Assembly (NCBI GenBank): GCA_045644305.1
Contig: JAZRGS010000031.1
Coordinates: forward strand, 3,722 to 67,721
Direction: 5' to 3'
DNA length: 64,000 nt
Origin: Eubacteriales bacterium
GTDB lineage: Bacteria; Bacillota; Clostridia; Oscillospirales; CAG-382
Position 1 is the first letter of the stretch, and each line of letters begins with the position of its first letter. The position numbers were made by a program, and so were the translations under genes. The notes under the pieces were generated by a model. The model was not told where the DNA came from. It made no database searches and saw only the letters and a list, made by a program, of their open reading frames with translations. Shown one piece after another: positions 1 through 64,000 of this stretch.

Positions 1-747
1 TGCTGTCAGGTCTACCACGGACTTTACCGCATGAGCGATGAAAACAACGCCATCGTTGATGCGACGCGCGGACTTTTCTGTGCATACAACGGCGCGCCGA
101 TCATGGTGCTTTACCACAACTCCAACGGCGGCGCAAGCTGCTCGTCGGTTGCGGCTTGGGGCGGTGAAGAGGTTCCTTATCTCACAACCGTGTTCCAGGA
201 GGAATACGACGAGGGCGACAAGTGGAACCGCGTTTACACAAAGACCGAATTTTTCGATTATTTGCGCTCGCGCAACAGCTTTTCGGGCTTGAAGGACGAT
301 GAAATCTCGATGCAGATTCTCGCGAAGGACCCCTACGGCTCGGATTATATCACGGTTCTTTCGGTCAGCGACGGAAGCGGCAACAGCATCCAAATCGAAA
401 CGAGCGAGGACATCCGCTCGGCTTGCGGCTTCAACAGCGCAAACTTCACGCTTGAATATTCGACCGAAATCGAGGTTCTCACCTCCGAAGGTAAGGTTGA
501 AAAGCGCAAGGTCGCCGGCATCCTCACCGAGGACGGCTATAAGCCCTTTAACGGCTTCGGCGAAAGCTATAAAACCACGCAAGGCCTTGAAATTGCACCC
601 GACAAGGTAACTGTTAACGGTATGGGCGCAGGCCACGGCGTCGGATTCTCGGCAACGGGCAGCGAAAAGCTCGCGAAGGACGGTTACAGCTACAAATATA
701 TCCTTTCCTTCTTCTTCAACGGCACCACGCTCGAGCTCGCTCACTAA
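1..747 (+). CDS. SpoIID/LytB-domain protein, 5'-truncated by the window edge
   Basis: The frame of ORF 31..747 stays open back to nt 1 (CCQVYHGLYR...). The motif NSNGGASCSSVAAWGGEEVPYL is typical of the SpoIID lytic transglycosylase family. A terminator follows. Confidence 0.7.
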   Translation, partial: CCQVYHGLYRMSDENNAIVDATRGLFCAYNGAPIMVLYHNSNGGASCSSVAAWGGEEVPYLTTVFQEEYDEGDKWNRVYTKTEFFDYLRSRNSFSGLKDDEISMQILAKDPYGSDYITVLSVSDGSGNSIQIETSEDIRSACGFNSANFTLEYSTEIEVLTSEGKVEKRKVAGILTEDGYKPFNGFGESYKTTQGLEIAPDKVTVNGMGAGHGVGFSATGSEKLAKDGYSYKYILSFFFNGTTLELAH

Positions 748-764
748 TAATTGCATAAAAAAAG

Positions 765-806
765 ACTTCACGCGTGATTTTTTGCGCGTGAAGTTTCCTA
801 TTTTTT
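765..806 (+). terminator. Intrinsic terminator after the spoIID-like gene
   Basis: Stem acttcacgcg (765-774) pairs with cgcgtgaagt (785-794), followed by ttcctatttttt. Confidence 0.7.
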
Positions 807-845
807 GAAAAATTATAAAAATTGCGTTAAAATTAATAAATCGAC

Positions 846-874
846 TTTACAAAAGCTTTAAGTTGAATTATAAT
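846..874 (+). promoter_or_regulatory. Sigma-A-like promoter
   Basis: TTTACA (846-851), 17-nt spacer, TATAAT (869-874). It lies about 40 nt upstream of the GGAGG-ATG at 912. Confidence 0.5.
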
Positions 875-911
875 ATCTTTTGCTATAAAAAAACATCAAG
901 GGAGGAAATTT

Positions 912-1733
912 ATGCGTTCGTCAAAGCTTCGTGTGGTCTTCATTGTCGCCATTTCGGTTATTATGTCAGCGCTCCGTACCTTTATCATCGCAAACAATAT
1001 GGAAAACAGCGCGAAAGACGCATATTATCTCCCCGAAAGCCTTGAAGTCACTGCGTTTTCGGTAGTGTCTGCATTGATTCTCTGCATCTGCCTTTATCTG
1101 GCGTTCGCCTTCGGCAGAAATAAAACGGTAAAGCTCGACCGCGCCTTTTCGGCAGTCCCCGCGGGCTCGCTCGTCCTCGCTTTTTCACTGATTTTCGCGG
1201 TTGCGACCTTTATTAACGACTTTATCAAGGCGGAAGTCAAGCAGGCTTCTGCGATGGACGTCATCGTAATTCTGCTCTCGGTGCTTACCGCTGTGAAATT
1301 TCTCTGGTCAGGTTTGTTCTACAATTACAAGGTCAAGAACGAAAGCGCTCACGCAGTTGCCGCGCTTTTGCCCATCTTCCTTTCGATTTTCAGAATATTA
1401 AGCGACTTTGTCCGCGCAAGCGCCGCTCCGACAGCATCCTCGGGCGCATACCACATCCTCGGGCTCGTCTCGGTGCTCCTTTATTTCCTCGTCGAGGGAA
1501 GCTCCTTCGTTAAAAAGGCGAACGGAACGCTCTATTACGCGCTCGGATATATTTCGGTATACCTCCTCTTGGTTTACGCGCTTCCGAACCTTATTTTGCA
1601 TTGCTTCGTATTCTGCTTCAACCCTCAAACCTCCTTCTCTATCGTCGACATCGGCATCGCCATCTACGTCGCCTCTCGCCTCTCCTCGGCTCAGCTTTTG
1701 GACAAGGAAGATTTGGACAGGGAAGAGGAATAA
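912..1733 (+). CDS. Polytopic membrane protein, function unknown
   Basis: 273-aa ORF with AGGGAGG 8 nt upstream of the ATG and multiple hydrophobic segments. No motif was recognised. Confidence 0.6.
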   Translation: MRSSKLRVVFIVAISVIMSALRTFIIANNMENSAKDAYYLPESLEVTAFSVVSALILCICLYLAFAFGRNKTVKLDRAFSAVPAGSLVLAFSLIFAVATFINDFIKAEVKQASAMDVIVILLSVLTAVKFLWSGLFYNYKVKNESAHAVAALLPIFLSIFRILSDFVRASAAPTASSGAYHILGLVSVLLYFLVEGSSFVKKANGTLYYALGYISVYLLLVYALPNLILHCFVFCFNPQTSFSIVDIGIAIYVASRLSSAQLLDKEDLDREEE

Positions 1734-1754
1734 AACAAAAAACGCCACTCCAAA

Positions 1755-1789
1755 ACAAAAAACCTCGATTACTCGAGGTTTTTTCTTTT
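1755..1789. terminator. Bidirectional terminator between convergent genes
   Basis: Hairpin aacctcga-ttac-tcgaggtt, flanked by an A-run and a T-run. Confidence 0.75.
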
Positions 1790-1809
1790 CCGTTTTTGTT
1801 GTTACAGAA

Positions 1810-2619
1810 TTACTCCAACTCGCCGAGAAGCGCGCCTTCATAGAATTCGAGCGTGCCGTTATCGCAAAGACGAGCGAGGTTGGGGTCGATAGGAAGCTTT
1901 GCAACCTTTTCGATGCCGTGCTCTGCCGCGACAGCGTCGACGTTGCCCTCGCCGTAGATAAAGTGCTTCTTGTTGCAGTCGGGGCACTGGAAGTAGGAAT
2001 AGTTTTCAACGAGACCGAGAATGGGAATGTTCATAAGCTCAGCCATACGTACCGCCTTGCCGACGATCATCGAAACAAGGTCCTGAGGGCTGGTTACGAT
2101 AATCATGCCGTCGACGGGGAGCGACTGGAACACGGTAAGCGGTACGTCGCCGGTTCCCGGAGGCATATCGATATACATAACGTCGTTTTCGCCCCAGTTA
2201 ACGTCGGTCCAGAACTGCTTTACACAGCCTGCGATGACGGGACCGCGCCATGCGACGGGGTCGGATTCGTTGGGGAGCAAGAGGTTGAGCGACATAACCT
2301 TAATGCCGGTCTTGCTTTCGGGGGGGATCATAGCCTCGCCGTCGCTTACAACGCCGCCGTTGACGCCGAATATCTTGGGAATCGAAGGGCCGGTGATGTC
2401 TGCGTCGAGGATCGCGACCTTCTTGCCGCTTCTCTGCGCGTTTATCGCAAGCAACGAGGTGCAAAGCGATTTGCCAACGCCGCCCTTGCCGCTTACAACT
2501 GCGATTACTTTGCCGATCTTGCTTCCGTCACGGAGCTTCTCGATCATGCTTTCCTTGGTTTTTTCTCTACTCGAGCAGTTTGCGCTACAAGTAGAGCAAT
2601 CATGCGTACATTCACTCAT
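1810..2619 (-). CDS. Mrp/NBP35 (ApbC-like) P-loop ATPase, Fe-S cluster carrier
   Basis: Deviant Walker A VSGKGGVGKS, a Cys-rich N-terminus, and a CPDC motif near the C-terminus. Confidence 0.85.
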   Translation of the reverse strand: MSECTHDCSTCSANCSSREKTKESMIEKLRDGSKIGKVIAVVSGKGGVGKSLCTSLLAINAQRSGKKVAILDADITGPSIPKIFGVNGGVVSDGEAMIPPESKTGIKVMSLNLLLPNESDPVAWRGPVIAGCVKQFWTDVNWGENDVMYIDMPPGTGDVPLTVFQSLPVDGMIIVTSPQDLVSMIVGKAVRMAELMNIPILGLVENYSYFQCPDCNKKHFIYGEGNVDAVAAEHGIEKVAKLPIDPNLARLCDNGTLEFYEGALLGELE

Positions 2620-2870
2620 CTTTTTTCACAGTCGCGATAGACCATGCAACAAATTTGTTGACGTCTCTCCGCGAATCCTTTCAATAATTTGTAACCCTCG
2701 ACGGGGTTCTATTATTTGTTACAATTCACTTTATAAGTTCTTTTTCTTCGCCGCGAAGAGTAGAACCATCGTCCACGCGGGGAGAATGCTTTATTTATAG
2801 CCGCCTCTACCGCGGGAACTACTTGGCGGATTATCCGCCCGCGGGAACTACTTGGTGCGTTACGCACCCT
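2620..2870 (-). repeat. Intergenic mosaic repeat, copy A (long variant)
   Basis: Shares ordered modules with 3684-4062, 5281-5805 and 6975-7160. Contains the 27-nt invariant core attatttgttacaattcactttataag and hairpins at 2825-2839 and 2854-2868. Confidence 0.9.
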
Positions 2871-3683
2871 TTACAGGGTTTTCAAGTAGGTTATGCTTAA
2901 TTTTGCACATTCCATGCGAGATTTATTCATCGAGGGATAGTCCTGCTCAACGATAAACCATTCAACGCCGCATTTTTCAGCCTTTTCGATAATCGGCGCG
3001 AAGTTTTGCACGCCGTATCCGACGGGGCGGAACTCAAATTCCTGCTTTACGGTTTCTTTCGGTTTGCTCTCGATGCCGATAAGCTCGTACATATTGTCGC
3101 TCTTTTGACCGACGTAGTCCTTCAAGTGGAGAAGCGGGCAACGGTTTGCGTACTTGTCGAGGTAGTGAATCGGGTCCTGACCCGCAACCGATACCCAGCA
3201 GGTGTCCATTTGCATCTTCAAAAGCTCGGCAGGGGTGGTGTCGTAAAGGTTGTCGAAGCCTGTTTCGCCGCTTTCAAGCAGAACGAAATCGAATTCGTGG
3301 TTGTGGTAGCTCAGCGACATTCCTGCGTCGTGCACAGCTTCGCCGATCTTGACAATCGCGTCGCGTGTCGCCAAGTAGTTTGCGCCGCCGGGACGGTCGT
3401 CTTCGCCGAGCCAAGGAATAACGATGTGCTTGCAACCGACGGTTTTGTATGTGTTGATAACGCCTGCGGTGTCACGGAGCAGGTCGGGAAGCGAAACGTG
3501 TGCCGAAATCGGTGTAAGACCGATTTTTTCGACAAGCGCCTTCATCTCCTCGGGCGTTTTTCCGTAAAGTCCTGCGAACTCGACGCCCTCGTAGCCGTAT
3601 TCCTTAAGCGCCGTTAAGGTCGCTTCAATATCTCTTTCGGCATCGTCTCTTACCGAATATAACTGTATAGCAATAGGTTTCAT
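2871..3683 (-). CDS. Sugar phosphate isomerase/epimerase (xylose-isomerase-like TIM barrel)
   Basis: 270-aa ORF. The pattern IQLYSVRD...GYEGVEF...HNHEFDF is typical of the AP-endonuclease-2/TIM-barrel family. Confidence 0.75.
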   Translation of the reverse strand: MKPIAIQLYSVRDDAERDIEATLTALKEYGYEGVEFAGLYGKTPEEMKALVEKIGLTPISAHVSLPDLLRDTAGVINTYKTVGCKHIVIPWLGEDDRPGGANYLATRDAIVKIGEAVHDAGMSLSYHNHEFDFVLLESGETGFDNLYDTTPAELLKMQMDTCWVSVAGQDPIHYLDKYANRCPLLHLKDYVGQKSDNMYELIGIESKPKETVKQEFEFRPVGYGVQNFAPIIEKAEKCGVEWFIVEQDYPSMNKSRMECAKLSITYLKTL

Positions 3684-4062
3684 TTCTTTTCAATTTCGCG
3701 GGCGCGTGACGCGCCGAGCAGTTTCGCGATGAGCCTTTCAACAAGCTCATAATGCTCTCTCCGCGATACCCTTCAATATTTTGTTGCCCTCGACTCCACG
3801 CGGAGTGAGGTTTTTCTGCTTTGTTAGGGTTTACCGCGGGCTTTACTTGGTGCATTATGCACCCGCGATACCCTTCTATATTTTGTAAGCCTCAATTGGA
3901 TTCTATTATTTGTTACAATTCACTTTATAAGTTCTAACCCCTCGTTACGAAGAGTAGAACCGTCGTCCACGCGGGTGGAAGGCTTTATTTATAGCCGCCT
4001 CTACCGCGGAACTGAAAAGGCGGGTTACCCGCCCGCGGGAACTACTTGGTGCATTATGCACC
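3684..4062 (-). repeat. Intergenic mosaic repeat, copy B (short unit plus long unit)
   Basis: About 83 nt (3688-3770) match 6978-7059 with one mismatch. Hairpins lie at 3701-3715, 3849-3863, 4019-4033 and 4048-4062. Confidence 0.9.
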
Positions 4063-5280
4063 CCATTTGCCGTCGACGAAGATGGGGGTAGCGACGCCGT
4101 CCTTGTAGCCGGTGATGCAGAGGTCGTCGGAGCCGATCATAAAGTCAACGTGGATCATCGAGTCGTTAACGCCGAGCGCGTGAAGCTCGTCAAGGGTCAT
4201 GTTTTCGAATCCCTTAACACAGCCGGTGTAGCCCGAGCCGAGAGCAACGTGGCAGGACGCGTTTTCGTCGAAGAGGGTGTTGTAGTAAAGCAATCCGCTT
4301 GCCGCGATGGGGGAGTCCTTGGGGACGAGCGCAAGCTCGCCGAGCATTCTGCTTCCCTCGTCGGTGGTGATAATCTTACCGAGCGCTTCCTCGCCCTTTT
4401 CGGCGTGCCAAGCAACAGCCTTGCCGTCCTCGAAGTCGATATAGAAGTTTTCGATAAGTGTGCCGCGTGCCGAAAGCGGCATCGCAGAAACGAGTCTGCC
4501 GCTGCATTTGCCCTTCATCGGGGTGGTGAAGATCTCCTCGGTCGGCATATTCGGGTTGTAGAATACACCCTGAAGCGTGTATTCGCCGCCGCCGCACCAA
4601 ACGCTTTCCTTCATAAGCTCGCACTTGAAGTCGGTGCCGTTTTTGGAGGTATAGTGGAGATAATCGAACTGCATTTTGTTGAGCCATTCGCTCTTTTCGC
4701 GGAACGCCTGATTCTTTCTGTCCCAAGCCGCGATAGCGTCGTTGGTTTCGTCGCATTCGACGGTCGCAAGGATTGCCTCCCAAAGCTTTTCAACGGCAAC
4801 GCTTGTGCGTTCGTTGGGGAACACCTTCTTCGCCCACGCCTTGCCGGGGATAGCGCAAACCAGCCACTGGTGCTTGTTGTCCATCGCGTCGCGGTAGGGC
4901 TTGATAAGCTTCGAAGCGGCGATGCTTGCCTTCGCGAGCTTTTCCTGATTAACAGAAGCGAGCCCGTCGGGGTCCTCGCAGATAAGACGGATGCGAGCGG
5001 GGAGAATTTCGGAATCGTGCTTAACGCGCTCGACCTGCCAAGCGGGAACGTCGCAAAGCGAACGGGTGGTGCGGTGTCTGTAAGCAAGCTTGGTGAGCTG
5101 GGTCATCGACCAGTCAACGCGAACGTTGCCCGCGCCTGCACGGTATGCCTCTTCGGCAAGGATTGCGACGAAATCCGCCGCCTCGACGTCAGCGCCGATG
5201 TTCAACTGCTGACCCTTCTGGATGTTTACGCCCTGCTTGATAAGAAGCTTCGCGTATTTTCTCATTACACTTTTCTTCAT
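4054..5280 (-). CDS. M29-family aminopeptidase (AmpS/PepS-like)
   Basis: The N-terminus MKKSVMRKYAKLLIKQGVNIQKGQ and overall length fit aminopeptidase II/T. I prefer the ATG at 5280 over the ORF-track start at 5304, which lies inside the repeat. Confidence 0.8.
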   Translation of the reverse strand: MKKSVMRKYAKLLIKQGVNIQKGQQLNIGADVEAADFVAILAEEAYRAGAGNVRVDWSMTQLTKLAYRHRTTRSLCDVPAWQVERVKHDSEILPARIRLICEDPDGLASVNQEKLAKASIAASKLIKPYRDAMDNKHQWLVCAIPGKAWAKKVFPNERTSVAVEKLWEAILATVECDETNDAIAAWDRKNQAFREKSEWLNKMQFDYLHYTSKNGTDFKCELMKESVWCGGGEYTLQGVFYNPNMPTEEIFTTPMKGKCSGRLVSAMPLSARGTLIENFYIDFEDGKAVAWHAEKGEEALGKIITTDEGSRMLGELALVPKDSPIAASGLLYYNTLFDENASCHVALGSGYTGCVKGFENMTLDELHALGVNDSMIHVDFMIGSDDLCITGYKDGVATPIFVDGKWGA

Positions 5281-5805
5281 TTTTTTAGTTTCGCGATGAG
5301 CCATACAACAAGATTGTTAACTCTTCATCGCGATTCCTTTCTGGTATTTGTTAACCTCGACTCCACGCGGACTGAGGTTTTTCTGCTTTGTTAAGGTTTA
5401 CCGCGGGCTTTACTTGGTGCATTATGCACCCGCGATACCTTTGGCGCGTGACGCGCCGCACAGTTTCGCGATGTGTCGGTCAACAAGCTCATAATGCTCT
5501 CTCCGCGATTCCTTTCTGGTGCTTGTAACCCTCAATTGGGTTCCATTATTTGTTACAATTCACTTTATAAGCTCTAACCCTTCGCCACGAAGAGTAGAAC
5601 CATTATCCACGCGGGTGGAAGGCTGTTTTAAATTTCAAACTTTACCGCGGGAACTGAAAAGGTGTGTTACACACCACGCGGGTATAGCGTTACATTATTT
5701 TGCCGCCTTTATCGCGGGAATTGCTTGGGGCGTCACGCCCCCCCGCGGGAGCTGAAATAAATGCGAGACCTCTGTTGAAAGAAGTCTCGCAAGGCAGCTC
5801 GATAA
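5281..5805 (-). repeat. Intergenic mosaic repeat, copy C (module set present twice)
   Basis: Same modules as copies A, B and D. Hairpins lie at 5416-5430, 5443-5457, 5661-5675 and 5727-5741, and the invariant core at about 5545-5571. Confidence 0.9.
5750..5792 (-). terminator. Intrinsic terminator after yajC
   Basis: On the minus strand, stem gcgagac/gtctcgc (5763-5769 with 5784-5790) is followed by atttatttc. Confidence 0.6.
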
Positions 5806-6183
5806 TTACTTTTTCATTTTCACGTTGCTGTCGACTTTGGAATCCTTGACTTCCTTAACCGCGGGCTCGTTAGCCTTTTCGAGAACCGAGTGGACCGCCC
5901 ACTTCTGGATCTGGATCTTGGTTCTGTTGCCGCTGGTTTCAACGAGAAGCATGTCCTCGGTGATCTTAACGACCATAGCCACGATGCCGCCGGTGGTGCA
6001 GATAACGTCGCCAAGCTCGATCGAATTGCGCATATCCGCGGTTTCCTTTTCCTGCTTCTTCTGAGGACGGTAGATGAAGAAATAGAAGACCAAAACGAGC
6101 GGAACGAGAGTGATGAGAAGCGAAATCGCGCCGCCGCCTGCGGGTGCGGTTTCTTCAAGCATCAAAAGATTTGTAAGATTCAT
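5806..6183 (-). CDS. yajC: Preprotein translocase subunit YajC
   Basis: Single N-terminal TM segment, then YRPQKKQEKE...GDVICTTGGIVAMV, the YajC signature. Confidence 0.85.
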   Translation of the reverse strand: MNLTNLLMLEETAPAGGGAISLLITLVPLVLVFYFFIYRPQKKQEKETADMRNSIELGDVICTTGGIVAMVVKITEDMLLVETSGNRTKIQIQKWAVHSVLEKANEPAVKEVKDSKVDSNVKMKK

Positions 6184-6974
6184 TTTAAGTTACCTTCGCT
6201 GTATTTTATTCTTTTTACGTTTGTGCAATAAAGCGTGCTTTCGTCGATTTCGAAGACCGCGCCGGTAAGCGCGATATTCTTCTTTTCGGGGATGCCCTTC
6301 ATGCGGACGTTCTTTGTAAAGCACGATATCGCGGTGTTGTAGGATACACCGATGATCGAATCTGTGCTTCCGCACATCCCGATGTCGCTGATATAACCGC
6401 TTCCGCGGTCGGTGAGCCGTTCGTCGGCTGTCTGCACGTGGGTGTGCGTGCCGAACACCGCTTGAATCCGTCCGTCGAAGATATGCATGAACGCCTGCTT
6501 TTCGCTGGTTGCCTCGCCGTGGAAATCGCAGATAGCAATGTCGTAATTGCCCTTTTGGCGCTCAAGCAGACGCTCGACCGCGTGGAACGGCGAATCGACC
6601 GGGTCCATAAAGACCTGACCGCAAACCGAAATAACCATCGCGCGAAGCCCGTTTTTTATCGGAACGATGCAATAGCCCTCGCCCGGCGAATCGGGCGGGA
6701 AGTTGAGCGGACGAAGCACCGTCGGCTCGTCCTCGAGCAGGTCGAAAATCGCGTATCTGCGGAAGGAATGGTTGCCGCCCGTGAGGACGTCGGCGCCGCT
6801 TTCAAACAAAATGTCGGCGTCGTATTTCTCCAAACCGCTTCCTTCGTGAGCGTTTTCGGCATTTACGATAACCAAGTCGGCGTTTTCCGCGTTCTTGATC
6901 CTTCGCAAGTTTTTCCGCACAAATTCCAAGCCGGGGGTTCCGAAAACATCTCCCACCGCAAGAATTCTAACCAT
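6180..6974 (-). CDS. ymdB: YmdB-family metallophosphoesterase (2',3'-cyclic-nucleotide phosphodiesterase)
   Basis: MVRILAVGDVFG...GNH...GTHTHVQTADE, and it lies directly downstream of rny as in Bacillus. Confidence 0.85.
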   Translation of the reverse strand: MVRILAVGDVFGTPGLEFVRKNLRRIKNAENADLVIVNAENAHEGSGLEKYDADILFESGADVLTGGNHSFRRYAIFDLLEDEPTVLRPLNFPPDSPGEGYCIVPIKNGLRAMVISVCGQVFMDPVDSPFHAVERLLERQKGNYDIAICDFHGEATSEKQAFMHIFDGRIQAVFGTHTHVQTADERLTDRGSGYISDIGMCGSTDSIIGVSYNTAISCFTKNVRMKGIPEKKNIALTGAVFEIDESTLYCTNVKRIKYSEGNLK

Positions 6975-7160
6975 TTTTTCAATTTCGCGGGCGCGTGACG
7001 CGCCGAACAGTTTCGCGATGAGCCTTTCAACAAGCTCATAATGCTCTCTCCGCGATACCTTTCTGGTATTTGTTAACCTCGACTCACGCGGAGTGAGGTT
7101 TTTCTGCTTTGTTAAGGTTTACCGCGGGAACTACTTGGCGGATTATCCGCCCCGCGATAC
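6975..7160 (-). repeat. Intergenic mosaic repeat, copy D (short variant, no AT-rich core)
   Basis: Near-identical to the first half of copy B. Hairpins lie at 6990-7004 and 7137-7151. Confidence 0.9.
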
Positions 7161-7272
7161 CCTTTCTTTTTTCAAAGTCACGATAAACGAAACAATATGC
7201 TTGTTACCGTTTCGCCGTGAAATTTTATTTAAATACAACTTACCCGAAAAGCGTTCAGAGCAGATGCAGATT

Positions 7273-7326
7273 GGACAAACAGAACCCGAAGCTGTAGTAA
7301 TCTACTGCGAGCGGTTCTGTTTGTTC
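7273..7326 (-). other. Long stem-loop 3' of rny, without a canonical U-tract
   Basis: acaaacagaacc (7275-7286) pairs perfectly with ggttctgtttgt (7313-7324), and the inner part pairs partially. No T-run follows on the minus strand. Confidence 0.4.
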
Positions 7327-7361
7327 AAAACAAAGTATTCTGCGCTGCTATGGACGGTTTT

Positions 7362-8897
7362 CTATTTCGCGTAATCGACCTGACGCATCTCACGAATAAC
7401 GTTTATCTTGATCTGACCGGGATATTCAAGCTCCTCTTCGATCTTGCGAGCGATATCCCTTGCGATAAACACCATTTCGTCGTCGTTCACCTCGTCGGGC
7501 TTGACCATAATGCGAACCTCGCGGCCTGCCTGAATAGCAAAAGACTTTTCAACGCCGGTGAAGGAGGTTGCGATTTCCTCAAGCTTCTGGAGACGCTTGA
7601 TATAGGTTTCGAGATTTTCACGTCTTGCACCGGGGCGTGCAGCAGAAAAAGCGTCTGCCGCCTGAACGATCATAGCGACAAGCGTGTTGGGCTCAACGTC
7701 GCCGTGGTGTGCCTCGATAGCGTGAACGATTTCGCGGCTTTCCTTGTACTTGCGCGCAAGATCGACACCGATCTGTACGTGCGAGCCGTCGATTTCGTGA
7801 GTCATTGCCTTACCGATGTCGTGAAGCAGACCCGCGCGCTTTGCCTGAGCAACGTCAACGCCGAGCTCGGAAGCGATCATGCCTGCGATGTGCGAAACCT
7901 CGATAGAGTGCTTAAGCACGTTCTGACCGTAGCTTGTACGGTATTTAAGACGACCGAGCAGCTTAACAAGCTCGGGATTGATGCCGTGAACACCGGTTTC
8001 GTAGGTAGCCTGCTCGCCTTCCTTCTTGATGACGGCTTCGACTTCCTTGCGGGACTTTTCGACGGTTTCTTCGATTCTCGAGGGGTGGATACGTCCGTCG
8101 GAGATGAGCTTTTCGAGCGTCATTCTCACAACCTCTCTGCGAACAGGGTCGAAGGTCGAAATAGCAATAGCTTCGGGGGTGTCGTCGATGATAAGGTCGA
8201 CGCCGGTGAGGGTTTCGATCGCGCGGATGTTTCTGCCCTCGCGGCCGATGATTCTGCCCTTCATTTCGTCGTTGGGAAGGTCGACGACCGATACGGTAGC
8301 TTCGGCAACACTGTCTGCCGCACAGCGCTGGATAGCGAGTGCGATTATGTTCTTGGCTTCTTCCTCTGCCTTGTCCTTGCATTCCTGCTCGACCTCAAGC
8401 AGCTTCATAGCCATTTCGTGTCTTGCTTCGCTTTCGACACGCTCCATAAGTACGGCGCGTGCGTCCTCCGCGGTCATGCCGGAGATCTTCTGAAGAAGCT
8501 CCTCCTGCTGTGCGACGATTTCTTCAGCCTTAAGCTTCAATGCGTCGTTTTCGCGGATCTTGTTGTTCAAAACCTCTTCCTTCTTTTCGAGGTTTTCATA
8601 CTTTTTGTCGAGATTTTCTTCCTTCTGCATCGCACGTCTTTCCATGCGCTGAAGGTCGTTTCTTCTCTCCTTCAATTCGCGCTCGGTTTCGTTCTTGATC
8701 TTGAGCGCTTCTTCCTTAGCTTCTACAAGCTTTTCCTTTTTTGCCGTTTCAGCGGCCTTTGCAGCATCTTCAAGGATTCTCTTCGCTTCTGCTTCCGCGC
8801 TGCCGATCTTCTTTTCGGCAATCGCCTTGCGGATGAGCATACCAACGATGAGACCTACGACGATACCACCGATGGCGGCGAGTACGTAGTACAACAA
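7362..8897 (-). CDS. rny: Ribonuclease Y
   Basis: N-terminal TM segment, coiled coil, KH domain ([12 protein letters not shown]) and HD domain (HDIGK...HH). Start reassigned to the TTG at 8897, 9 nt after AGGAGG (8907-8912), giving 511 aa. Confidence 0.9.
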
Positions 8898-9247
8898 AAT
8901 TTTGTGCCTCCTAAAATTTATTTTATCCCGAGGCGTCTCCCTTGCCCGACTGATAAGTTTTATATTTCGTTTTGAAAATATATCGTTATTTCGCCGTGCG
9001 GAGCTGATTTTTCGGCTTTGCGCGCGTTTCGCTCCGACTGACAAGGCATAGGCATCGGTATTCAAAGTAATTATACATATTTTTTCTTGTCTTGTAAACC
9101 CCCTACATATAAATATATGAAAATTTTTAACAATTATTTCGCGAAAAAAGAGCCTCTTTCGACAAAAGCGGCTTTGCGAGAGTTAAAATCGTTGACTATT
9201 TGCTTTAAAAGGGGTATAATGTAAAAAATATCGTAAAATGGTGAAGT

Positions 9248-10369
9248 ATGATATATTTCGACTCGGCGGCGACGACCGCTCCGTTTCAAACCGCGATCGA
9301 CGCGGCAAATAACGCCTTTTCCTGCTTCGGCAACCCATCCTCGCTTCATTCGGCGGGCATAAACGCGAAGAAAATGCTCGATCTTGCACGCAAAACCATC
9401 GCGAATTCGCTTTATTGCAAGCCCGACGAGGTTATTTTCACAAGCGGCGGAAGCGAAAGCAACAATCAGGCGATATTCGGACTTGCGAATCTTCGAATCC
9501 GCCGTTCAAAGCGCATCATCACGACCGACAGCGAGCACCCGTCGGTTTTGAATCCGCTTGCGCGACTTGAAGCCGAGGGCTTCGAAATTGTAAAAATACC
9601 GACCGTAAGCGGCAAGCTCGATATAGAATACCTCGAAAACGCGCTTAAGGACGGCGCGGCGTTCGTCACGGTGATGCTCGCGAATAACGAAACCGGCGCG
9701 AAATATGACCTTGCCGCGGTCAGACGCGCTATCGACCGAAGCGGATGCGGCGCGTTGCTCCATTGTGACGCGGTTCAGGGCTTTTTGAAGCTCAAAAATC
9801 CGCGTGAAATTTCGAAATATTGCGATCTTGCAAGCGTTTCGGCGCACAAGATCGGCGGATTAAAGGGTGTCGGCGCGCTTTATTGCAAGTCGGGCATCAA
9901 AATCCAGCCCTTTATCCACGGCGGCGGACAGGAAAAAAATCTGCGCTCGGGCACCGAAAACGTCGCGGGTATCTCGGCATTTGCCGCCGCCTGCGAGGAG
10001 TTCCCGAAGCATATTTCGCACATCTCGGCTTTGTACGACCGCGCGGTCGCGCTTTTGTCACAGCATCCCGAAATAATCAAGCTTAACCTACCCGAAAGCC
10101 ACATCGACAGCATCCTTTCCATCTCTGTCAAGGGCGTTCGCAGCGAGGTTTTGCTCAACGCGCTCGACCTTAAAGGGGTGTGCATCTCGGCAGGCAGTGC
10201 CTGCTCGGCAAGAAAGGGACCCAGCGGTGCGCTGACCGCTTTCGGGCTTTCCAAGGAGGAAATCGACGGCACCGTCCGCATCAGCTTCGGCGCATTCAAT
10301 ACGCAAGAAGAGGTCGACTCGCTCGTCGAAAGTATTCTCGACACGATAAACGCGCTATCGAGAAAATAA
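9248..10369 (+). CDS. Cysteine desulfurase (class V aminotransferase, NifS/IscS-like)
   Basis: PLP-lysine context SVSAHKIGG and catalytic Cys loop SAGSACS. It lies upstream of thiI. Confidence 0.85.
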   Translation: MIYFDSAATTAPFQTAIDAANNAFSCFGNPSSLHSAGINAKKMLDLARKTIANSLYCKPDEVIFTSGGSESNNQAIFGLANLRIRRSKRIITTDSEHPSVLNPLARLEAEGFEIVKIPTVSGKLDIEYLENALKDGAAFVTVMLANNETGAKYDLAAVRRAIDRSGCGALLHCDAVQGFLKLKNPREISKYCDLASVSAHKIGGLKGVGALYCKSGIKIQPFIHGGGQEKNLRSGTENVAGISAFAAACEEFPKHISHISALYDRAVALLSQHPEIIKLNLPESHIDSILSISVKGVRSEVLLNALDLKGVCISAGSACSARKGPSGALTAFGLSKEEIDGTVRISFGAFNTQEEVDSLVESILDTINALSRK

Positions 10370-10466
10370 TCTCGGGCAGATTTTGCAGGAAAATAATCAA
10401 ATCGATAAATTTAAAAAGTTTTGAAGGGCAGGGGAAACCCATAAAGCGGTTTCCGAAAACAAAAAC

Positions 10467-11633
10467 ATGGAAGTATTGCTTTTAAAATACGGTGAAATAG
10501 TTTTGAAGGGGCTCAATCGCGGCTACTTCAATACCATGCTCGAAAGCAGGGTAAAGCGCGCTTTGAAGAGCGTGCAGGGCGAATTTTATTACGATTACGC
10601 GCAATCGACGCTTTGCGTCTGGGGCTCGGACGACGCCGATATGGACACCGCCTACGAAAAGGTCAAAAAGGTGTTCGGTATCGCAACCGTCTGCCGCGGC
10701 ATAGCCTGCGAAAAGGACATGGACGAGATCAAGCAAAAGCTTGCGGAAAATATCGACGACCTGCTCGGAAACGCACGCACCTTTAAGTGCGACGCGAAGC
10801 GAAGCGATAAGAAATTTGCGTTGAAATCTCCCGAAATCTGCGCAATTTGCGGCGGAACCGTGCTTGAATCGCGCCCCGACATGAAGGTCGACGTCATAAA
10901 TCCCGATCAGGTCATCACTATCGAGATTCGCGACAGAAAGGCGTTCATCCACGGCAGAGGCGAAAAGGGCGCGGGCGGTGTTCCCGTTGGCTCGGGCGGC
11001 AGAGCGATGCTTATGCTTTCGGGCGGTATCGACAGCCCCGTTGCAGGCCACATGATCGCGCGCAGAGGTGCGGCGATCGACGCGGTTTACTTTGAAACTC
11101 CGCCTTACACGGGCGAAGCGGCGGCGATGAAGGTCCGCACGCTTGCCGAAAAATTAACCGAATATTGCGGCGAAATATATCTTCATTCGGTGTCCTTGAC
11201 CGAGGTTCAGGAAACCCTCGTTGCCAACTGCAAGGAAAAGCTTTTCACGCTTCTTTTGAGAAGATTTATGGTGCGCTGTGCCTGCAGAATTGCCGAAAAA
11301 TACGGCGCGGGCTGCCTTGTCACGGGCGAAAGCCTTAGTCAGGTTGCGAGCCAGACGATGCTGTCGCTCGGCGTGACCGACGCGGTCGCAACTCTTCCGA
11401 TTTTGCGTCCCTGCATCGGGCTTGATAAGGAGGAAATCGTTGTCCGCGCAAGGGAAATCGACACCTTCGAGACATCTATTCTTCCTTATGAGGACTGCTG
11501 TACCGTATTCACACCGAAGCACCCCGACACCCGCCCCGACATCGCCGAAATCTTGGAGGAAGAGGCGAAAATCGACGTCGAGGGACTTGTCGAGCGCGCT
11601 CTCGCAACCGACCATTTTGTAAGATTGGGGTAA
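10467..11633 (+). CDS. thiI: tRNA 4-thiouridine synthase ThiI
   Basis: THUMP-like N-terminus and PP-loop motif LSGGIDSPVA. Confidence 0.85.
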   Translation: MEVLLLKYGEIVLKGLNRGYFNTMLESRVKRALKSVQGEFYYDYAQSTLCVWGSDDADMDTAYEKVKKVFGIATVCRGIACEKDMDEIKQKLAENIDDLLGNARTFKCDAKRSDKKFALKSPEICAICGGTVLESRPDMKVDVINPDQVITIEIRDRKAFIHGRGEKGAGGVPVGSGGRAMLMLSGGIDSPVAGHMIARRGAAIDAVYFETPPYTGEAAAMKVRTLAEKLTEYCGEIYLHSVSLTEVQETLVANCKEKLFTLLLRRFMVRCACRIAEKYGAGCLVTGESLSQVASQTMLSLGVTDAVATLPILRPCIGLDKEEIVVRAREIDTFETSILPYEDCCTVFTPKHPDTRPDIAEILEEEAKIDVEGLVERALATDHFVRLG

Positions 11634-11637
11634 ACCG

Positions 11638-12141
11638 ATGAAGGCTTTGATAAACCGCCTTAAAAGGCAGGGAAAACAGATATCCTGCGCCGAGTCCTGT
11701 ACGGGTGGGCTCGTCGCGAAGATGATAACCGACGTTTCGGGCGCGAGCAGCGTTTTTCAGTGCGGAATCGTCACCTATTCGAACGAAATGAAGCAAAATC
11801 TGCTCGGCGTTTCGGAAAAAACCTTGTGCGAATTCGGCGCCGTTTCCGAGGAGATCGCGCGTGAAATGGCTTTGGGCGTTTTGGAAAAGTCGGGCTCGGA
11901 TATCGCGGTTTCGGTAACCGGACTTGCAGGCCCCGAGGGCGACGGCTCCGGCAAGCCTGTCGGCACGGTTTGCATCGGCATAGCGACGGCGGAAAAATGC
12001 TATGCGACCACCTTTGTTTTCGCAGGTAAGCGCAACGAAATAAGACGCCGCGCCGCAAAAATGGCGCTCAATATGGCATACGATGAGCTGGCTTTGCAAA
12101 AATCCGAAAAGCCGAAAAGAAAACGCAAAATCAAGGAATAA
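11638..12141 (+). CDS. CinA-family protein (PncC-like nicotinamide-nucleotide amidohydrolase domain)
   Basis: Contains SCAESCTGGLVA...IVTYSNE.K...LGV, the CinA C-terminal domain signature. Confidence 0.8.
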   Translation: MKALINRLKRQGKQISCAESCTGGLVAKMITDVSGASSVFQCGIVTYSNEMKQNLLGVSEKTLCEFGAVSEEIAREMALGVLEKSGSDIAVSVTGLAGPEGDGSGKPVGTVCIGIATAEKCYATTFVFAGKRNEIRRRAAKMALNMAYDELALQKSEKPKRKRKIKE

Positions 12142-12144
12142 TAT

Positions 12145-12175
12145 AAAAAAAGAGGGTAACCCCTCTTTTTGTTTT
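12145..12175. terminator. Bidirectional terminator
   Basis: Hairpin agaggg-taac-ccctct, flanked by A-runs and T-runs between convergent genes. Confidence 0.75.
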
Positions 12176-12187
12176 GCGCGAAAGACT

Positions 12188-12358
12188 TCAGTCGCGTTCA
12201 AGCCTATTTAAAATCTCTTGCCGTTTTGCCTTTAAAATCTCGTCGTCGATATCGACGTAAATACAGTTTTCGCAGCAACCGCATACATCGAGCGAAATTT
12301 CGTCAAGCTTGCAAATGCTTTTATCCCAATAAATGCAAAAAATGTTGTCGCAACGCAT
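12188..12358 (-). CDS. Small Cys-rich protein (56 aa), below the ORF-track length cut-off
   Basis: GGAGGGA lies 4 nt upstream of the ATG. Translation: MRCDNIFCIYWDKSICKLDEISLDVCGCCENCIYVDIDDEILKAKRQEILNRLERD (7 Cys). Divergent from an XRE gene. Confidence 0.5.
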   Translation of the reverse strand: MRCDNIFCIYWDKSICKLDEISLDVCGCCENCIYVDIDDEILKAKRQEILNRLERD

Positions 12359-12400
12359 ACGTCCCTCCCGTTTTTGTAATTATATCAAAAAATAGGGATA

Positions 12401-12466
12401 ATATCAAGTACTCGAAGTATAAAAACTTGTCGGCAACCTATACTGATATCAAGTAACCGAAGTATA
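12401..12466. promoter_or_regulatory. Pair of 21-bp direct repeats (candidate XRE operator)
   Basis: atatcaagtactcgaagtata (12401-12421) and atatcaagtaaccgaagtata (12446-12466) match at 19 of 21 positions. They lie in the divergent promoter region. Confidence 0.45.
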
Positions 12467-12476
12467 GGAGATTGCG

Positions 12477-12716
12477 ATGAAGTTAAATGAAGCGATTGCC
12501 GCGAGAATCCGCGAGCTGTGCAACGAAAAGGGGCTTTCACAGTACGGACTGTCGATGAAAAGCGGAGTTCCTCAGTCGACGCTCAGCACCATAACGAACT
12601 GTACCTTTCAAAGCATGAAGGTTCGCATTATATACGAAATCTGCGAAGGGCTCGAAATGAGCATCGCCGACTTTTTCGATTCGCCGCTTTTCGATAGAGA
12701 AAAAATTATCGATTAA
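12477..12716 (+). CDS. XRE-family helix-turn-helix regulator
   Basis: 79 aa with ...KGLSQYGLSMKSGVPQSTLSTI..., an HTH_3-like motif. Confidence 0.75.
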   Translation: MKLNEAIAARIRELCNEKGLSQYGLSMKSGVPQSTLSTITNCTFQSMKVRIIYEICEGLEMSIADFFDSPLFDREKIID

Positions 12717-12798
12717 AATTAAAAAGAAAAACAGACAGGTTAATCCTGTCTGTTCTGTTTTTTGTATAAAGGCTACGAAAAAGATTTTTTTGCGTCAA

Positions 12799-13587
12799 TT
12801 AATAAGGTTTCGAACTCAAACGGTTTTTATTAATTTTTCGTACTCCCATAATAACGATATGTACTATAATTTCTACCGCAAAAAAGATAATAATATTTAA
12901 AAACGGCATTACAAATGGTGCTATCAACTCAGGAATTGCGTAAAATGGATCTCGTACGACAAAAAACCAATTAAAAAAGTGAGAATATCCATCAGAAGTG
13001 CCGTTGTAGGCATAATTTCCGATCAATGCCCATATGGTCATAAATACGATTGCGCCTAAATCACGATAACACTTTTTGATATTATATTTATCGTATTCAA
13101 AGATCAATGTCAATAATCCGTAAACTGTCATTATGCTATGAAAAATGAGCGTTTGTATCACACGATAAGAAATCGGGTGCACCGCATGCCACATAACGCC
13201 TGCGGGATAAATGAGATAGACAAGATTGGAAATAAAGCCAAGCAATACAAATGAAAGCCTATACTTTTCAAGAAACCGATTATGATAGCTTAAAAAGCAC
13301 AACACACACATGGCGGTACAGACATGGAACGGTAATTTTTCAATGTCAATCTCACCGTATGCCAAAGGCATCAAAAAGAAATCCAATATGTATAAACCAA
13401 ATGCGATGTCAATAAAGATTTGAGCTGTTCTTTTTTTAAAATCATTGCCTTTGTTTTTGAGCAAAAGCAAAATAACGACTACTGCAACAATCGTCAGCAC
13501 GATGTAGAAAAAATGCCATACTCCAAATAGGGTGAAAATCTCGCCGCCTTTTTTATCAGACAAAAGGTTATTAAAAAAACGATACAT
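12799..13587 (-). CDS. Integral membrane protein (YwaF/TIGR02206-like)
   Basis: 262 aa with about 7 TM segments and an LPFHVC motif. The gene is visibly AT-rich compared with its flanks. Confidence 0.45.
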   Translation of the reverse strand: MYRFFNNLLSDKKGGEIFTLFGVWHFFYIVLTIVAVVVILLLLKNKGNDFKKRTAQIFIDIAFGLYILDFFLMPLAYGEIDIEKLPFHVCTAMCVLCFLSYHNRFLEKYRLSFVLLGFISNLVYLIYPAGVMWHAVHPISYRVIQTLIFHSIMTVYGLLTLIFEYDKYNIKKCYRDLGAIVFMTIWALIGNYAYNGTSDGYSHFFNWFFVVRDPFYAIPELIAPFVMPFLNIIIFFAVEIIVHIVIMGVRKINKNRLSSKPY

Positions 13588-13650
13588 GCCATCACCGCCT
13601 TTCTGGGATTATAGCATATTTTACAAAGCAATTCAAGAACTTTTCGCATT

Positions 13651-13846
13651 CTCACATCTCAATCACGCCGAAGGCGTGTATATCATCCGCAACTTGTTGC
13701 GGTATATCATCAACACGGAGTGTTGTATATCATCAAGCCGCTGGGAAATGCACGCTAAAGCGTGATGAGATACAAGGGCGGCAAGCCGCCCATGATGATA
13801 TACACCGCACGTTGTGCGGCGATGAGATGCCAAGCCTGCGGCTTGG
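13651..13846. repeat. Array of 7 short hairpins joined by a conserved 9-nt linker (three forward, three inverted)
   Basis: Hairpins lie at 13664-78, 13687-702, 13711-25, 13751-64, 13776-91, 13805-19 and 13830-46. The linker is TATATCATC x3, then its complement GATGAKATR x3. Confidence 0.85.
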
Positions 13847-13891
13847 ATAAAAAAAGAAGCAACTTTTGGTAGACAAAAGTTACTTCTTTTT

Positions 13892-13911
13892 TGGCAGCGG
13901 AATAGGGATTC
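13892..13911 (-). repeat. Duplicated 3' end of tRNA-Gln (att-like scar)
   Basis: tggcagcggaatagggattc is identical to 14080-14099 (24 nt identical if the preceding tttt is included). Confidence 0.85.
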
Positions 13912-14079
13912 TCCGCAGACTTCACGCCTACATACGGCGCTCCGCGCCTCTTTCGCCGCGCGTCTGCTCCCCTGTGGCACTGCAAACGTGTCCCCGACAC
14001 GTTTGCTCGGCTTCGCCGCCGTGCCCTTCGAATCCCTTCAGAACAAAACAAAAAACCACCGTGTGGTGGTTTTTTGTTT

Positions 14080-14154
14080 TGGCAGCGGAATAGGGATTCG
14101 AACCCCAACAAACAGAGTCAGAGTCTGTCGTGCTAACCGTTACACAATTCCGCT
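14080..14154 (-). tRNA. tRNA-Gln (CTG)
   Basis: Hand-folded cloverleaf: acceptor AGCGGAA/TTCCGCT, anticodon loop CTCTGAC, T-loop TTCGAAT, encoded CCA. A terminator hairpin lies at 14055-14075. Confidence 0.85.
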
Positions 14155-14301
14155 ATATTGGTTCTGCGCTCTTGCGCGTTGACTATTCTATCACTGTTTT
14201 TGACGATTGTCAAGTCTTTTTTGTTTTTTTTGAAATTTTAAGGAGCGAAAACCGCTGTCACTTCAAAGAAAGTGCGAATATACTGTCGAGGGTGATGAAT
14301 T

Positions 14302-15429
14302 ATGTATGAATTTGACACGCTTGCGGTGATCGGAGGGGGAGAGAGCGGGTACGAGGACGCGATTTCGCCTCCGATTTTTCAGACGTCGACCTTCGGAGGC
14401 GGCGAAAAATATTCCTACACGCGGCTTTCGAACCCGACGCGCGAAATTTTGGAGCGCGAATTGGCGACGTTAGAGGGCGGAAAATACGCATTCGCCTTCG
14501 CTTCGGGGCTTGCGGCGGTGAATTCGGTGTTTTCGCTGCTTTCAAGCGGCGACAGAGTGCTTATCTCGGACGACCTCTACGGCGGCAGCTACCGAATGGC
14601 GACGCGCATCTTTGAAAAGTACAAAATCGAGTTCGAATTTATCGACACGACAGATGCACAAAATGTGGAAAACTCCTTGAAAAACGGGGCAAAAATGGTT
14701 TTTATCGAATCGCCTACCAACCCGATGATGAAGATTTCGCCGATAGCCGAAATTGCCTCGCTTTGCAAAAAACATAACGCGATTTTCGTTGTCGACAACA
14801 CCTTTTTAACGCCTTATTTTCAAACCCCTCTCGCGCTTGGCGCCGATATCGTGCTTCATTCCGCCACAAAGTACCTTTCGGGGCATCACGACACCGTCGC
14901 GGGGGCGGTCGTTACAAGCGACGAAAAAATCGCCGAGGAATTGACGCTTTTGACCTCGACCTTGGGCAACGCGCTCTCGCCGTTTGATAGCTGGCTTGTG
15001 CTTCGCGGACTCCGCACGCTCCCGATGCGGATGGAAAAGCACCAAGAAAATGCCGCTTCGGTCGTCGAATTTTTAAATTGCCACGACGGGGTCGATTTTG
15101 TCGTTTATCCCGCAATTTCTTGCCGTTCGGGAGGCGCGCCGTGCTTGAATCAGTGCCGCGGCTTCGGCGGAGTTGTCAGCTTTGCGGTAAAAAGCGAAAA
15201 AAGCGTGAAAAGCCTGATAAAGGGCGGAAAAATCATAAAATTCGCCGAATCCTTGGGTGGGTTCCGAAGCCTGATAACCCACCCGATGACACAGACGCAC
15301 GCATCCGTCCCGAACGAAAAGCGGCTTCGGCTGGGCATAACCGACAAGCTCTTCAGACTGTCCTGCGGACTTGAAAATAAGCGCGATATTATTGCAGATT
15401 TGGAGGAAATGCTCTCTCGCGATTGTTGA
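14302..15429 (+). CDS. Cys/Met-metabolism PLP-dependent enzyme (cystathionine beta-lyase/gamma-synthase family)
   Basis: YTRLSNPT...SATKYLSGH (PLP lysine). Length is 375 aa. Confidence 0.8.
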   Translation: MYEFDTLAVIGGGESGYEDAISPPIFQTSTFGGGEKYSYTRLSNPTREILERELATLEGGKYAFAFASGLAAVNSVFSLLSSGDRVLISDDLYGGSYRMATRIFEKYKIEFEFIDTTDAQNVENSLKNGAKMVFIESPTNPMMKISPIAEIASLCKKHNAIFVVDNTFLTPYFQTPLALGADIVLHSATKYLSGHHDTVAGAVVTSDEKIAEELTLLTSTLGNALSPFDSWLVLRGLRTLPMRMEKHQENAASVVEFLNCHDGVDFVVYPAISCRSGGAPCLNQCRGFGGVVSFAVKSEKSVKSLIKGGKIIKFAESLGGFRSLITHPMTQTHASVPNEKRLRLGITDKLFRLSCGLENKRDIIADLEEMLSRDC

Positions 15430-15482
15430 CATTTTCGAATTATTGATTTATAATGAAGGAAACCAAAAAAAGGAGATTGACA

Positions 15483-16265
15483 ATGAAAAGATTTGCTGCA
15501 CTTTTAATCGCGCTTCTTATGCTTTGCCTTATGGTTCCCACCACCGCACTTGCAGAAGACGCAAAGCCCTTCTGGGTAACCCATTTTAACGACAGCACCG
15601 CCGAAGGTGCAGGCTCCATTTTCACCGAGCCCTATATCTACGGAGGCTGGTGGGTACACTATGCGTTCGCTCCCACCAACGTTGAAGGCGTTTATAAAAT
15701 CGTCGATACCGCCAACGGCCTTTCCGACGGTCTCGCAGTTCCGCTTGAAATTCCCGAAGGCGGCTTCGTTTGGGCGGGCAACTTCGGTAACGACTATATC
15801 AGTCTCGGCATGGGCGACACCGACTTCACCTCCCCCAGCTGCACCGACTGCATCAATGGCGTCGTTGCTGACTGGATGACCGGCACTCTCGTTAAGTTCG
15901 AAGGTCTTGACCTCGATTCTCTTACCGTTCCTACCACCACTCCCGACCTTAAGTGGTACGACGATGCATACGTTTGCACCGCAACCTACACCATTTACGC
16001 AGGCGACGCTGAAGTAGTTGTTCCCGGCGACGAATCGAGCGAGGAACCCACCGAATCGACCGAAGAATCGACCGAATCCACCGAATCAATCGAATCCTCT
16101 GCCGCTTCCACCGAATCGACCGAATCCGACGCTTCCTCTGCTGCTTCCTCCGAATCGAGCGAGGCTGAAGAGGGCGGACTTTCCACCGGCGCTCTTATCG
16201 CGATTATCGCAGCTGCAGTAGTCGTAATCGGCGTTGTAGTTGTCCTCGTCGCTAAGAAAAAGTAA
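15483..16265 (+). CDS. Secreted/anchored surface protein with an acidic Ser/Thr/Glu-rich stalk and C-terminal TM anchor
   Basis: GGAG lies 7 nt before the ATG at 15483. It has a signal peptide (MKRFAALLIALLMLCLMVPTTALA), an (E/S/T)-rich tract and a hydrophobic C-terminus ending in KKK. Confidence 0.6.
   Translation: MKRFAALLIALLMLCLMVPTTALAEDAKPFWVTHFNDSTAEGAGSIFTEPYIYGGWWVHYAFAPTNVEGVYKIVDTANGLSDGLAVPLEIPEGGFVWAGNFGNDYISLGMGDTDFTSPSCTDCINGVVADWMTGTLVKFEGLDLDSLTVPTTTPDLKWYDDAYVCTATYTIYAGDAEVVVPGDESSEEPTESTEESTESTESIESSAASTESTESDASSAASSESSEAEEGGLSTGALIAIIAAAVVVIGVVVVLVAKKK
16029..16172 (+). repeat. In-frame short tandem repeats (accgaatcg-type) encoding ESTESTES...
   Basis: Repeated gaatcgacc/gaatccacc units are visible and translate to EESTESTESIESSAASTESTESDASS. 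Confidence 0.7.
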
Positions 16266-16471
16266 ACATATCTTAAAGTAAAAGCCCTTCGTGTTGGGCG
16301 ATGCGCCACAGTGAGAAAACGGTTTTGTCCTACCGCTTCACCCCGCAACATAGTCAAAAAGCCTTGAAATACGGACGTATTCCTTCGTTTTTTGCCGTCG
16401 TTGCAAGCCAAATCGGATACGGTCAAAACTGCGTATCACCTTAAAACTTGATAGGATATCACAAGACAAAG

Positions 16472-16510
16472 AAAAAACTGCGATATACGAGCGTATATCG
16501 CAGTTTTTTG
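16472..16510. terminator. Bidirectional terminator (a near-copy lies at 35238-35279)
   Basis: aaaaaactgcgatatac-gagc-gtatatcgcagtttttt. Confidence 0.75.
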
Positions 16511-16594
16511 ATGCAGTATTGTGCAAAAATGGCTGTTTTAAGGCGATTTATCACTATGGTGCATCGCCCTTACGAGCGGTTTTTTATATTTAAA

Positions 16595-16963
16595 TTATTC
16601 AGCTTCCTGAACTTCTGCTTCGGGAGCGTTCTTCTTAACGCTTGCGATGCCGTTTTCGCAGCCAGCCTTGGAGGTATAGCCTTCAGAGGTAGCGATAACT
16701 TCGCCGTTCTTTGCCTTAAGACGGAAGCGATATTCGCCTGCCTTGTCCTGATACATTTCGAACTTGGGGTGCTTAACTGCTTCGAAGCCTTCAACGGTCT
16801 GGTCTTCGATTTCGCCTACGCAGTTGTTCTTAACGCTTTCGATACCCTTAAGGCATGCTGCCTTGGAGGAGTATACTTCAGAGGTAGCGATAACTTCGCC
16901 GTTACCTGCCTTGAGGTCAAACTTAACGCCGGTAGCGGTTTCTCTTACAACGAACTTGCCCAT
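16595..16963 (-). CDS. YegP-family (DUF1508) protein, two tandem domains
   Basis: The motif G.YRF.LKA.NGEVIATSEGY.SK..C..GI.SVK occurs twice. Confidence 0.8.
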   Translation of the reverse strand: MGKFVVRETATGVKFDLKAGNGEVIATSEVYSSKAACLKGIESVKNNCVGEIEDQTVEGFEAVKHPKFEMYQDKAGEYRFRLKAKNGEVIATSEGYTSKAGCENGIASVKKNAPEAEVQEAE

Positions 16964-17052
16964 TTTAATAGATTCCTTTCAAATTTCAATTTTTGGTTTT
17001 TAGTATTATAACACGTTTTCGTGCTAAAATCAAGTACTTTTTAAAGTCGCGA

Positions 17053-18039
17053 TTATTTGTTCTTTTTGAAAATTTCCTTGTAGTCAGCAGCCGCGAAGAT
17101 ACTGCAAACGAGTACGATCAAGGCGTAAAGCACCGACATACCGGTAGGAAGCGTTTCCTTGAAGCTGAGCTCGAAAAGCCACATATAAACGGGAATATTG
17201 AAAACCAATGCCCATGCAGCGTAGGTTACGTTCAAAGCCATAGCCTTTGCCGCACCGATTTCGTTAATTGCCTTGTAATAGAAGAGGTAGGAAATAGTAG
17301 CAAACAAGCCTGCGATAACGATAACGGGAATAATCAAGCCGCTTACGCTGAAGTTGAAGAGCTCAGCGGTAATCTTCCAGCCCTCTACCAAGCTGTGGTT
17401 GCCGACACAAAGGCTTACAACGGGGATAAGTATAATGCCGTTAAATAATGCAGAGGTGGTCTGACGAATCTGCAACGCCTGCTCGTCGGTGACCTCGCCG
17501 TCCTTCATGCTCTTTGCAAGGATAACAGCCTCAATGCCCCAACCGAATGCGCAAAGCAACGCGCCGATAAAGCCAAGGAGGAAGTTTTCGGTTGCCATAC
17601 CGTCGGTAATACCGAGCGCGAATACGCCGCAGAGGGTGATTACCAAGAAGATCCACTGATACCACTTCATTCTTTCCTTCAAGAAGAAGTATGCGAGAAC
17701 CGTACCGATTGCAGGGAATATCGCGCTTGCAACAGCGCCCATAATACCCATGTAGTTAAGGCACATAACGTAGCCTGTCATACCGATAGGTCCGCCGATA
17801 ATTGCCGCAATTGCAACCCATTTGCCGCTCTTGGTCTTGAATGCATTCCAAACGTTCTTTATATTTCCGCGAACGCCGTTATAGGCAGTTGCGAAGATAG
17901 CCGAACAAAGGTCGTGAAGAAAGGTTGCAACCAACGGTGCGAGAAATGCGAAATCCGCCAACGGAGAAAGCGAAAGCGCGCCCCATAAGAGTGCGGTTTC
18001 TACTGCCCAGGTAATACCTGCGATAATGCCGGGAAACAT
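17053..18039 (-). CDS. DMT-superfamily permease, LicB-like putative choline transporter
   Basis: About 10 TM segments in 328 aa. It lies immediately downstream of the licA/licC-like genes. The substrate is inferred from context only. Confidence 0.5.
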   Translation of the reverse strand: MFPGIIAGITWAVETALLWGALSLSPLADFAFLAPLVATFLHDLCSAIFATAYNGVRGNIKNVWNAFKTKSGKWVAIAAIIGGPIGMTGYVMCLNYMGIMGAVASAIFPAIGTVLAYFFLKERMKWYQWIFLVITLCGVFALGITDGMATENFLLGFIGALLCAFGWGIEAVILAKSMKDGEVTDEQALQIRQTTSALFNGIILIPVVSLCVGNHSLVEGWKITAELFNFSVSGLIIPVIVIAGLFATISYLFYYKAINEIGAAKAMALNVTYAAWALVFNIPVYMWLFELSFKETLPTGMSVLYALIVLVCSIFAAADYKEIFKKNK

Positions 18040-18074
18040 ACTGTGTACCTCCGAATTTAATATTTTTTTGGATT

Positions 18075-18971
18075 TTAAAGTGTGTTAAACGCCGCCAAAT
18101 TGTCCTTAAGTCTTGCATAACGCTCGACCGCCCAATCCTCCATAGGCTGTCCGTCGTAAGGCACGCGCGCCTTCGCCCAAAGAGTCCAGAGATAGTCGAC
18201 GTAGATCTTGTTCGCGAGGAAATGCTTCATATCGGTCAACGTGGGGGTTCTGCCGAGGTATTCGGTAAGCAAGAGCTTGTCCTGCTCATCACCGAAGCCT
18301 GCTTCGATCGAAACGTCTGCAACGTCCCACATACCGTCGTTCATGCCCGCATATTCCCAGTCGATAAGGTACATTTTGCCGTTACCCTCAACCCAGTTTT
18401 CACAAAGCGGGTCGTTGTGACAGGGCACGCTTTTGGGGTTAACGAGTGTGTCGATTTCCTTCTTGATCTCCATAACCCTTGCCTTGCTTTCGGCATAGTC
18501 GTCGAACATCGGAACATTCATGTCGCTAATGATCTTTTCATAGCCCGCCGCCATATCGAACACCTCGAAGGGTACGCCGGTATCGACGCCGCAGCTGTGA
18601 ATCACCTTGTAAACCTCAGCAACCTGCTTGATATGCTCGGGCTGATGAAGCAGCTCGGAATTCATCGTAATCGCGTTGGGGATGTATTCGGTCACCTTCG
18701 AGCCATCGTCGCCGAAGTAAAGCATCTTCGCATCGATTCCGAGGTCGCAGGCAAGAGCCGTGCTCACCTTTTCATCGCTTCTGACGATAAGCTCCTCGGT
18801 GCCTTCGCCGGGGATTCTTACGACGTATTCCCTGCCGTCTTCAAGGGTTACGTGATAGGTATGGTTGGTCAAGCCGCCCATTCTTTCGACGTTTTTGTAG
18901 CAGTCAACGCCCAAAACGTCATTTAGGAGTCGTTTGATTTCGGATAAATCTTTTTCGATGATTTCTCTCAT
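18075..18971 (-). CDS. Choline/ethanolamine kinase-like phosphotransferase (LicA-like)
   Basis: Brenner/APH motif HNDPLCENW and LIDWEYAGMND. Confidence 0.7.
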   Translation of the reverse strand: MREIIEKDLSEIKRLLNDVLGVDCYKNVERMGGLTNHTYHVTLEDGREYVVRIPGEGTEELIVRSDEKVSTALACDLGIDAKMLYFGDDGSKVTEYIPNAITMNSELLHQPEHIKQVAEVYKVIHSCGVDTGVPFEVFDMAAGYEKIISDMNVPMFDDYAESKARVMEIKKEIDTLVNPKSVPCHNDPLCENWVEGNGKMYLIDWEYAGMNDGMWDVADVSIEAGFGDEQDKLLLTEYLGRTPTLTDMKHFLANKIYVDYLWTLWAKARVPYDGQPMEDWAVERYARLKDNLAAFNTL

Positions 18972-19843
18972 GCATAAACCTCCTTTAATTCTTTACTGTT
19001 GTAATTGTATTCGTAATTTTTGTCTTTTACGGTAAATCTGACGCCCGCCGCGGCGTTGTCCTTGTCCTTGTAAGCCGTAACGTTTACGATTTCGGATTCA
19101 AGGCAGGAAAGCCTTGAGGCTGCGCCTTTAAGAATTTCCGAACGGGTATTTGAAATATAGCTTTCGTCGAAAAGCCTTAATTCGTCAAGCGTGTCGAATT
19201 CGAAAATCACGTCGCTTGCGTACTTGCGGATTCTCATCTTGAGCTCGTCGAGATGCTCCATATAAATCGATTCCCACAAAAGGTTCGCCGTTTCGGGCAA
19301 ATCGTAAATCTCGTCGAGAATCTTCAAAAAGCCCTTCGAAAATTCCTCATCCCAGAAGGTGTGTCCGAGCATAAACCAAGCATCTCTGCCGCCAACGGTC
19401 ACGTTGTTGATAAAGCCGTCCTCTGATTCGGTCATGCACCATTCCTTGGTTTCGCCGTCGGCATAAATCGCGGCGTAATAAGCCGAATCCACCTCGGATT
19501 CAAAGGGATTTTGCGAAAAATAGTTGTCCGACGAGCAAATATAGCTGTTTTTGAGGTATTCCCTCGCGACGTAAATGCTCGCGTTGTTGTTACGCGTGAG
19601 GTAATCGTCGTTGACGACAATCTTTACGCCGAATTTTTCCTCGAGATACATAAAGCATTCCTTCATGTATCCGACGACAACGATGATTTCGTCGATGCCC
19701 GCCTCGCGCAGCTGACGTATTTGTCGCTCGATAAGCACCTCGCCCTTGACCTCGATAAGCGCCTTGGGGCGCTCGAAGGAAAGCGGTGCAAATCGGCTCG
19801 CGGTGCCTGCCGCCATAATAATGGCGTTATCTACTTTAAACAT
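18968..19843 (-). CDS. Nucleotidyltransferase (LicC-like CTP:phosphocholine cytidylyltransferase) with extra C-terminal domain
   Basis: The N-terminus AIIMAAGTASRF...PKALIEV is an NTP-transferase signature. A 4-nt overlap with the kinase gene suggests coupling. Confidence 0.65.
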   Translation of the reverse strand: MFKVDNAIIMAAGTASRFAPLSFERPKALIEVKGEVLIERQIRQLREAGIDEIIVVVGYMKECFMYLEEKFGVKIVVNDDYLTRNNNASIYVAREYLKNSYICSSDNYFSQNPFESEVDSAYYAAIYADGETKEWCMTESEDGFINNVTVGGRDAWFMLGHTFWDEEFSKGFLKILDEIYDLPETANLLWESIYMEHLDELKMRIRKYASDVIFEFDTLDELRLFDESYISNTRSEILKGAASRLSCLESEIVNVTAYKDKDNAAAGVRFTVKDKNYEYNYNSKELKEVYA

Positions 19844-19876
19844 AAAATTTTCTACCTTTTAAGCGATTTTGCCAAA

Positions 19877-22630
19877 TCAAGGCAATTCATGCTCCTTGAG
19901 CACGATCGAAGAACCGTAAATTTCCCAGTCGTTTCTGTCCCAAATGTCGTTGGTGATTGCCGCCCAACGTCCCGCCTTAAAGGTGTTTCCGTTATTCTTT
20001 GCGGGGTTCCATTCGTGCGAAAGCATGATCATCTGGTCGTGAGCATACTTTTCGTCGCTCGTGATAAGCTTACCGGTGAAGGGATTTACGGGGTTTGCAA
20101 TCGTGCCGTCAGTCGCGATGGTCGGAACGTCGGCGTTCGTCATAAACTCGTTAGAGGTGGTAAATGCACCGTTCGAGTTGAAATCCTTAACCATAAACAA
20201 CGGGAAGAAGTTAGACATATCGTCGCTTCCGTGAATAAGCTCTTTTGTCTGATTGAGATAATAGCCGTGGTCGGAAACGATTATGATCTTGGTGTTGTCG
20301 TAAACGCCCTCCTCGCGGAGCCAATCGAACCAATTGCCGAGCTCAACCAAGCTCGCGGCGTTGGACTGATAATGTGTAAGCTGTTCCTCATTCTTAATGT
20401 TGATCTTCTTACCGTTTAAGGTAAATCTGTCGGGATTCGACTTTTCGTATTCGGTATTATCGACATTACCCGAGGGAACAAACTGAGGCTCCTGCATCAT
20501 CATAGGCTCGTGCGGAGCATCGTTGTAAAGGAAGAAGAAATTCTTGGAATCGTCCTTCTTTATCTGAGCGATGTTATCCAGGTTACGAAGCACCTCAAAA
20601 GGCTCCATAAAGTTCTGCTTATAGCCCTGCGAGGTAGTCATACTCGTGACAACGTAGCTTGTGTATTCGCTGACGGTTGTTTCGTGGTAGCCGCCGCCGC
20701 CGTAAACCGCCTGCTGCATGAACAGCGGAAGCGTTTTCATATAAGCAAATGCAAACATATTGCGGTTATTACTGGTGATATAAGCTTCCTTCATATCGGA
20801 ATTACCGTAAGCACCCTCTGTCAAATAGGTCGAAATGCCTTCATAATCATCGTAAATCGACATATCGGGGATGTTCTGATAATTCGCATAGGGCGCGTCG
20901 CAAACGGTTACGTCAAAGCCGTTTTGCGAGAAAAGAACCGGCATAACAAGAAGCGATTCGTTATGCTTCTTCACAAGCTCCTCTGCATCGCGCTTGTTCA
21001 ATTCAACGGGGGTGTATTCATAACCGCCCATAAGTGCGGGCACCGCCATATTCGTATGGCCGCCGAAGGAAATAGTGTTGTTATAGAAGGTAAAGCCTTG
21101 ATATTTTTTATCAAGTCCCTCAACCTCGTTAAATATGTAGGGGACGTATTCCGCCATACCGCGGTCGAGCATAATTACGACGACGTTCTGACCGTTTTTG
21201 CTGAGATTGAACTTAGCAGCCGCGTCATCGATTTGACCGACCTTGACCGCCTTTACGGTTCTTCCGATAGCGATGCCGTTGATGCTCGCCATTACGAACA
21301 CCGCAAGCACGCCGGTAATAAGCACGGTTTTAACCTGCTTCGTCCATTTTGTGACGATAAAGAAAAGCAGGTAGGAAAGCGCAAGGATGACGATAAAGTT
21401 AATCGTTTGCTGCTTCATCGTGAAGTTAAAGCCGCTTAAATACTGAAGCTTGTTTGTAAGCATACCGAGCTTCGTGCCAAAGAACATATAGTTCACTACC
21501 GCACAGATGCTCATTATGAAGAGGGTACGCTCGAAAACAACCTTACCGTTGTCGCTCGCGAGCCAATAAAAGACGTTGAACCAAATAAGGAAGGTGCCTG
21601 CCGCAAAGGCAAACGCCGAAATCATAAACCAAAGCGGATGATAGAAATAGGTAATGTCGATATAATCGGTCGGAGACGCGTTGATAACGTTCGAAGGTAT
21701 CAGCAAGCCGATAACAACGGTCAGCAAGAGCGCCGAAAGAATAAACAGCTTCTTATCGGGCTTTGCGGTCGTAGGCTTGAATTCAAGCTTTAAGGTCTTG
21801 ACCAACAGCTTCCAAATCCAAGGGAGCTGAAGCGCAAATCCTATGATCCAAAGCGCCGATTTCGCCATCTCGTAGGCTTCGTTTTCGATAAGCAGGCTGC
21901 CCAAGATCGCACAGACACCCAAAGCCGCAACGAGCACAAGAATAACCTTTTTCGGGTTCTTAAGCTTGTAAAATACGTTCTTAATAAGCGAGAAAACGTT
22001 GTTAAGAGTCCAATAAAATACCAAGCCCGCGGGGGAATTATAAAGGAAAACGAGGAAGAAGATTGCAATGCCGTAAAGCTGAATCTTCGTCTTCAAGGGG
22101 AATCCCTTAAGATAAATAGCGCTCGAAATGACGTTGATAAGCGTCATAAGTATCGGCAAAAGGTTAAGAGCGATTCCGCCGATAAACAAAAGTCCGTCGG
22201 GGTCACCCAAATCGGCAATAGGGCCTAATTTCGCACCCTTCAACGCGGGAAGAGTCGATAAGAACTGATAAGCCGCCATAAAGAAGGGGATTTCAAGAAG
22301 AAGCGAAACCGAGCCCTTGAGCACGTCGGTCGGCTTATAGTTGTTTTGGCGATAATAGGTCTGAAGCATCATCATGCGTTCATCGCCCGAAAAGGTCTTC
22401 TTTATGTGGTCGACGCCGTCGCGAAGCTTTTCCTCGACGTCGCGCGCCTGCTCCTGCATCGCGTCAGCGCGGCGGTAAAGCGGAAGAACCAAAAGGTTCA
22501 TCGCGAGGGACAGCATTATAATCGCAATCGCAGGGTTGCCGGTGATATAATGCGCAAAGGTGAAAATATATTCAAAAACAAGCTTTAACGGACCGATAAG
22601 CAAGGTTTCGAGAATCTTAAAAAACGGCAT
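19877..22630 (-). CDS. Fusion protein: YidC/Oxa1-like insertase domain, polytopic segment and extracytoplasmic sulfatase/LtaS-like domain
   Basis: Residues 1-225 align by eye with SpoIIIJ/YidC (GNPAIAII...LPL..., SPAGLVFYWTLNNVFSLIKN). Residues ~490-917 resemble the alkaline-phosphatase superfamily (VVVIMLDRG, GGHTN, IIVSDHG). Confidence 0.6.
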   Translation of the reverse strand: MPFFKILETLLIGPLKLVFEYIFTFAHYITGNPAIAIIMLSLAMNLLVLPLYRRADAMQEQARDVEEKLRDGVDHIKKTFSGDERMMMLQTYYRQNNYKPTDVLKGSVSLLLEIPFFMAAYQFLSTLPALKGAKLGPIADLGDPDGLLFIGGIALNLLPILMTLINVISSAIYLKGFPLKTKIQLYGIAIFFLVFLYNSPAGLVFYWTLNNVFSLIKNVFYKLKNPKKVILVLVAALGVCAILGSLLIENEAYEMAKSALWIIGFALQLPWIWKLLVKTLKLEFKPTTAKPDKKLFILSALLLTVVIGLLIPSNVINASPTDYIDITYFYHPLWFMISAFAFAAGTFLIWFNVFYWLASDNGKVVFERTLFIMSICAVVNYMFFGTKLGMLTNKLQYLSGFNFTMKQQTINFIVILALSYLLFFIVTKWTKQVKTVLITGVLAVFVMASINGIAIGRTVKAVKVGQIDDAAAKFNLSKNGQNVVVIMLDRGMAEYVPYIFNEVEGLDKKYQGFTFYNNTISFGGHTNMAVPALMGGYEYTPVELNKRDAEELVKKHNESLLVMPVLFSQNGFDVTVCDAPYANYQNIPDMSIYDDYEGISTYLTEGAYGNSDMKEAYITSNNRNMFAFAYMKTLPLFMQQAVYGGGGYHETTVSEYTSYVVTSMTTSQGYKQNFMEPFEVLRNLDNIAQIKKDDSKNFFFLYNDAPHEPMMMQEPQFVPSGNVDNTEYEKSNPDRFTLNGKKINIKNEEQLTHYQSNAASLVELGNWFDWLREEGVYDNTKIIIVSDHGYYLNQTKELIHGSDDMSNFFPLFMVKDFNSNGAFTTSNEFMTNADVPTIATDGTIANPVNPFTGKLITSDEKYAHDQMIMLSHEWNPAKNNGNTFKAGRWAAITNDIWDRNDWEIYGSSIVLKEHELP

Positions 22631-23862
22631 TATTTCTTTTCTCCCTTCTTGCGAATCTGTTCGTATTTTTTAACCAAATAATCAACGCATCTTTCGGCAC
22701 CGTTCGAGAAATGCTCCCAGGTTTCTGCCTTCGCCTGCGCTCTGCCTGCGGCATACTTGGGGTCCTCAAGACATTCGTCGATAAGCTGCTTTATGTTGCC
22801 CATGCTTTCGTCTGTAAGCTTGCAGCCGATTTTGGGCAGGGTTTCGGTCGTCCAAAGCGGCTTGTTAAGCCACCAAGCGTCATAGGGGCTCAAATCAAAG
22901 TTCGGGTCGGTGTAAATAACAGGCTTGTCGTAAACAAGCGTAAAGTCGAAAATAACACCCGAAAAGTCGGAAATAAGAATATCCGAGCGATTAAGGACGT
23001 CGAAATTATCGGTATCGCGGTTCCATTCGAGATTTTCGGAATCGGGATACTGCTTCATGATCTTTTCGATCATATCCTTTTCGGAAATAAAGGTTTGCGG
23101 GTGGGGACGGACGATAATGTGGTATCCTGTCTTTAAAAGCTCGTCAAGAATCTTGGTTCCGTAGGTGTTGAAAATCGCACTCGGACCCCACGAGGGAGCG
23201 AGCAATACCGTGCGGGGATGCGGTGACGCCTTGCCTTCCCTTTCAAGCCTTTTCGCCATTACGTCCATATAGGGAATGCCGATTTTGTAAAGCTCCTTTT
23301 CGGGAAGATTGCGCATTTCCTCCATCAAGCGGATGTCCTGCGCCTGATATTCGCCCGAAAGAAGAACCGCGTCGTAATAGTCGATACCGAACATACGGTA
23401 AAGGCAAATATCGCTTGCCGCGTGCGGAATATGCACGTAATAATCGACCTGCTTCGAGCGCTTCCACTGATAAACCTCAAGACCGGGGGTGGTGGAAAGC
23501 AAAACCGACGCGTTAAGGAAATTAAGACGGGTATACATCTTATTTCCCTCGCCGATAAATTCCGCTTTTACATGCTTCAAGCCGCAATCCAACGCCTTAT
23601 CGTCGGGCGACGCGGTGAGATAAAGCACGTCGATTCCCCTTTTGTCGAATTCGCGACAGATAGGCTCAAAAATCGACCAATAGCGCTTATTATCCGAAAA
23701 AATCGCGAACGGCACCTTTTTATCGTCGATCTGCACCTTGCCGCCGCTGATTTTCTGCTTCAGCTTCATAAAAAAGGTTCTTGCGGAATACACACCGGCA
23801 CCCAAAACGCCCACCAAAACGGTGAAAAGCATACTGCCTGTGCCGGGATCTATATACATCAT
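22630..23862 (-). CDS. CDP-glycerol glycerophosphotransferase (TagB/TagF family)
   Basis: LLAPSWG...IIVRPHPQ...SDFSGVIFDF. Start moved to the ATG at 23862, preceded by AAGGAG. Confidence 0.75.
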   Translation of the reverse strand: MMYIDPGTGSMLFTVLVGVLGAGVYSARTFFMKLKQKISGGKVQIDDKKVPFAIFSDNKRYWSIFEPICREFDKRGIDVLYLTASPDDKALDCGLKHVKAEFIGEGNKMYTRLNFLNASVLLSTTPGLEVYQWKRSKQVDYYVHIPHAASDICLYRMFGIDYYDAVLLSGEYQAQDIRLMEEMRNLPEKELYKIGIPYMDVMAKRLEREGKASPHPRTVLLAPSWGPSAIFNTYGTKILDELLKTGYHIIVRPHPQTFISEKDMIEKIMKQYPDSENLEWNRDTDNFDVLNRSDILISDFSGVIFDFTLVYDKPVIYTDPNFDLSPYDAWWLNKPLWTTETLPKIGCKLTDESMGNIKQLIDECLEDPKYAAGRAQAKAETWEHFSNGAERCVDYLVKKYEQIRKKGEKK

Positions 23863-24026
23863 AATTTTCTCCTTAACAAAGAGGTTTCGAATCGGCATAC
23901 CTGCCCTAATTTTAACTTATATTATATCACGAATTTTACTTAAAATCAATAGCAATTTAGTTGGTTATATTATTAATATGTAAACAAATATAAAAGGACG
24001 GCTTCCCGTCCTTTCGTTTGTTGTTA

Positions 24027-24734
24027 TTAATATCCGGTAACGAGTATAGCCGCAATAGCATCGACCCCGTGCACGCCCTTTGAAAGCGTTGTAAACGCGG
24101 TGGCATCCTTATCGACAAGCTCTGTGGCAGTCTCGATAAGCTCGTAAGCGTTATCGCTGTATTTATCCCAATCGATTATCGCCGAGCAAATAATGCATTT
24201 AGCGCCATTGATTGCGGTAAACGCCTCCATTTCTGCCTTCACCGAAGCCATATCGCCCTCAAAGCGTTTGAAATTCGCCTTGCCGCAATTGCTCAAAAGT
24301 CCGCTTATATCCTCCATATCCGCACCGATGAGTGATTCGGTGTACATCGGCTGCATAATACATTCCGCGACGCTTTTTGCCTCGCACTCGCTTTCTGTAT
24401 TAACCACACAATCGCAAGCAGACGTTATCTTGTCAACGCTGCCCTTGACCAAGGCAACCGTCGTTTTCTTTTCCTTTTTCGCAACAGAAGCGATCGAATT
24501 GACGGCGTCCAAGCCCTCCTCGGAATCGGCAACGACGATGATAAGCTGAGTATTGTTAAGCAGCGCCTTCGTCACAAAATCCGAAACCTTAACGTCGGAC
24601 ATAACGAATTTCAATCGATCCTCGCCCGAAAATCCATCGATTTCGGAATATAGATTCGCGGAGATGTATTTAACCGCCTGCGCGCCGTAATTGCCGACGC
24701 CGATAATTTTTGTGTTTTGAGAAATCTGTTCCAT
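24027..24734 (-). CDS. Hypothetical protein with a degenerate FtsZ/tubulin-like (Rossmann-type) N-terminus
   Basis: KIIGVGNYGAQAVKYI resembles FtsZ IGVGGGGxNAV. Downstream blocks are collinear with FtsZ, but the GGGTGTG (T4) signature is absent (ADSEEGLDA instead). Confidence 0.35.
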   Translation of the reverse strand: MEQISQNTKIIGVGNYGAQAVKYISANLYSEIDGFSGEDRLKFVMSDVKVSDFVTKALLNNTQLIIVVADSEEGLDAVNSIASVAKKEKKTTVALVKGSVDKITSACDCVVNTESECEAKSVAECIMQPMYTESLIGADMEDISGLLSNCGKANFKRFEGDMASVKAEMEAFTAINGAKCIICSAIIDWDKYSDNAYELIETATELVDKDATAFTTLSKGVHGVDAIAAILVTGY

Positions 24735-24786
24735 TTTGTTGCCTCTTTAAAGAAGCTGTTGCGTAAAACGCAACAGCTTACTTTTA

Positions 24787-25926
24787 TTATAAAAATCTGT
24801 TCTTCAAGATGGTTACTGCGATGAGCACGATAAGGAAGGAGGTATTGACAAGCGTGAACTTGATCATATACTTCTTCAAGCCGCCGGGCTGATGCTTCAA
24901 AAATTCCTTCAAGGTGATAAGGCTTGCAAGCGAAGAAATAATGATACCGAGCGAGCCGATATTTACCGCAACAAGCAAATCGCTGTAATTGTTCGTAAAC
25001 TTCGAAAGGAATATCGCAGTCGGTACGTTACTGATAAACTGACAGGAAACGATACCCGCAACGAGCGTGTTGTTTTGAACGATATCCGCGATAAAGTTCT
25101 GAATAGCGGGGATTCTCGCCATATTGCCCGAGAAGACAAAGAATACGCAGAAGGTAGCCAAAAGCGCATAGTCAACCTGCGCAAAGCGCTTTCTGTCGAC
25201 GATAAGCACGGTGAGAATTACCGCAGCCAGCGTGATAAGGTGAGGAATCACGCGGAAAATACTCAAAATAACGATTACGAAAAGAACAATGTAAAACGAA
25301 AGCTCTTTTTTCTTGATGTCGAACTTCTCGTCGTTCTTCAAGACAAGTGTTTCGTTCTTGATGAAAAGTCTTACACAAAGGAAAAGACCGAGTGCAACGG
25401 TGACCATCTGCAGGAAGAGAACGCCGCAGAATTCAAGCGTCGGAACGTTGTAGAAATTGTAAATGTACATGTTCTGGGGGTTACCGTGAGGTGTAACCAT
25501 ACCGCCCATGTTTGCCGCGATAGTCTGCATAATAAAGGTTATTGCAAGATATTTATCGTTGCCCGTCGAGTGAAGCACGATAAAGGTAAGCGGCAGGAAG
25601 GTGATAAGCGACATATCGTTCGCAACGATCATATCGAACAAAAAGGTTCCGTAAATCAATGCGTAAACGACAGCGCGTCTTGTTTTAAAGAGGCCGATCA
25701 TGGTTCTCGAAACAAGCTCAAAGACGTTGGTATTCTTCAAACCCGCAACAACCGCGAGCATACAGAAGAGAAGAACGAGCGTCTTAACCTCAAAATAATT
25801 GAGATATTCTGCGTCGGGGGGAATTATGAAGCAGGTCACGATCATAAAAACGATAGCGATCGATAAAACGACCTCTTTCTTCATAAAGCCCCAAACGGCG
25901 TTTTTAATCTTTGCAAATGAACTCAT
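24787..25926 (-). CDS. ArsB/NhaD-superfamily (CitMHS-like) anion permease
   Basis: About 10-11 TM segments and a GNPQN motif. GGAGG lies 5 nt before the ATG at 25926, which is 20 nt downstream of the TIR-LRR stop codon. Confidence 0.6.
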   Translation of the reverse strand: MSSFAKIKNAVWGFMKKEVVLSIAIVFMIVTCFIIPPDAEYLNYFEVKTLVLLFCMLAVVAGLKNTNVFELVSRTMIGLFKTRRAVVYALIYGTFLFDMIVANDMSLITFLPLTFIVLHSTGNDKYLAITFIMQTIAANMGGMVTPHGNPQNMYIYNFYNVPTLEFCGVLFLQMVTVALGLFLCVRLFIKNETLVLKNDEKFDIKKKELSFYIVLFVIVILSIFRVIPHLITLAAVILTVLIVDRKRFAQVDYALLATFCVFFVFSGNMARIPAIQNFIADIVQNNTLVAGIVSCQFISNVPTAIFLSKFTNNYSDLLVAVNIGSLGIIISSLASLITLKEFLKHQPGGLKKYMIKFTLVNTSFLIVLIAVTILKNRFL

Positions 25927-25946
25927 CTTTTCCTCCAAAAAGCCGA

Positions 25947-27599
25947 TCAGTCGTCGACCTTTTCACCGATTCTCGCTTCCTTGATGCCGTTGCGGCGGCA
26001 GTATTCCTGAGCAAGAGAGCCTTCGTTACAGTAAACCACGACCTTGTCCTCGCATCCGTCGAACATACCCCAGCCCATGTCCTTGACCGAGTCGGGAATG
26101 ATAACGGTGTCAAGGCTGGTACAGCCTCTGAACGCGCAGTCGTCGATCTTGGTTACGCTATCGGGAATTTCGATTTCGTCGAGAAGCGTACAGTTGCAGA
26201 ACGCACCTTCACCGATTTCGTTAACGCTGTCGGGCATGGTGATTCTGTTAAGCTTCTTACTGTCGCAGAATGCCCAGTCGCTGATAACGGTTACGCTGTC
26301 GGGAATGTCATACTGAACCTCACGGCTGTTCGCGGGGTATGCAATAAGCGTCGATTTGTTCTTGTTGAAAAGAACGTAGTCGTTACCGTCGCGCTTGTTG
26401 GGTTCGGACTTGTAGTGCATATTCTTGGGCTCAACACGAATCGACTTCATGTTTTCACAGCCTCTGAAGGGAGCGTCGGAGATAGAGATAACCGATGCGG
26501 GAATGGTTACGTTGGTAAGCGATTTGCAGTTCTTGAACGCGCTCTTACCGATCTTGCGCAAGCCTGCGGGAAGCTCGATGGAAGCAAGGCTGATGCAGCC
26601 GTTGAACACAAGGTCGTCGATCTTGGTTACGTTCGAGGGAATTACAACCTTTTCAAGACCTACACAGTCGGAGAATGCGTTTTCACCGATAATCGTAAGT
26701 CTTTCGGGGAGCTTGATCGATTTCAAGCTCTTACAGGAGTTAAATACACCGCCGTAGAGCTCGGTAAGTCCGTCGGGAAGGGTTACGTCCTCAAGCGTTG
26801 CGCAGTTTTCAAACGCGCGCTCGCCGATCTTGATAAAATCGTTTTCAACAACAAGCTTGGTCATCGCAACACAGTCGCGATATGCGCTTTCGCCGACTCT
26901 GCCGGTCTTTGCGGGGATGCGCATTTCCTTAAGCTTGTTACAGCCTCTGAATGCCTCCTCCTCGATTTCCTCCAAGGATTCGGGAAGAGTGATGTTCTTC
27001 AATTGGGTTCTCGACTTAAATGCACCCGCACAAATTACGCGCACGCCCTCGTCAACGTCGATAGTTTCGCCGTTGTCCTCACACTTTGTAAGTCTGCCCT
27101 CGTCAAGCGTGAGTCTGTCCATCGCTTCGGCAGGAAGATCGCGCACCATCGACTTGATAAGCTTATCCATGTCGTCGGCGTTGCTGTGGTGGGTGTTGTT
27201 AAGGAGAATTTCAAACGCAGGAGGAACAGCGGTTTCGGAATCGAGGAAGATCGGATAAAGACGCTTGCCGTTTTCGCGTGCGCAGATGATTTCCATACCG
27301 CAGAAAGGCGAATTCATCGATGCATCGGATACGAAAAGCACGACAGCCGAGCAGTTTTCGATTCTCTTGCGAAGCTCATCTCTGAAGTCGTTGCCGTTTT
27401 CGCAGGATTCATCATACCAGATGCGGTACTTTCTGTCGTGCAACGCATCAAGAATGGGATAAACCTGCGCTGTATCTCTGTGAGAATAGGAAATAAACAA
27501 ATAGGGTTCGGTGCCGTTGTATGCCTCGAACTTGGTGAATACCAAAGGAAATTCATCATTTACGGTTTTGGTGGTCTTCTTAACGGTTTGATTTGCCAT
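25947..27599 (-). CDS. Cytoplasmic TIR-domain protein fused to about 12 BspA-type leucine-rich repeats
   Basis: AGGAGG lies 8 nt before the ATG at 27599. TIR motifs: YLFISYSHRD...RIWYDE...VVLFVS..S..SPFCGMEI. These are followed by repeated IP.SV..I...AF..C..L units. No signal peptide. Confidence 0.8.
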   Translation of the reverse strand: MANQTVKKTTKTVNDEFPLVFTKFEAYNGTEPYLFISYSHRDTAQVYPILDALHDRKYRIWYDESCENGNDFRDELRKRIENCSAVVLFVSDASMNSPFCGMEIICARENGKRLYPIFLDSETAVPPAFEILLNNTHHSNADDMDKLIKSMVRDLPAEAMDRLTLDEGRLTKCEDNGETIDVDEGVRVICAGAFKSRTQLKNITLPESLEEIEEEAFRGCNKLKEMRIPAKTGRVGESAYRDCVAMTKLVVENDFIKIGERAFENCATLEDVTLPDGLTELYGGVFNSCKSLKSIKLPERLTIIGENAFSDCVGLEKVVIPSNVTKIDDLVFNGCISLASIELPAGLRKIGKSAFKNCKSLTNVTIPASVISISDAPFRGCENMKSIRVEPKNMHYKSEPNKRDGNDYVLFNKNKSTLIAYPANSREVQYDIPDSVTVISDWAFCDSKKLNRITMPDSVNEIGEGAFCNCTLLDEIEIPDSVTKIDDCAFRGCTSLDTVIIPDSVKDMGWGMFDGCEDKVVVYCNEGSLAQEYCRRNGIKEARIGEKVDD

Positions 27600-27886
27600 T
27601 GCGGTAACCTCCTGAAAATTTATAAGAATGCGCCTTACGCCTTTTATTAATGATACATTATAACACTTTGCCCCTCGGTTGTCAATCAATTATAACCCTT
27701 TTTTGTCATTTTTTGTACATATTAAATACAATTCCCACGCCTTTTGCACCCTTTGTACCCCTTTAACCGCGACACAACCAACGGTAGAGCGTTTTTGCTT
27801 GACTTCAGCCGTCCCAAGTGATAAAATAAAAACAACGAACGACTGCAGGCGTTTGTTGTAAATCAATACGAAAGGAGGGGCAGTAT

Positions 27887-27946
27887 ATGATTTTTGCACT
27901 GATTATTGACAGTGCCGTATTGCTCGCCCCGAAGAAAAGCCGTTAA
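27887..27946 (+). CDS. Candidate 19-aa hydrophobic micropeptide
   Basis: GGAGGGG lies 7 nt before the ATG. Translation: MIFALIIDSAVLLAPKKSR. An imperfect hairpin follows at about 27969-28002. Confidence 0.25.
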   Translation: MIFALIIDSAVLLAPKKSR

Positions 27947-28052
27947 GGCTTTTAAAGCGAGTAATAACAACGAGGGGTCGATATTCGGCCCCCTGTTGTC
28001 ATGTTCAAAGCGTGCGGCACTCCATCAAAATTAAGGAGGAACACGCTCAAAT

Positions 28053-28256
28053 ATGATTCTGCCCATCGGCGAAAACATCAAAGCCTTAAGAATCGAAGCG
28101 GGGTTGACTCAACGCGCGCTCGCACATAAATTATGTGTCAGCATGCAAGCGGTTTCAAAATGGGAAATAGGCACTTCCTACCCCGATATCACCCTGCTCC
28201 CGCAAATCGCAAATCTGTTTTCGGTCACGGTAGATAGGCTGTTTACAGAAAAATAG
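28053..28256 (+). CDS. XRE-family helix-turn-helix regulator
   Basis: AGGAGG lies upstream, and LTQRALAHKLCVSMQAVSKWE is an HTH motif. Confidence 0.75.
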   Translation: MILPIGENIKALRIEAGLTQRALAHKLCVSMQAVSKWEIGTSYPDITLLPQIANLFSVTVDRLFTEK

Positions 28257-28314
28257 CGGTTGACGCACAAAAGCAAAATCGAGCCCTTTGAGCTCGATTT
28301 TCTTTTATTTTCTT

Positions 28315-29187
28315 TTACAAATTATGCTTTTTCTGAATATAAAGCCTGTCGGCAAGAAAATCGCGTCGGTATAAATCGTAATGCTTATCGAACTTGTTGT
28401 GATAATGATAAACAAACGCCGTTACGTCGGAAGCCGCGACGATGACGCCCGCCGCGCGAAGGAAAAATTCGTGATGATCGATCATGCGGATGTTGTCGTC
28501 GTAGCCGAGCGATTTATATTTTTCGGTTCTTATCAAAAAGCTGTTCGGCGTCTTGCCAAGAACGTAATGACGCTCGTCGATTTTGGTTTTGTGCGGAATC
28601 TTAAGCGGCTTTTCAGCCTCGCTCATATCAAAGCGAAGATATTCGGAAGCGACCGCCTCGGGAGGCAGAAGCTTAGGCGCGCTGCACGCCTGAATCGCGC
28701 ATAAATCGACGTCCTCATAGCTTTTAAGAAAGGCAAGCTGACGCTCGAGCTTCGAAAAGGGAGTCAGCAGCATATCGTCGTCGAGCCTCATCGTAAACGG
28801 CGTTTCCACCCTCTTGATAGCCTCATTCAAGCCGCGGCTGATCCCGACGTTGAAATTGAGATTGACGATCTCCAAATTCCTACCCTTGATGCGCAAAGGC
28901 CTTTTGCTGTCGTCGGCGATAATAACCCTCGCGTTGCCGTAATAGCGCCGTATGTTGCGGTAAAGCCGCTTCGCCATCGACTGACGCTCGAAGGACTTAA
29001 AAATAAAGGTCACTTCCCTCTCAACGTCGCGTCTTGCCTCCTTCGAGGGCATTTTCGCCCCCTTCAAACGCCATTTAAGCGACAAAAACCAATAAAGCGC
29101 GATATTGAATGCGCCGTATAACAGCTTAAAAAGCCCACAAAACGGCGAGTCGTATATGATTTTTCTAAGCTTTTTCAATCTTTCCAT
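28315..29187 (-). CDS. Glycosyltransferase (GT2-like)
   Basis: VIIADDS...GISRGLNEAI...RLDDDM, a DxD-type GT-A pattern. Confidence 0.5.
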   Translation of the reverse strand: MERLKKLRKIIYDSPFCGLFKLLYGAFNIALYWFLSLKWRLKGAKMPSKEARRDVEREVTFIFKSFERQSMAKRLYRNIRRYYGNARVIIADDSKRPLRIKGRNLEIVNLNFNVGISRGLNEAIKRVETPFTMRLDDDMLLTPFSKLERQLAFLKSYEDVDLCAIQACSAPKLLPPEAVASEYLRFDMSEAEKPLKIPHKTKIDERHYVLGKTPNSFLIRTEKYKSLGYDDNIRMIDHHEFFLRAAGVIVAASDVTAFVYHYHNKFDKHYDLYRRDFLADRLYIQKKHNL

Positions 29188-29209
29188 GCTTCACCGTTTT
29201 GGCTTTGAA

Positions 29210-30262
29210 TTAAATGATTTCCAAGGCGTTCGCGTCGGGAAACTCGGGATACACGTCGCACAAATTGTCCGAATACCAATAAGCAACCGACGAAATATCG
29301 TCCTGCAAGGGCAGATAACGGTTGCCGCTTCGCCAGCCGAGCGCCTGAATAGTAACCCTTAAGTCCTTTTCGAAATAAATGGGGTCTGTAATATGCCAAC
29401 GGTAAAGATTAAAATAACGCTGGCTCTTGTAAAGGCCGTCGGTTTTGCTTATCTTGTGCATCCCTGCATAGGGTGTGCAGAATTCCTTGTATTCGCCCTC
29501 GACGTCGAAATTATAGGCGCCGCAGAAGTAATCCTCTGTGCCGGTTCCGCAAATAGTCGGAAATTCGCCGTCGCCGTCGATGTAAAACTTAATTTCGCCT
29601 TCGCCCCACCAGCCGTTATTTTTCACACCCCAATTCATATAGGTGCCGACGTAATGTCCCCTGCCGGTTACGTTATCGAGAATAACGTAGGGCTCCTTAT
29701 AGGGAAGCGGATTTACGCGGCGGAATTGCGCGTGGAAATAAAGGCTGTCTCGATCAAGCTGCTTTTCCTCGCAATCGATTTGGTAATAAATATTACATTC
29801 ACCGCCGAGGTTTTCAAGCTCGATTTTGAATCCCTTGAAAAACGGCATTTCGAAATAACAGTTAAGCCCCTTCGCGGGATTTACGCACATCGCAAGGCTC
29901 GAAAGCTGACGGTATTCCCTGTAATCGGCATTGCAAAAGAAATCGGAAAGAGGACATTCGACGTTCGGCTTCGCTTGACCGTCAAAATATATGCGCAAAA
30001 TAAGCTGACGCGGTGCGAAAGCACAGTCGGTCATCCAAATATGCTTGATCGCGCCCTGACCCTTGTAGTCGGCAAGAATCAGCTTGCCAAAGGCGGGCAC
30101 CTTCAAATAGGGATTGACCTTCCAGCCCAAGCCCAGCTCGCGCGACGCTTCCGACGCCGAGCCGATTTCGGCTCTTCCCCCGCCGCCCTTTTCTCCCGTG
30201 AGATTTTCGGGACAGATCGAAAAGCTTTTGATATTCTTTTTTGTCGTCAAGCTTGAAAGCAT
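29210..30262 (-). CDS. DUF2961 / glycoside hydrolase family 172-like protein
   Basis: GQGAIKHIWMT and the overall 350-aa beta-rich composition resemble DUF2961. Confidence 0.5.
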   Translation of the reverse strand: MLSSLTTKKNIKSFSICPENLTGEKGGGGRAEIGSASEASRELGLGWKVNPYLKVPAFGKLILADYKGQGAIKHIWMTDCAFAPRQLILRIYFDGQAKPNVECPLSDFFCNADYREYRQLSSLAMCVNPAKGLNCYFEMPFFKGFKIELENLGGECNIYYQIDCEEKQLDRDSLYFHAQFRRVNPLPYKEPYVILDNVTGRGHYVGTYMNWGVKNNGWWGEGEIKFYIDGDGEFPTICGTGTEDYFCGAYNFDVEGEYKEFCTPYAGMHKISKTDGLYKSQRYFNLYRWHITDPIYFEKDLRVTIQALGWRSGNRYLPLQDDISSVAYWYSDNLCDVYPEFPDANALEII

Positions 30263-30406
30263 ATTATTTTCTCCTATTCAAAAGGATTTAAAGATGATCA
30301 TCTTAGATCCGATTGCTTAATTATACCACATTTCACCATACAATGCAATACTGTCTCAAATCTGCCGTTTTCTCACTTTTCTAATGTTTTCATTGCAAAT
30401 ACATTA

Positions 30407-30435
30407 TTGAAATCCTAAACCAATCGTGTTATACT
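30407..30435 (+). promoter_or_regulatory. Sigma-A-like promoter of the GIY-YIG cassette
   Basis: TTGAAA (30407-30412), 17-nt spacer, TATACT (30430-30435). Confidence 0.5.
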
Positions 30436-30474
30436 CATTTCATGGTATAAGTCTATGAAAGGAAAATTCCACTT

Positions 30475-31296
30475 ATGGGTGTCAAAAAGTTTTTAAAAGG
30501 TTCCTTAAAATTCGTCGGCAAGGTCGGTGGAACCGTAATATGCACAGCAACCGGAATGGCTTCTTCGGTAATCGAATACGTCGGAGGAGGCGCATCCAGT
30601 GAAGTATTAGAAAATATTGGACACACATGTAAATCCGCGAGCTTTAATGCTATTCGCAATATGTGGGGAAAAGAATCCAAGGAATATAGCCACTCGGCTG
30701 GTGATGCAGGTCGTAACAATGTAAGCGACTATCAAGCAAAGCAAGCGCGACTTGCAAGAGAAGCCAACAAAAAACTCGAAGAACAAAAGAAGCAATTAAA
30801 CACCGCTTATAAATACGGTCGGATAGATAATTCCACATACAAACAAAAATCAGAATACCTTACCGCACAAACAAATAAACTAAACACCTCTTCGAACAAT
30901 CAGGCAAAATCCGCAAAGCCGCTTTCATCAATAACGGTTGATGAATGGGATACAAAATGGAGATGCATCGGTCCCTTAAAAACGGCAAATTTAACCCCCT
31001 ACAACAGTTGCGTAGGCTTGTATCGTCATGTTATTGACGGCGAAACAAAATATGTAGGTCGTGCCATAGAGCTAAATAACGGCGGTTTCCGCAAAAGATT
31101 AAGCGATTACAGACGGGAAGGCGACAGTGCACGAAAACACACTTCGGGGCGAACCATCAACGCGCATTTGGATGAAATCACAACCTACATTTTAGTTGTC
31201 GGAAACACACAAGAAGCCGTTGCGGTCACCTGCAAACTCGAAGGCGAATTTGTAAAAAGATACAACCCCGAATGGAATAAGCAAATCAATATCTAA
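30475..31296 (+). CDS. GIY-YIG nuclease-domain protein with Gly-rich/coiled-coil N-terminal region
   Basis: C-terminal GLY-x9-YVG, then R (FRKRLSDY), then E/N (KLEGEFVKRYNPEWN). The N-terminal 180 aa are unassigned. Confidence 0.6.
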   Translation: MGVKKFLKGSLKFVGKVGGTVICTATGMASSVIEYVGGGASSEVLENIGHTCKSASFNAIRNMWGKESKEYSHSAGDAGRNNVSDYQAKQARLAREANKKLEEQKKQLNTAYKYGRIDNSTYKQKSEYLTAQTNKLNTSSNNQAKSAKPLSSITVDEWDTKWRCIGPLKTANLTPYNSCVGLYRHVIDGETKYVGRAIELNNGGFRKRLSDYRREGDSARKHTSGRTINAHLDEITTYILVVGNTQEAVAVTCKLEGEFVKRYNPEWNKQINI

Positions 31297-31359
31297 ACAA
31301 ATACATCAAATCATGTTTTGCGATTTTGCGTTAAAATATTTAAAAAAGGAGGCTTGCAG

Positions 31360-31575
31360 ATGGAAAACAAAAGCACCGTCGCGCTTGAGTACAACACTCA
31401 AAACTGCGATGACATCGGAATTCTTTTTTACATCCGCTATACCTGTCCTCACTGCGGCGAAATCAACTCGGATCAAGGGTTAACGACTTACGACGACCTT
31501 TCGGGCTATTACAAGTTGCCCGCATACTGCAAAAAATGCAATAACACCTGCACCGTCCACAACCCGAATAAATAA
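31360..31575 (+). CDS. Small zinc-ribbon protein (71 aa)
   Basis: GGAGG lies 8 nt before the ATG at 31360. The CPHC...CKKC pairs form a ribbon-type motif. Confidence 0.5.
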   Translation: MENKSTVALEYNTQNCDDIGILFYIRYTCPHCGEINSDQGLTTYDDLSGYYKLPAYCKKCNNTCTVHNPNK

Positions 31576-31663
31576 TCGAATCGCTCGTTTTATCAGCATT
31601 TTCATCAATAAAAGGCTAATTATCTTTTATCGCAAAGGCAACCGCAAGGCTTAACAAAAACAG

Positions 31664-31701
31664 CAAAACCCGACAGAACTGAAAATCTGTCGGGTTTTTA
31701 A
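31664..31701. terminator. Bidirectional terminator
   Basis: acccgacag-aactgaaaat-ctgtcgggt followed by ttttt. Confidence 0.75.
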
Positions 31702-31724
31702 GTTAATGCATGAAATTTTTAGGT

Positions 31725-32366
31725 TTATTTAGTACCGAAAAGTCTATCGCCCGCATCGCCCAAGCCGGGGAGAATATAGCCGTTCTCGTTTAGGCATCTG
31801 TCAAGCGTAGAAACGTAAATACTTACGTCGGGATGCGCTTCGGCAACCTTGGTGACCCCTTCGGGCGCGCCGATTATTGCCATGAACTTGATATGCTTAC
31901 AGCCCTTGTCCTTCAAAAGCTGAATAGCATCGCAGGCGCTTCCGCCCGTCGCAAGCATCGGGTCGACGACCAAAACGAGCTTTTCCTCGATGCCGACGGG
32001 GAGCTTGCAGTAATAGGTTTCGGGCTTAAGCGTTTCCTCGTTGCGGTACATACCGATGTGACCGACCCTTGCAGAGGGGAAAAGCGCGTGGATGCCGTTA
32101 ACCATACCCAAGCCTGCGCGAAGTATCGGCACGATAACGACCGAGTTATCGGCAACGACCGTCTGCGTGCAGGTTTCGAGAGGGGTCTTGACCGTGATTT
32201 CGGTGGTAAGCACCTCGTCCTTCAAGCTTTCGTAGGTCATAAGCGTAGTGATTTCCTCGACAAGCTCGCGGAATTCCTTCATGCTGGTGCGCTCGTCGCG
32301 CAAAATCGCTATTTTATGACGAATCAGAGGATGGTTGAAAATTGTTACGTTATCAAAATTTTTCAT
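31725..32366 (-). CDS. upp: Uracil phosphoribosyltransferase
   Basis: 213 aa with VVDPMLATGGS (PRPP motif) and YI.PGLGDAGDR. Confidence 0.9.
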   Translation of the reverse strand: MKNFDNVTIFNHPLIRHKIAILRDERTSMKEFRELVEEITTLMTYESLKDEVLTTEITVKTPLETCTQTVVADNSVVIVPILRAGLGMVNGIHALFPSARVGHIGMYRNEETLKPETYYCKLPVGIEEKLVLVVDPMLATGGSACDAIQLLKDKGCKHIKFMAIIGAPEGVTKVAEAHPDVSIYVSTLDRCLNENGYILPGLGDAGDRLFGTK

Positions 32367-32376
32367 TATTTCACCT

Positions 32377-33777
32377 TTAGTCTTTGGGGTCTGCCTTTTT
32401 GACTTTATTTAAGAGGATATTTACGATAATGCCGAGAATCAACGCGCAAGCGATAGAGGTAACGGTAACCTTACCGAAGGAAACGGTCAAGCCGCCGATA
32501 CCGGGGATAAGTATAGACGAAACGACAAAGAGGTTTCTGCTTTCGTTGAGATCCACCTTCTGAATCATCTTAAGACCCGAAACCGCGATAAATCCGTAAA
32601 GTGCTACGCAAACACCGCCCATTACGCAGTTGGGGATAGAGGAAAGAAGGGTTACGAAGGGACCGAAGAAGGAAATAACCATACACATAACGGCAGTGGT
32701 GGTAATGGTAACCACCGACGCGTTACGGGTGATAGCTACGCATCCGACAGATTCGCCGTAGGTGGTGTTGGGGCATCCGCCGAAGAATGCGCCCGCGATC
32801 GAGCCTACGCCGTCACCGAGAAGGGTGCGGTGAAGACCGGGTTCCTCAAGAAGGTCCTGATCGATAATCGAAGAAAGGTTCTTGTGGTCAGCGATATGCT
32901 CTGCGAATACAACGAACGCAACCGGAACGTAAGCAACCGCGACGGTAGCAAAGAAGGCGCCGTCGATTTCCTTAACGCCCTTAATTGCTTCAAGGAAGCT
33001 GAAAGCGGGGATTTCGAATATAGTCATATCCGCGAATGCCGAGAAGTTAATAACCTGAAGAGCTATATTATCGGTCGCGATGCCGATAACGGTAAAGATC
33101 GATGCGACTGCGTAGCCGACAACGATACCGAGAACGAACGGGATAAGCTTAGCCATCTTCTTTCCGTAAACCGAGAACAAGAAAATGGAAATCAAGGTAA
33201 CGAGACCGCAAATCAATGCAACATGGGGGCTGCATCCCGAAACCAAAGCGACCTGTTCTTCGATAGCGCCGTCTACGATAACCTGATTGGTGGTTTCAAC
33301 CATAACCTTACCGACGCTTAAATCGTTAACCGCATTAACTGCAAGAGAAAGACCGATAAGCGCAACGGTGGGGCCTATAACTACGGTAGGCATAAGCTTG
33401 TTGATCCAAGCGACGCCCGCACACTTTACGATGATTGCAATAACAACGTAAACAAGACCTGCAAGTATCGCGCCGAGAATAATTCCCGCATAACCTGCGC
33501 CGGAAGAAGCTGCTCCGCCGAAAGCGGCAAGCATAGAGCCGATAAATGCGAAAGACGAGCCAAGGAAAACAGGGCTCTTAAACTTGGTGAAGAGCTGATA
33601 GATGAGCGTACCCACACCTGCGCCGAACAGCGCTGCGGACTGACTCATACCGTTGCCGATAATTGCGGGAACAAGAATGGTCGCCGCCATAATCGCAAGC
33701 AGCTGCTGAATCGCGAATATTATCAGCTGACCGAATTTAGGCTTGTCGTGGATTCCGTAAACAAGATTGTTTGCCAT
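32377..33777 (-). CDS. Uracil/xanthine (NCS2-family) permease
   Basis: Polytopic 466-aa protein with NCS2-like motifs, in an operon with upp. Confidence 0.8.
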   Translation of the reverse strand: MANNLVYGIHDKPKFGQLIIFAIQQLLAIMAATILVPAIIGNGMSQSAALFGAGVGTLIYQLFTKFKSPVFLGSSFAFIGSMLAAFGGAASSGAGYAGIILGAILAGLVYVVIAIIVKCAGVAWINKLMPTVVIGPTVALIGLSLAVNAVNDLSVGKVMVETTNQVIVDGAIEEQVALVSGCSPHVALICGLVTLISIFLFSVYGKKMAKLIPFVLGIVVGYAVASIFTVIGIATDNIALQVINFSAFADMTIFEIPAFSFLEAIKGVKEIDGAFFATVAVAYVPVAFVVFAEHIADHKNLSSIIDQDLLEEPGLHRTLLGDGVGSIAGAFFGGCPNTTYGESVGCVAITRNASVVTITTTAVMCMVISFFGPFVTLLSSIPNCVMGGVCVALYGFIAVSGLKMIQKVDLNESRNLFVVSSILIPGIGGLTVSFGKVTVTSIACALILGIIVNILLNKVKKADPKD

Positions 33778-33877
33778 TTTTTATCTCCTGTCGCTTATTT
33801 TTTTAATGACCCATCGGTCATCCTCTTCATTGTACCACAAAATAAAAAAATGTCAACTTTTGTCGCATAATCCCATA

Positions 33878-33906
33878 TTGACAAATTTCGCGCCGTGTGC
33901 TATACT
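33878..33906 (+). promoter_or_regulatory. Sigma-A promoter
   Basis: TTGACA (33878-33883), 17-nt spacer, TATACT (33901-33906). Confidence 0.65.
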
Positions 33907-33924
33907 GACCGCAAGACAAAAGAA

Positions 33925-34140
33925 TAAACGCAGGTCATCGAACACGTTCGTTGTCCGTCATGCCGAAATCGGTATGTCGGGGGATAAGGAAATCGCGGTG
34001 AAAGTCCGCGGCAACAGCCATTACCGTAACTCTTAATAAGTCAAGTCGGAATGCTTATCGGCCTGTGACGCATAAAGGTCTCTTGGGCAAATTGGGGAGA
34101 CGGCGCAGATAAGGTTAGTGCTTCGGATGTGATCGCTCTG
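33925..34140 (+). promoter_or_regulatory. Probable cobalamin riboswitch
   Basis: gggataaggaaatcgcggtgaaagtccgcggc...gccattaccgtaa resembles the GGGAA..GGTGAAA.TCC...GCCACTG core. Downstream genes are a DUF4430 lipoprotein and an ECF S component. Confidence 0.55.
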
Positions 34141-34236
34141 GCTTTTTTCGGTATGGCAGGATACCGTTTTTTGTGCAGTACCCCAATGAAGGGTACTTTT
34201 ATTTTATCCTTTTGCAAAAATGAAAGGATCAAAAAA

Positions 34237-34662
34237 ATGCAAAAACTCAAATCATCAATCTCTGTCTTACTCGCAATCATCTTCCTCTTCTCGCTTACCG
34301 CCTGCGGCAAAACCGTCGATAAAGAGGGCTTGTGGGAAAACGCAACCTACCGCAAGGACACCTCCTTTGGCAAAGGAGAAAAAACCATCGAGGTCGAGGT
34401 AAAGGCTGGCGAGGATTCGGTCACCTTTACGATCAAAACCGACAAAAAAACCGTCGGCGAAGCCCTTATCGAGCATGACCTCATCTCGGGCGACGAGGGT
34501 CCTTTTGGACTTTACGTTAAGGTCGTCAACGGAATCACAGCCGATTTCGACGTCGATCAAAGCTATTGGGGCTTCTATATTGACGGCGAGCTCTCGATGA
34601 CCGGCGTTGATACAACCGAAATCAAAGAAGGCGCTAAATATCTGCTTGAATACACAAAATAA
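34237..34662 (+). CDS. DUF4430-domain lipoprotein (transcobalamin-like fold)
   Basis: Lipobox LTAC. The C-terminus YWGFYIDGE....G.....I..G is typical of DUF4430. Start taken at the ATG at 34237. Confidence 0.65.
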   Translation: MQKLKSSISVLLAIIFLFSLTACGKTVDKEGLWENATYRKDTSFGKGEKTIEVEVKAGEDSVTFTIKTDKKTVGEALIEHDLISGDEGPFGLYVKVVNGITADFDVDQSYWGFYIDGELSMTGVDTTEIKEGAKYLLEYTK

Positions 34663-34696
34663 TTTCACGACAAACAAACGAAACGGCAAATTAAGC

Positions 34697-35206
34697 GTGC
34701 GCGAGCTCGTCGTGTTCGCCATGCTCGGCACCGTGATGTTCATTTCGAAAATACTTATGGAGGCGCTTCCCAACATTCACCTGCTCGGAATGTTGACGAT
34801 GGTTTACACCATTATCTTTCGTAAAAAAGCGCTTATACCGATCTACCTTTACGTTTTTCTCAACGGCGTTTATGCAGGCTTTAACCTGTGGTGGTTCCCC
34901 TACCTTTATATTTGGCCGCTTCTTTGGGGGGTAACCATGTTGTTGCCGAAAAATATGTCCAAAAGGGTCGCTCGCGTCGTATATCCCATCGTTTGCGCCG
35001 CACACGGCCTCTTATTCGGCATACTTTACGCCCCCGCACAGGCGTTGATGTTTCACCTGAGCTTTAAGCAAATGCTCCTTTGGATATTGGGAGGCGTACC
35101 CTTTGACATTCTGCAAACGGTCGGCAATTTCTGCGCAGGCTTGCTTGTATTTCCGTTAAGCGAAGCCTTGAAAAGGGTTTTCAAAGCCCAAGCAAAAGAG
35201 GTATAA
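34697..35206 (+). CDS. ECF-transporter S (substrate-capture) component-like membrane protein
   Basis: About 6 TM segments. The start is ambiguous: GTG at 34697 or the later ATG at 34727. No EcfA or EcfT genes are adjacent. Confidence 0.5.
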   Translation: MRELVVFAMLGTVMFISKILMEALPNIHLLGMLTMVYTIIFRKKALIPIYLYVFLNGVYAGFNLWWFPYLYIWPLLWGVTMLLPKNMSKRVARVVYPIVCAAHGLLFGILYAPAQALMFHLSFKQMLLWILGGVPFDILQTVGNFCAGLLVFPLSEALKRVFKAQAKEV

Positions 35207-35237
35207 CCTCGATTCCATTGTTAAAAAGCATTTCATC

Positions 35238-35279
35238 AAAAAACTGCGATATACAAAACGTATACTCGCAGTTTTTTCT
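35238..35279. terminator. Bidirectional terminator (near-copy of 16472-16510)
   Basis: aaaaaactgcgatatac-aaaac-gtatactcgcagtttttt. Confidence 0.7.
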
Positions 35280-35311
35280 TTGACTTTGTTTTGGGATTTT
35301 TTAGTCAATTT

Positions 35312-35977
35312 TCAGGATATCTTGTCACAATACACCGTCACACGGGTCGCACCGCCGTAGGTGCAGGTAAACAACGTCAGATCAAAAGCACCATCGGTTA
35401 TTTCTTCCACCGCAGTCGGCTCTAAAATATCCTTGGCAACCACCTTATAGCTTGTGGTTACGCCATCCATATCCGTAAAGGAAATACTATCGCCGATATT
35501 CAGCTGCGAAAGCCTTCCGAAATGGCTTTTGTAATTATGTGCCATAAGCACCAAATCTTCTCCGCGAACGCTTCCGTTATAACGGCAAGGCGCAATTTTA
35601 AGCTGAGGATAGCTCCAGTCGCTCATTATCGGCAGCTCCAAATCAAGCGCAGGGATAGACAAATATCCGATATAAGCATAACCGTCGATCTCTATCTCGG
35701 TCATTTTCTTATCCTCTTCGGTCAGCAGGTCCACGGGAATTTGCAGATCTAAATCCAACTCTCCCTCTTTCTCGGGGACGGTCGGCTCCTTGACGGTATT
35801 TTCCCGTATCTGCTCGACAAGCTGCGGAAGCACGTCGGCGGCGGCATTTCCCGCTTCGGCATCCTGATGCATATTGAAAAGCACCAAGAATGACGTGCCT
35901 AACAAAAGTAACGTGCCGAGAATTATGCAAATAACTCCTATTTTACTTTTCACGTTCGCATCTCTTTCTGCCCGCAC
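35312..35977 (-). CDS. Sortase (second sortase of the pilus operon)
   Basis: N-terminal TM segment, LVLMAHN (His), TLFTCT (catalytic Cys) and RVTVYC (Arg). Confidence 0.8.
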   Translation of the reverse strand: MRAERDANVKSKIGVICIILGTLLLLGTSFLVLFNMHQDAEAGNAAADVLPQLVEQIRENTVKEPTVPEKEGELDLDLQIPVDLLTEEDKKMTEIEIDGYAYIGYLSIPALDLELPIMSDWSYPQLKIAPCRYNGSVRGEDLVLMAHNYKSHFGRLSQLNIGDSISFTDMDGVTTSYKVVAKDILEPTAVEEITDGAFDLTLFTCTYGGATRVTVYCDKIS

Positions 35978-36641
35978 ACAAGATCCAACCCACTATCAGC
36001 AAAACCGCACCTGTAATCGCCATTACGGGAACCGGCCAATTAAGCTGACCCGTTTGGGGTATATCGGGAGGTGGAGGTGGTGGCGGCGGTGTTGGAGGCG
36101 TCGGTTCGGTCTCAAAGGGGACCTTGGGATCGGCTTCGACGTCGAACAGATAACGATCGTTTTCCCACTTGGGGATAGAGATCAAGAACGGCGCGATAGC
36201 ATCATAGCCCTCGGATGCGTCCTCGCTGCCCTGCCAAACCAAATACAAGCCTGCATCCAAATCGGCAAAGCGAACCTCGCCATCCTCAATAGGCTTTGAT
36301 AAATATTCGTCAAAAACGCCTTGCGCGCAATCTAATAATTTTTTCACCTGATCAACGTCGTTCAAATTATCCGTGTCAAGCGTCGCGCCCTCAAGGGCAA
36401 GCGCGTCCAAAAGCTTGAAATCGTAGTTCTGTTCCGATACGCGCTCAATTGTCGCCACGTAATACAAATTAAGGTTGCCGTTATCCAAGGGCACGCCCTC
36501 TGCGTCCATGGTAAAGGTCAAGCTTCCCTTTTGGGTCAAATCGGGCAAGGTCGATAGGTCTTCCTCTATCGCGGAGGCGCCGACTGCAAAGACAAATAGC
36601 AGGCTCAATGCCAGAAAAGCAACAAATATTCGTTTGTTCAT
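35943..36641 (-). CDS. Minor (basal-type) pilin with IPQTG sorting signal
   Basis: Signal peptide, Pro-rich PTPPTPPPPPPPPD, then IPQTG, a hydrophobic segment and RKR. Confidence 0.7.
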   Translation of the reverse strand: MNKRIFVAFLALSLLFVFAVGASAIEEDLSTLPDLTQKGSLTFTMDAEGVPLDNGNLNLYYVATIERVSEQNYDFKLLDALALEGATLDTDNLNDVDQVKKLLDCAQGVFDEYLSKPIEDGEVRFADLDAGLYLVWQGSEDASEGYDAIAPFLISIPKWENDRYLFDVEADPKVPFETEPTPPTPPPPPPPPDIPQTGQLNWPVPVMAITGAVLLIVGWILCAGRKRCEREK

Positions 36642-37468
36642 CAGTCGTTCCTCCTTTTTTTGGATTTGGGTATCAGCATAGCGATCAACAGCAAAAGCAA
36701 CATGGGAATAGCCAGCATAGGCGCAACGATAACCGGTCTGATTTGGGTCGCATCGGCGGTTGCGCGAACAACTATCGCCTCTTCCTGATTCTCGACACGG
36801 TGACCGCGAACCAGCAATCGATGCGAATTAACGCCGTAAGGAGTACAGGTGAGAAGAGTGCAAAGATCCTCTCCCTCTACTATTTGAAGCGGGTCCGTCT
36901 CATGAGGCGAAACGATCGAAATTTGATCCACCTCATAGGTAAGCACCTCGTCAAGCACACGAAGGACAAATACGTCGCCCTCTGTCATCTTATCCAAGTC
37001 GGTAAACAATCTGGCGCTCGGAAGTCCGCGGTGACCCGAGATAACGCAATGGGTGCTTTCGCCGCCTATGGGCAGACTCGTCCACTCCAAATGTCCCACG
37101 GTTACCTGCAAAATAGATTCGTTTGTGCCGTGATATATAGGCAGAACAACACCGATCGAGGGTACCTCGATATAGCCCATAATACCAAGACCGCCAATAT
37201 CCAAAACCTGATAATATGCGTTTCTTTGCTCCTCGCTTAGCACATACTTATTGTCTCGCAGGTTCAAGGATCTGTTATATTCCTCCGCCTCGTTCCAAAG
37301 GTGTGCATATTGCTCATCGTCGATTTGTGCCACAGCTTCCACGTAGGAAGCAACGGCACGCGATTGGGTCATGTTGTTCCACCAGTTGGAAACCGTTGGG
37401 TACAGCATTAAGGACAAACCTACGATCAACACCAGCAGCAATATGACGGTTGTACCGCGTTTTTTCAT
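36641..37468 (-). CDS. Class C (pilin-polymerising) sortase
   Basis: ISGHRG...TLLTCTPYG...RLLVRG, plus a C-terminal TM anchor. Confidence 0.85.
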   Translation of the reverse strand: MKKRGTTVILLLVLIVGLSLMLYPTVSNWWNNMTQSRAVASYVEAVAQIDDEQYAHLWNEAEEYNRSLNLRDNKYVLSEEQRNAYYQVLDIGGLGIMGYIEVPSIGVVLPIYHGTNESILQVTVGHLEWTSLPIGGESTHCVISGHRGLPSARLFTDLDKMTEGDVFVLRVLDEVLTYEVDQISIVSPHETDPLQIVEGEDLCTLLTCTPYGVNSHRLLVRGHRVENQEEAIVVRATADATQIRPVIVAPMLAIPMLLLLLIAMLIPKSKKRRND

Positions 37469-37539
37469 AGGTCTCTCCTTAAGACTGTTCCTTGATGGGA
37501 GGGGTTTTAAGCCCCTCCCACGTTAGATATAAAGATCAA

Positions 37540-39114
37540 TTAGTCAGCGTTGGACATACGCTTCTTGGTAACAAGAAGAATAACTGCGCCAACTGCGAGC
37601 AAGCCACCTACGATGTAGAAGATGGTGGTACCGATGCCGCCGGTTTCGGGAAGCTCAATACCGCTCTTGTTGATAACGTCGGTATCGATGATACCGGTAT
37701 CCTTGAACTCGCCGGTAGCAAGGTCGCCGCCGGTAAGGCTGGTAAGCTTAGGATCGTCAGCTTCGATATCGTGCTCTGCGGTGATTTCGAATTCAACTGC
37801 ATCCCATGCATTGTAGCCATCGGGAATAGTGGTTTCAACGAGAACGTAAATGCCGTCGTCGATGCCCTCGAAGCCGAAGGTGTCGCCCTCAGCGTCGGTC
37901 TTAACCTCGCAAGCAACAACGTAATATTTGTCGTCAGCCAATGCGGTTGCCTTTACCTTTTCGCCAAGGGTAGCCTTGATTTCTGCGCCGGTCAAAGCAC
38001 CCTCGGTGTCCGCGAGAACTTCCTTATAAAGGGTAAAGCCTGCGCCGGTAAGCTCGTTGCCTTCAAGAACCTCTTCCTTATACTTGTCAACGTTTACCTT
38101 GTAGGTAAATACGATAACTCTGTCCTTGGGGGTTTCAGAGGTGCCGTCGCCGTAAGGATTGTTCGAGAATTCGATGGTCATTTCGTTGGGGTTGCCGGTT
38201 GCGCCGAACTGCGCGCTTTCATTCAAGGTAGAGGTGTAGTTGAAAACGATCTTGTCGCCTGCTTCAAGGGTGATGCCTGCAGCGGTTGCAGCAGCGATGA
38301 TATCGTCGCACTGGATGTGGAAGGTGCAGCCATTAGCGCAAGCGTTTTCTTCGGTGATTGCGGTGTAAACGAAGTCGTCGGTAAGATCCATTTCTTCGTC
38401 GCCGTTTACGGTAACTACAAGGTCGTTATTGTAGGTAAGACCCTCGCACTGAATATCGTGGATGCCTACGAAATAGGTTTCGTATTCGTCAAAGTCGCCG
38501 GGAAGAACGAAGGTGATCTGGAAAGGAACTTCGTCGCCGATATCGTGGTCGGCAGAATCCTGCCATTCGGTATAATCGTCATCAGTGCTGTCGTTGATGT
38601 CCTTAACCTTCTTTTCGGACCAGGGAAGATCTTCCTTGGTATTTACGGTGATTTCATCCTGACCTGCGGTGTCGAGCATAACGAGAGAGTAGGTGTCCTC
38701 ATCAAAGCCTTCAGCAGAACCAAGCTTGGTTTCAACGATGAGGTAATAGCCCTGATCAACGTCTTCAAACTTGTTGGTGTCGGTTTCGTAATCGGGATCC
38801 ATGTTCTTAACGTTTTCGTAGACAGCGTCTGCGAAAACCTGAGTTGCGTCACCGGTCTGTTCTGCCATGTACGCGATGATTTCTTCATCGGTCGCGCCTT
38901 CGCCAACTACAGCCTGAAGTGCTGCACGGTAGGTTTCGTTTACGGTGTAGATAAATTTGCCGTCGCCGACGTCGGTGGCGCTCAAGAGCTTGTAAGCGCC
39001 GTATTCTGCGCCCTCGATGTCTTTGTCATCAACGATGATGGTTGCGGCAAATGCGGTTGTTGCCATAGCAAGCATAAGAGCAACTGCCATAGCTAATGCG
39101 AATAGTTTTTTCAT
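37540..39114 (-). CDS. Major pilin (backbone fimbrial subunit), LPETG
   Basis: Signal peptide, E-box YVLVETTIPDGY, then LPETGG, a TM segment and KKR. Confidence 0.8.
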   Translation of the reverse strand: MKKLFALAMAVALMLAMATTAFAATIIVDDKDIEGAEYGAYKLLSATDVGDGKFIYTVNETYRAALQAVVGEGATDEEIIAYMAEQTGDATQVFADAVYENVKNMDPDYETDTNKFEDVDQGYYLIVETKLGSAEGFDEDTYSLVMLDTAGQDEITVNTKEDLPWSEKKVKDINDSTDDDYTEWQDSADHDIGDEVPFQITFVLPGDFDEYETYFVGIHDIQCEGLTYNNDLVVTVNGDEEMDLTDDFVYTAITEENACANGCTFHIQCDDIIAAATAAGITLEAGDKIVFNYTSTLNESAQFGATGNPNEMTIEFSNNPYGDGTSETPKDRVIVFTYKVNVDKYKEEVLEGNELTGAGFTLYKEVLADTEGALTGAEIKATLGEKVKATALADDKYYVVACEVKTDAEGDTFGFEGIDDGIYVLVETTIPDGYNAWDAVEFEITAEHDIEADDPKLTSLTGGDLATGEFKDTGIIDTDVINKSGIELPETGGIGTTIFYIVGGLLAVGAVILLVTKKRMSNAD

Positions 39115-39181
39115 GTTTTTTGCTTCCTTTTTATTTTTTTCTTTTTTTCTTTTTTAAACATTGGTAGAAACTTGAATCGAT

Positions 39182-42100
39182 TCAGGAGAATTCGTAATCC
39201 TCCCTTCTGTCGTTCCTTTTATACATCAAGAGAATTGCCGCCGTGAGCACCAACAGCAAGCCTCCAATGGTGTACCAAGCTGTACCCACGCCACCCGTTC
39301 TCGGCAGCTCGTAGGTTGCCTGATTGTAAATGGGGAGCTCGACCTCTTGTCCGTTTTCAAAAATCAGCTCATAAGGAGCGCTGATCAGGGTCACCTGCCC
39401 CGTCTCTGCCTCTACCGTAAACACGATCGGCTCGCTGAGCCCAACGTAGCCGTCCGGCGCGACCCTTTCGAGCAGATAATAGGTTCCGCTGAAAAGATCC
39501 TCGATCCGATAACCGCCGCTTTCGCTTTGTAAGCCCTCCGAGGTCCAGCTGCCGATTAGCGTTCCGAGCTGATCGGTACCGGGAATCGTTATATCTCCGT
39601 TTTCGGAAAGCATATAGAGCTCAAGCTCTGCGCCTGCTAACACCGTGGGTTCGTTGTTAGAGCCTACCGCATACTTAACAAAGCGGAAGGTGATCGCCGC
39701 AGGTAGCTTCGTATTGGTCACGATGTAATGGGCTTCACCCCAGCCGCCGTCGTTTGAGGAACGCTCATAGACGGTAAACCTTGTCGCGCTCGAGGTACTC
39801 GAGGTAGCAGAAGCCGTACCGTTGCTTCCTATGGTTGAAAAATAACGATAGGAATAGTTGCTTCCCGCACGCAGGTAACGGTTGGTATAGGTAATATCGG
39901 TTCCGCTATTAGACGCGGTAAAGGTATACGTGAAACCCGAACGGCTTTGATAGAGATATTTTCCGTTTCCGTTGCGCAGTTTACTGCTCGAATAGGTCCA
40001 AAGCAGTGAATTATCTGCCGCTTGTCCGTTCGCCAACAGCTCGGAAACGTCGGTCCAAGCGAGGCTTGAGCCGTTGACCGTCAACGCCTTATTATCCGAT
40101 ACAAAAAGATACGTGCCGTTGGATTTAAGGCTGTCAACGGGCGTCCAAATGCTATCGGCATCCTCGGGACCTGCCTCGCGCACTGAGGTTTCATAGCCTC
40201 GGATTTTTGCTTCACGAACGGTATATTCAAGCGTTTCGCCAAGCTTGCCGTAAACCGGCAGGTCGTCCCACTTGTAAAACCAATCGTTTGCTTCGCTAAG
40301 CGTTGCTTCGCCAATCTGCACGCCGTTGCAAAGAAGATAAACGGTTACGCTCTCCGTCGGGTCGCCCTCCCACCGTTTTTCTACCGAAACAGAGGTAAGC
40401 GGGCTTTTGGTGTTGGTGATCTGCCAGGTTTCATCATCCAAAAGAATCCCGTCGTCGGTAATATAATAGCCGTCGGGAACCTCAAGCTCCTTAGCCGTGT
40501 AGGTATATCCCTCGGGAAGATCCAACCACATATATTTCCAATTGTTTTCGGCGTTCAGCTCAACGGGATCATTATATGCTTTTCCGTTCTGTAAGAGCTG
40601 TACCAAAATCGATTTCGGTCGGTCGCCTTCGGTATCGCCGACCCACTTTTTGACTACCTCAAAGCCCTTGGGCGTATTTGTAATGGTGAAGTTTCCTTCG
40701 TTCTCTTCCACGCTTGATTCGAAGCCGGGAACCGCCACCTCTTTGATTGTATATTTGCTTCCTTCAGGCAGGTTGTCTACGTAGACGGTAGGCCAAATTT
40801 CCCTGCCGGATTCGTCAATTGTAGGATAAATGGTAATGGGATCGCCGTAAGCGACGCCGTCTTTATACACCTGAACCGTAATGAATTCGGGGTGCTTTAC
40901 GTTACCGTCGTCGTCCCATACCTTGGTGATGGAAATAGATTCGGTATCCGGATCACCGCCGATCTCGATCGCGCCGTTACAGCCGATGCCGCCACCGTCA
41001 ACACCTGCATGATTGCCCGTGATGATAACCGTAGCCAACGGCAAGCCCGCCTGTACGCTTGCGCTGTTATCGGTAAGTGAGTTATCGTAATAATAGCTCG
41101 ATTTGCTCCAAGAATAGGTACCGCCGCCAAGCATCGTGTTACCTACAATAGATACGTCACCCTGCAGGTACATTTCATTACCGTTTTTGCTTGCGGTATT
41201 TCCGTAGATCAAAGTACCGTCCAACACCACGCTGGCGTTAACCGTACCCGACGAGGTAGAGCAGGTTGCGATACCTCCGCCGTAATAGCCCGCCGTGTTA
41301 TCGGTAATCAGCACACGGTGAATCTTGGCATAACCGGGAACGCCTGCATAATTTCCTCTGCTATCGGTCTGCTTGGCATCCAAATAAATAGCGCCGCCGC
41401 TGAATACCGTCCACGATTTACTGCTGTCTCCCGGCTGATACTCTGTACCGTTTGCGGTGTTGTCGGTAAAATAACCTGCCGAGATTTCGGCAGATCTGCC
41501 TGCCGTTATGTTCAGACCGCCACCCGTAGAGGTTGCCAGATTACCAGTAAAGGTACCGCCTGTCATGTTAAAGAACGTGATGTAAGAAGAAATCGCCGAT
41601 CCGTTATTGCGGTTCAACCAACCAAGCGAAACACCGCCGCCCTCACGGGAGGTTTGGTTATAAGAGATGGTACCGCCACTCATATTCATCGTGACGTAGT
41701 CGCCCACGTAAACGCCGCCACCTGCATTTTTATGGTAGCTTTTGTGGCCCGAATTGGGAACCGGTACTATGTCTCTTGCATAGTTGTAGGTTATCGTACC
41801 GCCGCTTAGATTAAAGGTGATCTGATTGGTGTCGGCGCTTTCTATATAAATACCGCCGCCGCACAAAGCCTCGCAATAGCGGATCGTGCCGCCGTCCATC
41901 GTCAGATTACCCTGACAATAAACAGCACCGCCAAGTCCTATATATCCGCTTTCGGTAAACGTCGAGCCGTTACTACTCGTGTTGGGCTTGTTGGAATTGT
42001 ATTCCAATACCGCCCCTTCGCTGATGTAAAGCGACGCACCGCTTTCCACCACGATAATCGGCGCCTTGGCGCTACCGCTTGCATAGGTGGTATTGGTAGC

Positions 42101-43753
42101 AATATTCGAGCTGCTCGGCGTGCCGCTGCCACCGTTGATAGTGATGTTTTTAAGCGTCAAGCTTCCGCCCGAAACGGTTATCAACGGCCCCGTAAAGCTC
42201 GATTGTCGCTTAATGGTAACGCTGTTGGTCATTTCCCATACCTGAGTATCGCTGACCGTCACCGTTCCCGTAATATAAATAGTTCCGCCCTCTTTGACAA
42301 GCATCAAGGCGCGTTCAAGCGTTTTTACCGCCGCATTTGAGCTTGTGCCCGAATTGCTGTCTTTGCCGCTGCTACCGTTGAGATAAACCGTGGCAGAATT
42401 ACCGTTAGCCGTCAAGGCATAGGTCGAGAAATGGTTGGTTTCAAAGTAAACCGCCGTTTCCTCGCTTTGGGTGTTAACACGCTCGGGCTCTCCCTCCTCG
42501 GGAATATAGAAAACGTTGTAGTTTTCATCCGAATTAGGTGTCCAATCGGGAGGTTGAATACTTACCACAAACGGCTTTTCACCGTCCGTCATTTCAATAA
42601 TGCCGCCGCTTTGATCCACGACGGTGATATCGTAAGCCAGCAGAACGTTCTGTCCCTCCAGCGTACCCTCCTTCAGCGTCACGGGATATGCTCTCGCGGT
42701 TGCACCCTCGGGAAGCAGACCCGTAATCGTGATCACCGTTTCATCATCGGATTTCTGCTGTAGCGTTTCATCGGTATAGATAACCGCCTGAATCGTCTGC
42801 TCTGTAGCTCCCGAAATATCATCGGAGCTGCCCAACTCACGCAATTGTCCTTCGGGAACAATGCCGTATCCGAGCAGACAAGGATCAAGTCTTGCATATT
42901 CCCCGCGTGAAACCGCATTAGATCGATTTCCCTCGATGGTGATTATCGAATCCTCGGTGACGGTTTCTACAATACCCACTTGATCTGCACGTCCGTCCTC
43001 ATCCCAATCGAAAAAGACGATATCGCCGATTTGAGGCTCGTGTTGCTTTGTGCTAAAATAGCTGCCCTTCGCAATAAGCTCGCCGATCCAATTATGGCAG
43101 GATGCCTGAAGCGGCACCTCGGGCACCTGTGCATAATTCAAGCAGAACGAAACGAAGGTAGCGCTCCAATCGCCGTAAGGCTCACCATACCATTCGCCGT
43201 AACGGGTATATCCCGCCTTCGTTCGACCGTCCTCTAAAACGAGGTAATTCTTTTCACTTTCTCGGTATCCCAACTGGGTTCGAGCGATCGCAAGCAAATC
43301 CTCACGATGCAAGCCCGTAAGCTCAACGCCCTTAAGGGTGCGCTCCCATTGAGAAGCGCCCTCGACGTCTGCCGTCGGGTCGGAATAGCATTGCAAGCCG
43401 TGTGTATGCTCTTCCTTACCACAGATGACCTCCAAGCCCTTGCATTCCTCTGTGTGGGTATGCTCCGAGTCGGCGGTGAGAGTGCAAATTAATTCGCCCT
43501 CGTCATCAAAGCAAGCATCAGTATGCACGTAATTCTTGCACAACAGAACCTCACGATAGCATTTCTCGCCGTGAGTATGCTCGGGAATACCGCAGAAGCT
43601 GTTTTTTTCTTTAGTAATTGCAGGAAGGATCAGCATATACGTGGTCCAGAACACAACCAGAATTATCATCACGCTTACGATTTTCTTCCATACGCCCTTG
43701 CGCTTTCGGCGTTTTAGCTTTTTATTAACTTCATTTCTGAATTCCTGTTCCAC
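39182..43753 (-). CDS. Giant pilus tip adhesin: signal anchor, EHTH/Cys repeats, CHAP-like domain, Pmp-type beta-helix repeats, Cna-B-like domains, LPRTG
   Basis: AGGAGG lies 7 nt before the GTG at 43753. Features include GGGIY/GGAVY/GGAIY repeats, E-boxes (YYLLERVAPDGY) and a C-terminal LPRTGG-TM-KR. Confidence 0.8.
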   Translation of the reverse strand: MEQEFRNEVNKKLKRRKRKGVWKKIVSVMIILVVFWTTYMLILPAITKEKNSFCGIPEHTHGEKCYREVLLCKNYVHTDACFDDEGELICTLTADSEHTHTEECKGLEVICGKEEHTHGLQCYSDPTADVEGASQWERTLKGVELTGLHREDLLAIARTQLGYRESEKNYLVLEDGRTKAGYTRYGEWYGEPYGDWSATFVSFCLNYAQVPEVPLQASCHNWIGELIAKGSYFSTKQHEPQIGDIVFFDWDEDGRADQVGIVETVTEDSIITIEGNRSNAVSRGEYARLDPCLLGYGIVPEGQLRELGSSDDISGATEQTIQAVIYTDETLQQKSDDETVITITGLLPEGATARAYPVTLKEGTLEGQNVLLAYDITVVDQSGGIIEMTDGEKPFVVSIQPPDWTPNSDENYNVFYIPEEGEPERVNTQSEETAVYFETNHFSTYALTANGNSATVYLNGSSGKDSNSGTSSNAAVKTLERALMLVKEGGTIYITGTVTVSDTQVWEMTNSVTIKRQSSFTGPLITVSGGSLTLKNITINGGSGTPSSSNIATNTTYASGSAKAPIIVVESGASLYISEGAVLEYNSNKPNTSSNGSTFTESGYIGLGGAVYCQGNLTMDGGTIRYCEALCGGGIYIESADTNQITFNLSGGTITYNYARDIVPVPNSGHKSYHKNAGGGVYVGDYVTMNMSGGTISYNQTSREGGGVSLGWLNRNNGSAISSYITFFNMTGGTFTGNLATSTGGGLNITAGRSAEISAGYFTDNTANGTEYQPGDSSKSWTVFSGGAIYLDAKQTDSRGNYAGVPGYAKIHRVLITDNTAGYYGGGIATCSTSSGTVNASVVLDGTLIYGNTASKNGNEMYLQGDVSIVGNTMLGGGTYSWSKSSYYYDNSLTDNSASVQAGLPLATVIITGNHAGVDGGGIGCNGAIEIGGDPDTESISITKVWDDDGNVKHPEFITVQVYKDGVAYGDPITIYPTIDESGREIWPTVYVDNLPEGSKYTIKEVAVPGFESSVEENEGNFTITNTPKGFEVVKKWVGDTEGDRPKSILVQLLQNGKAYNDPVELNAENNWKYMWLDLPEGYTYTAKELEVPDGYYITDDGILLDDETWQITNTKSPLTSVSVEKRWEGDPTESVTVYLLCNGVQIGEATLSEANDWFYKWDDLPVYGKLGETLEYTVREAKIRGYETSVREAGPEDADSIWTPVDSLKSNGTYLFVSDNKALTVNGSSLAWTDVSELLANGQAADNSLLWTYSSSKLRNGNGKYLYQSRSGFTYTFTASNSGTDITYTNRYLRAGSNYSYRYFSTIGSNGTASATSSTSSATRFTVYERSSNDGGWGEAHYIVTNTKLPAAITFRFVKYAVGSNNEPTVLAGAELELYMLSENGDITIPGTDQLGTLIGSWTSEGLQSESGGYRIEDLFSGTYYLLERVAPDGYVGLSEPIVFTVEAETGQVTLISAPYELIFENGQEVELPIYNQATYELPRTGGVGTAWYTIGGLLLVLTAAILLMYKRNDRREDYEFS

Positions 43754-43792
43754 ATGCCGTCCTCCTTTCTTCAATAATTTACAGAGACGCCA

Positions 43793-44389
43793 TTATTCGA
43801 TAGAACCGATCATTTTAAAAGGCCAGACACGGAAAATCAGCTTTCCTACCATCTGCTCTTCGCCAACACAGCCAACGGCGGTGTTTCGCGAATCCACCGA
43901 TACGCTTCGGTGGTCACCCATAACGAAATATCGCGCCTCGGGAACCTGATAAGGAAATTCGATGTTACAATCACCCAAAGCCTTATCGGTTACATAGCTT
44001 TCCTCGAGCAGCTGCATATCCGTGCTGGTTTTTCCCACGTATACGTCCCCCTCGGGGGTAATATTAATCCATTCGCCCGATTGAGCGATGACACGTTTGA
44101 CCAAAACCTTATTGTTGTAATAGAACGCAACCACGTCGCCCGTCTTAAATTCGCGCTGCTTGATAGATATCACGATGTCCTTATCCGTCAACGTCGGGCT
44201 CATCGAATTACTGTAAATCTGCAACACGGGCAACAGCAAGGTCGCCATAAGAACCGCAATCGCCGCGACGGTAATAAGCGTATAGACGGTGCTCTTAAGC
44301 ACTCTGCGATAGCGTGCACGGTATTTTGTACGAGCAAGCTCGGCTTCTATCAGCTCGATGTCGGGCTGTGTCAATTTATCTTTTTTCAT
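43793..44389 (-). CDS. Type I signal peptidase
   Basis: SNSMSPTL (Ser box), KRV (Lys box) and GDHRSVSVDSR. Confidence 0.85.
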   Translation of the reverse strand: MKKDKLTQPDIELIEAELARTKYRARYRRVLKSTVYTLITVAAIAVLMATLLLPVLQIYSNSMSPTLTDKDIVISIKQREFKTGDVVAFYYNNKVLVKRVIAQSGEWINITPEGDVYVGKTSTDMQLLEESYVTDKALGDCNIEFPYQVPEARYFVMGDHRSVSVDSRNTAVGCVGEEQMVGKLIFRVWPFKMIGSIE

Positions 44390-44865
44390 TTTTCAAACAT
44401 TCTTCCGTTAATTTGACCGGAGCCTTCTCCGGGCTTACGCTTGAACGAGGCGTATAAATCCATCACCTGCTGAAGACCGTCGAAGGATTCAACCAATTCT
44501 CTGATCTTTTCCGAACTGTTTTCCCAATATTGCTGTGCCTTCTGCTCTGCCTCTGCAACCATACGATCGCATTTTTCCTTGGTCTCCGCCTCCATCTGAA
44601 GGCATCGCATCACCTGTCTGTCGTTCAAAAGCTTGATGTTTTCCAAGTAAAACTGACAGGAATCCTGCGCCGCCGAGAAAATACCGCTAAGCTGTAAGGA
44701 TGCCTCTGCAAGAGAACCTGCATTTTCGATACTGATGGTGCGATCAGCCAGCTGAGATTGCGTCTCATCCAGAATACGCTTCAATTGCTCATTTTCTTTT
44801 CTTTGAGCCAATAAAAGCTCCAAAAGATCGGTACGACTCAAGCGTCGCAGCTCTCGTTCCGTCAT
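44386..44865 (-). CDS. Coiled-coil protein of unknown function, first gene of the pilus operon
   Basis: 159-aa ORF with a 4-nt overlap with the signal peptidase gene and heptad-rich sequence. No motif was recognised. Confidence 0.5.
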   Translation of the reverse strand: MTERELRRLSRTDLLELLLAQRKENEQLKRILDETQSQLADRTISIENAGSLAEASLQLSGIFSAAQDSCQFYLENIKLLNDRQVMRCLQMEAETKEKCDRMVAEAEQKAQQYWENSSEKIRELVESFDGLQQVMDLYASFKRKPGEGSGQINGRMFEK

Positions 44866-44969
44866 AACTTTTCGCTCCTTTCCCTACTATATCATAATCA
44901 TCGAGCTCGTCGATGAACAGTTATCCAACTTCATAATACAAAAAAATATTGCAATACGCAACAATCGCG

Positions 44970-45001
44970 ACGCAAACGGCAAAAATACAACGCAAACGGC
45001 A
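44970..45001. promoter_or_regulatory. Two perfect 12-bp direct repeats with 20-bp period (candidate LytTR binding site)
   Basis: ACGCAAACGGCA occurs at 44970-44981 and 44990-45001. The pair ends 19 nt upstream of the -35. Confidence 0.5.
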
Positions 45002-45020
45002 TTTTTTTACACCAAAACTA

Positions 45021-45050
45021 TTGACCTGCACCCAAGTAACGTGTTATAAT
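45021..45050 (+). promoter_or_regulatory. Promoter of the LytTR two-component operon
   Basis: TTGACC (45021-45026), 18-nt spacer, then an extended -10 TGTTATAAT (45042-45050). Confidence 0.6.
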
Positions 45051-45094
45051 GATAGCCTGTACTAATGTGAAAATATGAAAAAGGAGGAACCGCT

Positions 45095-45823
45095 GTGAAA
45101 ATTGCTTTGGTAGACGACGAGATCACCCATCTTTCAAATATAAAGAATTTGCTGACTGCACAGCTTCAGGAATATACTCCCGACGCCACACATACCATCG
45201 ATACCTATCTCAGCGGCAAATCCTTCCTTAATCACTGGTCAGCAGGGCAATATGACGTAATCATATTGGATATCTTCATGGGCGGTCTTACAGGTGTCGA
45301 GGTGGCAAAGGAAATTCGCCGCACGGATATGAACGTAAACCTCGTGTTTTGCTCTCACAGCAACGAATTTGCCACCGAAAGCTACGAGGTCAACGCCCAA
45401 TATTATCTGCTCAAGCCTGCCACACAAGGCTCTGTCGTCAGTATGCTCCGCCGCCTGAACGTCGATCTGATCCAGCGCAAGCAATTCGTGACGCTGCCCG
45501 ATGGTCACGACGTGGTATTGCGAGATATTTTGTACACGCAATATTATAACCACGTTGTCACCATTCATCTGAAAAATAAAGAAACCTATCGCATTCGCAC
45601 CAATCATGCGATCATAGAAGAACTGCTCGCTCCCTGCGGCTTTATCTGTTGCTCCTGCAAGGGGATTTTGGTGAATTTCTATGAGGTCGCCAATTCCTCC
45701 GACAACAGCTTCACGATGACCGATGGCACAATTTTGCCCATCTCTCGCAGAAGACAAAAGGAAATTCAGAGCGCCTACATCCAATTCCGTTTCCAAAAGA
45801 TGCGCTTGGAGGTGGAGCCATGA
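45095..45823 (+). CDS. LytTR-family response regulator
   Basis: GGAGG then a GTG start. The receiver domain has DD..., D in ILDIFM, and K. The C-terminal LytTR domain shows ...I.Y....H.V.IH. Confidence 0.85.
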   Translation: MKIALVDDEITHLSNIKNLLTAQLQEYTPDATHTIDTYLSGKSFLNHWSAGQYDVIILDIFMGGLTGVEVAKEIRRTDMNVNLVFCSHSNEFATESYEVNAQYYLLKPATQGSVVSMLRRLNVDLIQRKQFVTLPDGHDVVLRDILYTQYYNHVVTIHLKNKETYRIRTNHAIIEELLAPCGFICCSCKGILVNFYEVANSSDNSFTMTDGTILPISRRRQKEIQSAYIQFRFQKMRLEVEP

Positions 45824-47145
45824 TCCCCTTTTTTCGTTTCGTCGAGGTAACGGTGTATTCCATATTGAATGTGATGCCCTTTTTACTGCTTGCGCTTTAT
45901 CTCTTCCGCAGGTCGCTGCGCTTCCCCCGACCCGTTACAGCAGCGATGCTTGTGGCTATGGTTATCGTCCAGATCGGCTTGGGATATCTAACGGCGTTTT
46001 CCTTTGTCAGCTCCGAGGTAATGTCTCTGGCAAGTACCGTTATATATGCCGGCTTTCTTTTCCTCGTGATCAAGGACCGTGTCGGTCGAATCACCTTTGT
46101 TCTGCTGGTGCTTGCAAACATCGGTAACCTCGTAAGCATCTGTGCAAAATGCATGGAGGGTATGCTCTTCGGCGATTTAGCGTTGGAAAACTACCGCTGG
46201 TCAATGATTCTGTGTATGCTCGTCATGCACGCACTCATCACCATCCCCGTCAGCTTGTATGCAAGCAGATATTTCACAACAAGGCTACCCATTCATAACA
46301 AATATTGGGCATACCTCTGGCTCATCCCCACAACGTTCTACGTGATTTGGTATTACCACCTCTATTTCGCAGGCTACAGTAGCTTGGAAATCGCAATGGA
46401 CCCGATGCACGCGATATTTTTGTTAATAATCAACGCAGGTGCGTTCGTTGTCTATCACTGCGCCATTTTGCTGCTGCTCGCACAGGATGAAAACGCAAAG
46501 CTTACCCAAAACAATTACCTTTTGACCCTGCAGAACATCCAATACGAAAACCTTCAACAGCGTATCGACGAGGCTCGCCGTGCAAAGCACGACGTCCGCC
46601 ACCACGCGCGACTTACGCTCGAATATCTGCGAAGCGGAAAGCTCAATGAGCTCGAAGCCTATCTCGAGCAATACTCAAGCTCCCTGCCCGATGCCGTTCC
46701 CATCGTTTATTGCGAAAATTACGAGGCAAACAGCATATTCAATTATTTTGAACAGCAGGCACAGCAAAACGGCATCACCTTGGACGTCCTCATCAGCCTC
46801 CCTCAGGATATCGCTCTTAGCGAAACCACCATCACGCTTGTGCTCGGCAACCTGCTGGAAAACGCCACCGATGCCTGCAAGGAAATCACAAGCGGCGAAA
46901 AGAAGATCACGGTTCGAGGCAAGGCAAGCGACGGATACGTCTACTTCGAGATTTCTAACAACTACGCCGGCAAGCTTACCAAGACGAAATACGGTAGCTT
47001 CGTAACCACCAAAAAGAACGGCAAGGGGCTCGGACTTCAATCGGTAGCCCATCTTGTCAAGCTTCACGAGGGCGTCTTCGAAATCGAAGATAAGGATAAC
47101 GTCTTCCGTGCTTCGGTTATGCTTAAGGAATTGCCCCGCATCTAA
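45820..47145 (+). CDS. Sensor histidine kinase (AgrC/LytS-like, GHKL ATPase)
   Basis: 6-7 N-terminal TM segments, an H-box RRAKHDVRHH, an N-box LGNLLENA and a G-box KGLGLQSV. It overlaps the RR gene by 4 nt. Confidence 0.85.
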   Translation: MIPFFRFVEVTVYSILNVMPFLLLALYLFRRSLRFPRPVTAAMLVAMVIVQIGLGYLTAFSFVSSEVMSLASTVIYAGFLFLVIKDRVGRITFVLLVLANIGNLVSICAKCMEGMLFGDLALENYRWSMILCMLVMHALITIPVSLYASRYFTTRLPIHNKYWAYLWLIPTTFYVIWYYHLYFAGYSSLEIAMDPMHAIFLLIINAGAFVVYHCAILLLLAQDENAKLTQNNYLLTLQNIQYENLQQRIDEARRAKHDVRHHARLTLEYLRSGKLNELEAYLEQYSSSLPDAVPIVYCENYEANSIFNYFEQQAQQNGITLDVLISLPQDIALSETTITLVLGNLLENATDACKEITSGEKKITVRGKASDGYVYFEISNNYAGKLTKTKYGSFVTTKKNGKGLGLQSVAHLVKLHEGVFEIEDKDNVFRASVMLKELPRI

Positions 47146-47159
47146 TCCGCTTTAACCAT

Positions 47160-47197
47160 AAAAATCCTCACTCCATAATCGGAACGAGGATTTTTTG
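47160..47197 (+). terminator. Intrinsic terminator after the kinase gene
   Basis: aatcctc...gaggatt followed by ttttt. Confidence 0.7.
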
Positions 47198-47469
47198 CTT
47201 TATTTACCACTTTAAGGTATCTGCCAAGGCGTATATCCTTTACTTCTTCAAAACTTTTTAAACCAAGTACGTTTGTTGCATTTATTCTTGAAACCTAGAA
47301 TAAAGTAAAAAGTACATAGCGGAGGCTTGCGAAAATACCTCTTCACTATATAACGGTGACAGTTTGGTGTATTCGCTAAAGGACGGAACATAGATGACGA
47401 TTGAGCTTTAAAAGAGAATAGAAGTCCCCGAATAGCACTTTGGGCGATGCTGTTCGGGGATTTTTGGGA

Positions 47470-49308
47470 TTATTTAAGTTCTTCAAATATGCGATTAATA
47501 CTTGCTGAAATGGTGCGCCAATGAATAGCAAGTATGGAATAATAATTCTTATCTTTCTTCAAATAGTTCGTGGCATTCAACGAAGTATCATATGCCGATG
47601 CCATCAAAAAGCTTGTTATTCCCGCGTCTATTATGACATTAAATAGCTTGTTAAGCACATCATCACATCGATCCTTTTCATTGAAAATCTCAGGTGGAAT
47701 AAAGTATGACACATTATCTATGTTAGCGAAAATATCGTAAAGTCTGGAATCGGATGCGCTATCTGTACGGGCAACGGCAAAAATTGTGTTCAAATCATTG
47801 TTGGAAATATTGCCACAATAGTATCTTGCTGCAAAAGCCACAAAAGCAATACAGATCGTTCTCGCATTGTGAGCAAAAGAGATTCTGTCATTCGCATCAG
47901 GTAAATCAGCATTTTCTCTATCAAATTTCTTTTGGAATGTGTTCTTAAAATAATAATCGATATAAAGCAACTCTTTTGATAGCTTTGCAATTTGCATTTG
48001 ATTTCCATCAAATACCTTGTCATAGTACTGCGGATTATACAGAGCCGACGGCTTAGTTCGACTTGCACATGGCACCTGAAATATTGCTGCCATACACAGC
48101 TTGCCTATCTCAACCAAGGATGAGTTAAGATATGCATCAGCAAACGCTCTGGGCACTGCTTCACCACGCTTGGTTTGATAGAATATTCCTACTTCTCGCA
48201 TTGATTGTGCAAAACGAACCTGTTCAGGAGAATTCGCTTTTAAGTCAACAGGTTTAATAGGTTTCTGTGTATTTGTCGCTTTTGCAATAGAAAGGCTAAA
48301 TGCATTCTTTTCGTCCTCGGTATCCCCCTCGGTTTTAATAATTTTACAGGGCAAAAAGAAATCATTATGTTCATCAATACTTCTGCTCTTGTGAATCATA
48401 TAAGTAGTTTGACCGCCATTGATGATAGAAAAGTCACGAAGTTTGACCTCTCTTCCATCAATCGAGAAATCACCACATACAATGGTTATACCGTTGTTTT
48501 TGTACCAAAAAGATTCTGGATTGTTACGAATAGTCTCATCAATGCCTCTATCAATATCGCGACCTGCAATATGATAGCGAAGATTTCGTGCTAGAAGTTG
48601 AATATTATGTTGTGCATACAAAGCCTTGATTGAAAAGGCAGAAACATTGACTATGGCTGCATTCTCGCCATATATCAGACAGTTGTCAGACTCGTCAATT
48701 TTAATTTTCCCGTGTTCAACAGTTGCGCGACGCGACTCCGATTCTTTGATTTCTTCTACTATATCTTTGCCAAAGAATATAGACACTTCAAATTGACTTG
48801 AATCTTCAAAAAGCTCGCGAAACTTTTTCTCAATACGCGCTTTATTAATACCGGACTGAAGAGCGCTAGTGTAAAATACAAAGTGAATTTTAGACTCTTC
48901 TCCAACTTCAGAAAACAACGAAAGGAATCTTCTTTGAACATTTGAATTAACCTGCTCATAGTGTCCTTGTTGCATATCCTTATAAAATGCAGCCATTTTT
49001 GTCATAGCATTAAATACATCTTCAAAGGAAATAGCTGTGTAATATTTTGACTGAGCAATTACCAAATCGGAACTTTCTGAAGAAGGATCAGTTAGAAGAA
49101 CATCAACGCCACCATCATATTGACCGTCTACAATCATTTCCGCATAATCGTTTTCAGTTACGATCAAAGCTGGATTTTTATAAAGGTGGGATTTGACGCA
49201 CAACGCAGAAAAAACATAATCATCTGCTTTTGAGCGCAAAGAAGGGGTAGCCTCCTTCATTGATTGAATTTTATTTTTTATGAATTCGTATGATACATCA
49301 GCGGGCAT
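47470..49308 (-). CDS. AIPR-family abortive-infection (phage resistance) protein
   Basis: The N-terminal pattern YVFSALCV...DGQYDGGVDVLL...LVIAQSKYY and the ~610-aa length fit AIPR. The gene is strongly AT-rich relative to its flanks. Confidence 0.65.
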   Translation of the reverse strand: MPADVSYEFIKNKIQSMKEATPSLRSKADDYVFSALCVKSHLYKNPALIVTENDYAEMIVDGQYDGGVDVLLTDPSSESSDLVIAQSKYYTAISFEDVFNAMTKMAAFYKDMQQGHYEQVNSNVQRRFLSLFSEVGEESKIHFVFYTSALQSGINKARIEKKFRELFEDSSQFEVSIFFGKDIVEEIKESESRRATVEHGKIKIDESDNCLIYGENAAIVNVSAFSIKALYAQHNIQLLARNLRYHIAGRDIDRGIDETIRNNPESFWYKNNGITIVCGDFSIDGREVKLRDFSIINGGQTTYMIHKSRSIDEHNDFFLPCKIIKTEGDTEDEKNAFSLSIAKATNTQKPIKPVDLKANSPEQVRFAQSMREVGIFYQTKRGEAVPRAFADAYLNSSLVEIGKLCMAAIFQVPCASRTKPSALYNPQYYDKVFDGNQMQIAKLSKELLYIDYYFKNTFQKKFDRENADLPDANDRISFAHNARTICIAFVAFAARYYCGNISNNDLNTIFAVARTDSASDSRLYDIFANIDNVSYFIPPEIFNEKDRCDDVLNKLFNVIIDAGITSFLMASAYDTSLNATNYLKKDKNYYSILAIHWRTISASINRIFEELK

Positions 49309-49450
49309 TGCAGCACCTCGCCTCCTTGCAAAAAGATATATATTTTATTATATCGCATTATATCACATTTTTCGACATCAAACAATATTTTTTTGAAAAT
49401 TTATCCCTTGAACGATTATATCTTGAACGATACCAAATCCGCTATCTCTC

Positions 49451-49497
49451 AAAACCAAAACGAAAAACAGCACCCAATGGTGCTGTTTTCATTTTGG
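49451..49497 (-). terminator. GH43 terminator, a diverged copy of the tRNA-fMet terminator
   Basis: aaaaccaaaacgaaaaac-[cagcacc caat ggtgctg]-ttttcattttgg, compared with 50860-50904 aaaaccaaaacgaaaaac-[cacccgattgggtgg]-ttttcattttgg. Confidence 0.7.
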
Positions 49498-49524
49498 CAA
49501 GTTGCACCGAAAAAGATATCACTT

Positions 49525-50442
49525 TTATATATGATTTTCAAAGCGTTCGGCTGTAATAACACCATCATTTACCGAAAGACGACAAATTCGCGCTGTCCTT
49601 CTTTCAACATACTCGGTTGAGGTTGTGTTTTGGTAATCTCGGGCGTGGTAGATGGCGTAATATTCGTTATCAACCTTTATTACACTATGATGACCGGTGC
49701 CCTCCTCAAAGGAATTTTTTATGATTACGGGTGAAAATTTGTTGCCGTTTTTAACCTTTATAAAGTCCACTTTTTTAAGGTCTTGTTCATCTGTTTTTGC
49801 AACGGCATAACCAATGTGATATGTGTTATCTTGATAACATCCTGCACTATACATAAGATATTGCCAATCACCCTCTTTAAACCAGAACGGTCCTTCTAAG
49901 GTGTACCAATCGCCTTCCTCTGTGCATTGAGGAGTGAATTTTTCTTCATCAAATTCGGACAAAAGCACTTCCTTGGGGTTATTTTCGGGGGTATATGGAT
50001 CTATAAATTTATCTACATAAATTCTCGTGCCCACAAGATCGTGTTCGAGATTGTTTTTGGCATACCAAAGAAAAAGACCGTCATTTGTCTTTACCATATG
50101 TGAGTCGATGGAGAATTGGTCATACAGGCACTTTTCATTTTTGAACGGTCCCAAAGGCGAATCGGCACAGGCCACGTGCATATATTGGAAATTATTATTT
50201 GCGACACAGGATACATACATATAATATTTGTCTTCGAACTTTATAACCGAAGGCGCCCAAAAATCGTACGCGTCTGCAAACGCGGTTACGGTTCCTTTAT
50301 AAATCCATTTTCCTGTAAGAGCTTTGCTTTCGTATGCTTCAACTCCTGCATTCGCAGTTACATAAAGGTAAAAGGTTCCGTTATCCTCAAATATAAACGG
50401 ATCGGGTTGAGTATATTTTGTTTCATTAAACGTTAATTTCAT
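49525..50442 (-). CDS. Glycoside hydrolase family 43
   Basis: QPDPFIFEDNGTFYLYVT...FWAPSVIKFEDKYYMYVS, the typical GH43 five-bladed propeller motifs. The gene is AT-rich. Confidence 0.75.
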   Translation of the reverse strand: MKLTFNETKYTQPDPFIFEDNGTFYLYVTANAGVEAYESKALTGKWIYKGTVTAFADAYDFWAPSVIKFEDKYYMYVSCVANNNFQYMHVACADSPLGPFKNEKCLYDQFSIDSHMVKTNDGLFLWYAKNNLEHDLVGTRIYVDKFIDPYTPENNPKEVLLSEFDEEKFTPQCTEEGDWYTLEGPFWFKEGDWQYLMYSAGCYQDNTYHIGYAVAKTDEQDLKKVDFIKVKNGNKFSPVIIKNSFEEGTGHHSVIKVDNEYYAIYHARDYQNTTSTEYVERRTARICRLSVNDGVITAERFENHI

Positions 50443-50623
50443 AAGTTAACTTCCTATAAGTAGATTATAATATATTATACAGCAAAAGCGAAAAAAAGCA
50501 AGAAATATGCTGTAATAATATTACAGTTTTTGTCCTCGGACACATAACCCGACGATGAAAGTGCAACAGTTTCTCATAACAACAAAAAACAAGGCACACC
50601 GTGTGTGGTGTACCTTGTTTTTT

Positions 50624-50640
50624 TGGTTGCGGGGACAGGA
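50624..50640 (-). repeat. Duplicated 3' end of tRNA-fMet (att-like scar)
   Basis: tggttgcggggacagga is identical to 50902-50918 (21 nt with the preceding tttt). It is preceded by its own terminator hairpin at 50586-50622. Confidence 0.85.
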
Positions 50641-50901
50641 GTATTATGTTATTGTTTTGTCCGGCGTAATCGTTACATGCCACCGCCTTGCGGTGCCCGA
50701 ATTTTCATTCGGCTTCGTTAGTCACTGCGCCGTGAAAATTCGACCGCTGCGGGAAACATTGCTCGCTGTATCCGCCACCGGCGGCGCGAGCCATGTTCCC
50801 CCAACGAGCCACGCTCGTCGGTCTCATAACACGAAAAACGCAAGGCAAAGCCTTGCGCCAAAACCAAAACGAAAAACCACCCGATTGGGTGGTTTTCATT
50901 T

Positions 50902-50977
<76 letters not shown>

Positions 50978-51010
50978 ATATGAAACGGCATATGCCGATT
51001 TTTTTAATTT

Positions 51011-51099
51011 TGGTGCCGGAAACCGGGCTTGAACCGGTACGAGGGGTTAACCTCACTGGATTTTAAGTCCAGGGCGTCTGCCAATTCCGCCACTCCGGC
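51011..51099 (-). tRNA. tRNA-Leu (TAA)
   Basis: GCCGGAGTGGCGGAATTGG..., anticodon loop CTTAAAA, a long variable arm, and encoded CCA. Confidence 0.9.
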
Positions 51100-51258
51100 A
51101 CATACGACCGAAGCTTTCGCTTCAATCAACCCGCCCGAATATATTACCACAAATCAAAGCGCATGTCAATACTTAATTTTAAATTCGTTAATTTTTTTAT
51201 TATTGACTTGCGACAAATTCAGCGTTATAATAAACTATACTAACGTGAGGTGCAGATT

Positions 51259-52122
51259 ATGAAACCGAAGGTATATTTTACACGCGAGCTTAATCCCGAA
51301 CGCGTTATCGAGCTTTACGAGCGCGTCGGAATCGAATTAAAGGGCAACGTAGCGATAAAGCTTCACTCGGGCGAGCCGGGCAACCAAAACTTCTTAGGCC
51401 CCGATTTTTGGGCGCCGATCATCAACAAGGTCGGCGGAACCGCAGTTGAATGTAACACCGCTTACGAGGGTACCCGAAACACCACCGAAAAGCACTTAAA
51501 AACACTCGACGACCACGGCTGGAGCAGACATTTCAAATTCGACCTGCTTGACGCCGAGGGACCCGACCTCGCGCTCGAAATCGAGCAAGGCAGAGTTATC
51601 AAGCAAAATTTCGTCGGTAAAAATATCAAAAATTACGATTCGCTTCTCGTGCTTTCCCACTTCAAGGGTCACCCCATGGGCGGCTACGGCGGAGCGCTTA
51701 AGCAGCTGTCTATCGGCATCGCCTCCTCCTACGGAAAGGCATACATCCACGGTGCGGGCGAGCCCGAAAAGATATGGACCGCCGACCACGATTCCTTCCT
51801 TATGTCGATGGCTGACGCAGCGAAATCGATCGTCGATATGTTCGGCGAAAACAGCGTTTACATCAACGTTATGAAGAATATGTCGGTCGACTGCGACTGC
51901 TGTGCGGTTGCCGAGGACCCCTGCATTGCAGACATAGGAATGCTCGCGTCGAACGACCCCGTCGCAATCGACAAGGCATGTCTCGACCTTGTTTATGCAA
52001 GCAACGACCCCGGAAAAGCGCATCTTATCGAGCGCATCGAATCGCGCAACGGCGTACTTACGATAAACGCCGCCGAAGCTTTAAGCATCGGCTCTACCGA
52101 TTACGAATTGATTGAAATATAA
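51259..52122 (+). CDS. DUF362-domain protein
   Basis: 287 aa with AIKLHSGE and a CDCC cluster region. Start taken at the ATG at 51259, after GAGGTG. Confidence 0.5.
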   Translation: MKPKVYFTRELNPERVIELYERVGIELKGNVAIKLHSGEPGNQNFLGPDFWAPIINKVGGTAVECNTAYEGTRNTTEKHLKTLDDHGWSRHFKFDLLDAEGPDLALEIEQGRVIKQNFVGKNIKNYDSLLVLSHFKGHPMGGYGGALKQLSIGIASSYGKAYIHGAGEPEKIWTADHDSFLMSMADAAKSIVDMFGENSVYINVMKNMSVDCDCCAVAEDPCIADIGMLASNDPVAIDKACLDLVYASNDPGKAHLIERIESRNGVLTINAAEALSIGSTDYELIEI

Positions 52123-52169
52123 AGATAAACCCAACGGACAAAAAGTCTGTTGGGTTTTGTTTTTCACAA

Positions 52170-52385
52170 TTATTTCATTTCCTTCGAAAGCCCCAAAAGA
52201 TAATCGGCGCTTACCTTGAAAAAACGGCAAAATGCGACTATATCCTGCAAGCTCGGCTCGACCTTATTGCACTCGATATACGAAAGCTTGCGCTGTGTTA
52301 TCCCTATCGCCTTTCCGAGTGCAGTTTGATTCAAATTTGCATCCTCGCGAAGATTGCGAATTTTATCGCCGAAGGAAAGTTTCAT
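52170..52385 (-). CDS. XRE-family helix-turn-helix regulator
   Basis: LNQTALGKAIGITQRKLSYIE, an HTH motif. Confidence 0.75.
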   Translation of the reverse strand: MKLSFGDKIRNLREDANLNQTALGKAIGITQRKLSYIECNKVEPSLQDIVAFCRFFKVSADYLLGLSKEMK

Positions 52386-52490
52386 CTTTCATCACCGACA
52401 TTAGTTTACCATAGACGAAAACTTTCTATTGACATTTAGACAATATTCGTCTATACTTGTGCCAAGAACACTTAATATCGGAGAAAAAAT

Positions 52491-53048
52491 ATGGGAAATC
52501 GCTCGCCGAATATCGATAATCTTTATCTGCTTGCGCGGATTGCTCGCGATAGCTCCGACAAAGCAAACGCCCTGCGTTATTACGAAATGCTTATTAATTT
52601 CGCATCCGAAGATTGGGAGCCCGCCTTTTTCGCGGCGTATTTTCGCTGCTCGAGCAGCAAAACCGAAAAGGATTGCGAATTTTTCGCAGAAGCCCTTCAA
52701 GGAGTGTTTTATTCGATTTCGAAAATCGGCAACGAAAGCCAACTGCTCGACGCTGTAAATCTCGTTACATCGTATTCGGCATCGTTTGCGATTTCTGTTA
52801 AAGACGTAGCGGTTATGCGTTACAACGACGCAACCGCGCAGACTCGCGCCGCTTTAAAAGCCGATTACAAGCGCTTGGGGCACAAGGCTGCTGAAATCGT
52901 TATGTTTTTGCTTGATTATTTGCTCCTTTACTTTTCCGAAATGCCCATCGTGATGAACCAATACCGCCCGATTTACAGCGATTTATGCCTTTTTTCGGAT
53001 TTCATCACCGCCGAAGAAAAGTCCCACTATCGCGACAAATTAAAATGA
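52491..53048 (+). CDS. Hypothetical protein (helical, TPR-like N-terminus)
   Basis: 185-aa ORF divergent from the XRE gene. No motif was recognised. Confidence 0.4.
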   Translation: MGNRSPNIDNLYLLARIARDSSDKANALRYYEMLINFASEDWEPAFFAAYFRCSSSKTEKDCEFFAEALQGVFYSISKIGNESQLLDAVNLVTSYSASFAISVKDVAVMRYNDATAQTRAALKADYKRLGHKAAEIVMFLLDYLLLYFSEMPIVMNQYRPIYSDLCLFSDFITAEEKSHYRDKLK

Positions 53049-53101
53049 CAAATCAAGAGAAAAAGCACGCCAACGCGTGCTTTTTTTATACTGTTGTTTA
53101 A

Positions 53102-54112
53102 TTAAATCTCGTTTGAGTAATCCAAAAGAAGGTCTGCAATACGTTCCGAAAGCTTTCCCTTGCTCTTTGGATGAATGTCGTCGGTTTCGCATATATCGCG
53201 CGAAATTACGGTTTTTACGCCGCTTATTCTTGACTGAACGTCTATCTGCGCCTGCTGAACAAGAATCCACCCCTCCTGCTTTCTCGGGATATAATCGGCA
53301 ATTTGTACAACGACAAACCGAAGCGTAGTATCACAAAAAGCCTTTCGCCAGCAACGAACAAGCTCTGCCAGCTCGTCGCAATAAACTTTGCCCTCCGCTT
53401 CAGAGGTGTCGCTTTCGCCTTGATACCATATAACCGACGAAAGAGAATAGGGAATAATCTGAGAAAGCATCACGTTATAAAGCGTTCCGTCGCCGTTCCA
53501 CGCGGAAAATTCCTCGTAGGTATGGTCGAAATACTTCTCATCAATCGTTAAATTTATACCGATTCGTTCAAACGTTCCCTCGGGTACCCAGCTTTCTATA
53601 ACCGAAGCGCCCTGATAACAAACGATAACACCTATCGCTATATCCTTTTTTTCGGAAATGAGTTTAGAGGTCAGATAAGCAATAGCAGACCACTCGCCTA
53701 CCATATCCTTTTCGCATAAAACCCAACCGTCATCTGCTTTGTAGTGCTCGCTTTTTTCAATCTTGTCAGGCGAAAAAAGTCGAAGATACGGATTCGTTTG
53801 ATAAAGCTCGGAAGCAGAATTCGAATCCTTCATTTTAAACTGCATATTCGATTGCCCTGCAAACAAATACACTTCGCCAATATATATATCCTCAAGAATG
53901 AAAGCTTCGTTTTCAAACTCTACGCTCATAGAATAAGGGCCGCCGTAGCTCAAAGCGGGAAATTCAACAACCCACTCGTCATTGTCGGAAAAATGCTTCT
54001 TGGTAATTCCGTTAAAGTTGATTATAACTGAACCGCGCCCCTCTCCGAAAATACGAATAGGCTTGTTCGCCGCCAAAACCATATGTGAAGTAAATATTTT
54101 GTTGAGCTTCAT
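53102..54112 (-). CDS. Sialate O-acetylesterase-like (SASA/SGNH) carbohydrate esterase
   Basis: LFAGQSNM (nucleophile block) and WYQGESD. Start moved to the ATG at 54112. Confidence 0.7.
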   Translation of the reverse strand: MKLNKIFTSHMVLAANKPIRIFGEGRGSVIINFNGITKKHFSDNDEWVVEFPALSYGGPYSMSVEFENEAFILEDIYIGEVYLFAGQSNMQFKMKDSNSASELYQTNPYLRLFSPDKIEKSEHYKADDGWVLCEKDMVGEWSAIAYLTSKLISEKKDIAIGVIVCYQGASVIESWVPEGTFERIGINLTIDEKYFDHTYEEFSAWNGDGTLYNVMLSQIIPYSLSSVIWYQGESDTSEAEGKVYCDELAELVRCWRKAFCDTTLRFVVVQIADYIPRKQEGWILVQQAQIDVQSRISGVKTVISRDICETDDIHPKSKGKLSERIADLLLDYSNEI

Positions 54113-54349
54113 AATATCACCATAAAAGTTCAGTTTATTAATAATAACATAAAAATGCATCCAAATCAATTACTTGCTTGATAATTCGCGAACGCAGTGA
54201 TAAATACTTCTTAGCCCTCAAAACAAACAGAGAAAAGGAAATGACGGACAGTTTAAACTGTCCGTCTTGTATCCAAGACACGCCTTACGCTAAAGCATCC
54301 TTATGAGAAGTAGCGTAAGGCGTCCCTTTTTCTGCTTATTTAAGCCGAT

Positions 54350-55876
54350 TTAGCTATGATTCTTATAGGATTCAACGATTTCCTCGAGGCGCGCCTCGGT
54401 CTTTTCCTCAACTGCGTCGAGTGCCGAAACGAAGGTGCCCTGCTGTGCGGTAATCATACCCGTAACGGTTTTGAACACGTCGAGGTTATACACCTCGGCA
54501 AGCTCGCAGGTGCGGGTCGAGAAGATGATATCGAGCATACGCATCGAATCATCGTCGCGGGCGATCTGATACTGAAGGGTCTGCTCGTAATAAACGGGGG
54601 TGAGCATATCGTTCGAAACCGCAGAAAGCGCTTCGATGAAGATACCGGCAAGCTCAAGATCGGATTCGGGAACGTAGGTGGGAACGACTATGCAGTTTGC
54701 CGACCAGCAGCCGATCTGGGAAACGTAGTCTTCCTGATCATCGTCGTAAAGCGGGCAAGGAAGAACGCCGAAATCGCTTTCCATGTCGCGGATGTTGTCG
54801 AGGTTAAGTATCGCGTCCATGAAGAAAAGGAGTCGGTCTGCCTTAAACTCGGGAACGATTACGTCGGGAACGGGGGTCTGGCTCTGATCGAAGTAATCGT
54901 CAGCGGCGATAAATCCGCTTTGGGGGTCCTTGAAATATTCCTGCGCGTTGTTGATGATCTTGATAGCTCTTTCGTTATTGACCGCGAGCGTGGGATAGCC
55001 GTCCTCGTCGAGATCGACGATCTTTTCACCCGCGCCGGTGAGCATATTATAAATCGCATCGTTCTGACCCGCGATGCCGTTGATATCGCCGGGGTCGCAG
55101 ATATTGTTGCCGTTAAGGTCCTGATAAACCGACTTCGCCATTTCGAAGTATACGTCCTGAGTCCACGCTCTGTCGTCTACCATTTCGTAAAGCGAGTTAT
55201 AGCCGTATTTTTCGACGATGCCGTTCGATTCGAGCATCTTTTTGTTAAATGCAACGAAGAAGGTCGCATCCTTATTTACCGTGCCGATATCGCCGATAGC
55301 GAAATAGGTCTTGCCGTCGATGGTAACAGCCTCGTTGAAGGATTGGCTCCACCATTCGCGGGAAAGGTCGATATAGGGAATATCGTTAAGGTCGTAAAGA
55401 AGTCCCTCGATAGAAAGCATACCCGCTTCGATGGTGCAGGGCATTGCGAAAAGATAATCGCCGGTGCCGCTCATCGCGTCCTTTTGCATTCTCTTATACA
55501 TATCGCCGCCGTAACGGGACCAGGTGTAAACCACCTCTTCCTCAACGGTGATGCCAAGCTGCTCCTCGACAAGTCGAGTACATTCCGCCGCGGTGTTCAT
55601 AACCGCGCTTGCGTTTTCTGCCGAATAAAGGGTGTTGTTTTCGGGCTTGATCTGATGCGTGCTCTTGCCCTGTGCGGTAGAGGTAGTCAATACGCGAACG
55701 GTTCTGCCCGAATAATTGGTGCCCTCGGGAATTTCAAAGCCGAAAAAGCCGCCCTCGGCAGCGTTCGCGCCGTCGTTCGAGCCGTTGTCATCCTTGCCGT
55801 CGCATCCAACAGAGGTTATGCAAACGAAGGCAAGCATCAAAACGATGAGCATTAACGAGAAAACACGTTTTTTCAT
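54350..55876 (-). CDS. ABC-transporter extracellular solute-binding lipoprotein (sugar-type, large family 1)
   Basis: Lipobox VGCDG in a 508-aa protein. No permease or ATPase genes are adjacent. Confidence 0.65.
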   Translation of the reverse strand: MKKRVFSLMLIVLMLAFVCITSVGCDGKDDNGSNDGANAAEGGFFGFEIPEGTNYSGRTVRVLTTSTAQGKSTHQIKPENNTLYSAENASAVMNTAAECTRLVEEQLGITVEEEVVYTWSRYGGDMYKRMQKDAMSGTGDYLFAMPCTIEAGMLSIEGLLYDLNDIPYIDLSREWWSQSFNEAVTIDGKTYFAIGDIGTVNKDATFFVAFNKKMLESNGIVEKYGYNSLYEMVDDRAWTQDVYFEMAKSVYQDLNGNNICDPGDINGIAGQNDAIYNMLTGAGEKIVDLDEDGYPTLAVNNERAIKIINNAQEYFKDPQSGFIAADDYFDQSQTPVPDVIVPEFKADRLLFFMDAILNLDNIRDMESDFGVLPCPLYDDDQEDYVSQIGCWSANCIVVPTYVPESDLELAGIFIEALSAVSNDMLTPVYYEQTLQYQIARDDDSMRMLDIIFSTRTCELAEVYNLDVFKTVTGMITAQQGTFVSALDAVEEKTEARLEEIVESYKNHS

Positions 55877-55893
55877 GGTAATTCTCCTTAAAC

Positions 55894-56436
55894 TTAATTA
55901 AGCATAAGCCTGTTTTTCTTCAAGACGTTTATAATCGGAGGAATCACGATAAGCTGAAGAATTATGCCGGGGATCGAATTGAGCACCGTGCTGCCCCAAA
56001 TAAGACCAAAGCCGATGCTTCCGCTTGCAAGTCCCAAAATGATAAACACGAACATAACCAAGCCCCAAACGATTCTTCCCGCAACCATTGCCGTGAGAAG
56101 CTCGATATAAAACATAAAAAGGTTCTTTTTTAAGCTCTTATAAAGAATACCCGCGATAAAGGCGTAGGTTGCAAGCTCGAAAGCCATCGCGATTGCGGAT
56201 ATCATCGTCGGCTGACCGAAAACTATCGAACGCAAAAGCGGTGCGGCGATGCCGACAGCCATACCCCAGCTCGGTCCGCAGATAAATCCGCAAAGGATAA
56301 CCGGAATATGCATGGGGAGCAACGCTATTCCGAAGGGTCTTATCTGCCCTATCAAAAACGGAAGAAGCATTGCCAGCGCAAGAAACATTGACGAATACAA
56401 AAGCCGCACTACCGCGGTGTTTTTTCCTCTTGCCAT
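55894..56436 (-). CDS. ECF-transporter S component-like membrane protein
   Basis: 6 TM segments with LLPMHIPVILCGFICGP. Start taken at the ATG at 56436, after GAGGA. Confidence 0.55.
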   Translation of the reverse strand: MARGKNTAVVRLLYSSMFLALAMLLPFLIGQIRPFGIALLPMHIPVILCGFICGPSWGMAVGIAAPLLRSIVFGQPTMISAIAMAFELATYAFIAGILYKSLKKNLFMFYIELLTAMVAGRIVWGLVMFVFIILGLASGSIGFGLIWGSTVLNSIPGIILQLIVIPPIINVLKKNRLMLN

Positions 56437-56641
56437 ATATTTGTCCTCACAACTCATAAATATTGGTTTATTATAGCATTTTCGACAGACTTTTGCAAGT
56501 GGTTTTATCTTACTTTTTTAATCGGTTGAAGTTATGAACAAGTTGTTAAAAATCAAAAAGCATTGAAAACGAGCGTTTGATTTGATATAATGAATGTGTA
56601 TGCGTTAAAACCGTACTTCATTTGATAACTCGGAGTTTTTT

Positions 56642-58417
56642 ATGTTATTCGGCAAGCACATAAACAAATATTATTTCAAATACCTGCCGTGGTTTTTGCT
56701 CGGTATTCTCTCGCTCATCGTGGTCGATTATATGCAATTGGTCGTACCCGAAATCTACCGAACCGTCATTAACGGCATGAATAACGGATTCATCGTCGAA
56801 AACGGCGTCGAAATTCCCTTTGATATGAATTTTCTGCTCGATAAGATCTGCAAGCCTCTGCTGTTCGTAATCCTCTTTATGATCATCGGCAGATTTCTTT
56901 GGAGAATCTGCTTCTTCGGTGCGGGTATAAGAATCGAAACCGCATTAAGGAACCGTATGTTCGACCGCTGCCGCGAGCTCGACCAGAATTATTACCACCA
57001 CAACAAGGTCGGCAACCTTATGTCGCTCTTTACGAACGATTTGGAAACGGTTCAGGACTGCTTCGGCATGGGCATTATGATGTTCTTCGACGGCGTCCTT
57101 TTAGGCGTGCTTGCTCTTATCAAGATGTTCAGGATGGACCCGATTTTGACCGGCTTTGCGCTTATCCCGATGACGATTTTGCTCGTCGGCGGATTGATTT
57201 TGGGCAAATACCTTACCATAAAATGGGAAAAGCGTCAGGCGGCGTTTTCTTCGCTTTCTGATTTCTCGCAGGAAAGCTTTGCGGGAATCGCTGTCGTAAA
57301 GGCGTTCGTCAAGGAAGCGAAGGAATTACTCGCGTTCCGCAAGCTCAACAAGGAAAACGAGGACACGAACATCGAATACACCAAGCTTTCGGTCAAGCTC
57401 AACGTCTGCGTCACCCTGCTTGTCGAATCGGTCATCTGCGTAATCCTCGGCTACGGCGGTTATCTGGTTTACGTCGGAAGCTTCGACGCGGGTCAGCTCG
57501 TTGAGTTCATCGGATATTTTTCGGCAATCGTTTGGCCGATAATGGCAATTTCTCAGCTTATCGAAATGAACTCACGCGGTAAGGCATCGCTCAAGCGAAT
57601 CGGCGAGCTTTTGGACGCGCACCCCGAGGTGTTCGACAAGGAAAACCTTATAAATGCTCCCGAAATCAAGGGCGACATCGAATTCAAAAACCTCACCTTC
57701 AGATACCCCTCGGGCGAATACGACGTGCTTGACGGTATGTCGTTCAAAATCAACGCGGGCGAAAACGTCGGCATCGTCGGCAGAACAGGATGCGGAAAAA
57801 CGACGGTCGCGGATCTTATCCTCCGCACCTACAACGTCCCCGACGGAAGCGTCTTTATCGACGGAATCGATATCAACAAAATCCCGATAAAGGCTCTGCG
57901 CGCACACGCCGCATACGTTCCGCAGGACAACTTCCTTTTCAGCGACACCATCGCCGAAAATATCGCGTTTGCCTCGGATAACAACGACATCGGCGAAATC
58001 GAAGCCGCCGCGATTCTTTCCGACGTTCACGATAATATCTCGGAATTCCCGATGGGCTATGAAACCGTACTCGGCGAACGCGGTGTTACCGTTTCGGGCG
58101 GACAGAAGCAGCGTATCTCGATCGCTCGCGCCTTGATGAAGAACGCCGAAATCCTTATTCTCGACGACTCGGTTTCGGCTGTCGACGTCAAGACCGAAAA
58201 GATAATTCTCGATAACCTCAGAAACACCCGCAAGGGCAAAACGACGATACTTATCGCACACAGAATCACCACTATCGAAAATATGGACAAGATAATTTTT
58301 ATCGACGAGGGCAAAACGGTCGACGTAGGCACCCACAAGGAGCTTTACGACCGTTGCGTCGATTACAGAAATATGGTCGAGCTTCAGCGCTTGAACGCGC
58401 TTGAATCGAAGATGTAG
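56642..58417 (+). CDS. ABC exporter, fused permease-ATPase (half transporter 1)
   Basis: 6 TM segments, Walker A GRTGCGKTT, signature VSGGQKQR and Walker B ILILDD. Confidence 0.9.
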   Translation: MLFGKHINKYYFKYLPWFLLGILSLIVVDYMQLVVPEIYRTVINGMNNGFIVENGVEIPFDMNFLLDKICKPLLFVILFMIIGRFLWRICFFGAGIRIETALRNRMFDRCRELDQNYYHHNKVGNLMSLFTNDLETVQDCFGMGIMMFFDGVLLGVLALIKMFRMDPILTGFALIPMTILLVGGLILGKYLTIKWEKRQAAFSSLSDFSQESFAGIAVVKAFVKEAKELLAFRKLNKENEDTNIEYTKLSVKLNVCVTLLVESVICVILGYGGYLVYVGSFDAGQLVEFIGYFSAIVWPIMAISQLIEMNSRGKASLKRIGELLDAHPEVFDKENLINAPEIKGDIEFKNLTFRYPSGEYDVLDGMSFKINAGENVGIVGRTGCGKTTVADLILRTYNVPDGSVFIDGIDINKIPIKALRAHAAYVPQDNFLFSDTIAENIAFASDNNDIGEIEAAAILSDVHDNISEFPMGYETVLGERGVTVSGGQKQRISIARALMKNAEILILDDSVSAVDVKTEKIILDNLRNTRKGKTTILIAHRITTIENMDKIIFIDEGKTVDVGTHKELYDRCVDYRNMVELQRLNALESKM

Positions 58418-58429
58418 GAGGTGGACACA

Positions 58430-60313
58430 ATGTACGAATTTTATCCGCTTCTCATCGTCGGCGCCGTCATCGGCGTTATGTCGCTTGTCTTCCTTATCGC
58501 ATTTTTCTCGATAAAGGACCGCAAGGAGGCAATCGGCTTCGACCGAAATATGAAGGACTCGGAAATCATCAAAAGGCTTTTGGTCTATGCCAAGCCCCAC
58601 GCGAAGAGCTTTGTTCTCGTATTCATCATAATGCTCTTTTCGATTTCCTACGACGTAATCTCCCCCACCCTTGTAGGTAATATCACCGAAATGATAAGGG
58701 CGGATTTTGAACTCGCGGCTCTTACCTCTTACGTAATAATCTACGCAGGTATCCTTCTCGTTTCGCTCGTTTGCACCTATTTGCAGGCGATAATCCTTCA
58801 AAAAACGGGACAAAAGATACTTTCGGCGCTTCGCGAGGACCTTTTCTCGCACATCGAATCGCTCTCACACAATCAGCTCCACGCAATGCCGGTCGGTAAG
58901 CTCGTCACACGCGTCACCAACGACACGAACGCGATTTCGATGCTCTTCACCAACATTCTCGTCAACCTCTTTAAGAACGTTTTGGTCATCTTCGGCGTCG
59001 TCGCGGCGATGCTTATGCTTAACTACGCGTTGACGCTTATGGTGCTTTGCTTCGCACCGTTCATCGCGCTTTTCACCTTTATTTTCCGCAAATTCTCACG
59101 CAAGGCGTACAGACAAGTCAAGGACGGCACGACAGATATCAACACCTTCCTTTCCGAAAACCTTTCGGGAATGAAGATAATTCAGATATTCAACCGCGAA
59201 GACCGCAAAATGGAGGAATTCGAGGCGAAAAACGGCAAGCTCAAGTCGGCTAAATTCCGCCAAATATTCGTATTCGGCATCTTCCGTCCGATGGTGTATA
59301 TGCTTTATATCACCTCGGTGCTCTGCCTGTTTTATATCGGCGGACGAGGCTATATCAAGGACACCGTGTTCTTGGGTCAGACGATCACGGCAGGTATTAT
59401 CGTCTCCTTCTATATGTACATCAACAAGTTCTTCAACCCCATCCAATCGCTTGCAGAGCAGTTCAACTGGATGCAATCGGCGTTTGCGTCGGCTGAAAAG
59501 ATCTTTACCGTGTTGGACGTCGCGCCCGAAATCGTCGACGCAGAAAACGCTATCGAATTGAACGAGATCAAGGGCGACATCGAATTCAAAAACGTTTGGT
59601 TCGCCTACAAGGACGAGGATTGGGTATTAAAGGACGTTTCCTTTAAGATAAACTCAGGCGAGACCGTCGCCTTCTGCGGCTCGACGGGGTCGGGAAAGAC
59701 GACCATTCTTTCGCTCATCTGCCGAAATTACGATATTCAGCGCGGACAGATACTTATCGACGGAATCGATATCAAAACCGTTAAGATCGCATCTCTCAGG
59801 CGCCATTTCGGTCAGATGCTTCAGGACGTATTCCTTTTCTCGGGAACCATCCGCTCGGACATAATCCTTCGCGAGGAAAATATAAGCGACGATGAAATCG
59901 AAAGGGCTTGCAAATACGTCAATGCAGATAAGATCATCGACAAGCTTCCCAACCGACTTGACGAAGAGGTTATGGAAAGAGGCGCGAACTTCTCGGCGGG
60001 TCAGCGTCAGCTTATTTCCTTTGCCCGCACGATAATCCACAAGCCCGAAATTATGATACTCGACGAGGCGACCGCAAACATCGACACCGAAACCGAGGTT
60101 TTGATTCAGGATTCGCTCGAAAAATTAATGAGCATCGGCACGCTTTTGATCGTCGCACACAGACTCTCGACTATCCGCAACGCCGACAGAATCATGTATC
60201 TCTCCCACGGCGAAATCATTGAAAGCGGCACCCACGAGGAGCTTTTGCTCCAAAAGGGCAGATATTACGAGCTTTATAAGCTTCAGCAGGATAAGGCACA
60301 GCTCACACACTAA
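58430..60313 (+). CDS. ABC exporter, fused permease-ATPase (half transporter 2)
   Basis: Walker A GSTGSGKTT, signature FSAGQRQL and Walker B IMILDEAT. GGAGG lies before the ATG at 58430. Confidence 0.9.
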   Translation: MYEFYPLLIVGAVIGVMSLVFLIAFFSIKDRKEAIGFDRNMKDSEIIKRLLVYAKPHAKSFVLVFIIMLFSISYDVISPTLVGNITEMIRADFELAALTSYVIIYAGILLVSLVCTYLQAIILQKTGQKILSALREDLFSHIESLSHNQLHAMPVGKLVTRVTNDTNAISMLFTNILVNLFKNVLVIFGVVAAMLMLNYALTLMVLCFAPFIALFTFIFRKFSRKAYRQVKDGTTDINTFLSENLSGMKIIQIFNREDRKMEEFEAKNGKLKSAKFRQIFVFGIFRPMVYMLYITSVLCLFYIGGRGYIKDTVFLGQTITAGIIVSFYMYINKFFNPIQSLAEQFNWMQSAFASAEKIFTVLDVAPEIVDAENAIELNEIKGDIEFKNVWFAYKDEDWVLKDVSFKINSGETVAFCGSTGSGKTTILSLICRNYDIQRGQILIDGIDIKTVKIASLRRHFGQMLQDVFLFSGTIRSDIILREENISDDEIERACKYVNADKIIDKLPNRLDEEVMERGANFSAGQRQLISFARTIIHKPEIMILDEATANIDTETEVLIQDSLEKLMSIGTLLIVAHRLSTIRNADRIMYLSHGEIIESGTHEELLLQKGRYYELYKLQQDKAQLTH

Positions 60314-60329
60314 AAAAGGAGGCAACGGT

Positions 60330-61427
60330 ATGCACAATACGCTGATTTCGCTTGTACGCGAAGCAATTATCGGCGAAAGAGCGACGCTTAAGGATTGCGA
60401 TTTCAAGGCGTTATATTCCCTCTCGGTCAAGCACGATTTGGCGCCTATCGTTGCGTTTGCTCTTGAAAACCACGAAATTCCCGACAAGGACGCGGCATCG
60501 GCATTTACCCACCAAAAGCAATTGGCGATTTACCGCCGCGGCCTGCTCGATTACGATTTTTCGTCGGTTTGCAGCCTTTTCGATTCCGAAAAAATCGATT
60601 ATATCCCCTTAAAGGGCTCGATAGTGAAGTCGCTTTACCCCGAAAGCTATTTAAGAACCTCATGCGATAACGATATCCTTATTCGCATTTCCGATAAGGA
60701 GAGGGCGTTAACCCTTCTTACCGAGCGGTTAAATTACACGACCGACCACGTAAAGGACAAGGATATCTCGCTTATTTCACCCTGCAGAATGAACACCGAG
60801 CTTCATTTTGCGCTCTGCGAAAGCGACAGCAAATATGCAAGCCTGCTTAACAAGGCTTGGGACTTTGCAAGGCTTGATAGCAAATACAGGCACAGCCTTA
60901 CCAACGAATTTTTCGTCCTTTACCATATCGCGCACATGGCTGCGCATATGCACGACGGCGGTTGCGGAATCCGCCCGTTTATCGACCTTTATCTTTTCAA
61001 TTCCAAGGTCGGATGCGATGAAAAAATCCTACTTTCCCTGCTTTCAAGCGTCGGTCTGTGTGAATTTTACAATTCGGTAAACGCGCTTATTTCGGTTTGG
61101 CTTGGCGACAACGAGCATACCGAGCTGACCAAAATGCTTGAAGAATTTATCATTTCGGGCGGAAGCTACGGCACGCGTGAAAATATGGCGTCGGCAAAGC
61201 AGGCGCAAAGCGGAGGACGAGCAAAATATATCCTGTCGCGCATTTTTATGCCGAAAGCAAAGCTTGCAAAGTACTATCCGCAGGTGGAAAAGCATCCAAT
61301 TCTTATACCGTTTTATCAGGTCAAGCGCTGGTGCAGGCTTTTAAAAAGCGACACCCGCAAAATGGCAAAAAGCGAAATCAACGGAGCCGCATCGAGAAAC
61401 GATCTCTTCACGATGATAAACCTTTAA
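60330..61427 (+). CDS. Uncharacterised nucleotidyltransferase-family protein (NTP_transf_5-like)
   Basis: GGAGG lies before the ATG at 60330. The pattern LKG..........R...DNDILI fits that family. Confidence 0.45.
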   Translation: MHNTLISLVREAIIGERATLKDCDFKALYSLSVKHDLAPIVAFALENHEIPDKDAASAFTHQKQLAIYRRGLLDYDFSSVCSLFDSEKIDYIPLKGSIVKSLYPESYLRTSCDNDILIRISDKERALTLLTERLNYTTDHVKDKDISLISPCRMNTELHFALCESDSKYASLLNKAWDFARLDSKYRHSLTNEFFVLYHIAHMAAHMHDGGCGIRPFIDLYLFNSKVGCDEKILLSLLSSVGLCEFYNSVNALISVWLGDNEHTELTKMLEEFIISGGSYGTRENMASAKQAQSGGRAKYILSRIFMPKAKLAKYYPQVEKHPILIPFYQVKRWCRLLKSDTRKMAKSEINGAASRNDLFTMINL

Positions 61428-61507
61428 TATTATAAGCCGAACGCAGAATGTCGTTCGGCTTTTCTTTTGCATAGAATGTATTGATTATTTCAAAAAGGAT
61501 TGATGCT

Positions 61508-63838
61508 ATGCCTTCAGGTAATTTGGTTTTGACGCTTCGAACGGCTAACGGCGCATTACCCGTCAACAACGGCTCGGTCACCGTAAGCGACGCAAGCGGA
61601 AACACGGTATTTTACGAATTTCTCACAAGCGCAGATTCGGGACTTACGAAAACAGTACCCCTCGAAGCGCCGCTCCGTTCGCTTTCGCTCGACAGCGATT
61701 CCCCCGCCCTCCCTTACTCGCTTTACAACGTTGCGATATTTGCCGAGGGGTGGTATCGTATGCAGATTTTGGGGGTTCAGCTTTTCGAGGGAAGCAGTAC
61801 GCTTCTGCCCGTTGAATTGGTACCGCTTCCCGAAGGGGTGGTCTCACCCAACGACGTCGACGCAATAATTATAAGCATCCCCGAGCATATTCTGAGGTCA
61901 ACTCCCCAAAATCCCCCCGCAAGCAGGGCTCCTACGGATTTTCCTCTGCCTACCGTAAATATAATCGGCGGTGTTTACATCCCCGAAACAATCACGGTGC
62001 ATCTCGGCGCGCCCGATGCGAACGCAGAAAACGTGACGGTTTCATTCATCGACTATATAAAAAACGTTGCGAGCAGTGAAATCTACCCGACGTGGCCCAC
62101 AGAATCGCTCACCGCGAACATAATCGCTCAAATTTCGCTTGCCCTAAACCGAATTTATACCGAATGGTACCGAAGTCAGGGCTATAATTTCGACATCACG
62201 AACTCGACCGCATACGACCAAGCCTTTGTATACGGACGAAACCTTTTCGAGGAAACCAGCGTCATCGTCGACGACATCTTCAACAATTATCTCGTCCGTC
62301 CCAACAGCATCGCTCCGCTTTTCGCTTCTTATTGCAACGGCACGACCAGCACCTGCGCGGGGCTTTCTCAATGGGGCACGGTTGCGCTTGCCGAAAGCGG
62401 ACAGACGAGCGAGGAAATACTTGGATTTTACTACGGCGACGTAAGCGTTACCGAAACGAACGATATACGCACCCCCGAGGAATCCTATCCGGGTAATCCG
62501 TTGCGGTTGGGCGATTCAAACGAAAGCGTGCGAATACTTCAGGAGCAATTAAACCGAATCGCGATAAACTTCCCTCGACTTCCGCTAATCGAGGTCAACG
62601 GCGTTTACAACCAGCAGACCGAGGAAACCGTGCGCGAATTTCAACGGCTTTTTATCCTCCCGATAACGGGAATAACCGACAAGGCGACTTGGTACCGCAT
62701 TTCGCAGATATACGCATCGGTCAAGCGGCTTGCAGAAATCACAAGCGAGGGTCAGCGCGCGTCGTATAACAGGCAACAATATCCCGGAAGCCCGATTCAG
62801 CTCTATTCACGCGGGTCGGAGGTTCAAGAAATTCAGTTTTATCTGCAAAGAATCGCAAGGTTCAATCCATTGGTAGAATCGCCCGAGCTCGACGGCATTT
62901 ACGGTGCAAGCACGCAAAGAGCCGTGATTTCCTTCCAAAACGCCTACGGACTTTCTCCCACGGGTGTGATCGATGAAGCCGATTGGGTCCGCTTGGTCGA
63001 GGTTTACAACGGCACGCTTGACAACGTAGACGAGCCAAATAACAACCCGACGCCGATTCCCTTCCCCGATATCAGCCTTCAAATCGGCTCTCGCGGAGAA
63101 TACGTGCGATATATTCAGCAGCTTTTAAATATCATAAACAACGTTTTTCTTACGATTCCGACTATCGAGGAGGACGGAATCTTCGGCAACGCAACGCTCG
63201 GCGCCGTCAATTCCTTTGCCTCGCTTTTCGGCTTTCCGCAAAGCGGGATTGTCGATTCGGCGCTTTGGGAAAGATTGAATTCGATTTATTCAACCGTTGC
63301 GGCGAACTGCATTTTTTCAAGCGGCGACGGAATCGGGCTTCGTCCGTTCGGCGAAGCAGAGCTGCGAATCGGCTCGACAGGAACCGAGGTCACTTACGTA
63401 CAAGAGCGCATCAATGAAATATCTCGGGCGATTCCCTATATAGGCGAGCTTACCGTCGACGGACGCTACGGAAGCGCGACCTCGAACAGCGTTTCGGCGT
63501 TACAACGGGTTTTCGGACTTACCGAAAGCGGAATCGTCGACGAAACAAGCTGGCTTTTGTTAAATTTCATCACAACCGCGATACAGAACGGCTGTCTTAC
63601 AGCCCAAAATCAAGCCGCGCCGACATTATCTCAAGCGATCGAAAGCGAAGCAAAAATCACGAATTTAAAGCAGCTGATGCGCGAAAACGGTATCCTTTGC
63701 GGAGGCGGAAAAATATTCGGATTAAAAAGCCGACGGGCGCTTGCATATTGGCAGGCGATGCACGGTTTGACCCCAACGGGACTTCCCGACGCCGAAACTA
63801 TCAAGCTGCTCATAAAAAAGGCAAACAAAATTAACTGA
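61508..63838 (+). CDS. SleC-like cortex-lytic/peptidoglycan-binding protein with about 5 PG_binding_1 repeats
   Basis: The block VHLGAPD...YIKNVASSEIYPTWP...ALNRIYTEWYRSQGYNFDIT is followed by repeated G..V..[IL]Q..L......DG.[FY]G..T...V..FQ...GL...G. Confidence 0.6.
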   Translation: MPSGNLVLTLRTANGALPVNNGSVTVSDASGNTVFYEFLTSADSGLTKTVPLEAPLRSLSLDSDSPALPYSLYNVAIFAEGWYRMQILGVQLFEGSSTLLPVELVPLPEGVVSPNDVDAIIISIPEHILRSTPQNPPASRAPTDFPLPTVNIIGGVYIPETITVHLGAPDANAENVTVSFIDYIKNVASSEIYPTWPTESLTANIIAQISLALNRIYTEWYRSQGYNFDITNSTAYDQAFVYGRNLFEETSVIVDDIFNNYLVRPNSIAPLFASYCNGTTSTCAGLSQWGTVALAESGQTSEEILGFYYGDVSVTETNDIRTPEESYPGNPLRLGDSNESVRILQEQLNRIAINFPRLPLIEVNGVYNQQTEETVREFQRLFILPITGITDKATWYRISQIYASVKRLAEITSEGQRASYNRQQYPGSPIQLYSRGSEVQEIQFYLQRIARFNPLVESPELDGIYGASTQRAVISFQNAYGLSPTGVIDEADWVRLVEVYNGTLDNVDEPNNNPTPIPFPDISLQIGSRGEYVRYIQQLLNIINNVFLTIPTIEEDGIFGNATLGAVNSFASLFGFPQSGIVDSALWERLNSIYSTVAANCIFSSGDGIGLRPFGEAELRIGSTGTEVTYVQERINEISRAIPYIGELTVDGRYGSATSNSVSALQRVFGLTESGIVDETSWLLLNFITTAIQNGCLTAQNQAAPTLSQAIESEAKITNLKQLMRENGILCGGGKIFGLKSRRALAYWQAMHGLTPTGLPDAETIKLLIKKANKIN

Positions 63839-63875
63839 TTCTTCATAAAAAACCGCTATTTCTAAGGCTTTTTTG

Positions 63876-63904
63876 TTGACAATAAAGCGTGAAAATAGTA
63901 TAAT
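63876..63904 (+). promoter_or_regulatory. Sigma-A promoter
   Basis: TTGACA (63876-63881), 17-nt spacer, TATAAT (63899-63904). Confidence 0.6.
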
Positions 63905-63940
63905 AAAGTTTAATCTCGAAAATTCTGTTCAGGGTGTGGA

Positions 63941-64000
63941 ATGGAAAACAGCTCTAAACTCAAGCACGGCGCGTCGCTAAAACGAAAAAGAGCCGTCGCG
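63941..64000 (+). CDS. Start of an unidentified ORF, truncated by the window end
   Basis: ATG at 63941 (MENSSKLKHGASLKRKRAVA...) downstream of the promoter. It is too short to classify. Confidence 0.25.
   Translation, partial: MENSSKLKHGASLKRKRAVA

Follow-up and report, generated by a model that had tools for sequence, protein, structure and literature searches.

The element analysed here is comparable, by analogy, with the BIME, BOX and STAR elements as a mosaic hairpin repeat. BIMEs bind IHF and gyrase. In BIME, ERIC, BOX and Correia elements, RNA secondary structure acts when the element is co-transcribed (PMC3049150, PMC3733652). The present repeat lies in a 64-kb stretch of the genome of an uncultured gut Clostridia bacterium, the whole of which is referred to below as the window. 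A first-pass annotation had called it REP/BIME-like, a label that holds as an analogy, whereas the features that define REP/BIME are absent: REP/BIME units alternate in orientation and those of the window family do not, the high copy number was not seen, no RAYT gene lies near the family, and the GTAG tag is inconsistent, being present in four of ten modules of the hairpin type designated H, where it stands 2 nt from several stems and not at the stem end. The failure to match any described family was reproduced by an empty Rfam search, and phage, plasmid and IMG/VR collections and JGI metagenomes likewise contained no match.

The repeat fills the gaps of a minus-strand gene string in the order rny, ymdB-yajC, M29 peptidase, TIM-barrel isomerase and mrp, and the gene names proposed earlier agree with the Pfam assignments (ParA/NUBPL-type Mrp, AP_endonuc_2 TIM barrel, Peptidase_M29, YajC, YmdB and RNase Y). 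The rny gene starts with TTG at 8897, just downstream of an AGGAGG, and encodes an RNase Y of 511 aa (512–514 aa in relatives); a sigma70-like promoter, TTTACA-17-TATAAT, was predicted for it at 9098–9070. The ATG of the M29 gene was set at 5280, giving a product of 408 aa, because homologues measure 407–410 aa, while that of ymdB is at 6974, the N-terminus MVRILAVGDVFG agreeing with orthologues. When the gaps were compared with the window by self-BLAST, matches lay only within 2619–7221, all in direct orientation (for example, 2669–2869 against 3863–4063 at 84%, and 3687–3896 against 6976–7184 at 87%), and nhmmer profiles of the modules matched no other site in the 64 kb. Thus four operon gaps do share one repeat family, far above chance and restricted to this part of the window, at nearly the coordinates first given. 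Gap B begins at 3684 as noted and ends at 4053 rather than 4062; its first hairpin (4048–4062) overlaps the last M29 codons, with the M29 stop codon as its loop. Gap D begins at 6975 as noted and runs to 7361, with the family reaching 7221 rather than 7160. The features, in the direction of transcription, are as follows.

7362–8897, minus strand: rny (RNase Y; Pfam RNase_Y_N, KH and HD), first gene of the operon, given as context outside the repeat
7165–7221, minus strand: gap D, decayed M4 and A-rich tail, 73–74% identical to 2619–2675 (M4+tail nhmmer profile, E=8e-11)
7123–7152, minus strand: gap D, H module from module split and palindrome scan, hairpin GGCGGA-TAA-TCCGCC followed by AAGTAGTTCCCGCG
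7051–7122, minus strand: gap D, M2 and M3, jointly one long, imperfect hairpin (about 73 nt) whose internal loops are A-rich
6986–7050, minus strand: gap D, M4 (37 nt, internal hairpin ATGAGC..GCTCAT) then M5 (hairpin GGCGCG-TCA-CGCGCC), 81/83 identical to the gap B copy
6975–6985, minus strand: gap D, A-rich tail AAATTGAAAAA adjoining the ymdB ATG, without a Shine-Dalgarno site
5762–5791, minus strand: gap C, unique terminator-like hairpin 3' of yajC, followed by TTTATTTCAGCTCCCGCG, a layout like the H-module tail
5610–5743, minus strand: gap C, distal H (5713–5743), M6 variant (5677–5712), H (5646–5676) and M6 (5610–5645)
5504–5609, minus strand: gap C, M7 of 106 nt, with the 27-nt core at 5545–5571
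5431–5503, minus strand: gap C, internal M4 (5467–5503) and M5 with junction (5431–5466)
5292–5430, minus strand: gap C, proximal H (5402–5430), M2 (5366–5401), M3 (5329–5365) and M4 variant (5292–5328)
5281–5291, minus strand: gap C, A-rich tail AAACTAAAAAA before the M29 ATG, without a Shine-Dalgarno site
3970–4063, minus strand: gap B, distal H (4034–4063, loop TAA being the M29 stop), H (4005–4033) and M6 (3970–4004)
3864–3969, minus strand: gap B, M7 of 106 nt, invariant core 3905–3931
3697–3863, minus strand: gap B, proximal H (3835–3863), M2 (3799–3834), M3 (3762–3798), M4 (3725–3761) and M5 (3697–3724)
3684–3696, minus strand: gap B, A-rich tail AAATTGAAAAGAA before the isomerase ATG (3683), without a Shine-Dalgarno site
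2776–2870, minus strand: gap A, distal H (2840–2870, beginning 1 nt past the isomerase stop codon), H (2811–2839) and M6 (2776–2810)
2670–2775, minus strand: gap A, M7 of 106 nt, invariant core 2711–2737
2620–2669, minus strand: gap A, M4 (2633–2669, palindrome CAACAAATTTGTTG) and tail ACTGTGAAAAAAG before the mrp ATG (2619), without a Shine-Dalgarno site

The gaps, which run from stop codon to start codon, can be divided into some seven types of module that follow one another head to tail, in constant order and always along transcription, with a stem-loop in most modules. The proposed anchoring of modules by CGCG, a self-complementary tetranucleotide, is borne out, except that on the transcribed (minus) strand CGCG ends the modules rather than beginning them. 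The proposed length of 29–37 nt fits most types (H, 29–31 nt; M2, M3, M4 and M6, 35–37 nt each), the exceptions being M5 (28 nt) and M7, which consists of M3 plus an insert of about 70 nt and has the same length, 106 nt, in each of its three copies in the window; within the insert lie a 14-bp hairpin and a 27-nt core. CGCG occurs 25 times per kb in the gaps versus 6.3 per kb in the window, its junctions being mostly 6-bp palindromes (CCGCGG, TCGCGA), and 21 CGCG-to-CGCG spacings of 29–37 nt were observed against 3.6 ± 1.8 by random placement (maximum 12 in 10,000 trials), the repeat copies being related and the spacings not independent.

The pattern of identity between copies is patchy. The match reported between 3688–3770 and 6978–7059 is real (81/83), with a 1-nt indel in addition to the single mismatch first described, and the recurring motif, of 53 nt, is found at 3788–3840, 5355–5407 and 7077–7128 with 0–1 substitutions or a 1-nt deletion. 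This 83-nt stretch of gaps B and D is 98% identical inside regions of about 80–87%, and 33 nt at the gap D H module are 100% identical to 2808–2840 in gap A; such patchwork identity points to gene conversion. The family has most likely grown in place, by duplication, by acquiring and losing entire modules and by gene conversion from one copy to another, with the shared CGCG-containing junctions (ATCGCGG, CCCGCGG) as candidate points of recombination or slippage. A nearby transposase would be an unlikely driver: Pfam scans of about 48 window ORFs found none, and neither terminal inverted repeats nor a tandem array were found, the absence of a transposase and of terminal inverted repeats having been anticipated from the sequence.

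The description of the element as non-coding, structured and modular is upheld by small ORFs that differ from copy to copy, by compensatory stem changes and by a fold z-score of about −5.5. A 15-nt perfect palindrome, GGNGNN-TNA-NNCNCC (the H and M5 hairpin), is present 12 times, only in these gaps. Its seven stem variants, compared over 13 copies, are 100% Watson–Crick paired, without G-U pairs, and three of six pairs are changed on both sides; the covariation score was reached by 0 of 500 shuffles, and sliding the partner abolishes pairing. Covariation, which the first-pass annotation had suggested examining, is thus present, with few independent sequences behind it. The closing stem of M2+M3 adds one compensatory change (U-A to C-G), and in the decayed gap D M4 the 5' CGCG has become CACG and the 3' one CGTG, the changed pair still being complementary. 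A DNA-level hairpin or neutral template-switch 'correction' fits the perfect H palindromes as well as RNA does. Overall folding is equally good on the two strands (z-scores −5.5 and −5.7), while the M7 hairpin shows no variation other than U-A to U-G changes and also has fixed G-U pairs, which is evidence for the sense strand, such pairing being possible on the transcribed strand only. Three pairs of the predicted M7 hairpin AACCC..GGGTT are each broken in one copy, and a simple stem-loop role leaves the exact conservation of the AT-rich M7 core unexplained. In M4, YAAC..GTTG is conserved, yet the hairpin is built differently in gaps B and D, which argues for recognition of sequence, not structure; no covariation was found within M4 apart from its CGCG ends.

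The start codons of ymdB, M29, isomerase and mrp are preceded by CGCG and an A-rich tail and have no Shine-Dalgarno site, unlike the majority of the remaining window genes; the start regions do not stand out in predicted accessibility. The layout of M4 and its tail is CGCG, GRGAG, YAAC-N6-GTTG, CATCGCG, A-rich stretch and ATG; M4 itself opens with a Shine-Dalgarno-like GGGAGG or GGAGAG. In relatives, the orthologous operons have gaps of 12–70 nt, each with GGAG, GAGG or AGGA; therefore, the expansion in the window is derived.

The family does occur elsewhere, contrary to the absence that would have counted against the first-pass annotation. A second genome carries it in another context: the gyrB-gyrA gap of L006, another ruminant-gut Clostridia MAG, holds the sole full copy found outside the window. 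It is 77–83% identical to the window copies, with a 35-nt core identical to that of copy A and the 27-nt M7 core exact in all four copies (a broken M7 pair lies in either gap B or L006), the full family being carried by these two genomes only and the independent sample therefore small. Between L006 and L018, whose GyrA proteins are 92% identical, the gyrB-gyrA gap can hardly be aligned; set against this, the identity between L006 and the window suggests conservation beyond neutral expectation. The related gaps of L018 and L013–L016 lack the element, and the gyrA of L018 likewise starts with CCGCGGGAAAAGAAAAAAATG. M4 is more widespread, lying in six genomes 10–19 nt upstream of the ymdB, M29, isomerase and mrp starts and farther from gyrA, with exactly 37 nt in 13 of 13 exact-pattern matches from five non-redundant genomes, though identity is 57–80%. 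The L007 form, read by eye, has 36 nt. The nhmmer similarity of the L001 and L008 copies of M4 was not significant; a unit of about 40 nt is present three times in L001 and once in L008. The M29 protein is identical in L009, L010 and L011, which differ in module content. Co-orientation with transcription holds for the elements of every window gap, for the L006 copy and for every M4 site of relatives.

We tentatively regard the family as a lineage-restricted, non-coding, modular hairpin repeat, grown in place, co-transcribed and acting at the RNA level, a reading to which we give a little less than even chances. It could instead be a functionless neutral or selfish local repeat, merely tolerated; template switching that perfects quasi-palindromes, with slippage and recombination between short CGCG repeats, would then have inflated the gaps. 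Perfect H stems lacking G-U pairs are the exact product expected of replication-template correction, whole modules come and go among close strains, the decayed gap D copy shows CpG transitions, and the family is confined to one 5-kb part of the window and rare in public data. However, we consider this unlikely given the cores and overall identity shared with L006, in contrast to ordinary spacer DNA, which cannot be aligned between closer relatives, and given the exact lengths of M4 and M7; moreover, with the Shine-Dalgarno sites lost, translation of four housekeeping genes (ymdB and mrp among them) relies for its initiation on the element's 3' end. The proposal of a shared regulatory leader found some support in M4 and its A-rich tail standing directly upstream of different genes in six genomes. 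M4 and tail would then be a cis-regulatory leader or operator, recognised by a clade-specific RNA- or DNA-binding regulator or by the ribosome and controlling a small regulon of rny-operon genes and gyrA, with the larger mosaic as its elaboration. The constant length and position of M4, the sequence at the gyrA start of L018, the retention of YAAC..GTTG and CATCGCG even where the hairpin differs, the Shine-Dalgarno-like opening, and the ordinary Shine-Dalgarno sites of orthologues without M4 all agree with this. Nevertheless, it appears rather unlikely: the elements lack a linked candidate regulator, the genes concerned share no obvious function, the L006 M4 lies about 170 nt from gyrA, internal M4 copies in gap C, L009 and L010 are far from any start, and a copy number that differs between strains with identical M29 protein is unusual for an operator; the insignificant L001/L008 similarity and the lack of M4 covariation beyond the CGCG ends also count against it.

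A non-autonomous mobile element (MITE, PATE or REP type), mobilised in trans by an IS200/IS605-type Y1 or RAYT enzyme encoded elsewhere and acting on subterminal hairpins, would explain the second context in L006, the empty gaps of close relatives and the GC-rich hairpins that close the full unit on either side (5', H; 3', M5). Single-strand Y1 transposition leaves neither terminal inverted repeats nor target-site duplications, as here, and GTAG stands near several H stems. This is very unlikely in view of the lack of a transposase in the 64 kb, of partial and mosaic rather than unit-length copies, all of those in the window being confined to neighbouring gaps of a single operon and absent from the remaining 59 kb, of a GTAG that is sporadic and not at the stem end, and of the empty phage, plasmid and IMG/VR searches; the original intergenic DNA, Shine-Dalgarno sites included, was replaced rather than interrupted. 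Equally improbable is a DNA-level element, whether an array of sites for a nucleoid-associated or topology-related protein or an antisense promoter in the invariant AT-rich core. The mostly palindromic CGCG junctions recur regularly every 36–37 bp, about 3.5 helical turns, the core has an extended −10 TGTTACAAT on the plus strand, a promoter scan gave TCGACG-16-TACAAT with an upstream TG at 2698–2725, and BIMEs offer precedents (PMC3733652, PMC2817692). A protein site on double-stranded DNA, however, needs no strict complementarity at variable stem positions, the M7 G-U pattern favours sense RNA, the −35 region is poor and unconserved, and promoter-like sites (8 versus 5.1 ± 2.4 in shuffles) are not clearly above chance.

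For the modular hairpin repeat that we favour, one could propose that the elements are probably co-transcribed with the operon, their stack of stem-loops punctuating the polycistronic mRNA. The stem-loops could protect the upstream cistron at its 3' end and may affect mRNA stability or processing, while the downstream cistron would gain a structured leader whose last part, A-rich, unpaired and devoid of a Shine-Dalgarno site, would be where translation starts.

The four long spacers of the minus-strand operon rny, ymdB-yajC, M29, isomerase and mrp are designated here gaps A, B, C and D, lying before mrp, the isomerase gene, the M29 peptidase gene and ymdB, respectively. A repeat search and BLAST of each gap against the whole window revealed long same-orientation similarities common to all four, bearing out the shared repeat family proposed in the first-pass annotation. 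Pfam assignments agree with the flanking gene identities given there for mrp, isomerase, M29, yajC, ymdB and rny.

Operon genes identified with Pfam
1810-2619, minus strand: mrp (NUBPL/ParA-type)
2871-3683, minus strand: isomerase (AP_endonuc_2 TIM barrel)
start at 5280, minus strand: M29 peptidase, start set by homologues
5806-6183, minus strand: yajC
6180-6974, minus strand: ymdB
start at 8897, minus strand: rny (RNase Y), start set by homologues

Direct-orientation matches from BLAST of the gaps, with identity
2669-2869 and 3863-4063: 84%
3687-3896 and 6976-7184: 87%
3720-3875 and 5287-5442: 84%
5443-5533 and 6990-7080: 89%

The window copies are 81-90% identical among themselves. The family had been described as absent from the rest of the 64 kb; indeed, no BLAST match was found outside 2619-7221, and four nhmmer module profiles added none. 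The reported similarity of 3688-3770 to 6978-7059 is present (81 of 83 positions), but it includes a 1-nt indel in addition to the single mismatch claimed, while a 53-nt motif noted in three places was recovered at slightly shifted coordinates (3788-3840, 5355-5407 and 7077-7128).

When the gaps are read on the minus strand and cut after every CGCG, they fall into units of 29-37 nt. CGCG occurs at a density of 25 per kb in the gaps versus 6.3 per kb in the window (four times), and 21 CGCG spacings of 29-37 nt were seen versus 3.6 +/- 1.8 under random placement. Since the copies are related, the independent evidence consists of five or six distinct module types, all of this size. In the 5' to 3' direction the modules are ordered H, M6 or M2, M7 or M3, M4, M5, A-rich tail and ATG.

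Modules and their arrangement in the gaps
H: hairpin GGNGNN-TNA-NNCNCC, then AAGTAGTTCCCGCG; one or two copies at its place in the order
M7 or M3: M7 is M3 with a ~70-nt insert, and each of its three copies in the window measures exactly 106 nt
M4: 37 nt
M5: hairpin GGCGCG-TCA-CGCGCC
A-rich tail: 11-13 nt, directly before ATG
Gap A: first half, M4 and tail
Gap B: full set, H-H-M6-M7-H-M2-M3-M4-M5-tail
Gap C: both halves, with M4-M5 repeated
Gap D: decayed M4 and tail, then the second half

The entire intercistronic space is taken up by the elements. The first hairpin of gap A begins 1 nt past the isomerase stop codon, and the loop of the first hairpin of gap B is the M29 stop codon TAA itself; the M29 C-terminus reads GKWGA in the window and GKWAE, GKWA or GKWADQ in relatives. 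Tandem Repeats Finder reported no array, so successive modules are different sequences and not tandem copies.

Uncultured 'Clostridia bacterium' MAGs supply the closest M29 homologues (at most 87% identical), and the relatives' loci retrieved stem from ruminant-gut MAGs and metagenome assemblies. The gene order rny-ymdB-yajC-M29-(isomerase)-mrp is kept in relatives. In four more distant ones (L013-L016) the gaps measure 27 nt between rny and ymdB, 12 nt between ymdB and yajC, 68 nt between yajC and M29, 19 nt between M29 and the isomerase gene, and 24 nt between the isomerase gene and mrp, and every one of them has a GGAG, GAGG or AGGA motif at a normal spacing to the start codon. The window gaps are 251-525 nt long, and a Shine-Dalgarno (SD) site is absent before all four genes that follow an element, the pre-start sequences being cgcgaaattgaaaaaATG for ymdB, cgcgaaactaaaaaaATG for M29, cgcgaaattgaaaagaaATG for the isomerase gene and cgcgactgtgaaaaaagATG for mrp. 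Most of the remaining window genes have a clear GGAGG or AGGAG. The N-termini agree with those of orthologues, and the start codons of the SD-less genes are therefore correct. Short SD-bearing gaps in relatives versus long SD-less gaps in the window indicate that the expansion is derived, and comparison with the empty orthologous gaps indicates that the elements replaced the ancestral spacers and did not merely interrupt them. Start-codon accessibility at these genes gave no distinctive signal.

A single strong sigma70-type promoter was identified, upstream of rny (9098-9070); sense-strand matches of this type inside the elements are weak, and none is convincing as an internal promoter. A terminator-like hairpin follows yajC (5791-5762). 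As for the elements themselves, a T-run stands behind only two of ten H hairpins, which does not fit intrinsic terminators, and the clustering of GGA is at chance level by eye, which does not suggest CsrA-type sites. Just 3' of the rny stop codon, at 7271-7328, there is a long hairpin outside the repeat family, with 27-nt arms (78% complementary), a 4-nt loop and no T-run behind it. Two plus-strand ORFs of more than 400 aa, 1408-2640 and 4150-5394, are antisense to mrp and M29, respectively; they reach into the repeat gaps, and annotation might take them for genes by mistake.

The element itself is non-coding, since the small ORFs in the gaps vary in frame, start and length from copy to copy, as the first reading had it. 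In gaps B, C-distal and D, M4 contains the start of a small upstream ORF (3761-3625, 5492-5391 and 7039-6863 on the minus strand) that has a good SD (GGAGAGAG-N4-ATG), would encode MSLLKGSSRNC... and crosses the main start codon out of frame; gap A and the C-proximal M4 lack this ORF, which is thus probably spurious. The elements, translated in six frames and concatenated, were also compared with a 5.8-billion-protein database as a check for ORFs mis-called in other genomes, and nothing scored.

A scan for a 24-nt core across one genome per GTDB species found a single locus, the gyrB-gyrA gap of Clostridia bacterium RGIG6318 from sheep rectum (JAFXDO010000043.1; L006). This gap contains M7, H, M2, M3, an unrelated 77 nt, M4 and the tail; module order and direction relative to the genes are those of the window, and identity to the window copies is 77-83%. 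In L006 and the four gaps alike, all modules and flanks are in direct orientation. L006 and window copy A have a 35-nt stretch, GAACTTATAAAGTGAATTGTAACAAATAATAGAAC, in identical form; one or two flanking positions differ in each of copies B and C, which leaves 27 nt, CTTATAAAGTGAATTGTAACAAATAAT, exact in all four copies. A related locus, L018, encodes a GyrA 92% identical to that of L006, and its 210-nt gyrB-gyrA gap barely aligns with the L006 gap, which shows that the element is conserved better than ordinary intergenic DNA. Such conservation between genomes points to constraint or recent transfer.

M4 was sought in relatives as a CGCG-to-CGCG module pattern, and every pattern match was exactly 37 nt long. 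It is found upstream of M29 in L009, L010 and L011, which encode an identical M29 protein and differ in module number and arrangement. Upstream of the isomerase gene, it was found as a pattern match in L001 and by reading the gap sequence by eye in L008; a ~40-nt unit ending in CGCG is present there in three copies and one copy, respectively. L007 has a 36-nt form of M4 upstream of ymdB, and the gyrA gene of L018 begins with CCGCGGGAAAAGAAAAAAATG.

M4 and A-rich tail in relatives, with the downstream gene
L001, 2912-2965: isomerase
L006, 1300-1352: gyrA
L007, 4721-4774: ymdB
L008, 2680-2728: isomerase
L009, 185-337: M29
L010, 3-113: M29
L011, 22-80: M29
L018, 4975-5003: gyrA

In nhmmer searches the L009-L011 copies of M4 were supported (E = 1e-6 to 1e-4) and those of L001 and L008 were not significant; homology of the latter units to M4 is plausible from their position and length. 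The picture suggested by these comparisons is of M4 plus tail as an older and wider leader module, with the elaborated mosaic being narrower, in the window organism and RGIG6318. The conserved KILAVGDVFG N-terminus of ymdB in L007 (4757-4821) has no ATG, GTG or TTG in frame before it, and the gene was called with a later start (249 aa); an error in the assembly, a frameshift or an unusual start beside the CGCG/A-rich tail could account for this. The short contigs with the same M29 protein (L009-L012) end inside or beside CGCG modules, so the repeats seem to break metagenome assemblies. Searches of JGI metagenomes with two DNA patterns and of plasmid and phage collections by full-element BLAST gave no match, and three DNA patterns run against IMG/VR yielded nothing beyond one chance match, which falls within coding sequence of L017, a GC-rich phage contig.

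Gap B is predicted to fold more stably than its shuffles on both strands (z = -5.5 and -5.7); low fold energy is expected of palindrome-rich DNA, and the z-scores do not identify the strand. A 15-nt perfect palindrome, GGNGNNTNANNCNCC, in H and M5 occurs 12 times in the window, in the gaps only, versus 0.01 expected from shuffles, and once more in L006. These 13 copies comprise seven different stems with Watson-Crick pairing in 42 of 42 cells and zero G-U pairs, and three of the six pairs are altered on both sides; the covariation score was reached by no shuffle, and shifting the pairing partner abolishes pairing. As a protein site on double-stranded DNA needs no complementarity at variable positions, the feature maintained is an intra-strand hairpin, in RNA or single-stranded DNA, with the caveat that G-U pairs are missing altogether and that replication template switching could keep such palindromes perfect.

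Modules M2 and M3 together form one long hairpin of ~73 nt, whose closing stem carries one compensatory change from U-A to C-G. In the 14-bp M7 hairpin the sole variation is from U-A to U-G, and some G-U pairs are fixed; these pairs would be A-C mismatches on the other strand, so that RNA in the gene direction is favoured. This G-U pattern is the only strand-specific evidence, and it favours a sense (minus-strand) transcript. In the alignment of 13 M4 copies the two flanking CGCG are predicted to pair, and the decayed M4 of gap D has CACG...CGTG, with flank pairing preserved; this arrangement also corresponds to plain CpG transitions and is therefore weak evidence for pairing. A purely structural reading is weakened by two observations: at each of three pairs, one M7 hairpin is disrupted in a single copy (B or L006), and in M4 the sequence YAAC..GTTG is kept while the hairpin is built differently in gaps B and D.

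In behaviour the family resembles BIME, BOX and STAR, all of them mosaic intergenic repeats. BIME/REP clusters of Enterobacteria and Pseudomonas and the window family alike are extragenic mosaics of a few short motifs, often between co-directional operon genes, with GC-rich palindromic units of 20-40 nt, and in both cases transcription and a role as RNA stem-loops are probable (PMC3733652, PMC2817692). The label "REP/BIME-like" given at first reading thus holds for the palindromic GC-rich unit, but not for the terminal GTAG tag or the alternating orientation, and REP/BIME proper can be rejected. REP has an unpaired GTAG or CGTC tag at one end (PMC3733652), whereas here GTAG stands 2 nt 3' of the stem (AAGTAGTT) in only four of ten H modules, the others having GTAA, GCAA, GCAG or TTTTCAG at its place and the M5 hairpins having no tag. 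BIME units alternate in orientation and are regularly spaced (PMC2817692), while those of the window all point one way, differ from one another and are delimited by CGCG. REP elements exceed 100 copies in a genome and have an associated RAYT transposase; in the 64 kb of the source genome covered here, the family has no copies beyond one 5-kb region (the other 59 kb were searched), and no Y1/RAYT gene appears among the ~48 window ORFs.

BOX of Streptococcus pneumoniae (boxA-boxB(n)-boxC), likewise from Firmicutes, is also a composite of modules, the internal ones varying in number, with extensive predicted stem-loops when co-transcribed, a capacity to create spurious ORFs and no clear target-site duplication; the comparison is one of architecture (PMC3049150). 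BOX has three module types of 45-59 nt in more than 100 dispersed copies over-represented between convergent genes, in contrast to about seven shorter CGCG-bounded modules that fill whole stop-to-start gaps of one operon and replace the SD. STAR of Staphylococcus aureus shares intergenic direct repeats with a short GC-rich anchor every ~40-50 nt, repeat numbers varying between strains and no known transposase (PMC3532100). However, its anchor is a 14-nt T(G/A/T)TGTTG(G/T)GGCCC(C/A) with spacers of ~40 bp (PMC3532100), that of the window being CGCG plus 2-4 flanking bases, and its spacers at one locus are near-identical tandem copies, whereas the window modules are different and ordered and give no Tandem Repeats Finder array. 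The STAR motif is absent from the gaps, and its lone 2-mismatch match elsewhere in the window is at chance level.

The REP stabilisers in malEFG are intercistronic stem-loop or processing elements in an operon. The plastid intercistronic expression element is another such element (PMC2230500). Like the window family, they place structured sequence between the cistrons of one transcript, which can uncouple the stability or translation of neighbouring cistrons; they are single, gene-specific and experimentally supported, whereas the window family is repeated, multi-module and known from sequence alone.

Other identities were rejected. Terminal inverted repeats of 15-30 bp, as in a MITE, are lacking: in agreement with the first-pass annotation, an inverted-repeat search found only internal hairpins and palindrome-to-palindrome matches, and no terminal pair brackets a unit. 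Nor is there a flanking target-site duplication: the elements directly adjoin the stop codon upstream and the start codon downstream, and the ancestral spacer was replaced with no clean unit-length insertion. The reported lack of a transposase was also found to be correct, with no transposase, integrase or cas gene among the ~48 window ORFs. A CRISPR array has near-identical repeats of 24-48 bp, unique spacers of similar length and usually cas genes; here the constant part is merely CGCG plus a few bases, the order of the 'spacers' is repeated from locus to locus, no array was reported by Tandem Repeats Finder, and the window contains no cas domains. Type III antitoxin RNAs (ToxI-like) are tandem near-identical repeats of 34-40 nt before a ToxN/AbiQ-type gene, but the modules are not identical tandem copies and the downstream genes encode YmdB, the M29 peptidase, the TIM-barrel isomerase and Mrp. 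The Rfam scan proposed at first reading gave no family at gathering threshold on the element: the Rfam matches in the window are three tRNAs only, 2400-7500 at E<=5 gave two sub-threshold chance matches, and nothing overlapped the element in L006, L009, L001, L007 or L018. Gut-1 RNA (RF01706) was found above the gathering score in L001 (5837-5911, 67 bits) and L018 (8443-8519, 66 bits); in both, the opposite strand gave a second, weaker match, and the window has no Gut-1 match.

Tentatively, and with not quite an even chance of being right, we regard the family as a mosaic of hairpin modules, restricted to a lineage, which grew in place and has a role in the polycistronic mRNA. A stretch of 33 nt is 100% identical between gaps A and D, and 83 nt are 98% identical between B and D, in surroundings of ~80-87%; whole modules were gained or lost between near-identical strains, and junctions of 6-8 nt (ATCGCGG, CCCGCGG) are shared. 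Patchwork identity, module gain and loss, and common junctions together suggest slippage, recombination and gene conversion at CGCG junctions, which would be the engine of expansion; the discrete module lengths would follow from recombination at these junctions. The stem-loops could then protect or delimit cistron ends in the polycistronic mRNA, and the structured leader would end in an unpaired A-rich stretch without SD, used for initiation. Comparable effects have been documented for BIME, ERIC, BOX and Correia elements (PMC3049150, PMC3733652). Local expansion of the same kind with no function at all is possible but unlikely: perfect palindromes can also persist via replication template switching, without selection, and on the other side stands the conservation of the element in RGIG6318. 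Mobilisation in trans is very unlikely; no transposase was found in the window, and all window copies lie in adjacent gaps of one operon.

A role in mRNA is favoured over a role in DNA by the conserved operon with a single good promoter, by the elements always lying along transcription and ending at start codons, and, as far as the predicted stems go, by sense-strand G-U pairing. A DNA-level binding array or an antisense promoter is equally improbable as mobilisation in trans; relevant to it is the AT-rich invariant core of M7 (2711-2737, 3905-3931 and 5545-5571), which contains a 9-bp palindrome, TTGTAACAA, and, on the plus strand, antisense to the operon, an extended -10-like TGTTACAAT. The exact conservation of this core over 27-35 nt across two genomes is explained by none of the readings tested. 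A specific regulatory leader or operator centred on M4 would be in keeping with the retention of YAAC..GTTG, and is about as unlikely as a functionless expansion. A fuller version, which we consider a little less probable still, makes M4 and the A-rich tail an undescribed cis-acting translation-initiation or regulatory leader of this Clostridia clade, substituting for the SD before the unrelated genes ymdB, M29, isomerase, mrp and gyrA; these would be under common control by SD-independent initiation or a dedicated binding factor, and the upstream chain of CGCG hairpins would be a modular platform copyable from gene to gene.

Other intergenic repeats were observed in the relatives. A second, unrelated one, CCCCACAAAACAAGTTTTGCGGGGACCCC and ...CTCGCGAAC.TC.AAGGTATA..., occupies various positions in several of them (L004 4451-4631; L007 4296-4520 and ~7600-7720; L009 2399-2698), so intergenic repeats seem to be common in the clade. 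The M29-to-mrp gap of L005 (7231-7449), where the isomerase gene is absent, contains two copies of a different hairpin unit of ~60 nt, …CTTTGCCTT.GTTAT.GTTAC.AAAGGCAGGGAGACC…. Elsewhere in the window, the minus strand encodes two defence-type proteins, one with a TIR domain and BspA-type leucine-rich repeats (25947-27689) and one of the AIPR (abortive-infection) family (47470-49308), and a sortase-dependent pilus/adhesin cluster (35312-43774) with two sortases and a 1530-aa Cna_B, SpaA and CHAP protein, followed by a signal peptidase (43793-44389).

The repeat family is real, unannotated and somewhat unusual, has been seen in few genomes and is of a kind whose presence comes as no surprise. 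What sets it apart is that a 4-nt palindrome delimits the modules, that the lengths of 37 and 106 nt are strictly conserved, that the orientation is uniformly sense, and that complete intercistronic spacers, including the SD, are replaced in four consecutive gaps of a housekeeping operon. As it is so far known from very few genomes and its function is only proposed, its importance is moderate. In practical terms, such repeats break metagenome assemblies and can be mis-called as ORFs. If the proposed reading is true, a family from uncultured ruminant-gut Clostridia would join the small set of mosaic intergenic repeats represented by BIME, BOX and STAR, with fixed-length modules, 4-nt-palindrome borders and SD-inclusive spacer replacement, in an operon headed by the RNase Y gene, as its unusual traits. 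It would offer a natural test case both for how repeats colonise operons without killing downstream expression and for how SD-less genes are translated in a Firmicute that otherwise uses strong SD sites.

Follow-up and report, generated by a model that had tools for sequence, protein, structure and literature searches.

The closest described counterparts of the repeats reported here are the REP/BIME/REPIN elements of E. coli, Pseudomonas and Stenotrophomonas, which are mobilised by RAYT/TnpA-REP proteins. These are short, GC-rich extragenic stem-loops that form several stem subfamilies per genome and lie in mosaic clusters with conserved linkers and inverted doublets, all of which is also true of the locus described below. 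E. coli REPs act as 3'-end barriers and can alter translation when they lie near a stop codon. Their influence on translation in that position was reportedly described by Liang et al. in 2015. Like the present repeats, REPs are found at gene 3' ends and sometimes give the stop codon, and REP termini that overlap stop codons have been described (PMC3733652). Class 2 (REP-associated) TnpA genes are found mainly in Proteobacteria, Cyanobacteria and Bacteroidetes, and the REP surveys consulted report no REPs for Firmicutes or Clostridia, the host group here (PMC3733652, PMC6006769).

Three other kinds of repeat are relevant. BOX of Streptococcus pneumoniae, RUP, SPRITE and STAR are likewise modular non-coding intergenic repeats of Gram-positive hosts. 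BOX-type repeats contain differing numbers of internal units, are predicted to be strongly structured and can affect neighbouring genes. The present repeats have no sequence relationship to them and are built of different modules, and BOX has no hairpin class with variable stem and invariant flank. The MIRUs of mycobacteria, like the repeats here, occupy gaps within strings of co-directional genes, always point the same way with respect to transcription, touch or overlap flanking stop or start codons and vary in unit copy number among strains (here, 1-3 A-module copies upstream of the M29 gene in contigs L059-L064); however, MIRUs are 46-101-bp tandem units with short ORFs for translational coupling, whereas ours are heterogeneous, hairpin-based, partly inverted and have no conserved ORF. 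MITEs and PATEs (insertion-sequence derivatives that are not autonomous, such as Correia, ERIC and the IS200/IS605-derived PATEs) resemble the larger elements below in size (~160 bp), imperfect terminal inverted repeats, presence/absence polymorphism among relatives and breakage of assemblies, but at our elements no clear target-site duplication was seen, there is no known parent insertion sequence and the extreme termini are themselves perfect palindromes. In addition, the end hairpins of IS200/IS605 elements have the same orientation and are not inverted.

We analysed a window of 64,000 nt of contig JAZRGS010000031.1 from Eubacteriales bacterium (CAG-382), an uncultured member of the gut Clostridia. 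Our verdict is that it contains a previously undescribed REP/BIME/MITE-like family whose hairpins are constrained to pair. The reading that we favour, at a probability of roughly 60%, is that these hairpins form the stem-loop heads of small, non-coding mosaic repeats, a family specific to one uncultured Clostridia lineage of the ruminant gut.

Twelve perfect hairpins in four adjacent intergenic regions

A pattern scan of the window for GGNGNN-N3-NNCNCC found 12 hairpins, all of them perfect, that start at positions 2825, 2854, 3701, 3849, 4019, 4048, 5416, 5443, 5661, 5727, 6990 and 7137 and have seven stem types and the loops TTA (eight copies), TGA (three) and TCA (one); the starts, stems and loop counts of a first-pass annotation were thereby all reproduced. 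The hairpins are located in four consecutive intergenic regions among the minus-strand genes for RNase Y, YmdB/YajC, an M29 peptidase, a sugar isomerase and Mrp. The modules of these regions are common to them, and within the 64-kb window the family is limited to these four adjacent gaps. Perfect 6-3-6 hairpins of any sequence number 46 in the window. The four regions, which total 1,543 bp, account for 14 of these, whereas the density in the rest of the window predicts 0.79. T..A loop ends are absent from all 32 hairpins outside the four regions, and a scan of the four regions found no GGNGNN-type copy with one mismatch. The symmetry of the GGNGNN hairpins extends to the loop ends, making each a 7-1-7 palindrome in which the central base alone is free, and there is no G-U pair among the 96 stem pairs. 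By comparison with REPs, the stem is only 6 bp long, perfect and bulge-free.

Units, modules and larger elements

On the gene-sense strand (the minus strand of the window) the basic unit begins with a perfect 15-nt palindrome, GGNGNN-T-N-A-NNCNCC, which is followed by an A/T-rich linker of 8-9 nt and (T/G)(T/C)CCCGCGG. Units are single, tandem (29-nt period) or inverted, but, unlike REPs, mostly direct and not alternating, and they are attached to larger modules in which CGCG-centred palindromes are frequent. The first-pass description of most hairpins as preceded by a conserved flank holds only in part: four copies have exact CGCGGGAACTACTTGG, three have it with 2-3 mismatches, two carry the variant CGCGG(G)AACTGAAAAGG, and the three GGCGCG-TGA hairpins are inverted (B) units with the flank on the opposite side. 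A further difference from REPs is the place of the conserved flank, on the hairpin's inner side. The Type I-E CRISPR repeat, which we take to be the 29-nt GAGTTCCCCGCGCCAGCGGGGATAAACCG, has in common with the units the 29-nt period, a palindromic core and the strings AGTTCCC(C)GCG and GGATAA. We treat this likeness as superficial: the stem-loop is in another part of the unit, cas genes are absent and, because the units abut directly, there are no spacers.

The four regions are all read here in minus-strand order. The region from the isomerase stop to the Mrp start (IG1, 2620-2870) begins with a tandem pair of 29-nt hairpin units; a D module, an A module and an A-rich leader without a Shine-Dalgarno sequence follow. 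Its direct hairpins are GGTGCG-TTA-CGCACC (2854-2868, minus strand), a stem type also present in contig L066, and GGCGGA-TTA-TCCGCC (2825-2839, minus), which lies in a 33-nt unit (2808-2840) identical to 7120-7152 at another module position. The region from the M29 stop to the isomerase start (IG2, 3684-4063) consists of a unit that overlaps the M29 stop (GGTGCA-TTA-TGCACC, 4048-4062, minus), a second, direct unit (GGCGGG-TTA-CCCGCC, 4019-4033, minus; stem type also in L003 and L021) with a terminator-like TTTTCAG after it on the minus strand, a D module, a 163-bp two-hairpin element and a leader. This MITE/REPIN-like element (3701-3863, minus) is composed of hairpin, linker, CCCGCGG, C module, A module and inverted hairpin, with imperfect terminal inverted repeats of ~45 nt; its left tip is a direct GGTGCA-TTA-TGCACC (3849-3863, minus) and its right tip an inverted GGCGCG-TGA-CGCGCC (3701-3715, plus; 24.9 bits on that strand).

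Between the YajC stop and the M29 start (IG3, 5281-5805) the native terminator of yajC comes first; behind it are three direct units, one D module, an inverted B unit, the C and A modules and a leader. The intrinsic terminator (5762-5791, minus; 12-bp stem and T-run) is context outside the repeat, and the array starts ~15 nt beyond it. The hairpins of this region are the direct GGGGCG-TCA-CGCCCC (5727-5741, minus), which is 78-81% complementary to the B units over 27 nt, GGTGTG-TTA-CACACC (5661-5675, minus), also with terminator-like TTTTCAG after it on the minus strand, and GGTGCA-TTA-TGCACC (5416-5430, minus), the head of the C module, and the inverted GGCGCG-TGA-CGCGCC found by the pattern scan (5443-5457, plus). 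The repeat part of IG4, upstream of YmdB (6975-7224), has a degenerate A-module/leader copy (7165-7221), a 162-bp hairpin-tipped MITE/REPIN-like element (6990-7151, minus) and a leader. This element is 87% identical to 3701-3863 with a different left hairpin type, GGCGGA-TTA-TCCGCC (direct, 7137-7151, minus); its right tip is the inverted GGCGCG-TGA-CGCGCC (6990-7004, plus; 22.6 bits on that strand).

All three D modules have an identical 27-nt AT-rich block, ATTATTTGTTACAATTCACTTTATAAG (3905-3931, 2711-2737 and 5545-5571). On the plus (antisense) strand this block has the extended -10-like string TGtTACAAT.

Comparison with other genomes

The comparison set comprised eight loci that keep this gene order and belong to seven lineages (one M29 protein is common to two of the loci), plus the short L059-L064 contigs, which stand for an eighth lineage. 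The gaps of these nine syntenic relatives are short and have no hairpin units, one relative carrying only broader A-module repeats, and neither BLAST nor a covariance model found the element in their loci. Where comparable the relatives' gaps are much shorter: the isomerase-Mrp gap is 251 bp here and 26 bp in L024, and the YajC-M29 gap is 525 bp here and 51-207 bp in relatives. In L067, a 58%-identity orthologue, the sites are empty, with an ordinary promoter, a Shine-Dalgarno sequence and a 13-bp gap. Relative to the nine syntenic relatives the elements are gains.

The family is also present in the sheep-gut Clostridia MAG RGIG6318 (L003, L021) and in a sister strain (Logan contig L066); no copies were found in the JGI metagenome and viral collections, and the exact 17-nt flank has only two occurrences in the related MAG. 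Three stem types recur unchanged in other genomes, and stem types reassort with linkers. At one orthologous position two strains whose protein is 97% identical have different cassettes, GGCGGG with AAATAAAG in one and GGTGCG with TTTTCAAT in the other. Contigs of several samples terminate inside the repeats, which is indirect evidence that the family may be multi-copy. Copy-and-paste or recombination between copies would account for its spread and turnover.

Stem pairing and its possible causes

In 15 copies (12 from the window and three from the related MAG) pairing is 100% Watson-Crick, with 17 cells of two-sided change and none of one-sided change; none of 500 shuffles equalled the observed pairing and all slid registers were far worse. 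The 13 direct units, with a fourth genome included, gave the same result. The statement of the first-pass annotation that all changes are compensatory is correct in that the stem types, at least seven in number, are distinguished from one another solely by double changes that keep the pairing. It overstated their independence: stem types are common to genomes and exchanged as whole cassettes. Nor do the 12 copies represent as many separate events; they occupy a few paralogous module positions, and six double substitutions are the minimum that connects the seven types. For comparison, the modules also contain TCTTCG-N3-CGAAGA at 2745 (orthologues at ~3939 and ~5579), a hairpin that has decayed over equal divergence while the GGNGNN stems vary yet stay paired, which argues that pairing of the latter is constrained or actively restored. 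The property preserved would be intrastrand pairing. The same annotation's appeal to selection on structure holds to this extent, but strict Watson-Crick pairing without G-U and symmetry to the loop ends can be explained by a palindrome at the DNA level or by template-switch correction no less well than by RNA selection, and, as evidence against the favoured reading, they point to DNA palindromy more than to RNA. Both strands fold equally well (z of -7.0 and -6.3), the hairpin being identical on either. In the neighbouring D-module stem the G-U wobbles fall on the gene-sense strand, a hint in favour of that strand.

The REP-like repeat, extragenic, beside stop codons and partly in inverted doublets, is the best analogy, and to that extent the REP comparison of the first-pass annotation is supported. 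The units might be thought of as single-stranded DNA recognition hairpins for an HUH/Y1 enzyme (RAYT/TnpA-REP or IS200/IS605-type) whose gene lies at another place in the genome, with the conserved linker and CCCGCGG as guide or cleavage region and the 163-bp elements as REPIN-like mobile doublets. Perfect stems without G-U next to a conserved unpaired flank, inverted doublets and several stem subfamilies side by side would suit such an enzyme; IS200-type Y1 genes are reported to be common in Clostridia (PMC6006769), and, because the genes here are on the inferred leading strand (GC skew), the orientation bias could mirror the replication strand. We nevertheless regard this as rather unlikely. 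A scan of 46 window ORFs turned up no transposase and no Y1/RAYT, Y1_Tnp, IS200 or TnpB gene, the observed copy number is small, the surveys cited above have no REPs for this group, and the units lack the unpaired GT[AG]G that REPs have 5' of the hairpin foot; GTAG is confined to the commonest linker variant, where, as read on the gene-sense strand, it lies 2 nt 3' of the hairpin; the other variants lack it.

Perfect palindromy could instead be a mutational by-product, in which one arm is made a copy of the other by template switching within a strand (quasipalindrome correction) or by gene conversion between repeats, so that "compensatory" pairs would arise in a single step without structural selection. 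The 7-1-7 symmetry and the lack of one-sided intermediates and G-T pairs agree with this, and the whole-cassette replacement and the identical 33-nt tract indicate that conversion between copies is active. On the other hand, stems of this length are on the short side for efficient template switching, the neighbouring 6-bp TCTTCG hairpin was not kept perfect, and the invariance in four genomes of stem positions 1, 2 and 4 (GG.G/C.CC), the loop ends and the flank calls for purifying selection; we consider this origin distinctly improbable. The perfect palindromes, together with a CGCG density of 21-29 per kb across the four gaps (5.9 elsewhere) and a regular 29-37-nt spacing, also recall double-stranded operators for a dimeric DNA-binding protein, the CGCG-centred arrays (CCGCGG, TCGCGA) serving as a centromere-like or regulator-like platform. 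This is very unlikely indeed: a dimer that reads half-sites needs no symmetry at uncontacted positions, yet 48 of 48 variable stem pairs are symmetric, no candidate regulator or partition gene is nearby (the Mrp/NUBPL ATPase is conserved in repeat-free relatives), and the same units are found at unrelated loci of other genomes.

Relationship to stop and start codons

The elements have the same orientation relative to flanking genes in eight of eight gaps examined, and they extend across the whole gap, from roughly the stop codon of one gene to the start codon of the next. The 5' arm of the hairpin at 4048-4062 is the last two M29 codons (GGT GCA, unlike those of relatives) and its loop is the stop TAA (4054-4056); the isomerase stop (2871-2873) is 2 nt ahead of a hairpin, and in L003/L066 a TAG stop overlaps the first G of the hairpin. 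This proximity is partly trivial, since the ancestral gaps were only 13-70 bp. A co-transcribed GC-rich hairpin at a stop codon would serve as a barrier at the 3' end, or as a partial terminator, in the manner of E. coli REP elements; among 16 hairpins just 3 have a T-run on the 3' side, so the majority cannot be called classical terminators. The 3' end of the element, CGCGAAAyTnAAAAAA-ATG, would give the next gene a leader without a Shine-Dalgarno sequence. The four genes downstream of elements have none, whereas most window genes and the relatives' orthologues have one.

Hairpin copies and their pairing

A pattern scan of the window recovered the same 12 perfectly paired hairpins that had been reported by the first-pass annotation, with stems and loops in agreement, and all 12 lie in four adjacent intergenic gaps at positions 2620-2870, 3684-4053, 5281-5805 and 6975-7361. 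The best-supported reading of our data is that these hairpins are the heads of a lineage-specific non-coding mosaic repeat family and that they are constrained to pair. The pattern GGNGNN-N3-NNCNCC matches the window 27 times (10.1 ± 3.2 in shuffles). Perfect 6-3-6 hairpins of any sequence number 46, and 14 of these fall in the 1,543 bp of the four gaps, where the density elsewhere predicts 0.79. None of the 32 outside the gaps has a loop with T..A ends, and those ends are invariant in all 16 accessible copies, which come from four genomes. Since the palindrome reaches these loop ends, the central base alone is free. A hairpin scan found no one-mismatch copies of the GGNGNN class in the four gaps.

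Covariation was measured in 15 aligned copies (12 window copies and three from a related MAG), as follows: every one of the 84 distinct stem cells is Watson-Crick, variation is seen in three of the six stem pairs, and two-sided changes are present in 17 cells and one-sided changes in none. No shuffle of 500 did as well, and all slid registers were far worse; the picture is unchanged with the 13 direct units, one of them from a fourth genome. The earlier statement that all changes are compensatory is correct as regards perfect pairing but overstates independence, as the 12 copies represent a few paralogous module positions and not 12 events. Six double substitutions are the fewest that can link the seven stems, which puts the number of compensatory events at six or more rather than twelve, and much of the pattern is inherited type diversity spread by copy-paste or conversion.

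The D module, one of the larger repeat blocks shared among the gaps, contains a second 6-bp triloop hairpin that is perfect at 2745 and mismatched in the other two copies. The GGNGNN class is thus kept perfect while this neighbor decays. Read from the sense strand the neighbor's mismatches are G-U, and from the opposite strand A-C, which weakly favors the sense strand as the relevant one. Whole-gap folding gave z values of -7.0 and -6.3 against shuffles for the two strands; both fold equally well, so folding energy is uninformative for the choice of strand.

Genomic setting

The gaps are flanked by ordinary chromosomal genes, every one of them on the minus strand, that encode RNase Y (7362-9065), YmdB (6180-6974), YajC (5806-6183), an M29 aminopeptidase (4054-5280), a xylose-isomerase-like TIM-barrel protein (2871-3683) and an Mrp/NUBPL ATPase (1810-2619). 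The four gaps share modules that are 60-100% identical to one another, and neither BLAST nor the unit covariance model found gap sequence in the remaining ~57 kb of the window. The density of CGCG is 21-29 per kb within the gaps, with a spacing of ~29-37 nt, versus 5.9 per kb elsewhere. Rfam at its gathering threshold finds only three tRNAs in the whole window, and a permissive scan (E up to 5) of 2600-7400 gave nothing below E = 0.6. Pfam scans took in 46 of the 50 window ORFs of at least 100 codons, and among these 46 there is no transposase, Y1_Tnp/HUH or TnpB.

Units, modules and elements

Each 15-nt hairpin lies within a 29-nt unit, and every hairpin is intergenic except where it overlaps a stop codon. 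In gene-sense (minus-strand) reading the unit consists of a GGNGNN-T-N-A-NNCNCC hairpin, an 8-9-nt A/T-rich linker (AAGTAGTT, AAGTAAAG, AAGCAATT or TTTTCAGT, with further variants AAATAAAG and TTTTCAAT) and (T/G)(T/C)CCCGCGG. A conserved flank had been claimed for most copies; we find CGCGGGAACTACTTGG exactly in four and with at most three mismatches in three more, but two copies carry a CGCGG(G)AACTGAAAAGG variant and the three GGCGCG-TGA hairpins (3701, 5443 and 6990) belong to inverted units. Units are in tandem with a 29-nt period at 2811-2868 and 4005-4062, and they head larger modules: C (~110 nt), D (~170 nt) and A (ATCGCGG...CATCGCGAAA), the last of which ends a few bases short of the next start codon. 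All three D modules have an identical 27-nt AT-rich block (2711-2737, 3905-3931 and 5545-5571), although their overall identity is only 61-84%. On the antisense strand this block carries an extended -10-like motif, TGTTACAAT (2717, 3911 and 5551), so it may be an antisense promoter or else a site for a protein. A portable sigma-70 promoter on the D-module sense strand was considered and rejected, as there is no conserved match and the only conserved motif is the antisense -10-like one.

On the opposite strand, the unit covariance model scores 24.9 bits at the GGCGCG-TGA hairpin of 3701 and 22.6 bits at that of 6990. Direct alignment pairs each of these two inverted units with a direct unit 162-163 bp away, and the resulting elements (3701-3863 and 6990-7151) have imperfect terminal inverted repeats of ~45 nt each, which is a MITE- or REPIN-like architecture. 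Nine of the 12 window units are direct. BLAST also showed one 33-nt unit to recur unchanged in a different module position (2808-2840 versus 7120-7152).

Placement relative to stop and start codons

Element orientation relative to the flanking genes is the same in all eight gaps compared, namely the four in the window, the gap upstream of the dockerin gene at L003 (a locus of the MAG RGIG6318), the gaps downstream of that gene in L003 and in L066 (a Logan contig from a sister strain), and the one in L021 (also RGIG6318). The M29 stop codon (4054-4056) is the hairpin loop and the last two codons are its 5' arm, so that the protein ends in ...GKWGA* in the window versus ...GKWAE*, ...GKWA* or ...GKWADQ* in relatives. 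A hairpin starts 2 nt past the isomerase stop, the G of the TAG stop in L003 and L066 is common to stop and hairpin, and at yajC a normal terminator precedes the repeat array. As a class the hairpins do not fit an intrinsic (Rho-independent) terminator, in which a GC-rich hairpin runs straight into a U-run: a T-run (TTTT) follows only three of the 16 (4019, 5661 and L066), and sequence of AAGTA or CGCG type comes after the remaining 13.

The four genes 3' of elements (1810-2619, 2871-3683, 4054-5280 and 6180-6974, all minus strand) have A-rich leaders of CGCGA(A/C) type, three of which read CGCGAAAyTnAAAAAA-ATG. No Shine-Dalgarno sequence precedes these four genes; AGGAG-like ones are present in the relatives' orthologues and before most other window genes. 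The close fit to stop and start codons is partly trivial because the ancestral gaps were tiny. The elements are probably co-transcribed with the flanking genes; stop-proximal hairpins would then act as 3'-end barriers or partial terminators, and the 3' end of the element would serve as the leader of the next gene.

A-rich leader-like sequence lies on either side of some insertions, in the RNase Y-YmdB gap (7165-7185 versus 6975-6989) and in L003. These flanking repeats are only suggestive of a target-site duplication, and no clear one was seen around the elements. Upstream of the L003 element, positions 6440-6500 hold a TTGACA-17-TAAAAT promoter, an AGGAGA Shine-Dalgarno sequence and an ATG that opens a 41-codon ORF reaching into the element. 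The surroundings of this Shine-Dalgarno sequence and ATG are similar to those of the true gene start that lies downstream of the element, and could be a duplicated target sequence.

Relatives with and without the elements

The closest M29 homologues are in Clostridia MAGs (83-87% identity). Eight syntenic loci (L024-L029 and L055-L058), which amount to seven lineages because L057 and L058 share one M29 protein, preserve the order of the genes and lack hairpin elements. At comparable junctions the relatives' gaps are mostly much shorter, and the few longer ones hold unrelated sequence; for example, the isomerase-Mrp gap is 251 bp in the window and 26 bp in L024, and the YajC-M29 gap is 525 bp in the window and 51-207 bp in relatives.

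A genome-wide search of a genome collection with the 17-nt flank gave 23 matches. Only the two loci of 'Clostridia bacterium RGIG6318' (sheep rectum) are genuine, the others being isolated coincidences; this MAG is the sole source of true relatives in that scan. Both loci, L003 and L021, have the module order of the window, with stems GGTGCA and GGCGGG. The JGI metagenome and IMG/VR collections gave only chance or unrelated flank matches, the translated element as a protein query gave zero candidates, and BLAST of the element against plasmid and phage collections gave zero matches. Four JGI freshwater contigs (L030, L032, L042 and L051) contain an unrelated repeat, ACCGTCCGCGGGAACTACTTGGTAT, that recurs in both orientations and has the 17-mer by chance; the hairpin does not follow it.

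L066 carries the orthologue of the L003 dockerin gene (97% identity, another sample). Its hairpin is at the same position after the stop codon, but the cassette differs, being GGTGCG-TAA-CGCACC plus TTTTCAATTCCCGCG in L066 and GGCGGG-TAA-CCCGCC plus AAATAAAGCCCGCGG in L003. In L067, an orthologue with 58% identity, the sites are empty, promoter and Shine-Dalgarno sequence are normal and the downstream gap is 13 bp. Hairpin copies are found at three unrelated loci in two other genomes. The cassette swap and the 33-nt identity at two positions argue that stem types and linkers form a small shared pool that reassorts.

Assemblies typically break at multi-copy repeats, and short contigs from several samples (L059-L064 and L066) terminate within the repeats; a practical consequence is that hairpin repeats break metagenome assemblies of the host clade. 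In the P0026 lineage (L059-L064), CGCG-delimited 37-42-nt units resembling the A module (ATCGCGGGGAG..CAACAAGTCCGTTG..CATCGCGGAAA) are present in one to three tandem copies just 5' of the M29 start, and their number varies, VNTR-like, between samples encoding an identical M29 protein. L024 (2733-2962) has three such copies upstream of M29. These A-module-like units make up a broader, older repeat layer. A second, unrelated intergenic repeat family is present in relatives (L028 8451-8763 and 9909-10000, L059 2400-2698, L021 2380-2460), with motifs GGGGACCCC, 'cttgtccaag' and 'ggcgcatgtccttgaaaaat'; it sometimes occupies the RNase Y-YmdB and YajC-M29 junctions, where the window has hairpin elements.

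Relation to known repeats and alternative explanations

Structured interspersed intergenic repeats are a well-known kind of thing. REP, BIME and REPIN sequences are extragenic GC-rich stem-loops with several stem subfamilies, mosaic clusters, inverted doublets and stop-codon contact (PMC3733652; PMC6006769), and the present family, which shares all of these traits, has them as its closest analogues. Like REPs (20-40 nt) its units are short GC-rich extragenic palindromes, and inverted unit pairs are present at 3701 and 6990, although most units are direct. REP and REPIN sequences are marked by an unpaired GT[AG]G at the 5' foot of the hairpin, whereas here GTAG is found in one linker only, AAGTAGTT, where it lies on the sense strand 2 nt 3' of the hairpin. 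They also flank a RAYT gene, whereas no Y1 gene is among the 46 window ORFs. REPs are dispersed through the genome in high copy number; in the window the 12 copies lie in four adjacent gaps, with further copies at the loci in other genomes and with contigs that break at the repeats. The family thus falls short of REP membership on two points, the GT[AG]G tag and a RAYT in view. Other traits are common to it and to MITE, BOX and MIRU elements, among them terminal inverted repeats, a modular build, and orientation as well as copy-number variation within operon gaps. DDE-type MITEs have terminal inverted repeats plus a target-site duplication, and two elements here have imperfect inverted repeats of ~45 nt. 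A CRISPR-like array was rejected because the tandem units abut without spacers; stems also differ between repeats. The idea that the stems are inverted copies of the target sequence at each site was also rejected, since identical stems are found at unrelated sites and in other genomes. A literature search for RAYT or REP in Firmicutes or Clostridia returned nothing relevant, and two REP surveys report neither REPs nor their enzymes for Clostridia (PMC3733652; PMC6006769). The family is set apart by having no match in Rfam, phage, plasmid or literature searches, by an architecture unlike canonical REPs and by a host group for which these surveys report no REPs.

Among the rival readings, the one to which we give most weight is that the hairpin is a single-stranded-DNA site for an unseen Y1/HUH enzyme, for which strict Watson-Crick pairing and inverted doublets speak. 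The RAYT/IS200-type version offered by the first-pass annotation gains from the doublets and the REP-like traits and loses from the displaced GT[AG]G and the Pfam result for Y1 and TnpB. Next in weight is correction of the palindrome, be it through template switching or through conversion. The 7-1-7 symmetry and the lack of intermediates are in its favor; against it, the neighboring D-module hairpin decays, and frame and flank are invariant. A double-stranded operator array ranks third and is disfavored because a dimer enforces no symmetry at positions that it does not contact. A bolder and improbable proposal is that the units are portable 'stop-to-start' intercistronic cassettes with a hairpin 'type code', in which a putative dedicated hairpin-specific enzyme or RNA-binding protein would read the invariant GG.G..T.A..C.CC frame and the CCCGCGG box and swap or insert whole hairpin-plus-linker cassettes at gene junctions, the element replacing the native terminator and Shine-Dalgarno sequence by its own 3'-end hairpin and SD-less leader. 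If true, it would mean either that operon junctions are rewired in a new way or that Firmicutes have a new class of mobile DNA directed by hairpins.

If this view of the mosaic repeat family is correct, the range of REP/BIME-type hairpin repeats includes a lineage of uncultured Clostridia from the ruminant gut. The family also offers a clean natural experiment: seven stem types perfectly paired beside an invariant flank, cassettes exchanged between near-identical strains, and insertions that take away the Shine-Dalgarno sequence of housekeeping genes.

Other features of the window

Between the RNase Y stop and the repeat array lies a candidate RNA, a rod-like hairpin of ~105-115 nt (7253-7355, plus strand), with no Rfam match and a 75% identical counterpart in a different gene context in L021 (~880-1000). 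Its consensus fold is -50 kcal/mol on the plus strand (41 pairs, five compensatory changes) versus -29 on the minus strand. Two possible defense genes unrelated to the hairpins, both on the minus strand, encode a TIR-domain plus BspA-type LRR protein (25947-27689) and an AIPR (abortive-infection-related) protein (47470-49308).

What the first reader, a model, noticed from the sequence alone, without database searches (positions are those of the whole stretch)
13651..13846. Array of seven variable-stem hairpins joined by a conserved 9-nt linker in mirror orientation
The non-coding stretch reads L-hp1-L-hp2-L-hp3-L ... hp4-L'-hp5-L'-hp6-L'-hp7.
- L is TATATCATC (13679, 13703 and 13726, with a diverged CATCTCAAT at 13655).
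- L' is its reverse complement: GATGAGATA, GATGATATA and GATGAGATG (13764, 13794, 13821).

The hairpins are all different but perfectly paired, each with a 5-7 bp stem and a 2-5 nt loop:
- CACGCC-gaag-GCGTG
- CCGCAA-cttg-TTGCGG
- CAACAC-gga-GTGTTG
- CACGC-taaa-GCGTG
- GGGCGGC-aa-GCCGCCC
- CCGCAC-gtt-GTGCGG
- CCAAGC-ctgcg-GCTTGG

This is the same design principle as the 2.6-7.2 kb hairpins (conserved flank, free stem), but with an unrelated flank. The head-to-head arrangement resembles BIME clusters of REP elements. The array sits in an AT-rich accessory patch next to a tRNA-Gln att-like scar. It is not CRISPR-like: units are ~24 nt, the conserved part is only 9 nt, and there are no cas genes.
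Basis: seen in the sequence. Interest (0 to 1): 0.6.

Follow-up and report, generated by a model that had tools for sequence, protein, structure and literature searches.

The report
Linker-and-hairpin DNA array beside tRNA-Gln
The seven hairpins are real and belong to a large, apparently undescribed family of repeat arrays found in uncultured gut and rumen Clostridia and their phages: a fixed 7-9 base linker alternates with small, ever-changing, perfectly paired DNA hairpins, and what the arrays do is still unknown.

Summary
**Observation: confirmed.** Window 13651-13846 holds seven perfect hairpins. They are joined by TATATCATC (three times on +) and by its reverse complement (three times). 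That is far beyond chance.

**Not a one-off.** Thirteen alignable sequences (the window and 12 homologues) show compensatory stem changes. About 98 non-identical arrays of the same design were found in related MAGs, viral contigs and gut/rumen metagenomes.

**Family rules:**
- The linker is AT(A/T)TCA(C/T).
- Stems are strictly Watson-Crick: 1726 pairs, only 4 G·T.
- The loop-closing pair is C-G in 90%.
- Loops read G..A on the linker strand (137 cases against 2 T..C), with no purine preference at tetraloop position 3.

This is the signature of the very stable DNA mini-hairpin C(GNA)G / C(GNNA)G, not of RNA.

**Position.**
- Arrays often sit just downstream of a tRNA gene and its terminator. 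In several loci the next promoter follows directly.
- A phage contig carries the same module (tRNA fragment, terminator, array) beside its integrase.
- The window copy is therefore most likely the att-proximal module of an old integrated element.

**Best reading (confidence 0.42).** This is a DNA-level element, like REP/BIME in position and ssi signals in design. Its hairpins display the linker to an unknown factor.

**Known families.** There is no Rfam match, it is not CRISPR, and it fails REP/BIME membership.

The parts
13655..13663 (+). Left border, CATCTCAAT.
13664..13678 (+). Hairpin 1, CACGCC-gaa-GGCGTG, with a C(GAA)G cap on the + strand.
   Evidence: pairs CG/GC/AU co-vary
13679..13687 (+). 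Linker L1, TATATCATC.
13687..13702 (+). Hairpin 2, CCGCAAC-tt-GTTGCGG.
13703..13711 (+). Linker L2, TATATCATC.
13711..13725 (+). Hairpin 3, CAACAC-gga-GTGTTG. Replaced by CAATGC-gaa-GCATTG in L687, L630 and L616.
13726..13734 (+). Linker L3, TATATCATC.
13735..13750 (+). Centre, CAAGCCGCTGGGAAATG. A decayed fourth unit, conserved as CAAGCCGCAGG and the inverted copy of hairpin 7.
13751..13764 (-). Hairpin 4, CACGCT-aa-AGCGTG. First unit of the mirrored half.
13764..13772 (-). Linker L'1. GATGAGATA on +, which is TATCTCATC on -.
13776..13791 (-). Hairpin 5, GGGCGGC-aa-GCCGCCC. Replaced by GCCCC-nnn-GGGGC or GCTCC-aaa-GGAGC in homologues.
13794..13802 (-). Linker L'2. GATGATATA on +, the exact reverse complement of L.
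13805..13819 (-). Hairpin 6, CCGCAC-gtt-GTGCGG.
13821..13829 (-). Linker L'3, GATGAGATG on +.
13830..13846 (-). Hairpin 7, CCAAGCC-tgc-GGCTTGG, with a C(GCA)G cap on the - strand. Nearly invariant in homologues.
13850..13892 (.). Bidirectional intrinsic terminator of a conserved type (…CTTTTG-gtaga-CAAAAG…). It accompanies the array next to the tRNA in the homologous loci examined.
13893..13911 (-). Displaced 3' end of tRNA-Gln, identical to 14081-14099. An att scar that marks the old junction tRNA | terminator | array.
   Evidence: L687 and L616 have an intact tRNA-Gln here
13912..14081 (-). Later insert: about 130 nt of GC-rich DNA plus its own terminator (14044-14081). It restores the tRNA 3' end. 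L001 has the same layout.
14080..14154 (-). tRNA-Gln (CTG).
13608..13636 (-). Sigma-70-type promoter TTGAAT-17-TATAAT of the cargo gene. It starts 27 nt from hairpin 1.
   Evidence: same layout in L616 and L687
12799..13587 (-). Cargo gene: a TMEM164-family membrane protein. It is absent from the orthologous locus L001 and replaced by unrelated small ORFs in homologues.

Best explanation
The array is one copy of a widespread family of DNA-level 'linker-hairpin arrays'. It is not an RNA gene and not a REP/BIME member.

**The unit.** Each unit is an oriented module: a 7-9 nt AT-rich linker, AT(A/T)TCA(C/T), plus a short GC palindrome of arbitrary sequence.

**Proposed mechanism.**
- When the duplex is opened, by a fork or by supercoil-driven extrusion, the palindrome snaps into a very stable DNA mini-hairpin capped C(GNA)G or C(GNNA)G. 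This happens on the strand that carries the linker.
- The hairpins keep the identical linkers exposed as a row of short single-stranded sites. By analogy with published mini-hairpins, they also keep them free of SSB.
- An unidentified sequence-specific factor would read those sites.
- The stems differ from one another, so units cannot mispair or recombine.
- Mirror halves offer the same signal on both strands.

**Likely kind of factor.** The only natural roles documented for such mini-hairpins are the G4-type complementary-strand origin, RSF1010 ssiA/ssiB and N4 hairpin promoters. By that analogy, the factor most likely starts RNA synthesis (priming) on single-stranded DNA.

**Position.** The arrays act as the spacer between a terminator and the next promoter, at boundaries of horizontally acquired cassettes.

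**This window.** The array is the att-proximal module (tRNA 3' end, terminator, array, promoter, cargo gene) of an old integrated phage-like element at tRNA-Gln. A second small insertion later pushed it away from the tRNA.

**Shown:** the family, its anatomy, stem covariation, the strand-specific loop rule, the strict Watson-Crick pairing, the positions, and carriage on phages.

**Inferred:** hairpin formation in vivo, the existence of a linker-reading factor, and a priming or insulating role.
For: **Reality and homology**
- Seven perfect hairpins against at most 5 in 2000 shuffles.
- Twelve alignable homologues. On that alignment 81.5% of cells are paired, against 27-39% when partners are slid.
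- 17 of 45 pairs changed on both sides, and 0 of 500 shuffles reach the covariation score.

**Family**
- 98 non-identical arrays in MAGs, viral contigs and metagenomes.

**DNA rather than RNA**
- 1726 Watson-Crick pairs with only 4 G·T and 2 A·C.
- Closing pair C-G in 221 of 245 hairpins.
- Loops G..A in 137 of 245 against T..C in 2 of 245, after removing the hairpins used for ascertainment.
- GNRA 25 against GNYA 32, so there is no RNA-tetraloop purine rule.
- GCGNAGC and GCGNNAGC are the published, extraordinarily stable, nuclease-resistant DNA mini-hairpins. Two consecutive copies bind SSB poorly. They occur at the G4/St-1 origins, RSF1010 ssiA and N4 promoters (PMC13037366).
- No Rfam family matches.

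**Position**
- 23 of 98 arrays lie within 300 nt of a tRNA, and 26 of 28 array-tRNA pairs are downstream of it.
- In the window-type homologues and in loci such as L625, L702, L705, L708 and L714, a terminator lies on one side and a promoter with a variable orphan gene on the other.

**Phage carriage**
- L516: integrase, then a tRNA 3' fragment, then the terminator, then the array. L692 has the same terminator and array behind a real tRNA-Val.
- Arrays lie upstream of terS in L126 and L406, and between head genes in L317 and L526.

**Window locus**
- L687 and L616 have the same array 55-64 nt behind an intact tRNA-Gln.
- L001 has the same scar layout as the window.
Against: **No direct evidence**
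- No experiment or expression data were available, and no cognate protein was identified.
- The only recurrent neighbour is a 23S_rRNA_IVP four-helix-bundle gene, next to 9-10 of about 98 arrays.

**Points against priming**
- Several arrays occur per phage genome, with 3-13 units each. That is odd for priming sites.
- The linker contains none of the CTA/TTA start triplets that I recall, from memory, for Firmicute DnaG.

**Orientation**
- Array orientation shows no consistent relation to GC skew: 18 C-rich against 12 G-rich.
- So no replication-linked strand rule was found.

**Sampling and alternative causes**
- Array detection required perfect stems in most spacers, which inflates the Watson-Crick figure.
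- The perfect palindromes could be maintained by template-switch correction (my inference, from the literature on quasipalindrome mutation) rather than by selection.
- Single-orientation arrays inside operons are transcribed, so an RNA role there is not excluded.
Confidence: 0.42

Rival explanations
1. Duplex-DNA protein-binding array. The linkers are iteron- or operator-like sites for a dimeric or oligomeric DNA-binding protein: a phage regulator, a centromere-binding protein or a host nucleoid protein. The sites are spaced about two helical turns apart. The palindromes serve only as spacers or as cruciform hinges that bring the sites together.
For: - The conserved 7-9 bp motif is repeated 3-13 times, in direct and inverted orientation.
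- Spacing is 18-30 bp.
- The array lies immediately upstream of a promoter. In the L516-type arrays the last linker, ATATCATTGAAA, supplies the -35 hexamer.
- The motif resembles the WATCACW heptads of the omega repressor and a parS/NBS half-site (TATTTCAC). This is my recollection, not a test.
Against: - Variable spacing puts the sites on different helical faces.
- It gives no reason for every spacer to be a perfect palindrome with a strand-specific C(G..A)G cap.
- In L516 the likely integrase arm repeats next to the integrase gene are a different sequence (CCGTAGTAAC, twice), so the linkers are not arm sites.
- Arrays occur at many unrelated positions in phage genomes.
- They are not conserved upstream of terS among TerL relatives.
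Confidence: 0.2
2. Structured RNA. The array is transcribed, either as an sRNA ending at the adjacent terminator or as a 3'UTR/intergenic element. It would act as a stabiliser, a processing site or a protein sponge. In mirror arrays the linkers of the two halves would pair into a branched rod.
For: - Folding z-scores are -7.6 and -8.1, with L:L' helices in the MFE structure.
- Hairpins co-vary.
- L019 has a TTGACA-17/18-CATAAT promoter upstream of the array and a terminator downstream.
- Many single-orientation arrays lie between a stop codon and a terminator (L126, L417, L018).
- Mirror halves share the linker type: TATATCATC in the window, ATTTCAC in L001.
Against: - There are almost no G·U pairs: 4 in 1726.
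- Tetraloops show no GNRA purine rule.
- No Rfam match.
- No promoter was found for either strand of the window copy. It lies between a terminator and a divergent promoter.
- The linker pairs never vary, so L:L' pairing has no covariation support.
- Single-orientation arrays cannot form those pairs at all.
- On the sense strand of neighbouring genes the loops mostly read U..C, which is not a known stable RNA loop class.
Confidence: 0.15
3. Recombination or mobility substrate. The units are structure-defined sites with a short conserved core and variable hairpins, read on one folded strand, like integron attC sites or REP/RAYT targets. Promoter-gene-terminator cassettes would be captured or shuffled at these sites. 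Alternatively, the mirror arrays are MITE-like elements.
For: - Organisation is cassette-like: L705 has three tandem sets of terminator, array, promoter and small orphan gene.
- Cargo next to homologous arrays is completely variable.
- Units are reshuffled between homologous arrays.
- The same terminator+array module sits behind different tRNAs.
- An integrase and attP lie next to the array in L516.
- L516-type arrays end in the inverted repeat CAATGATAT / ATATCATTG.
- Twelve arrays lie within 60 nt of the end of the sequence held for their locus. Four of these (L005, L009, L380, L583) are true contig ends.
Against: - No recombinase or HUH gene is recurrently linked: only one integrase, and no IS200/IS605-type hit in about 5 Mb of held sequence.
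- Each array has many small perfect hairpins, not one long imperfect hairpin with extrahelical bases.
- No target-site duplications were seen.
- The copies are not identical, as fresh MITE copies would be.
Confidence: 0.12

Closest known systems
REP / BIME elements of Enterobacteria and Pseudomonas (RAYT-associated extragenic palindromes)
   Same: - Short GC-rich extragenic palindromes.
- Clustered head-to-head or in tandem.
- Placed after genes and terminators.
- A short conserved non-palindromic motif sits next to each hairpin.
- Many copies per genome.
   Different: - REP stems are conserved in sequence within a genome and are imperfect. Here every stem differs and is perfect.
- The conserved motif is ATATCAY, not GTAG.
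- No RAYT gene was seen.
- These arrays are also common on phage genomes.
Single-strand initiation signals built on DNA mini-hairpins: G4/St-1/alpha3 complementary-strand origin, RSF1010 ssiA/ssiB, N4 virion-RNAP hairpin promoters (PMC13037366)
   Same: - C(GNA)G or C(GNNA)G-capped hairpin on one specific strand.
- The hairpin is flanked by a short single-stranded recognition or start sequence.
- ssiA and ssiB lie on opposite strands, like the mirror halves (my recollection).
- They are found on phages and mobile elements.
   Different: - Known signals are single hairpins of defined sequence.
- Here there are 3-13 units per array and several arrays per genome, with arbitrary stems.
- No primase or polymerase is linked to the arrays.
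- The function was not tested.
Integron attC sites
   Same: - Variable sequence with conserved structure.
- Read on one folded DNA strand.
- A short conserved core.
- The sites separate gene cassettes.
   Different: - attC is one 57-141 nt imperfect hairpin with R/L boxes and extrahelical bases, and it needs IntI.
- Here there are rows of tiny perfect hairpins.
- The cassettes carry their own promoters and terminators.
- No dedicated integrase is present.
Constant-size, variable-sequence tandem repeats of Firmicutes (Subirana and Messeguer; 20-21 nt and 52 nt repeats with short 'characteristic signals', PMC8161180)
   Same: - Non-coding arrays of about two helical turns per unit.
- A short conserved signal with otherwise variable sequence.
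- Function unknown.
   Different: - Those were found as sequence-similar tandem repeats in Bacillus.
- A palindrome-plus-linker anatomy, G..A loops, tRNA linkage and phage linkage are not described there.
CRISPR arrays
   Same: A constant element alternates with variable elements.
   Different: - The constant part is only 7-9 nt.
- The variable part is an 11-20 nt palindrome.
- No cas genes were noticed near the array (not searched).
- The roles of palindrome and unique sequence are inverted.

Membership tests
REP/BIME | The palindrome sequence is conserved among copies in one genome. | tested here: not met
   All seven stems differ. Across 98 arrays only the linker is shared.
REP/BIME | A conserved GTAG/GTGG head lies next to the hairpin. 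| tested here: not met
   The motif is AT(A/T)TCA(C/T).
REP/BIME | Extragenic clusters in alternating or tandem orientation, at gene ends. | tested here: met
   - The array is intergenic.
- 40 of 98 arrays contain units in both orientations (37 cleanly mirrored).
- Terminators are enriched beside arrays: 24% against 4% at random positions.
REP/BIME | A cognate RAYT (Y1 HUH transposase) is present in the genome. | tested here: inconclusive
   tblastn with a recalled IS608 TnpA sequence found nothing in the window or in any held locus. The rest of the genome was not available.
CRISPR | Repeats of 23-47 nt, unique non-palindromic spacers, and cas genes or a leader. | tested here: not met
   The constant part is 7-9 nt and the variable part is palindromic. 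No cas genes were noticed near the array, but they were not searched for.
Known RNA families (Rfam 15) | A match to a covariance model at the gathering score. | tested here: not met
   Only tRNAs reach threshold. The best sub-threshold hits in the array score 16 bits or less.
Structured RNA in general | Stems tolerate G·U pairs, and loops are of RNA type (GNRA/UNCG). | tested here: not met
   Only 4 G·T among 1726 pairs. GNRA 25 against GNYA 32.
DNA mini-hairpin / ssi-type single-strand signals | A hairpin capped C(GNA)G or C(GNNA)G on one defined strand. | tested here: met
   G..A loops 137 of 245 against T..C 2 of 245. C-G closing pair in 221 of 245. Motif definition from PMC13037366.
DNA mini-hairpin / ssi-type single-strand signals | Supports primer or RNA synthesis on single-stranded DNA by a cognate primase or polymerase. 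| not testable with these tools
   This needs an M13-ssi complementation assay or an in-vitro priming assay.
Integron attC | A single imperfect hairpin with R''/L''-L'/R' boxes and extrahelical bases, with IntI nearby. | tested here: not met
   Stems are perfect and 4-11 bp long. No IntI-like gene is recurrent.
Integrase arm-type sites of attP | The same short repeat occurs on both arms of attP. | tested here: not met
   In L516 the integrase-side arm carries CCGTAGTAAC twice, not the linker.
MITE | Terminal inverted repeats, a target-site duplication, and near-identical dispersed copies. | tested here: inconclusive
   L516-type arrays end in CAATGATAT/ATATCATTG. No target-site duplication was seen, and copies differ unit by unit.

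The most novel reading that the evidence does not exclude
The arrays are the joints of a cassette system in temperate phages and islands of gut Clostridia. They would be structure-defined single-strand DNA sites, with a conserved 7-nt core and free-sequence mini-hairpins, analogous to integron attC. At these sites promoter-gene-terminator 'morons' would be captured, exchanged and reshuffled next to attP or tRNA genes. An equally novel alternative is that they are multi-unit priming or initiation signals of a kind not known in double-stranded DNA phages.
Probability: 0.12. Interest if true: 0.85.

Novelty: new variant of a known kind. Interest (0 to 1): 0.62.

Why it matters
If the family is what it seems, gut and rumen Clostridia and their phages carry a common, unrecognised class of DNA signal. 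Its information lies in structure, a strand-specific ultra-stable mini-hairpin, plus a 7-nt motif.

**Practical consequences**
- The arrays break short-read assemblies. Four arrays lie at true contig ends.
- They mark prophage and tRNA junctions and cassette boundaries.
- They could be used to find att-proximal cargo genes.

**Biological interest**
- They offer a natural test of what DNA mini-hairpins do in cells.
- So far that question rests on three isolated examples: the G4 origin, ssiA and N4 promoters.
- They point to an unknown linker-reading factor.

Tried and rejected
**Database searches with no result**
- Rfam at gathering score and at E-value threshold gave only tRNAs.
- BLAST of the 321 bp against annotated phages and plasmids gave nothing relevant.
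- An exact-protein look-up of the neighbouring gene found it not on record.
- Five literature searches found no description of this architecture.

**Packaging signal upstream of terS: rejected**
- L126 and L406 have arrays there.
- Of the other TerL-related loci, only L417 has a small array near that position.

**Integrase arm sites: rejected**
- The integrase-side repeats in L516 have a different sequence.

**RAYT/IS200 link: not found**
- No tblastn hit.

**Strand rule relative to replication: not found**
- GC skew around single-orientation arrays gives 18 against 12.
- An early impression that the linker strand is always antisense to neighbouring genes holds for several phage loci and for 20 of 26 tRNA-proximal units. 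Window-type arrays and L526 break it.

**Resemblances considered from memory and not pursued, as unsupported**
- Shine-Dalgarno mimicry: local ribosome-binding sites read GGTGAT.
- Chi (GAAGCGG/AGCGG), which is present in only some stems.
- DnaA box.
- parS/NBS half-site.
- C/D-box K-turn (weak snoRNA hits).
- HUH nick sites (CTTGATA, TAATATTAC).
- -10-like elements.

**Cargo proteins**
- No Pfam or PADLOC family matched.

**Search design**
- The first wide pattern scans of viral contigs were mostly noise, from AT-rich tandem repeats.
- Adding the GCGMAGC cap to the pattern made the metagenome scan mostly true hits.
Full report
**1.

Window 13651-13846 contains seven non-overlapping perfect hairpins with 6-7 bp stems and 2-3 nt loops. 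They lie at 13664-78, 13687-702, 13711-25, 13751-64, 13776-91, 13805-19 and 13830-46.

- The linker TATATCATC separates them at 13679, 13703 and 13726.
- Its reverse complement separates them at 13794 (exact), 13764 and 13821 (one and two changes).
- In 2000 shuffles of the segment, none reached more than 5 hairpins.
- This is the most hairpin-dense 196 nt of the 64 kb.
- Either strand folds with z of about -7 as DNA and about -8 as RNA.

The 'centre' 13735-13750 turned out to be a decayed eighth unit.

**2. Local context**

Reading leftwards on the minus strand, the order is:

- tRNA-Gln (14154-14080);
- a terminator (14081-14044);
- about 130 nt of GC-rich DNA;
- a 19-nt duplicate of the tRNA 3' end (13911-13893);
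- a second bidirectional terminator (13892-13850);
- the array;
- a near-consensus promoter TTGAAT-17-TATAAT (13636-13608);
- a TMEM164-family membrane-protein gene (13587-12799).

An XRE-type HTH gene converges on that gene. No promoter was found that would transcribe the array itself. Rfam has no match. Annotated phages and plasmids hold nothing similar.

**3. It is a family**

Loci syntenic through the neighbouring lyase gene come from uncultured Clostridia, Eubacteriales and Oscillospiraceae MAGs of ruminant guts. The best lyase identity is 73%. Several carry the same design:

- L002 and L005 have it directly behind tRNA-Gln and its terminator. L005 uses the linker ATTTCAC.
- L001 is the true orthologue. 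It has the XRE gene, a mirror array (GTGAAAT four times, then ATTTCAC three times), a terminator, the tRNA fragment, a GC-rich insert, a terminator and tRNA-Gln. It has no membrane-protein gene.
- L009, L018 and L019 have arrays elsewhere.

Pattern scans found more arrays on viral contigs. After removing duplicates I hold 98 arrays of 3-13 linkers each:

| Arrangement | Arrays |
|---|---|
| Single orientation | 58 |
| Linker strand switches rc → canonical | 25 |
| Linker strand switches canonical → rc, as in the window | 12 |
| Mixed (three or more switches of orientation) | 3 |

. ('Canonical' means the strand on which the linker reads ATATCAY; 'rc' is its reverse complement.)

**4. Direct homologues of the window array**

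BLAST of the window array against the held loci picked out 13 related loci. Twelve were aligned with the window array; the thirteenth, L606, is partial. Shared features of the aligned set:

- The same unit order.
- The same first hairpin, most often CACGCC-gaa-GGCGTG.
- The same centre (CAAGCCGCAGG).
- The same CACGC....GCGTG unit.
- The same last hairpin (CCAAGCC-tgc-GGCTTGG) and A-rich terminator.

Stems differ in two ways. Some show compensatory swaps: CAACAC/GTGTTG against CAATGC/GCATTG, and CCAAGCC/GGCTTGG against CCAATCC/GGATTGG. Others show whole units replaced or reshuffled between positions.

On this alignment, 81.5% of cells pair, against 27-39% when partners are slid. Seventeen of 45 pairs changed on both sides, and no shuffle of 500 reaches the covariation score (RNAalifold agrees). 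The linker columns are invariant. A pairing of left with right linkers is predicted in single-sequence folds, but it has no covariation evidence for or against it.

**5. Rules that point to DNA**

Across the family:

- Stems hold 1726 Watson-Crick pairs with 13 internal mismatches, of which only 4 are G·T and 2 are A·C.
- I removed one pattern-matching hairpin per array from the pattern-ascertained loci. After that, the loop-closing pair is C-G in 221 of 245 hairpins.
- Loops read G..A on the strand where the linker reads ATATCAY in 137 of 245 (GAA, GCA, GTA, GGA, GTCA, GCAA and others). T..C occurs in 2 of 245.
- Among G-N-N-A tetraloops, position 3 is a purine in 25 and a pyrimidine in 32.

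An RNA under selection would show G·U pairs and the GNRA purine rule. This pattern instead matches the DNA mini-hairpin motifs GCGNAGC and GCGNNAGC, which have a sheared G·A pair. They are described as extraordinarily thermostable and nuclease-resistant, and two consecutive copies bind SSB poorly. Their natural occurrences listed so far are the G4/St-1/alpha3 complementary-strand origins, RSF1010 ssiA and the N4 virion-RNAP hairpin promoters (PMC13037366).

The loop asymmetry follows the linker orientation in both halves of mirror arrays. Each unit is therefore an oriented module read on one strand.

Two caveats apply. My array finder demanded perfect stems in most spacers. Perfect palindromes can also be kept perfect by template-switch correction, which is my inference.

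**6. Where arrays sit**

- Twenty-three of 98 arrays lie within 300 nt of a tRNA gene.
- In 26 of 28 array-tRNA pairs the array is downstream, typically 40-70 nt after the tRNA, just beyond its terminator.
- Fourteen different tRNA identities are involved.
- The same window-type array with the same terminator follows tRNA-Gln, -Thr, -Asn and others.
- On the other side, several loci have a promoter within a few to about 30 nt. Examples are the window-type homologues L616 and L687 and the L516-type loci L625, L702, L708 and L714. In L516-type arrays the terminal linker ATATCATTGAAA supplies the -35. A gene follows that differs from locus to locus and mostly has no family.
- L705 shows three such units in tandem: terminator, array, promoter, small gene.
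- With strict criteria, terminators lie next to 24% of arrays against 4% of random positions.
- The only recurrent neighbour is a 23S_rRNA_IVP (Avd-like four-helix-bundle) gene, next to 9-10 arrays of three sub-types.

**7. Phage carriage explains the tRNA link**

The viral contig L516 reads in order: tyrosine integrase, two CCGTAGTAAC repeats, a tRNA 3' fragment ending CCA, a terminator, a mirror array, a promoter and a four-helix-bundle gene. L692 has the identical terminator and array behind a genuine tRNA-Val.

So tRNA 3' end + terminator + array is the att-proximal arm of temperate elements. Integration places it behind the host tRNA.

Other phage copies lie between a RusA gene with a small Cys-rich ORF and terS (L126), upstream of terS (L406), and in the gaps around the Prp, portal and scaffold genes (L317, L526). 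Of the other TerL-related loci, only L417 has a small array near that position. The arrays are therefore sporadic and not an essential packaging signal.

**8. Reading of the window locus**

An element carrying the terminator, array, promoter and cargo integrated at tRNA-Gln. L687 and L616 preserve that state with an intact tRNA 55-64 nt away. A second small insertion (13912-14081) later renewed the tRNA 3' end and displaced the old one (13893-13911). L001 has the same scar layout.

The cargo next to the array has turned over. It is a membrane-protein gene here, nothing in L001, and unrelated ORFs elsewhere.

**9. Mechanism**

*Shown:* anatomy, conservation of structure, the strand-specific DNA-type caps, the positions, and phage carriage.

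*Inferred:*
- On strand opening, the palindromes fold into mini-hairpins.
- These hairpins hold the identical linkers single-stranded and free of SSB, for a sequence-specific reader.
- Different stems prevent mispairing and deletion.
- Mirror halves serve both strands.

A role as a spacer or insulator between a terminator and the next promoter fits the placement, but it is equally untested.

I rate the DNA-level reading at about 0.4-0.5 and the priming version at about 0.2.

*Against:*
- No factor was found.
- There are many units per array and many arrays per genome.
- Orientation does not track GC skew.

**10. Rivals**

- **Duplex protein-binding iterons (0.2).** Weakened by irregular spacing and by the unexplained capped palindromes.
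- **Structured RNA (0.15).** Weakened by the pairing and loop statistics, and by placement outside transcription units. It is still possible for arrays inside operons and for L019, which has its own promoter and terminator.
- **attC-, REP- or MITE-like recombination substrate (0.12).** Supported by the cassette layout and unit reshuffling. Weakened by the lack of a linked enzyme.

**11. Novelty**

Five full-text searches found no description.

- The closest published descriptions are the constant-size, variable-sequence tandem repeats of Bacillus (PMC8161180).
- REP/BIME are closest by position.
- Mini-hairpin ssi signals are closest by design.

The array fails REP/BIME, CRISPR, attC and Rfam membership. 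I file it as a new variant of the extragenic palindromic-repeat kind, with function open.

Noticed in passing
window 2790-7170: A second family of 'conserved flank + variable hairpin' units. It fills the intergenic gaps between four minus-strand genes. The flank is ACCGCGGGAACTACTT and the hairpins are GGYGSR-tta/tga-YSCRCC. On the minus strand the flank reads AAGTAGTTCCCGCG, which contains GTAG. No Rfam match.
   Followed up: partly
window 50616-50977: tRNA-Met (50902-50977, minus strand) has a duplicated 3' fragment, TTGGTTGCGGGGACAGGA, near 50622-50640. A terminator lies beside the fragment and about 250 nt of GC-rich structured insert separates it from the tRNA. This is the same layout as the tRNA-Gln scar, which suggests a class of very small inserts that renew tRNA 3' ends.
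   Followed up: no
window 13912-14043; L001 about 3990-4080: The GC-rich insert between the displaced and the current tRNA-Gln 3' ends is present in both the window and L001, with different sequence. It contains a T-loop-like TTCGAATCCC in the opposite orientation.
   Followed up: no
window 13850-13892; L516, L598, L606, L674, L687, L714: The terminator that accompanies arrays is itself a conserved family: AAAAAAG-nnn-CTTTTG(TC)-tacc/gtaga-(GA)CAAAAG-nnn-CTTTTTT. The inner stem and loop are conserved and the outer stem co-varies.
   Followed up: partly
L516 about 480-835; L625, L646, L674, L685, L695, L696, L702, L708, L714: A 23S_rRNA_IVP (Avd-like four-helix-bundle) gene is the only recurrent neighbour of arrays. 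It occurs with three array sub-types, at a median identity of about 50% among copies. It is a possible array-associated factor, or simply a popular cargo gene.
   Followed up: partly
L705 300-2400: Three tandem cassettes of terminator, array, promoter and small secreted or orphan gene. The first two arrays are nearly identical.
   Followed up: partly
L526 1-4487: A phage portal/scaffold region has four arrays in 4.5 kb, in the gaps around the portal and scaffold genes. Both the ATATCAY and GTGAAAT linker types occur on one contig. Paralogous arrays differ by compensatory stem changes (GTTCC/GGAAC against ATTTC/GAAAT).
   Followed up: partly
window 13588-13602, 14288-14301; L002, L004, L005 lyase starts: Ribosome-binding sites in this clade read GGTGAT(G) rather than GGAGG. 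The reverse-complement linker (GTGATAT, GATGATATA) resembles them.
   Followed up: no
L002 7711-7797: Two parS-like sites, TGTTTCACGTGAAACA. The L001/L005 linker TATTTCAC resembles a parS/NBS half-site.
   Followed up: no
L005 start, L009 end, L380 start, L583 start: Contigs begin or end inside arrays. The arrays probably break short-read assemblies.
   Followed up: no
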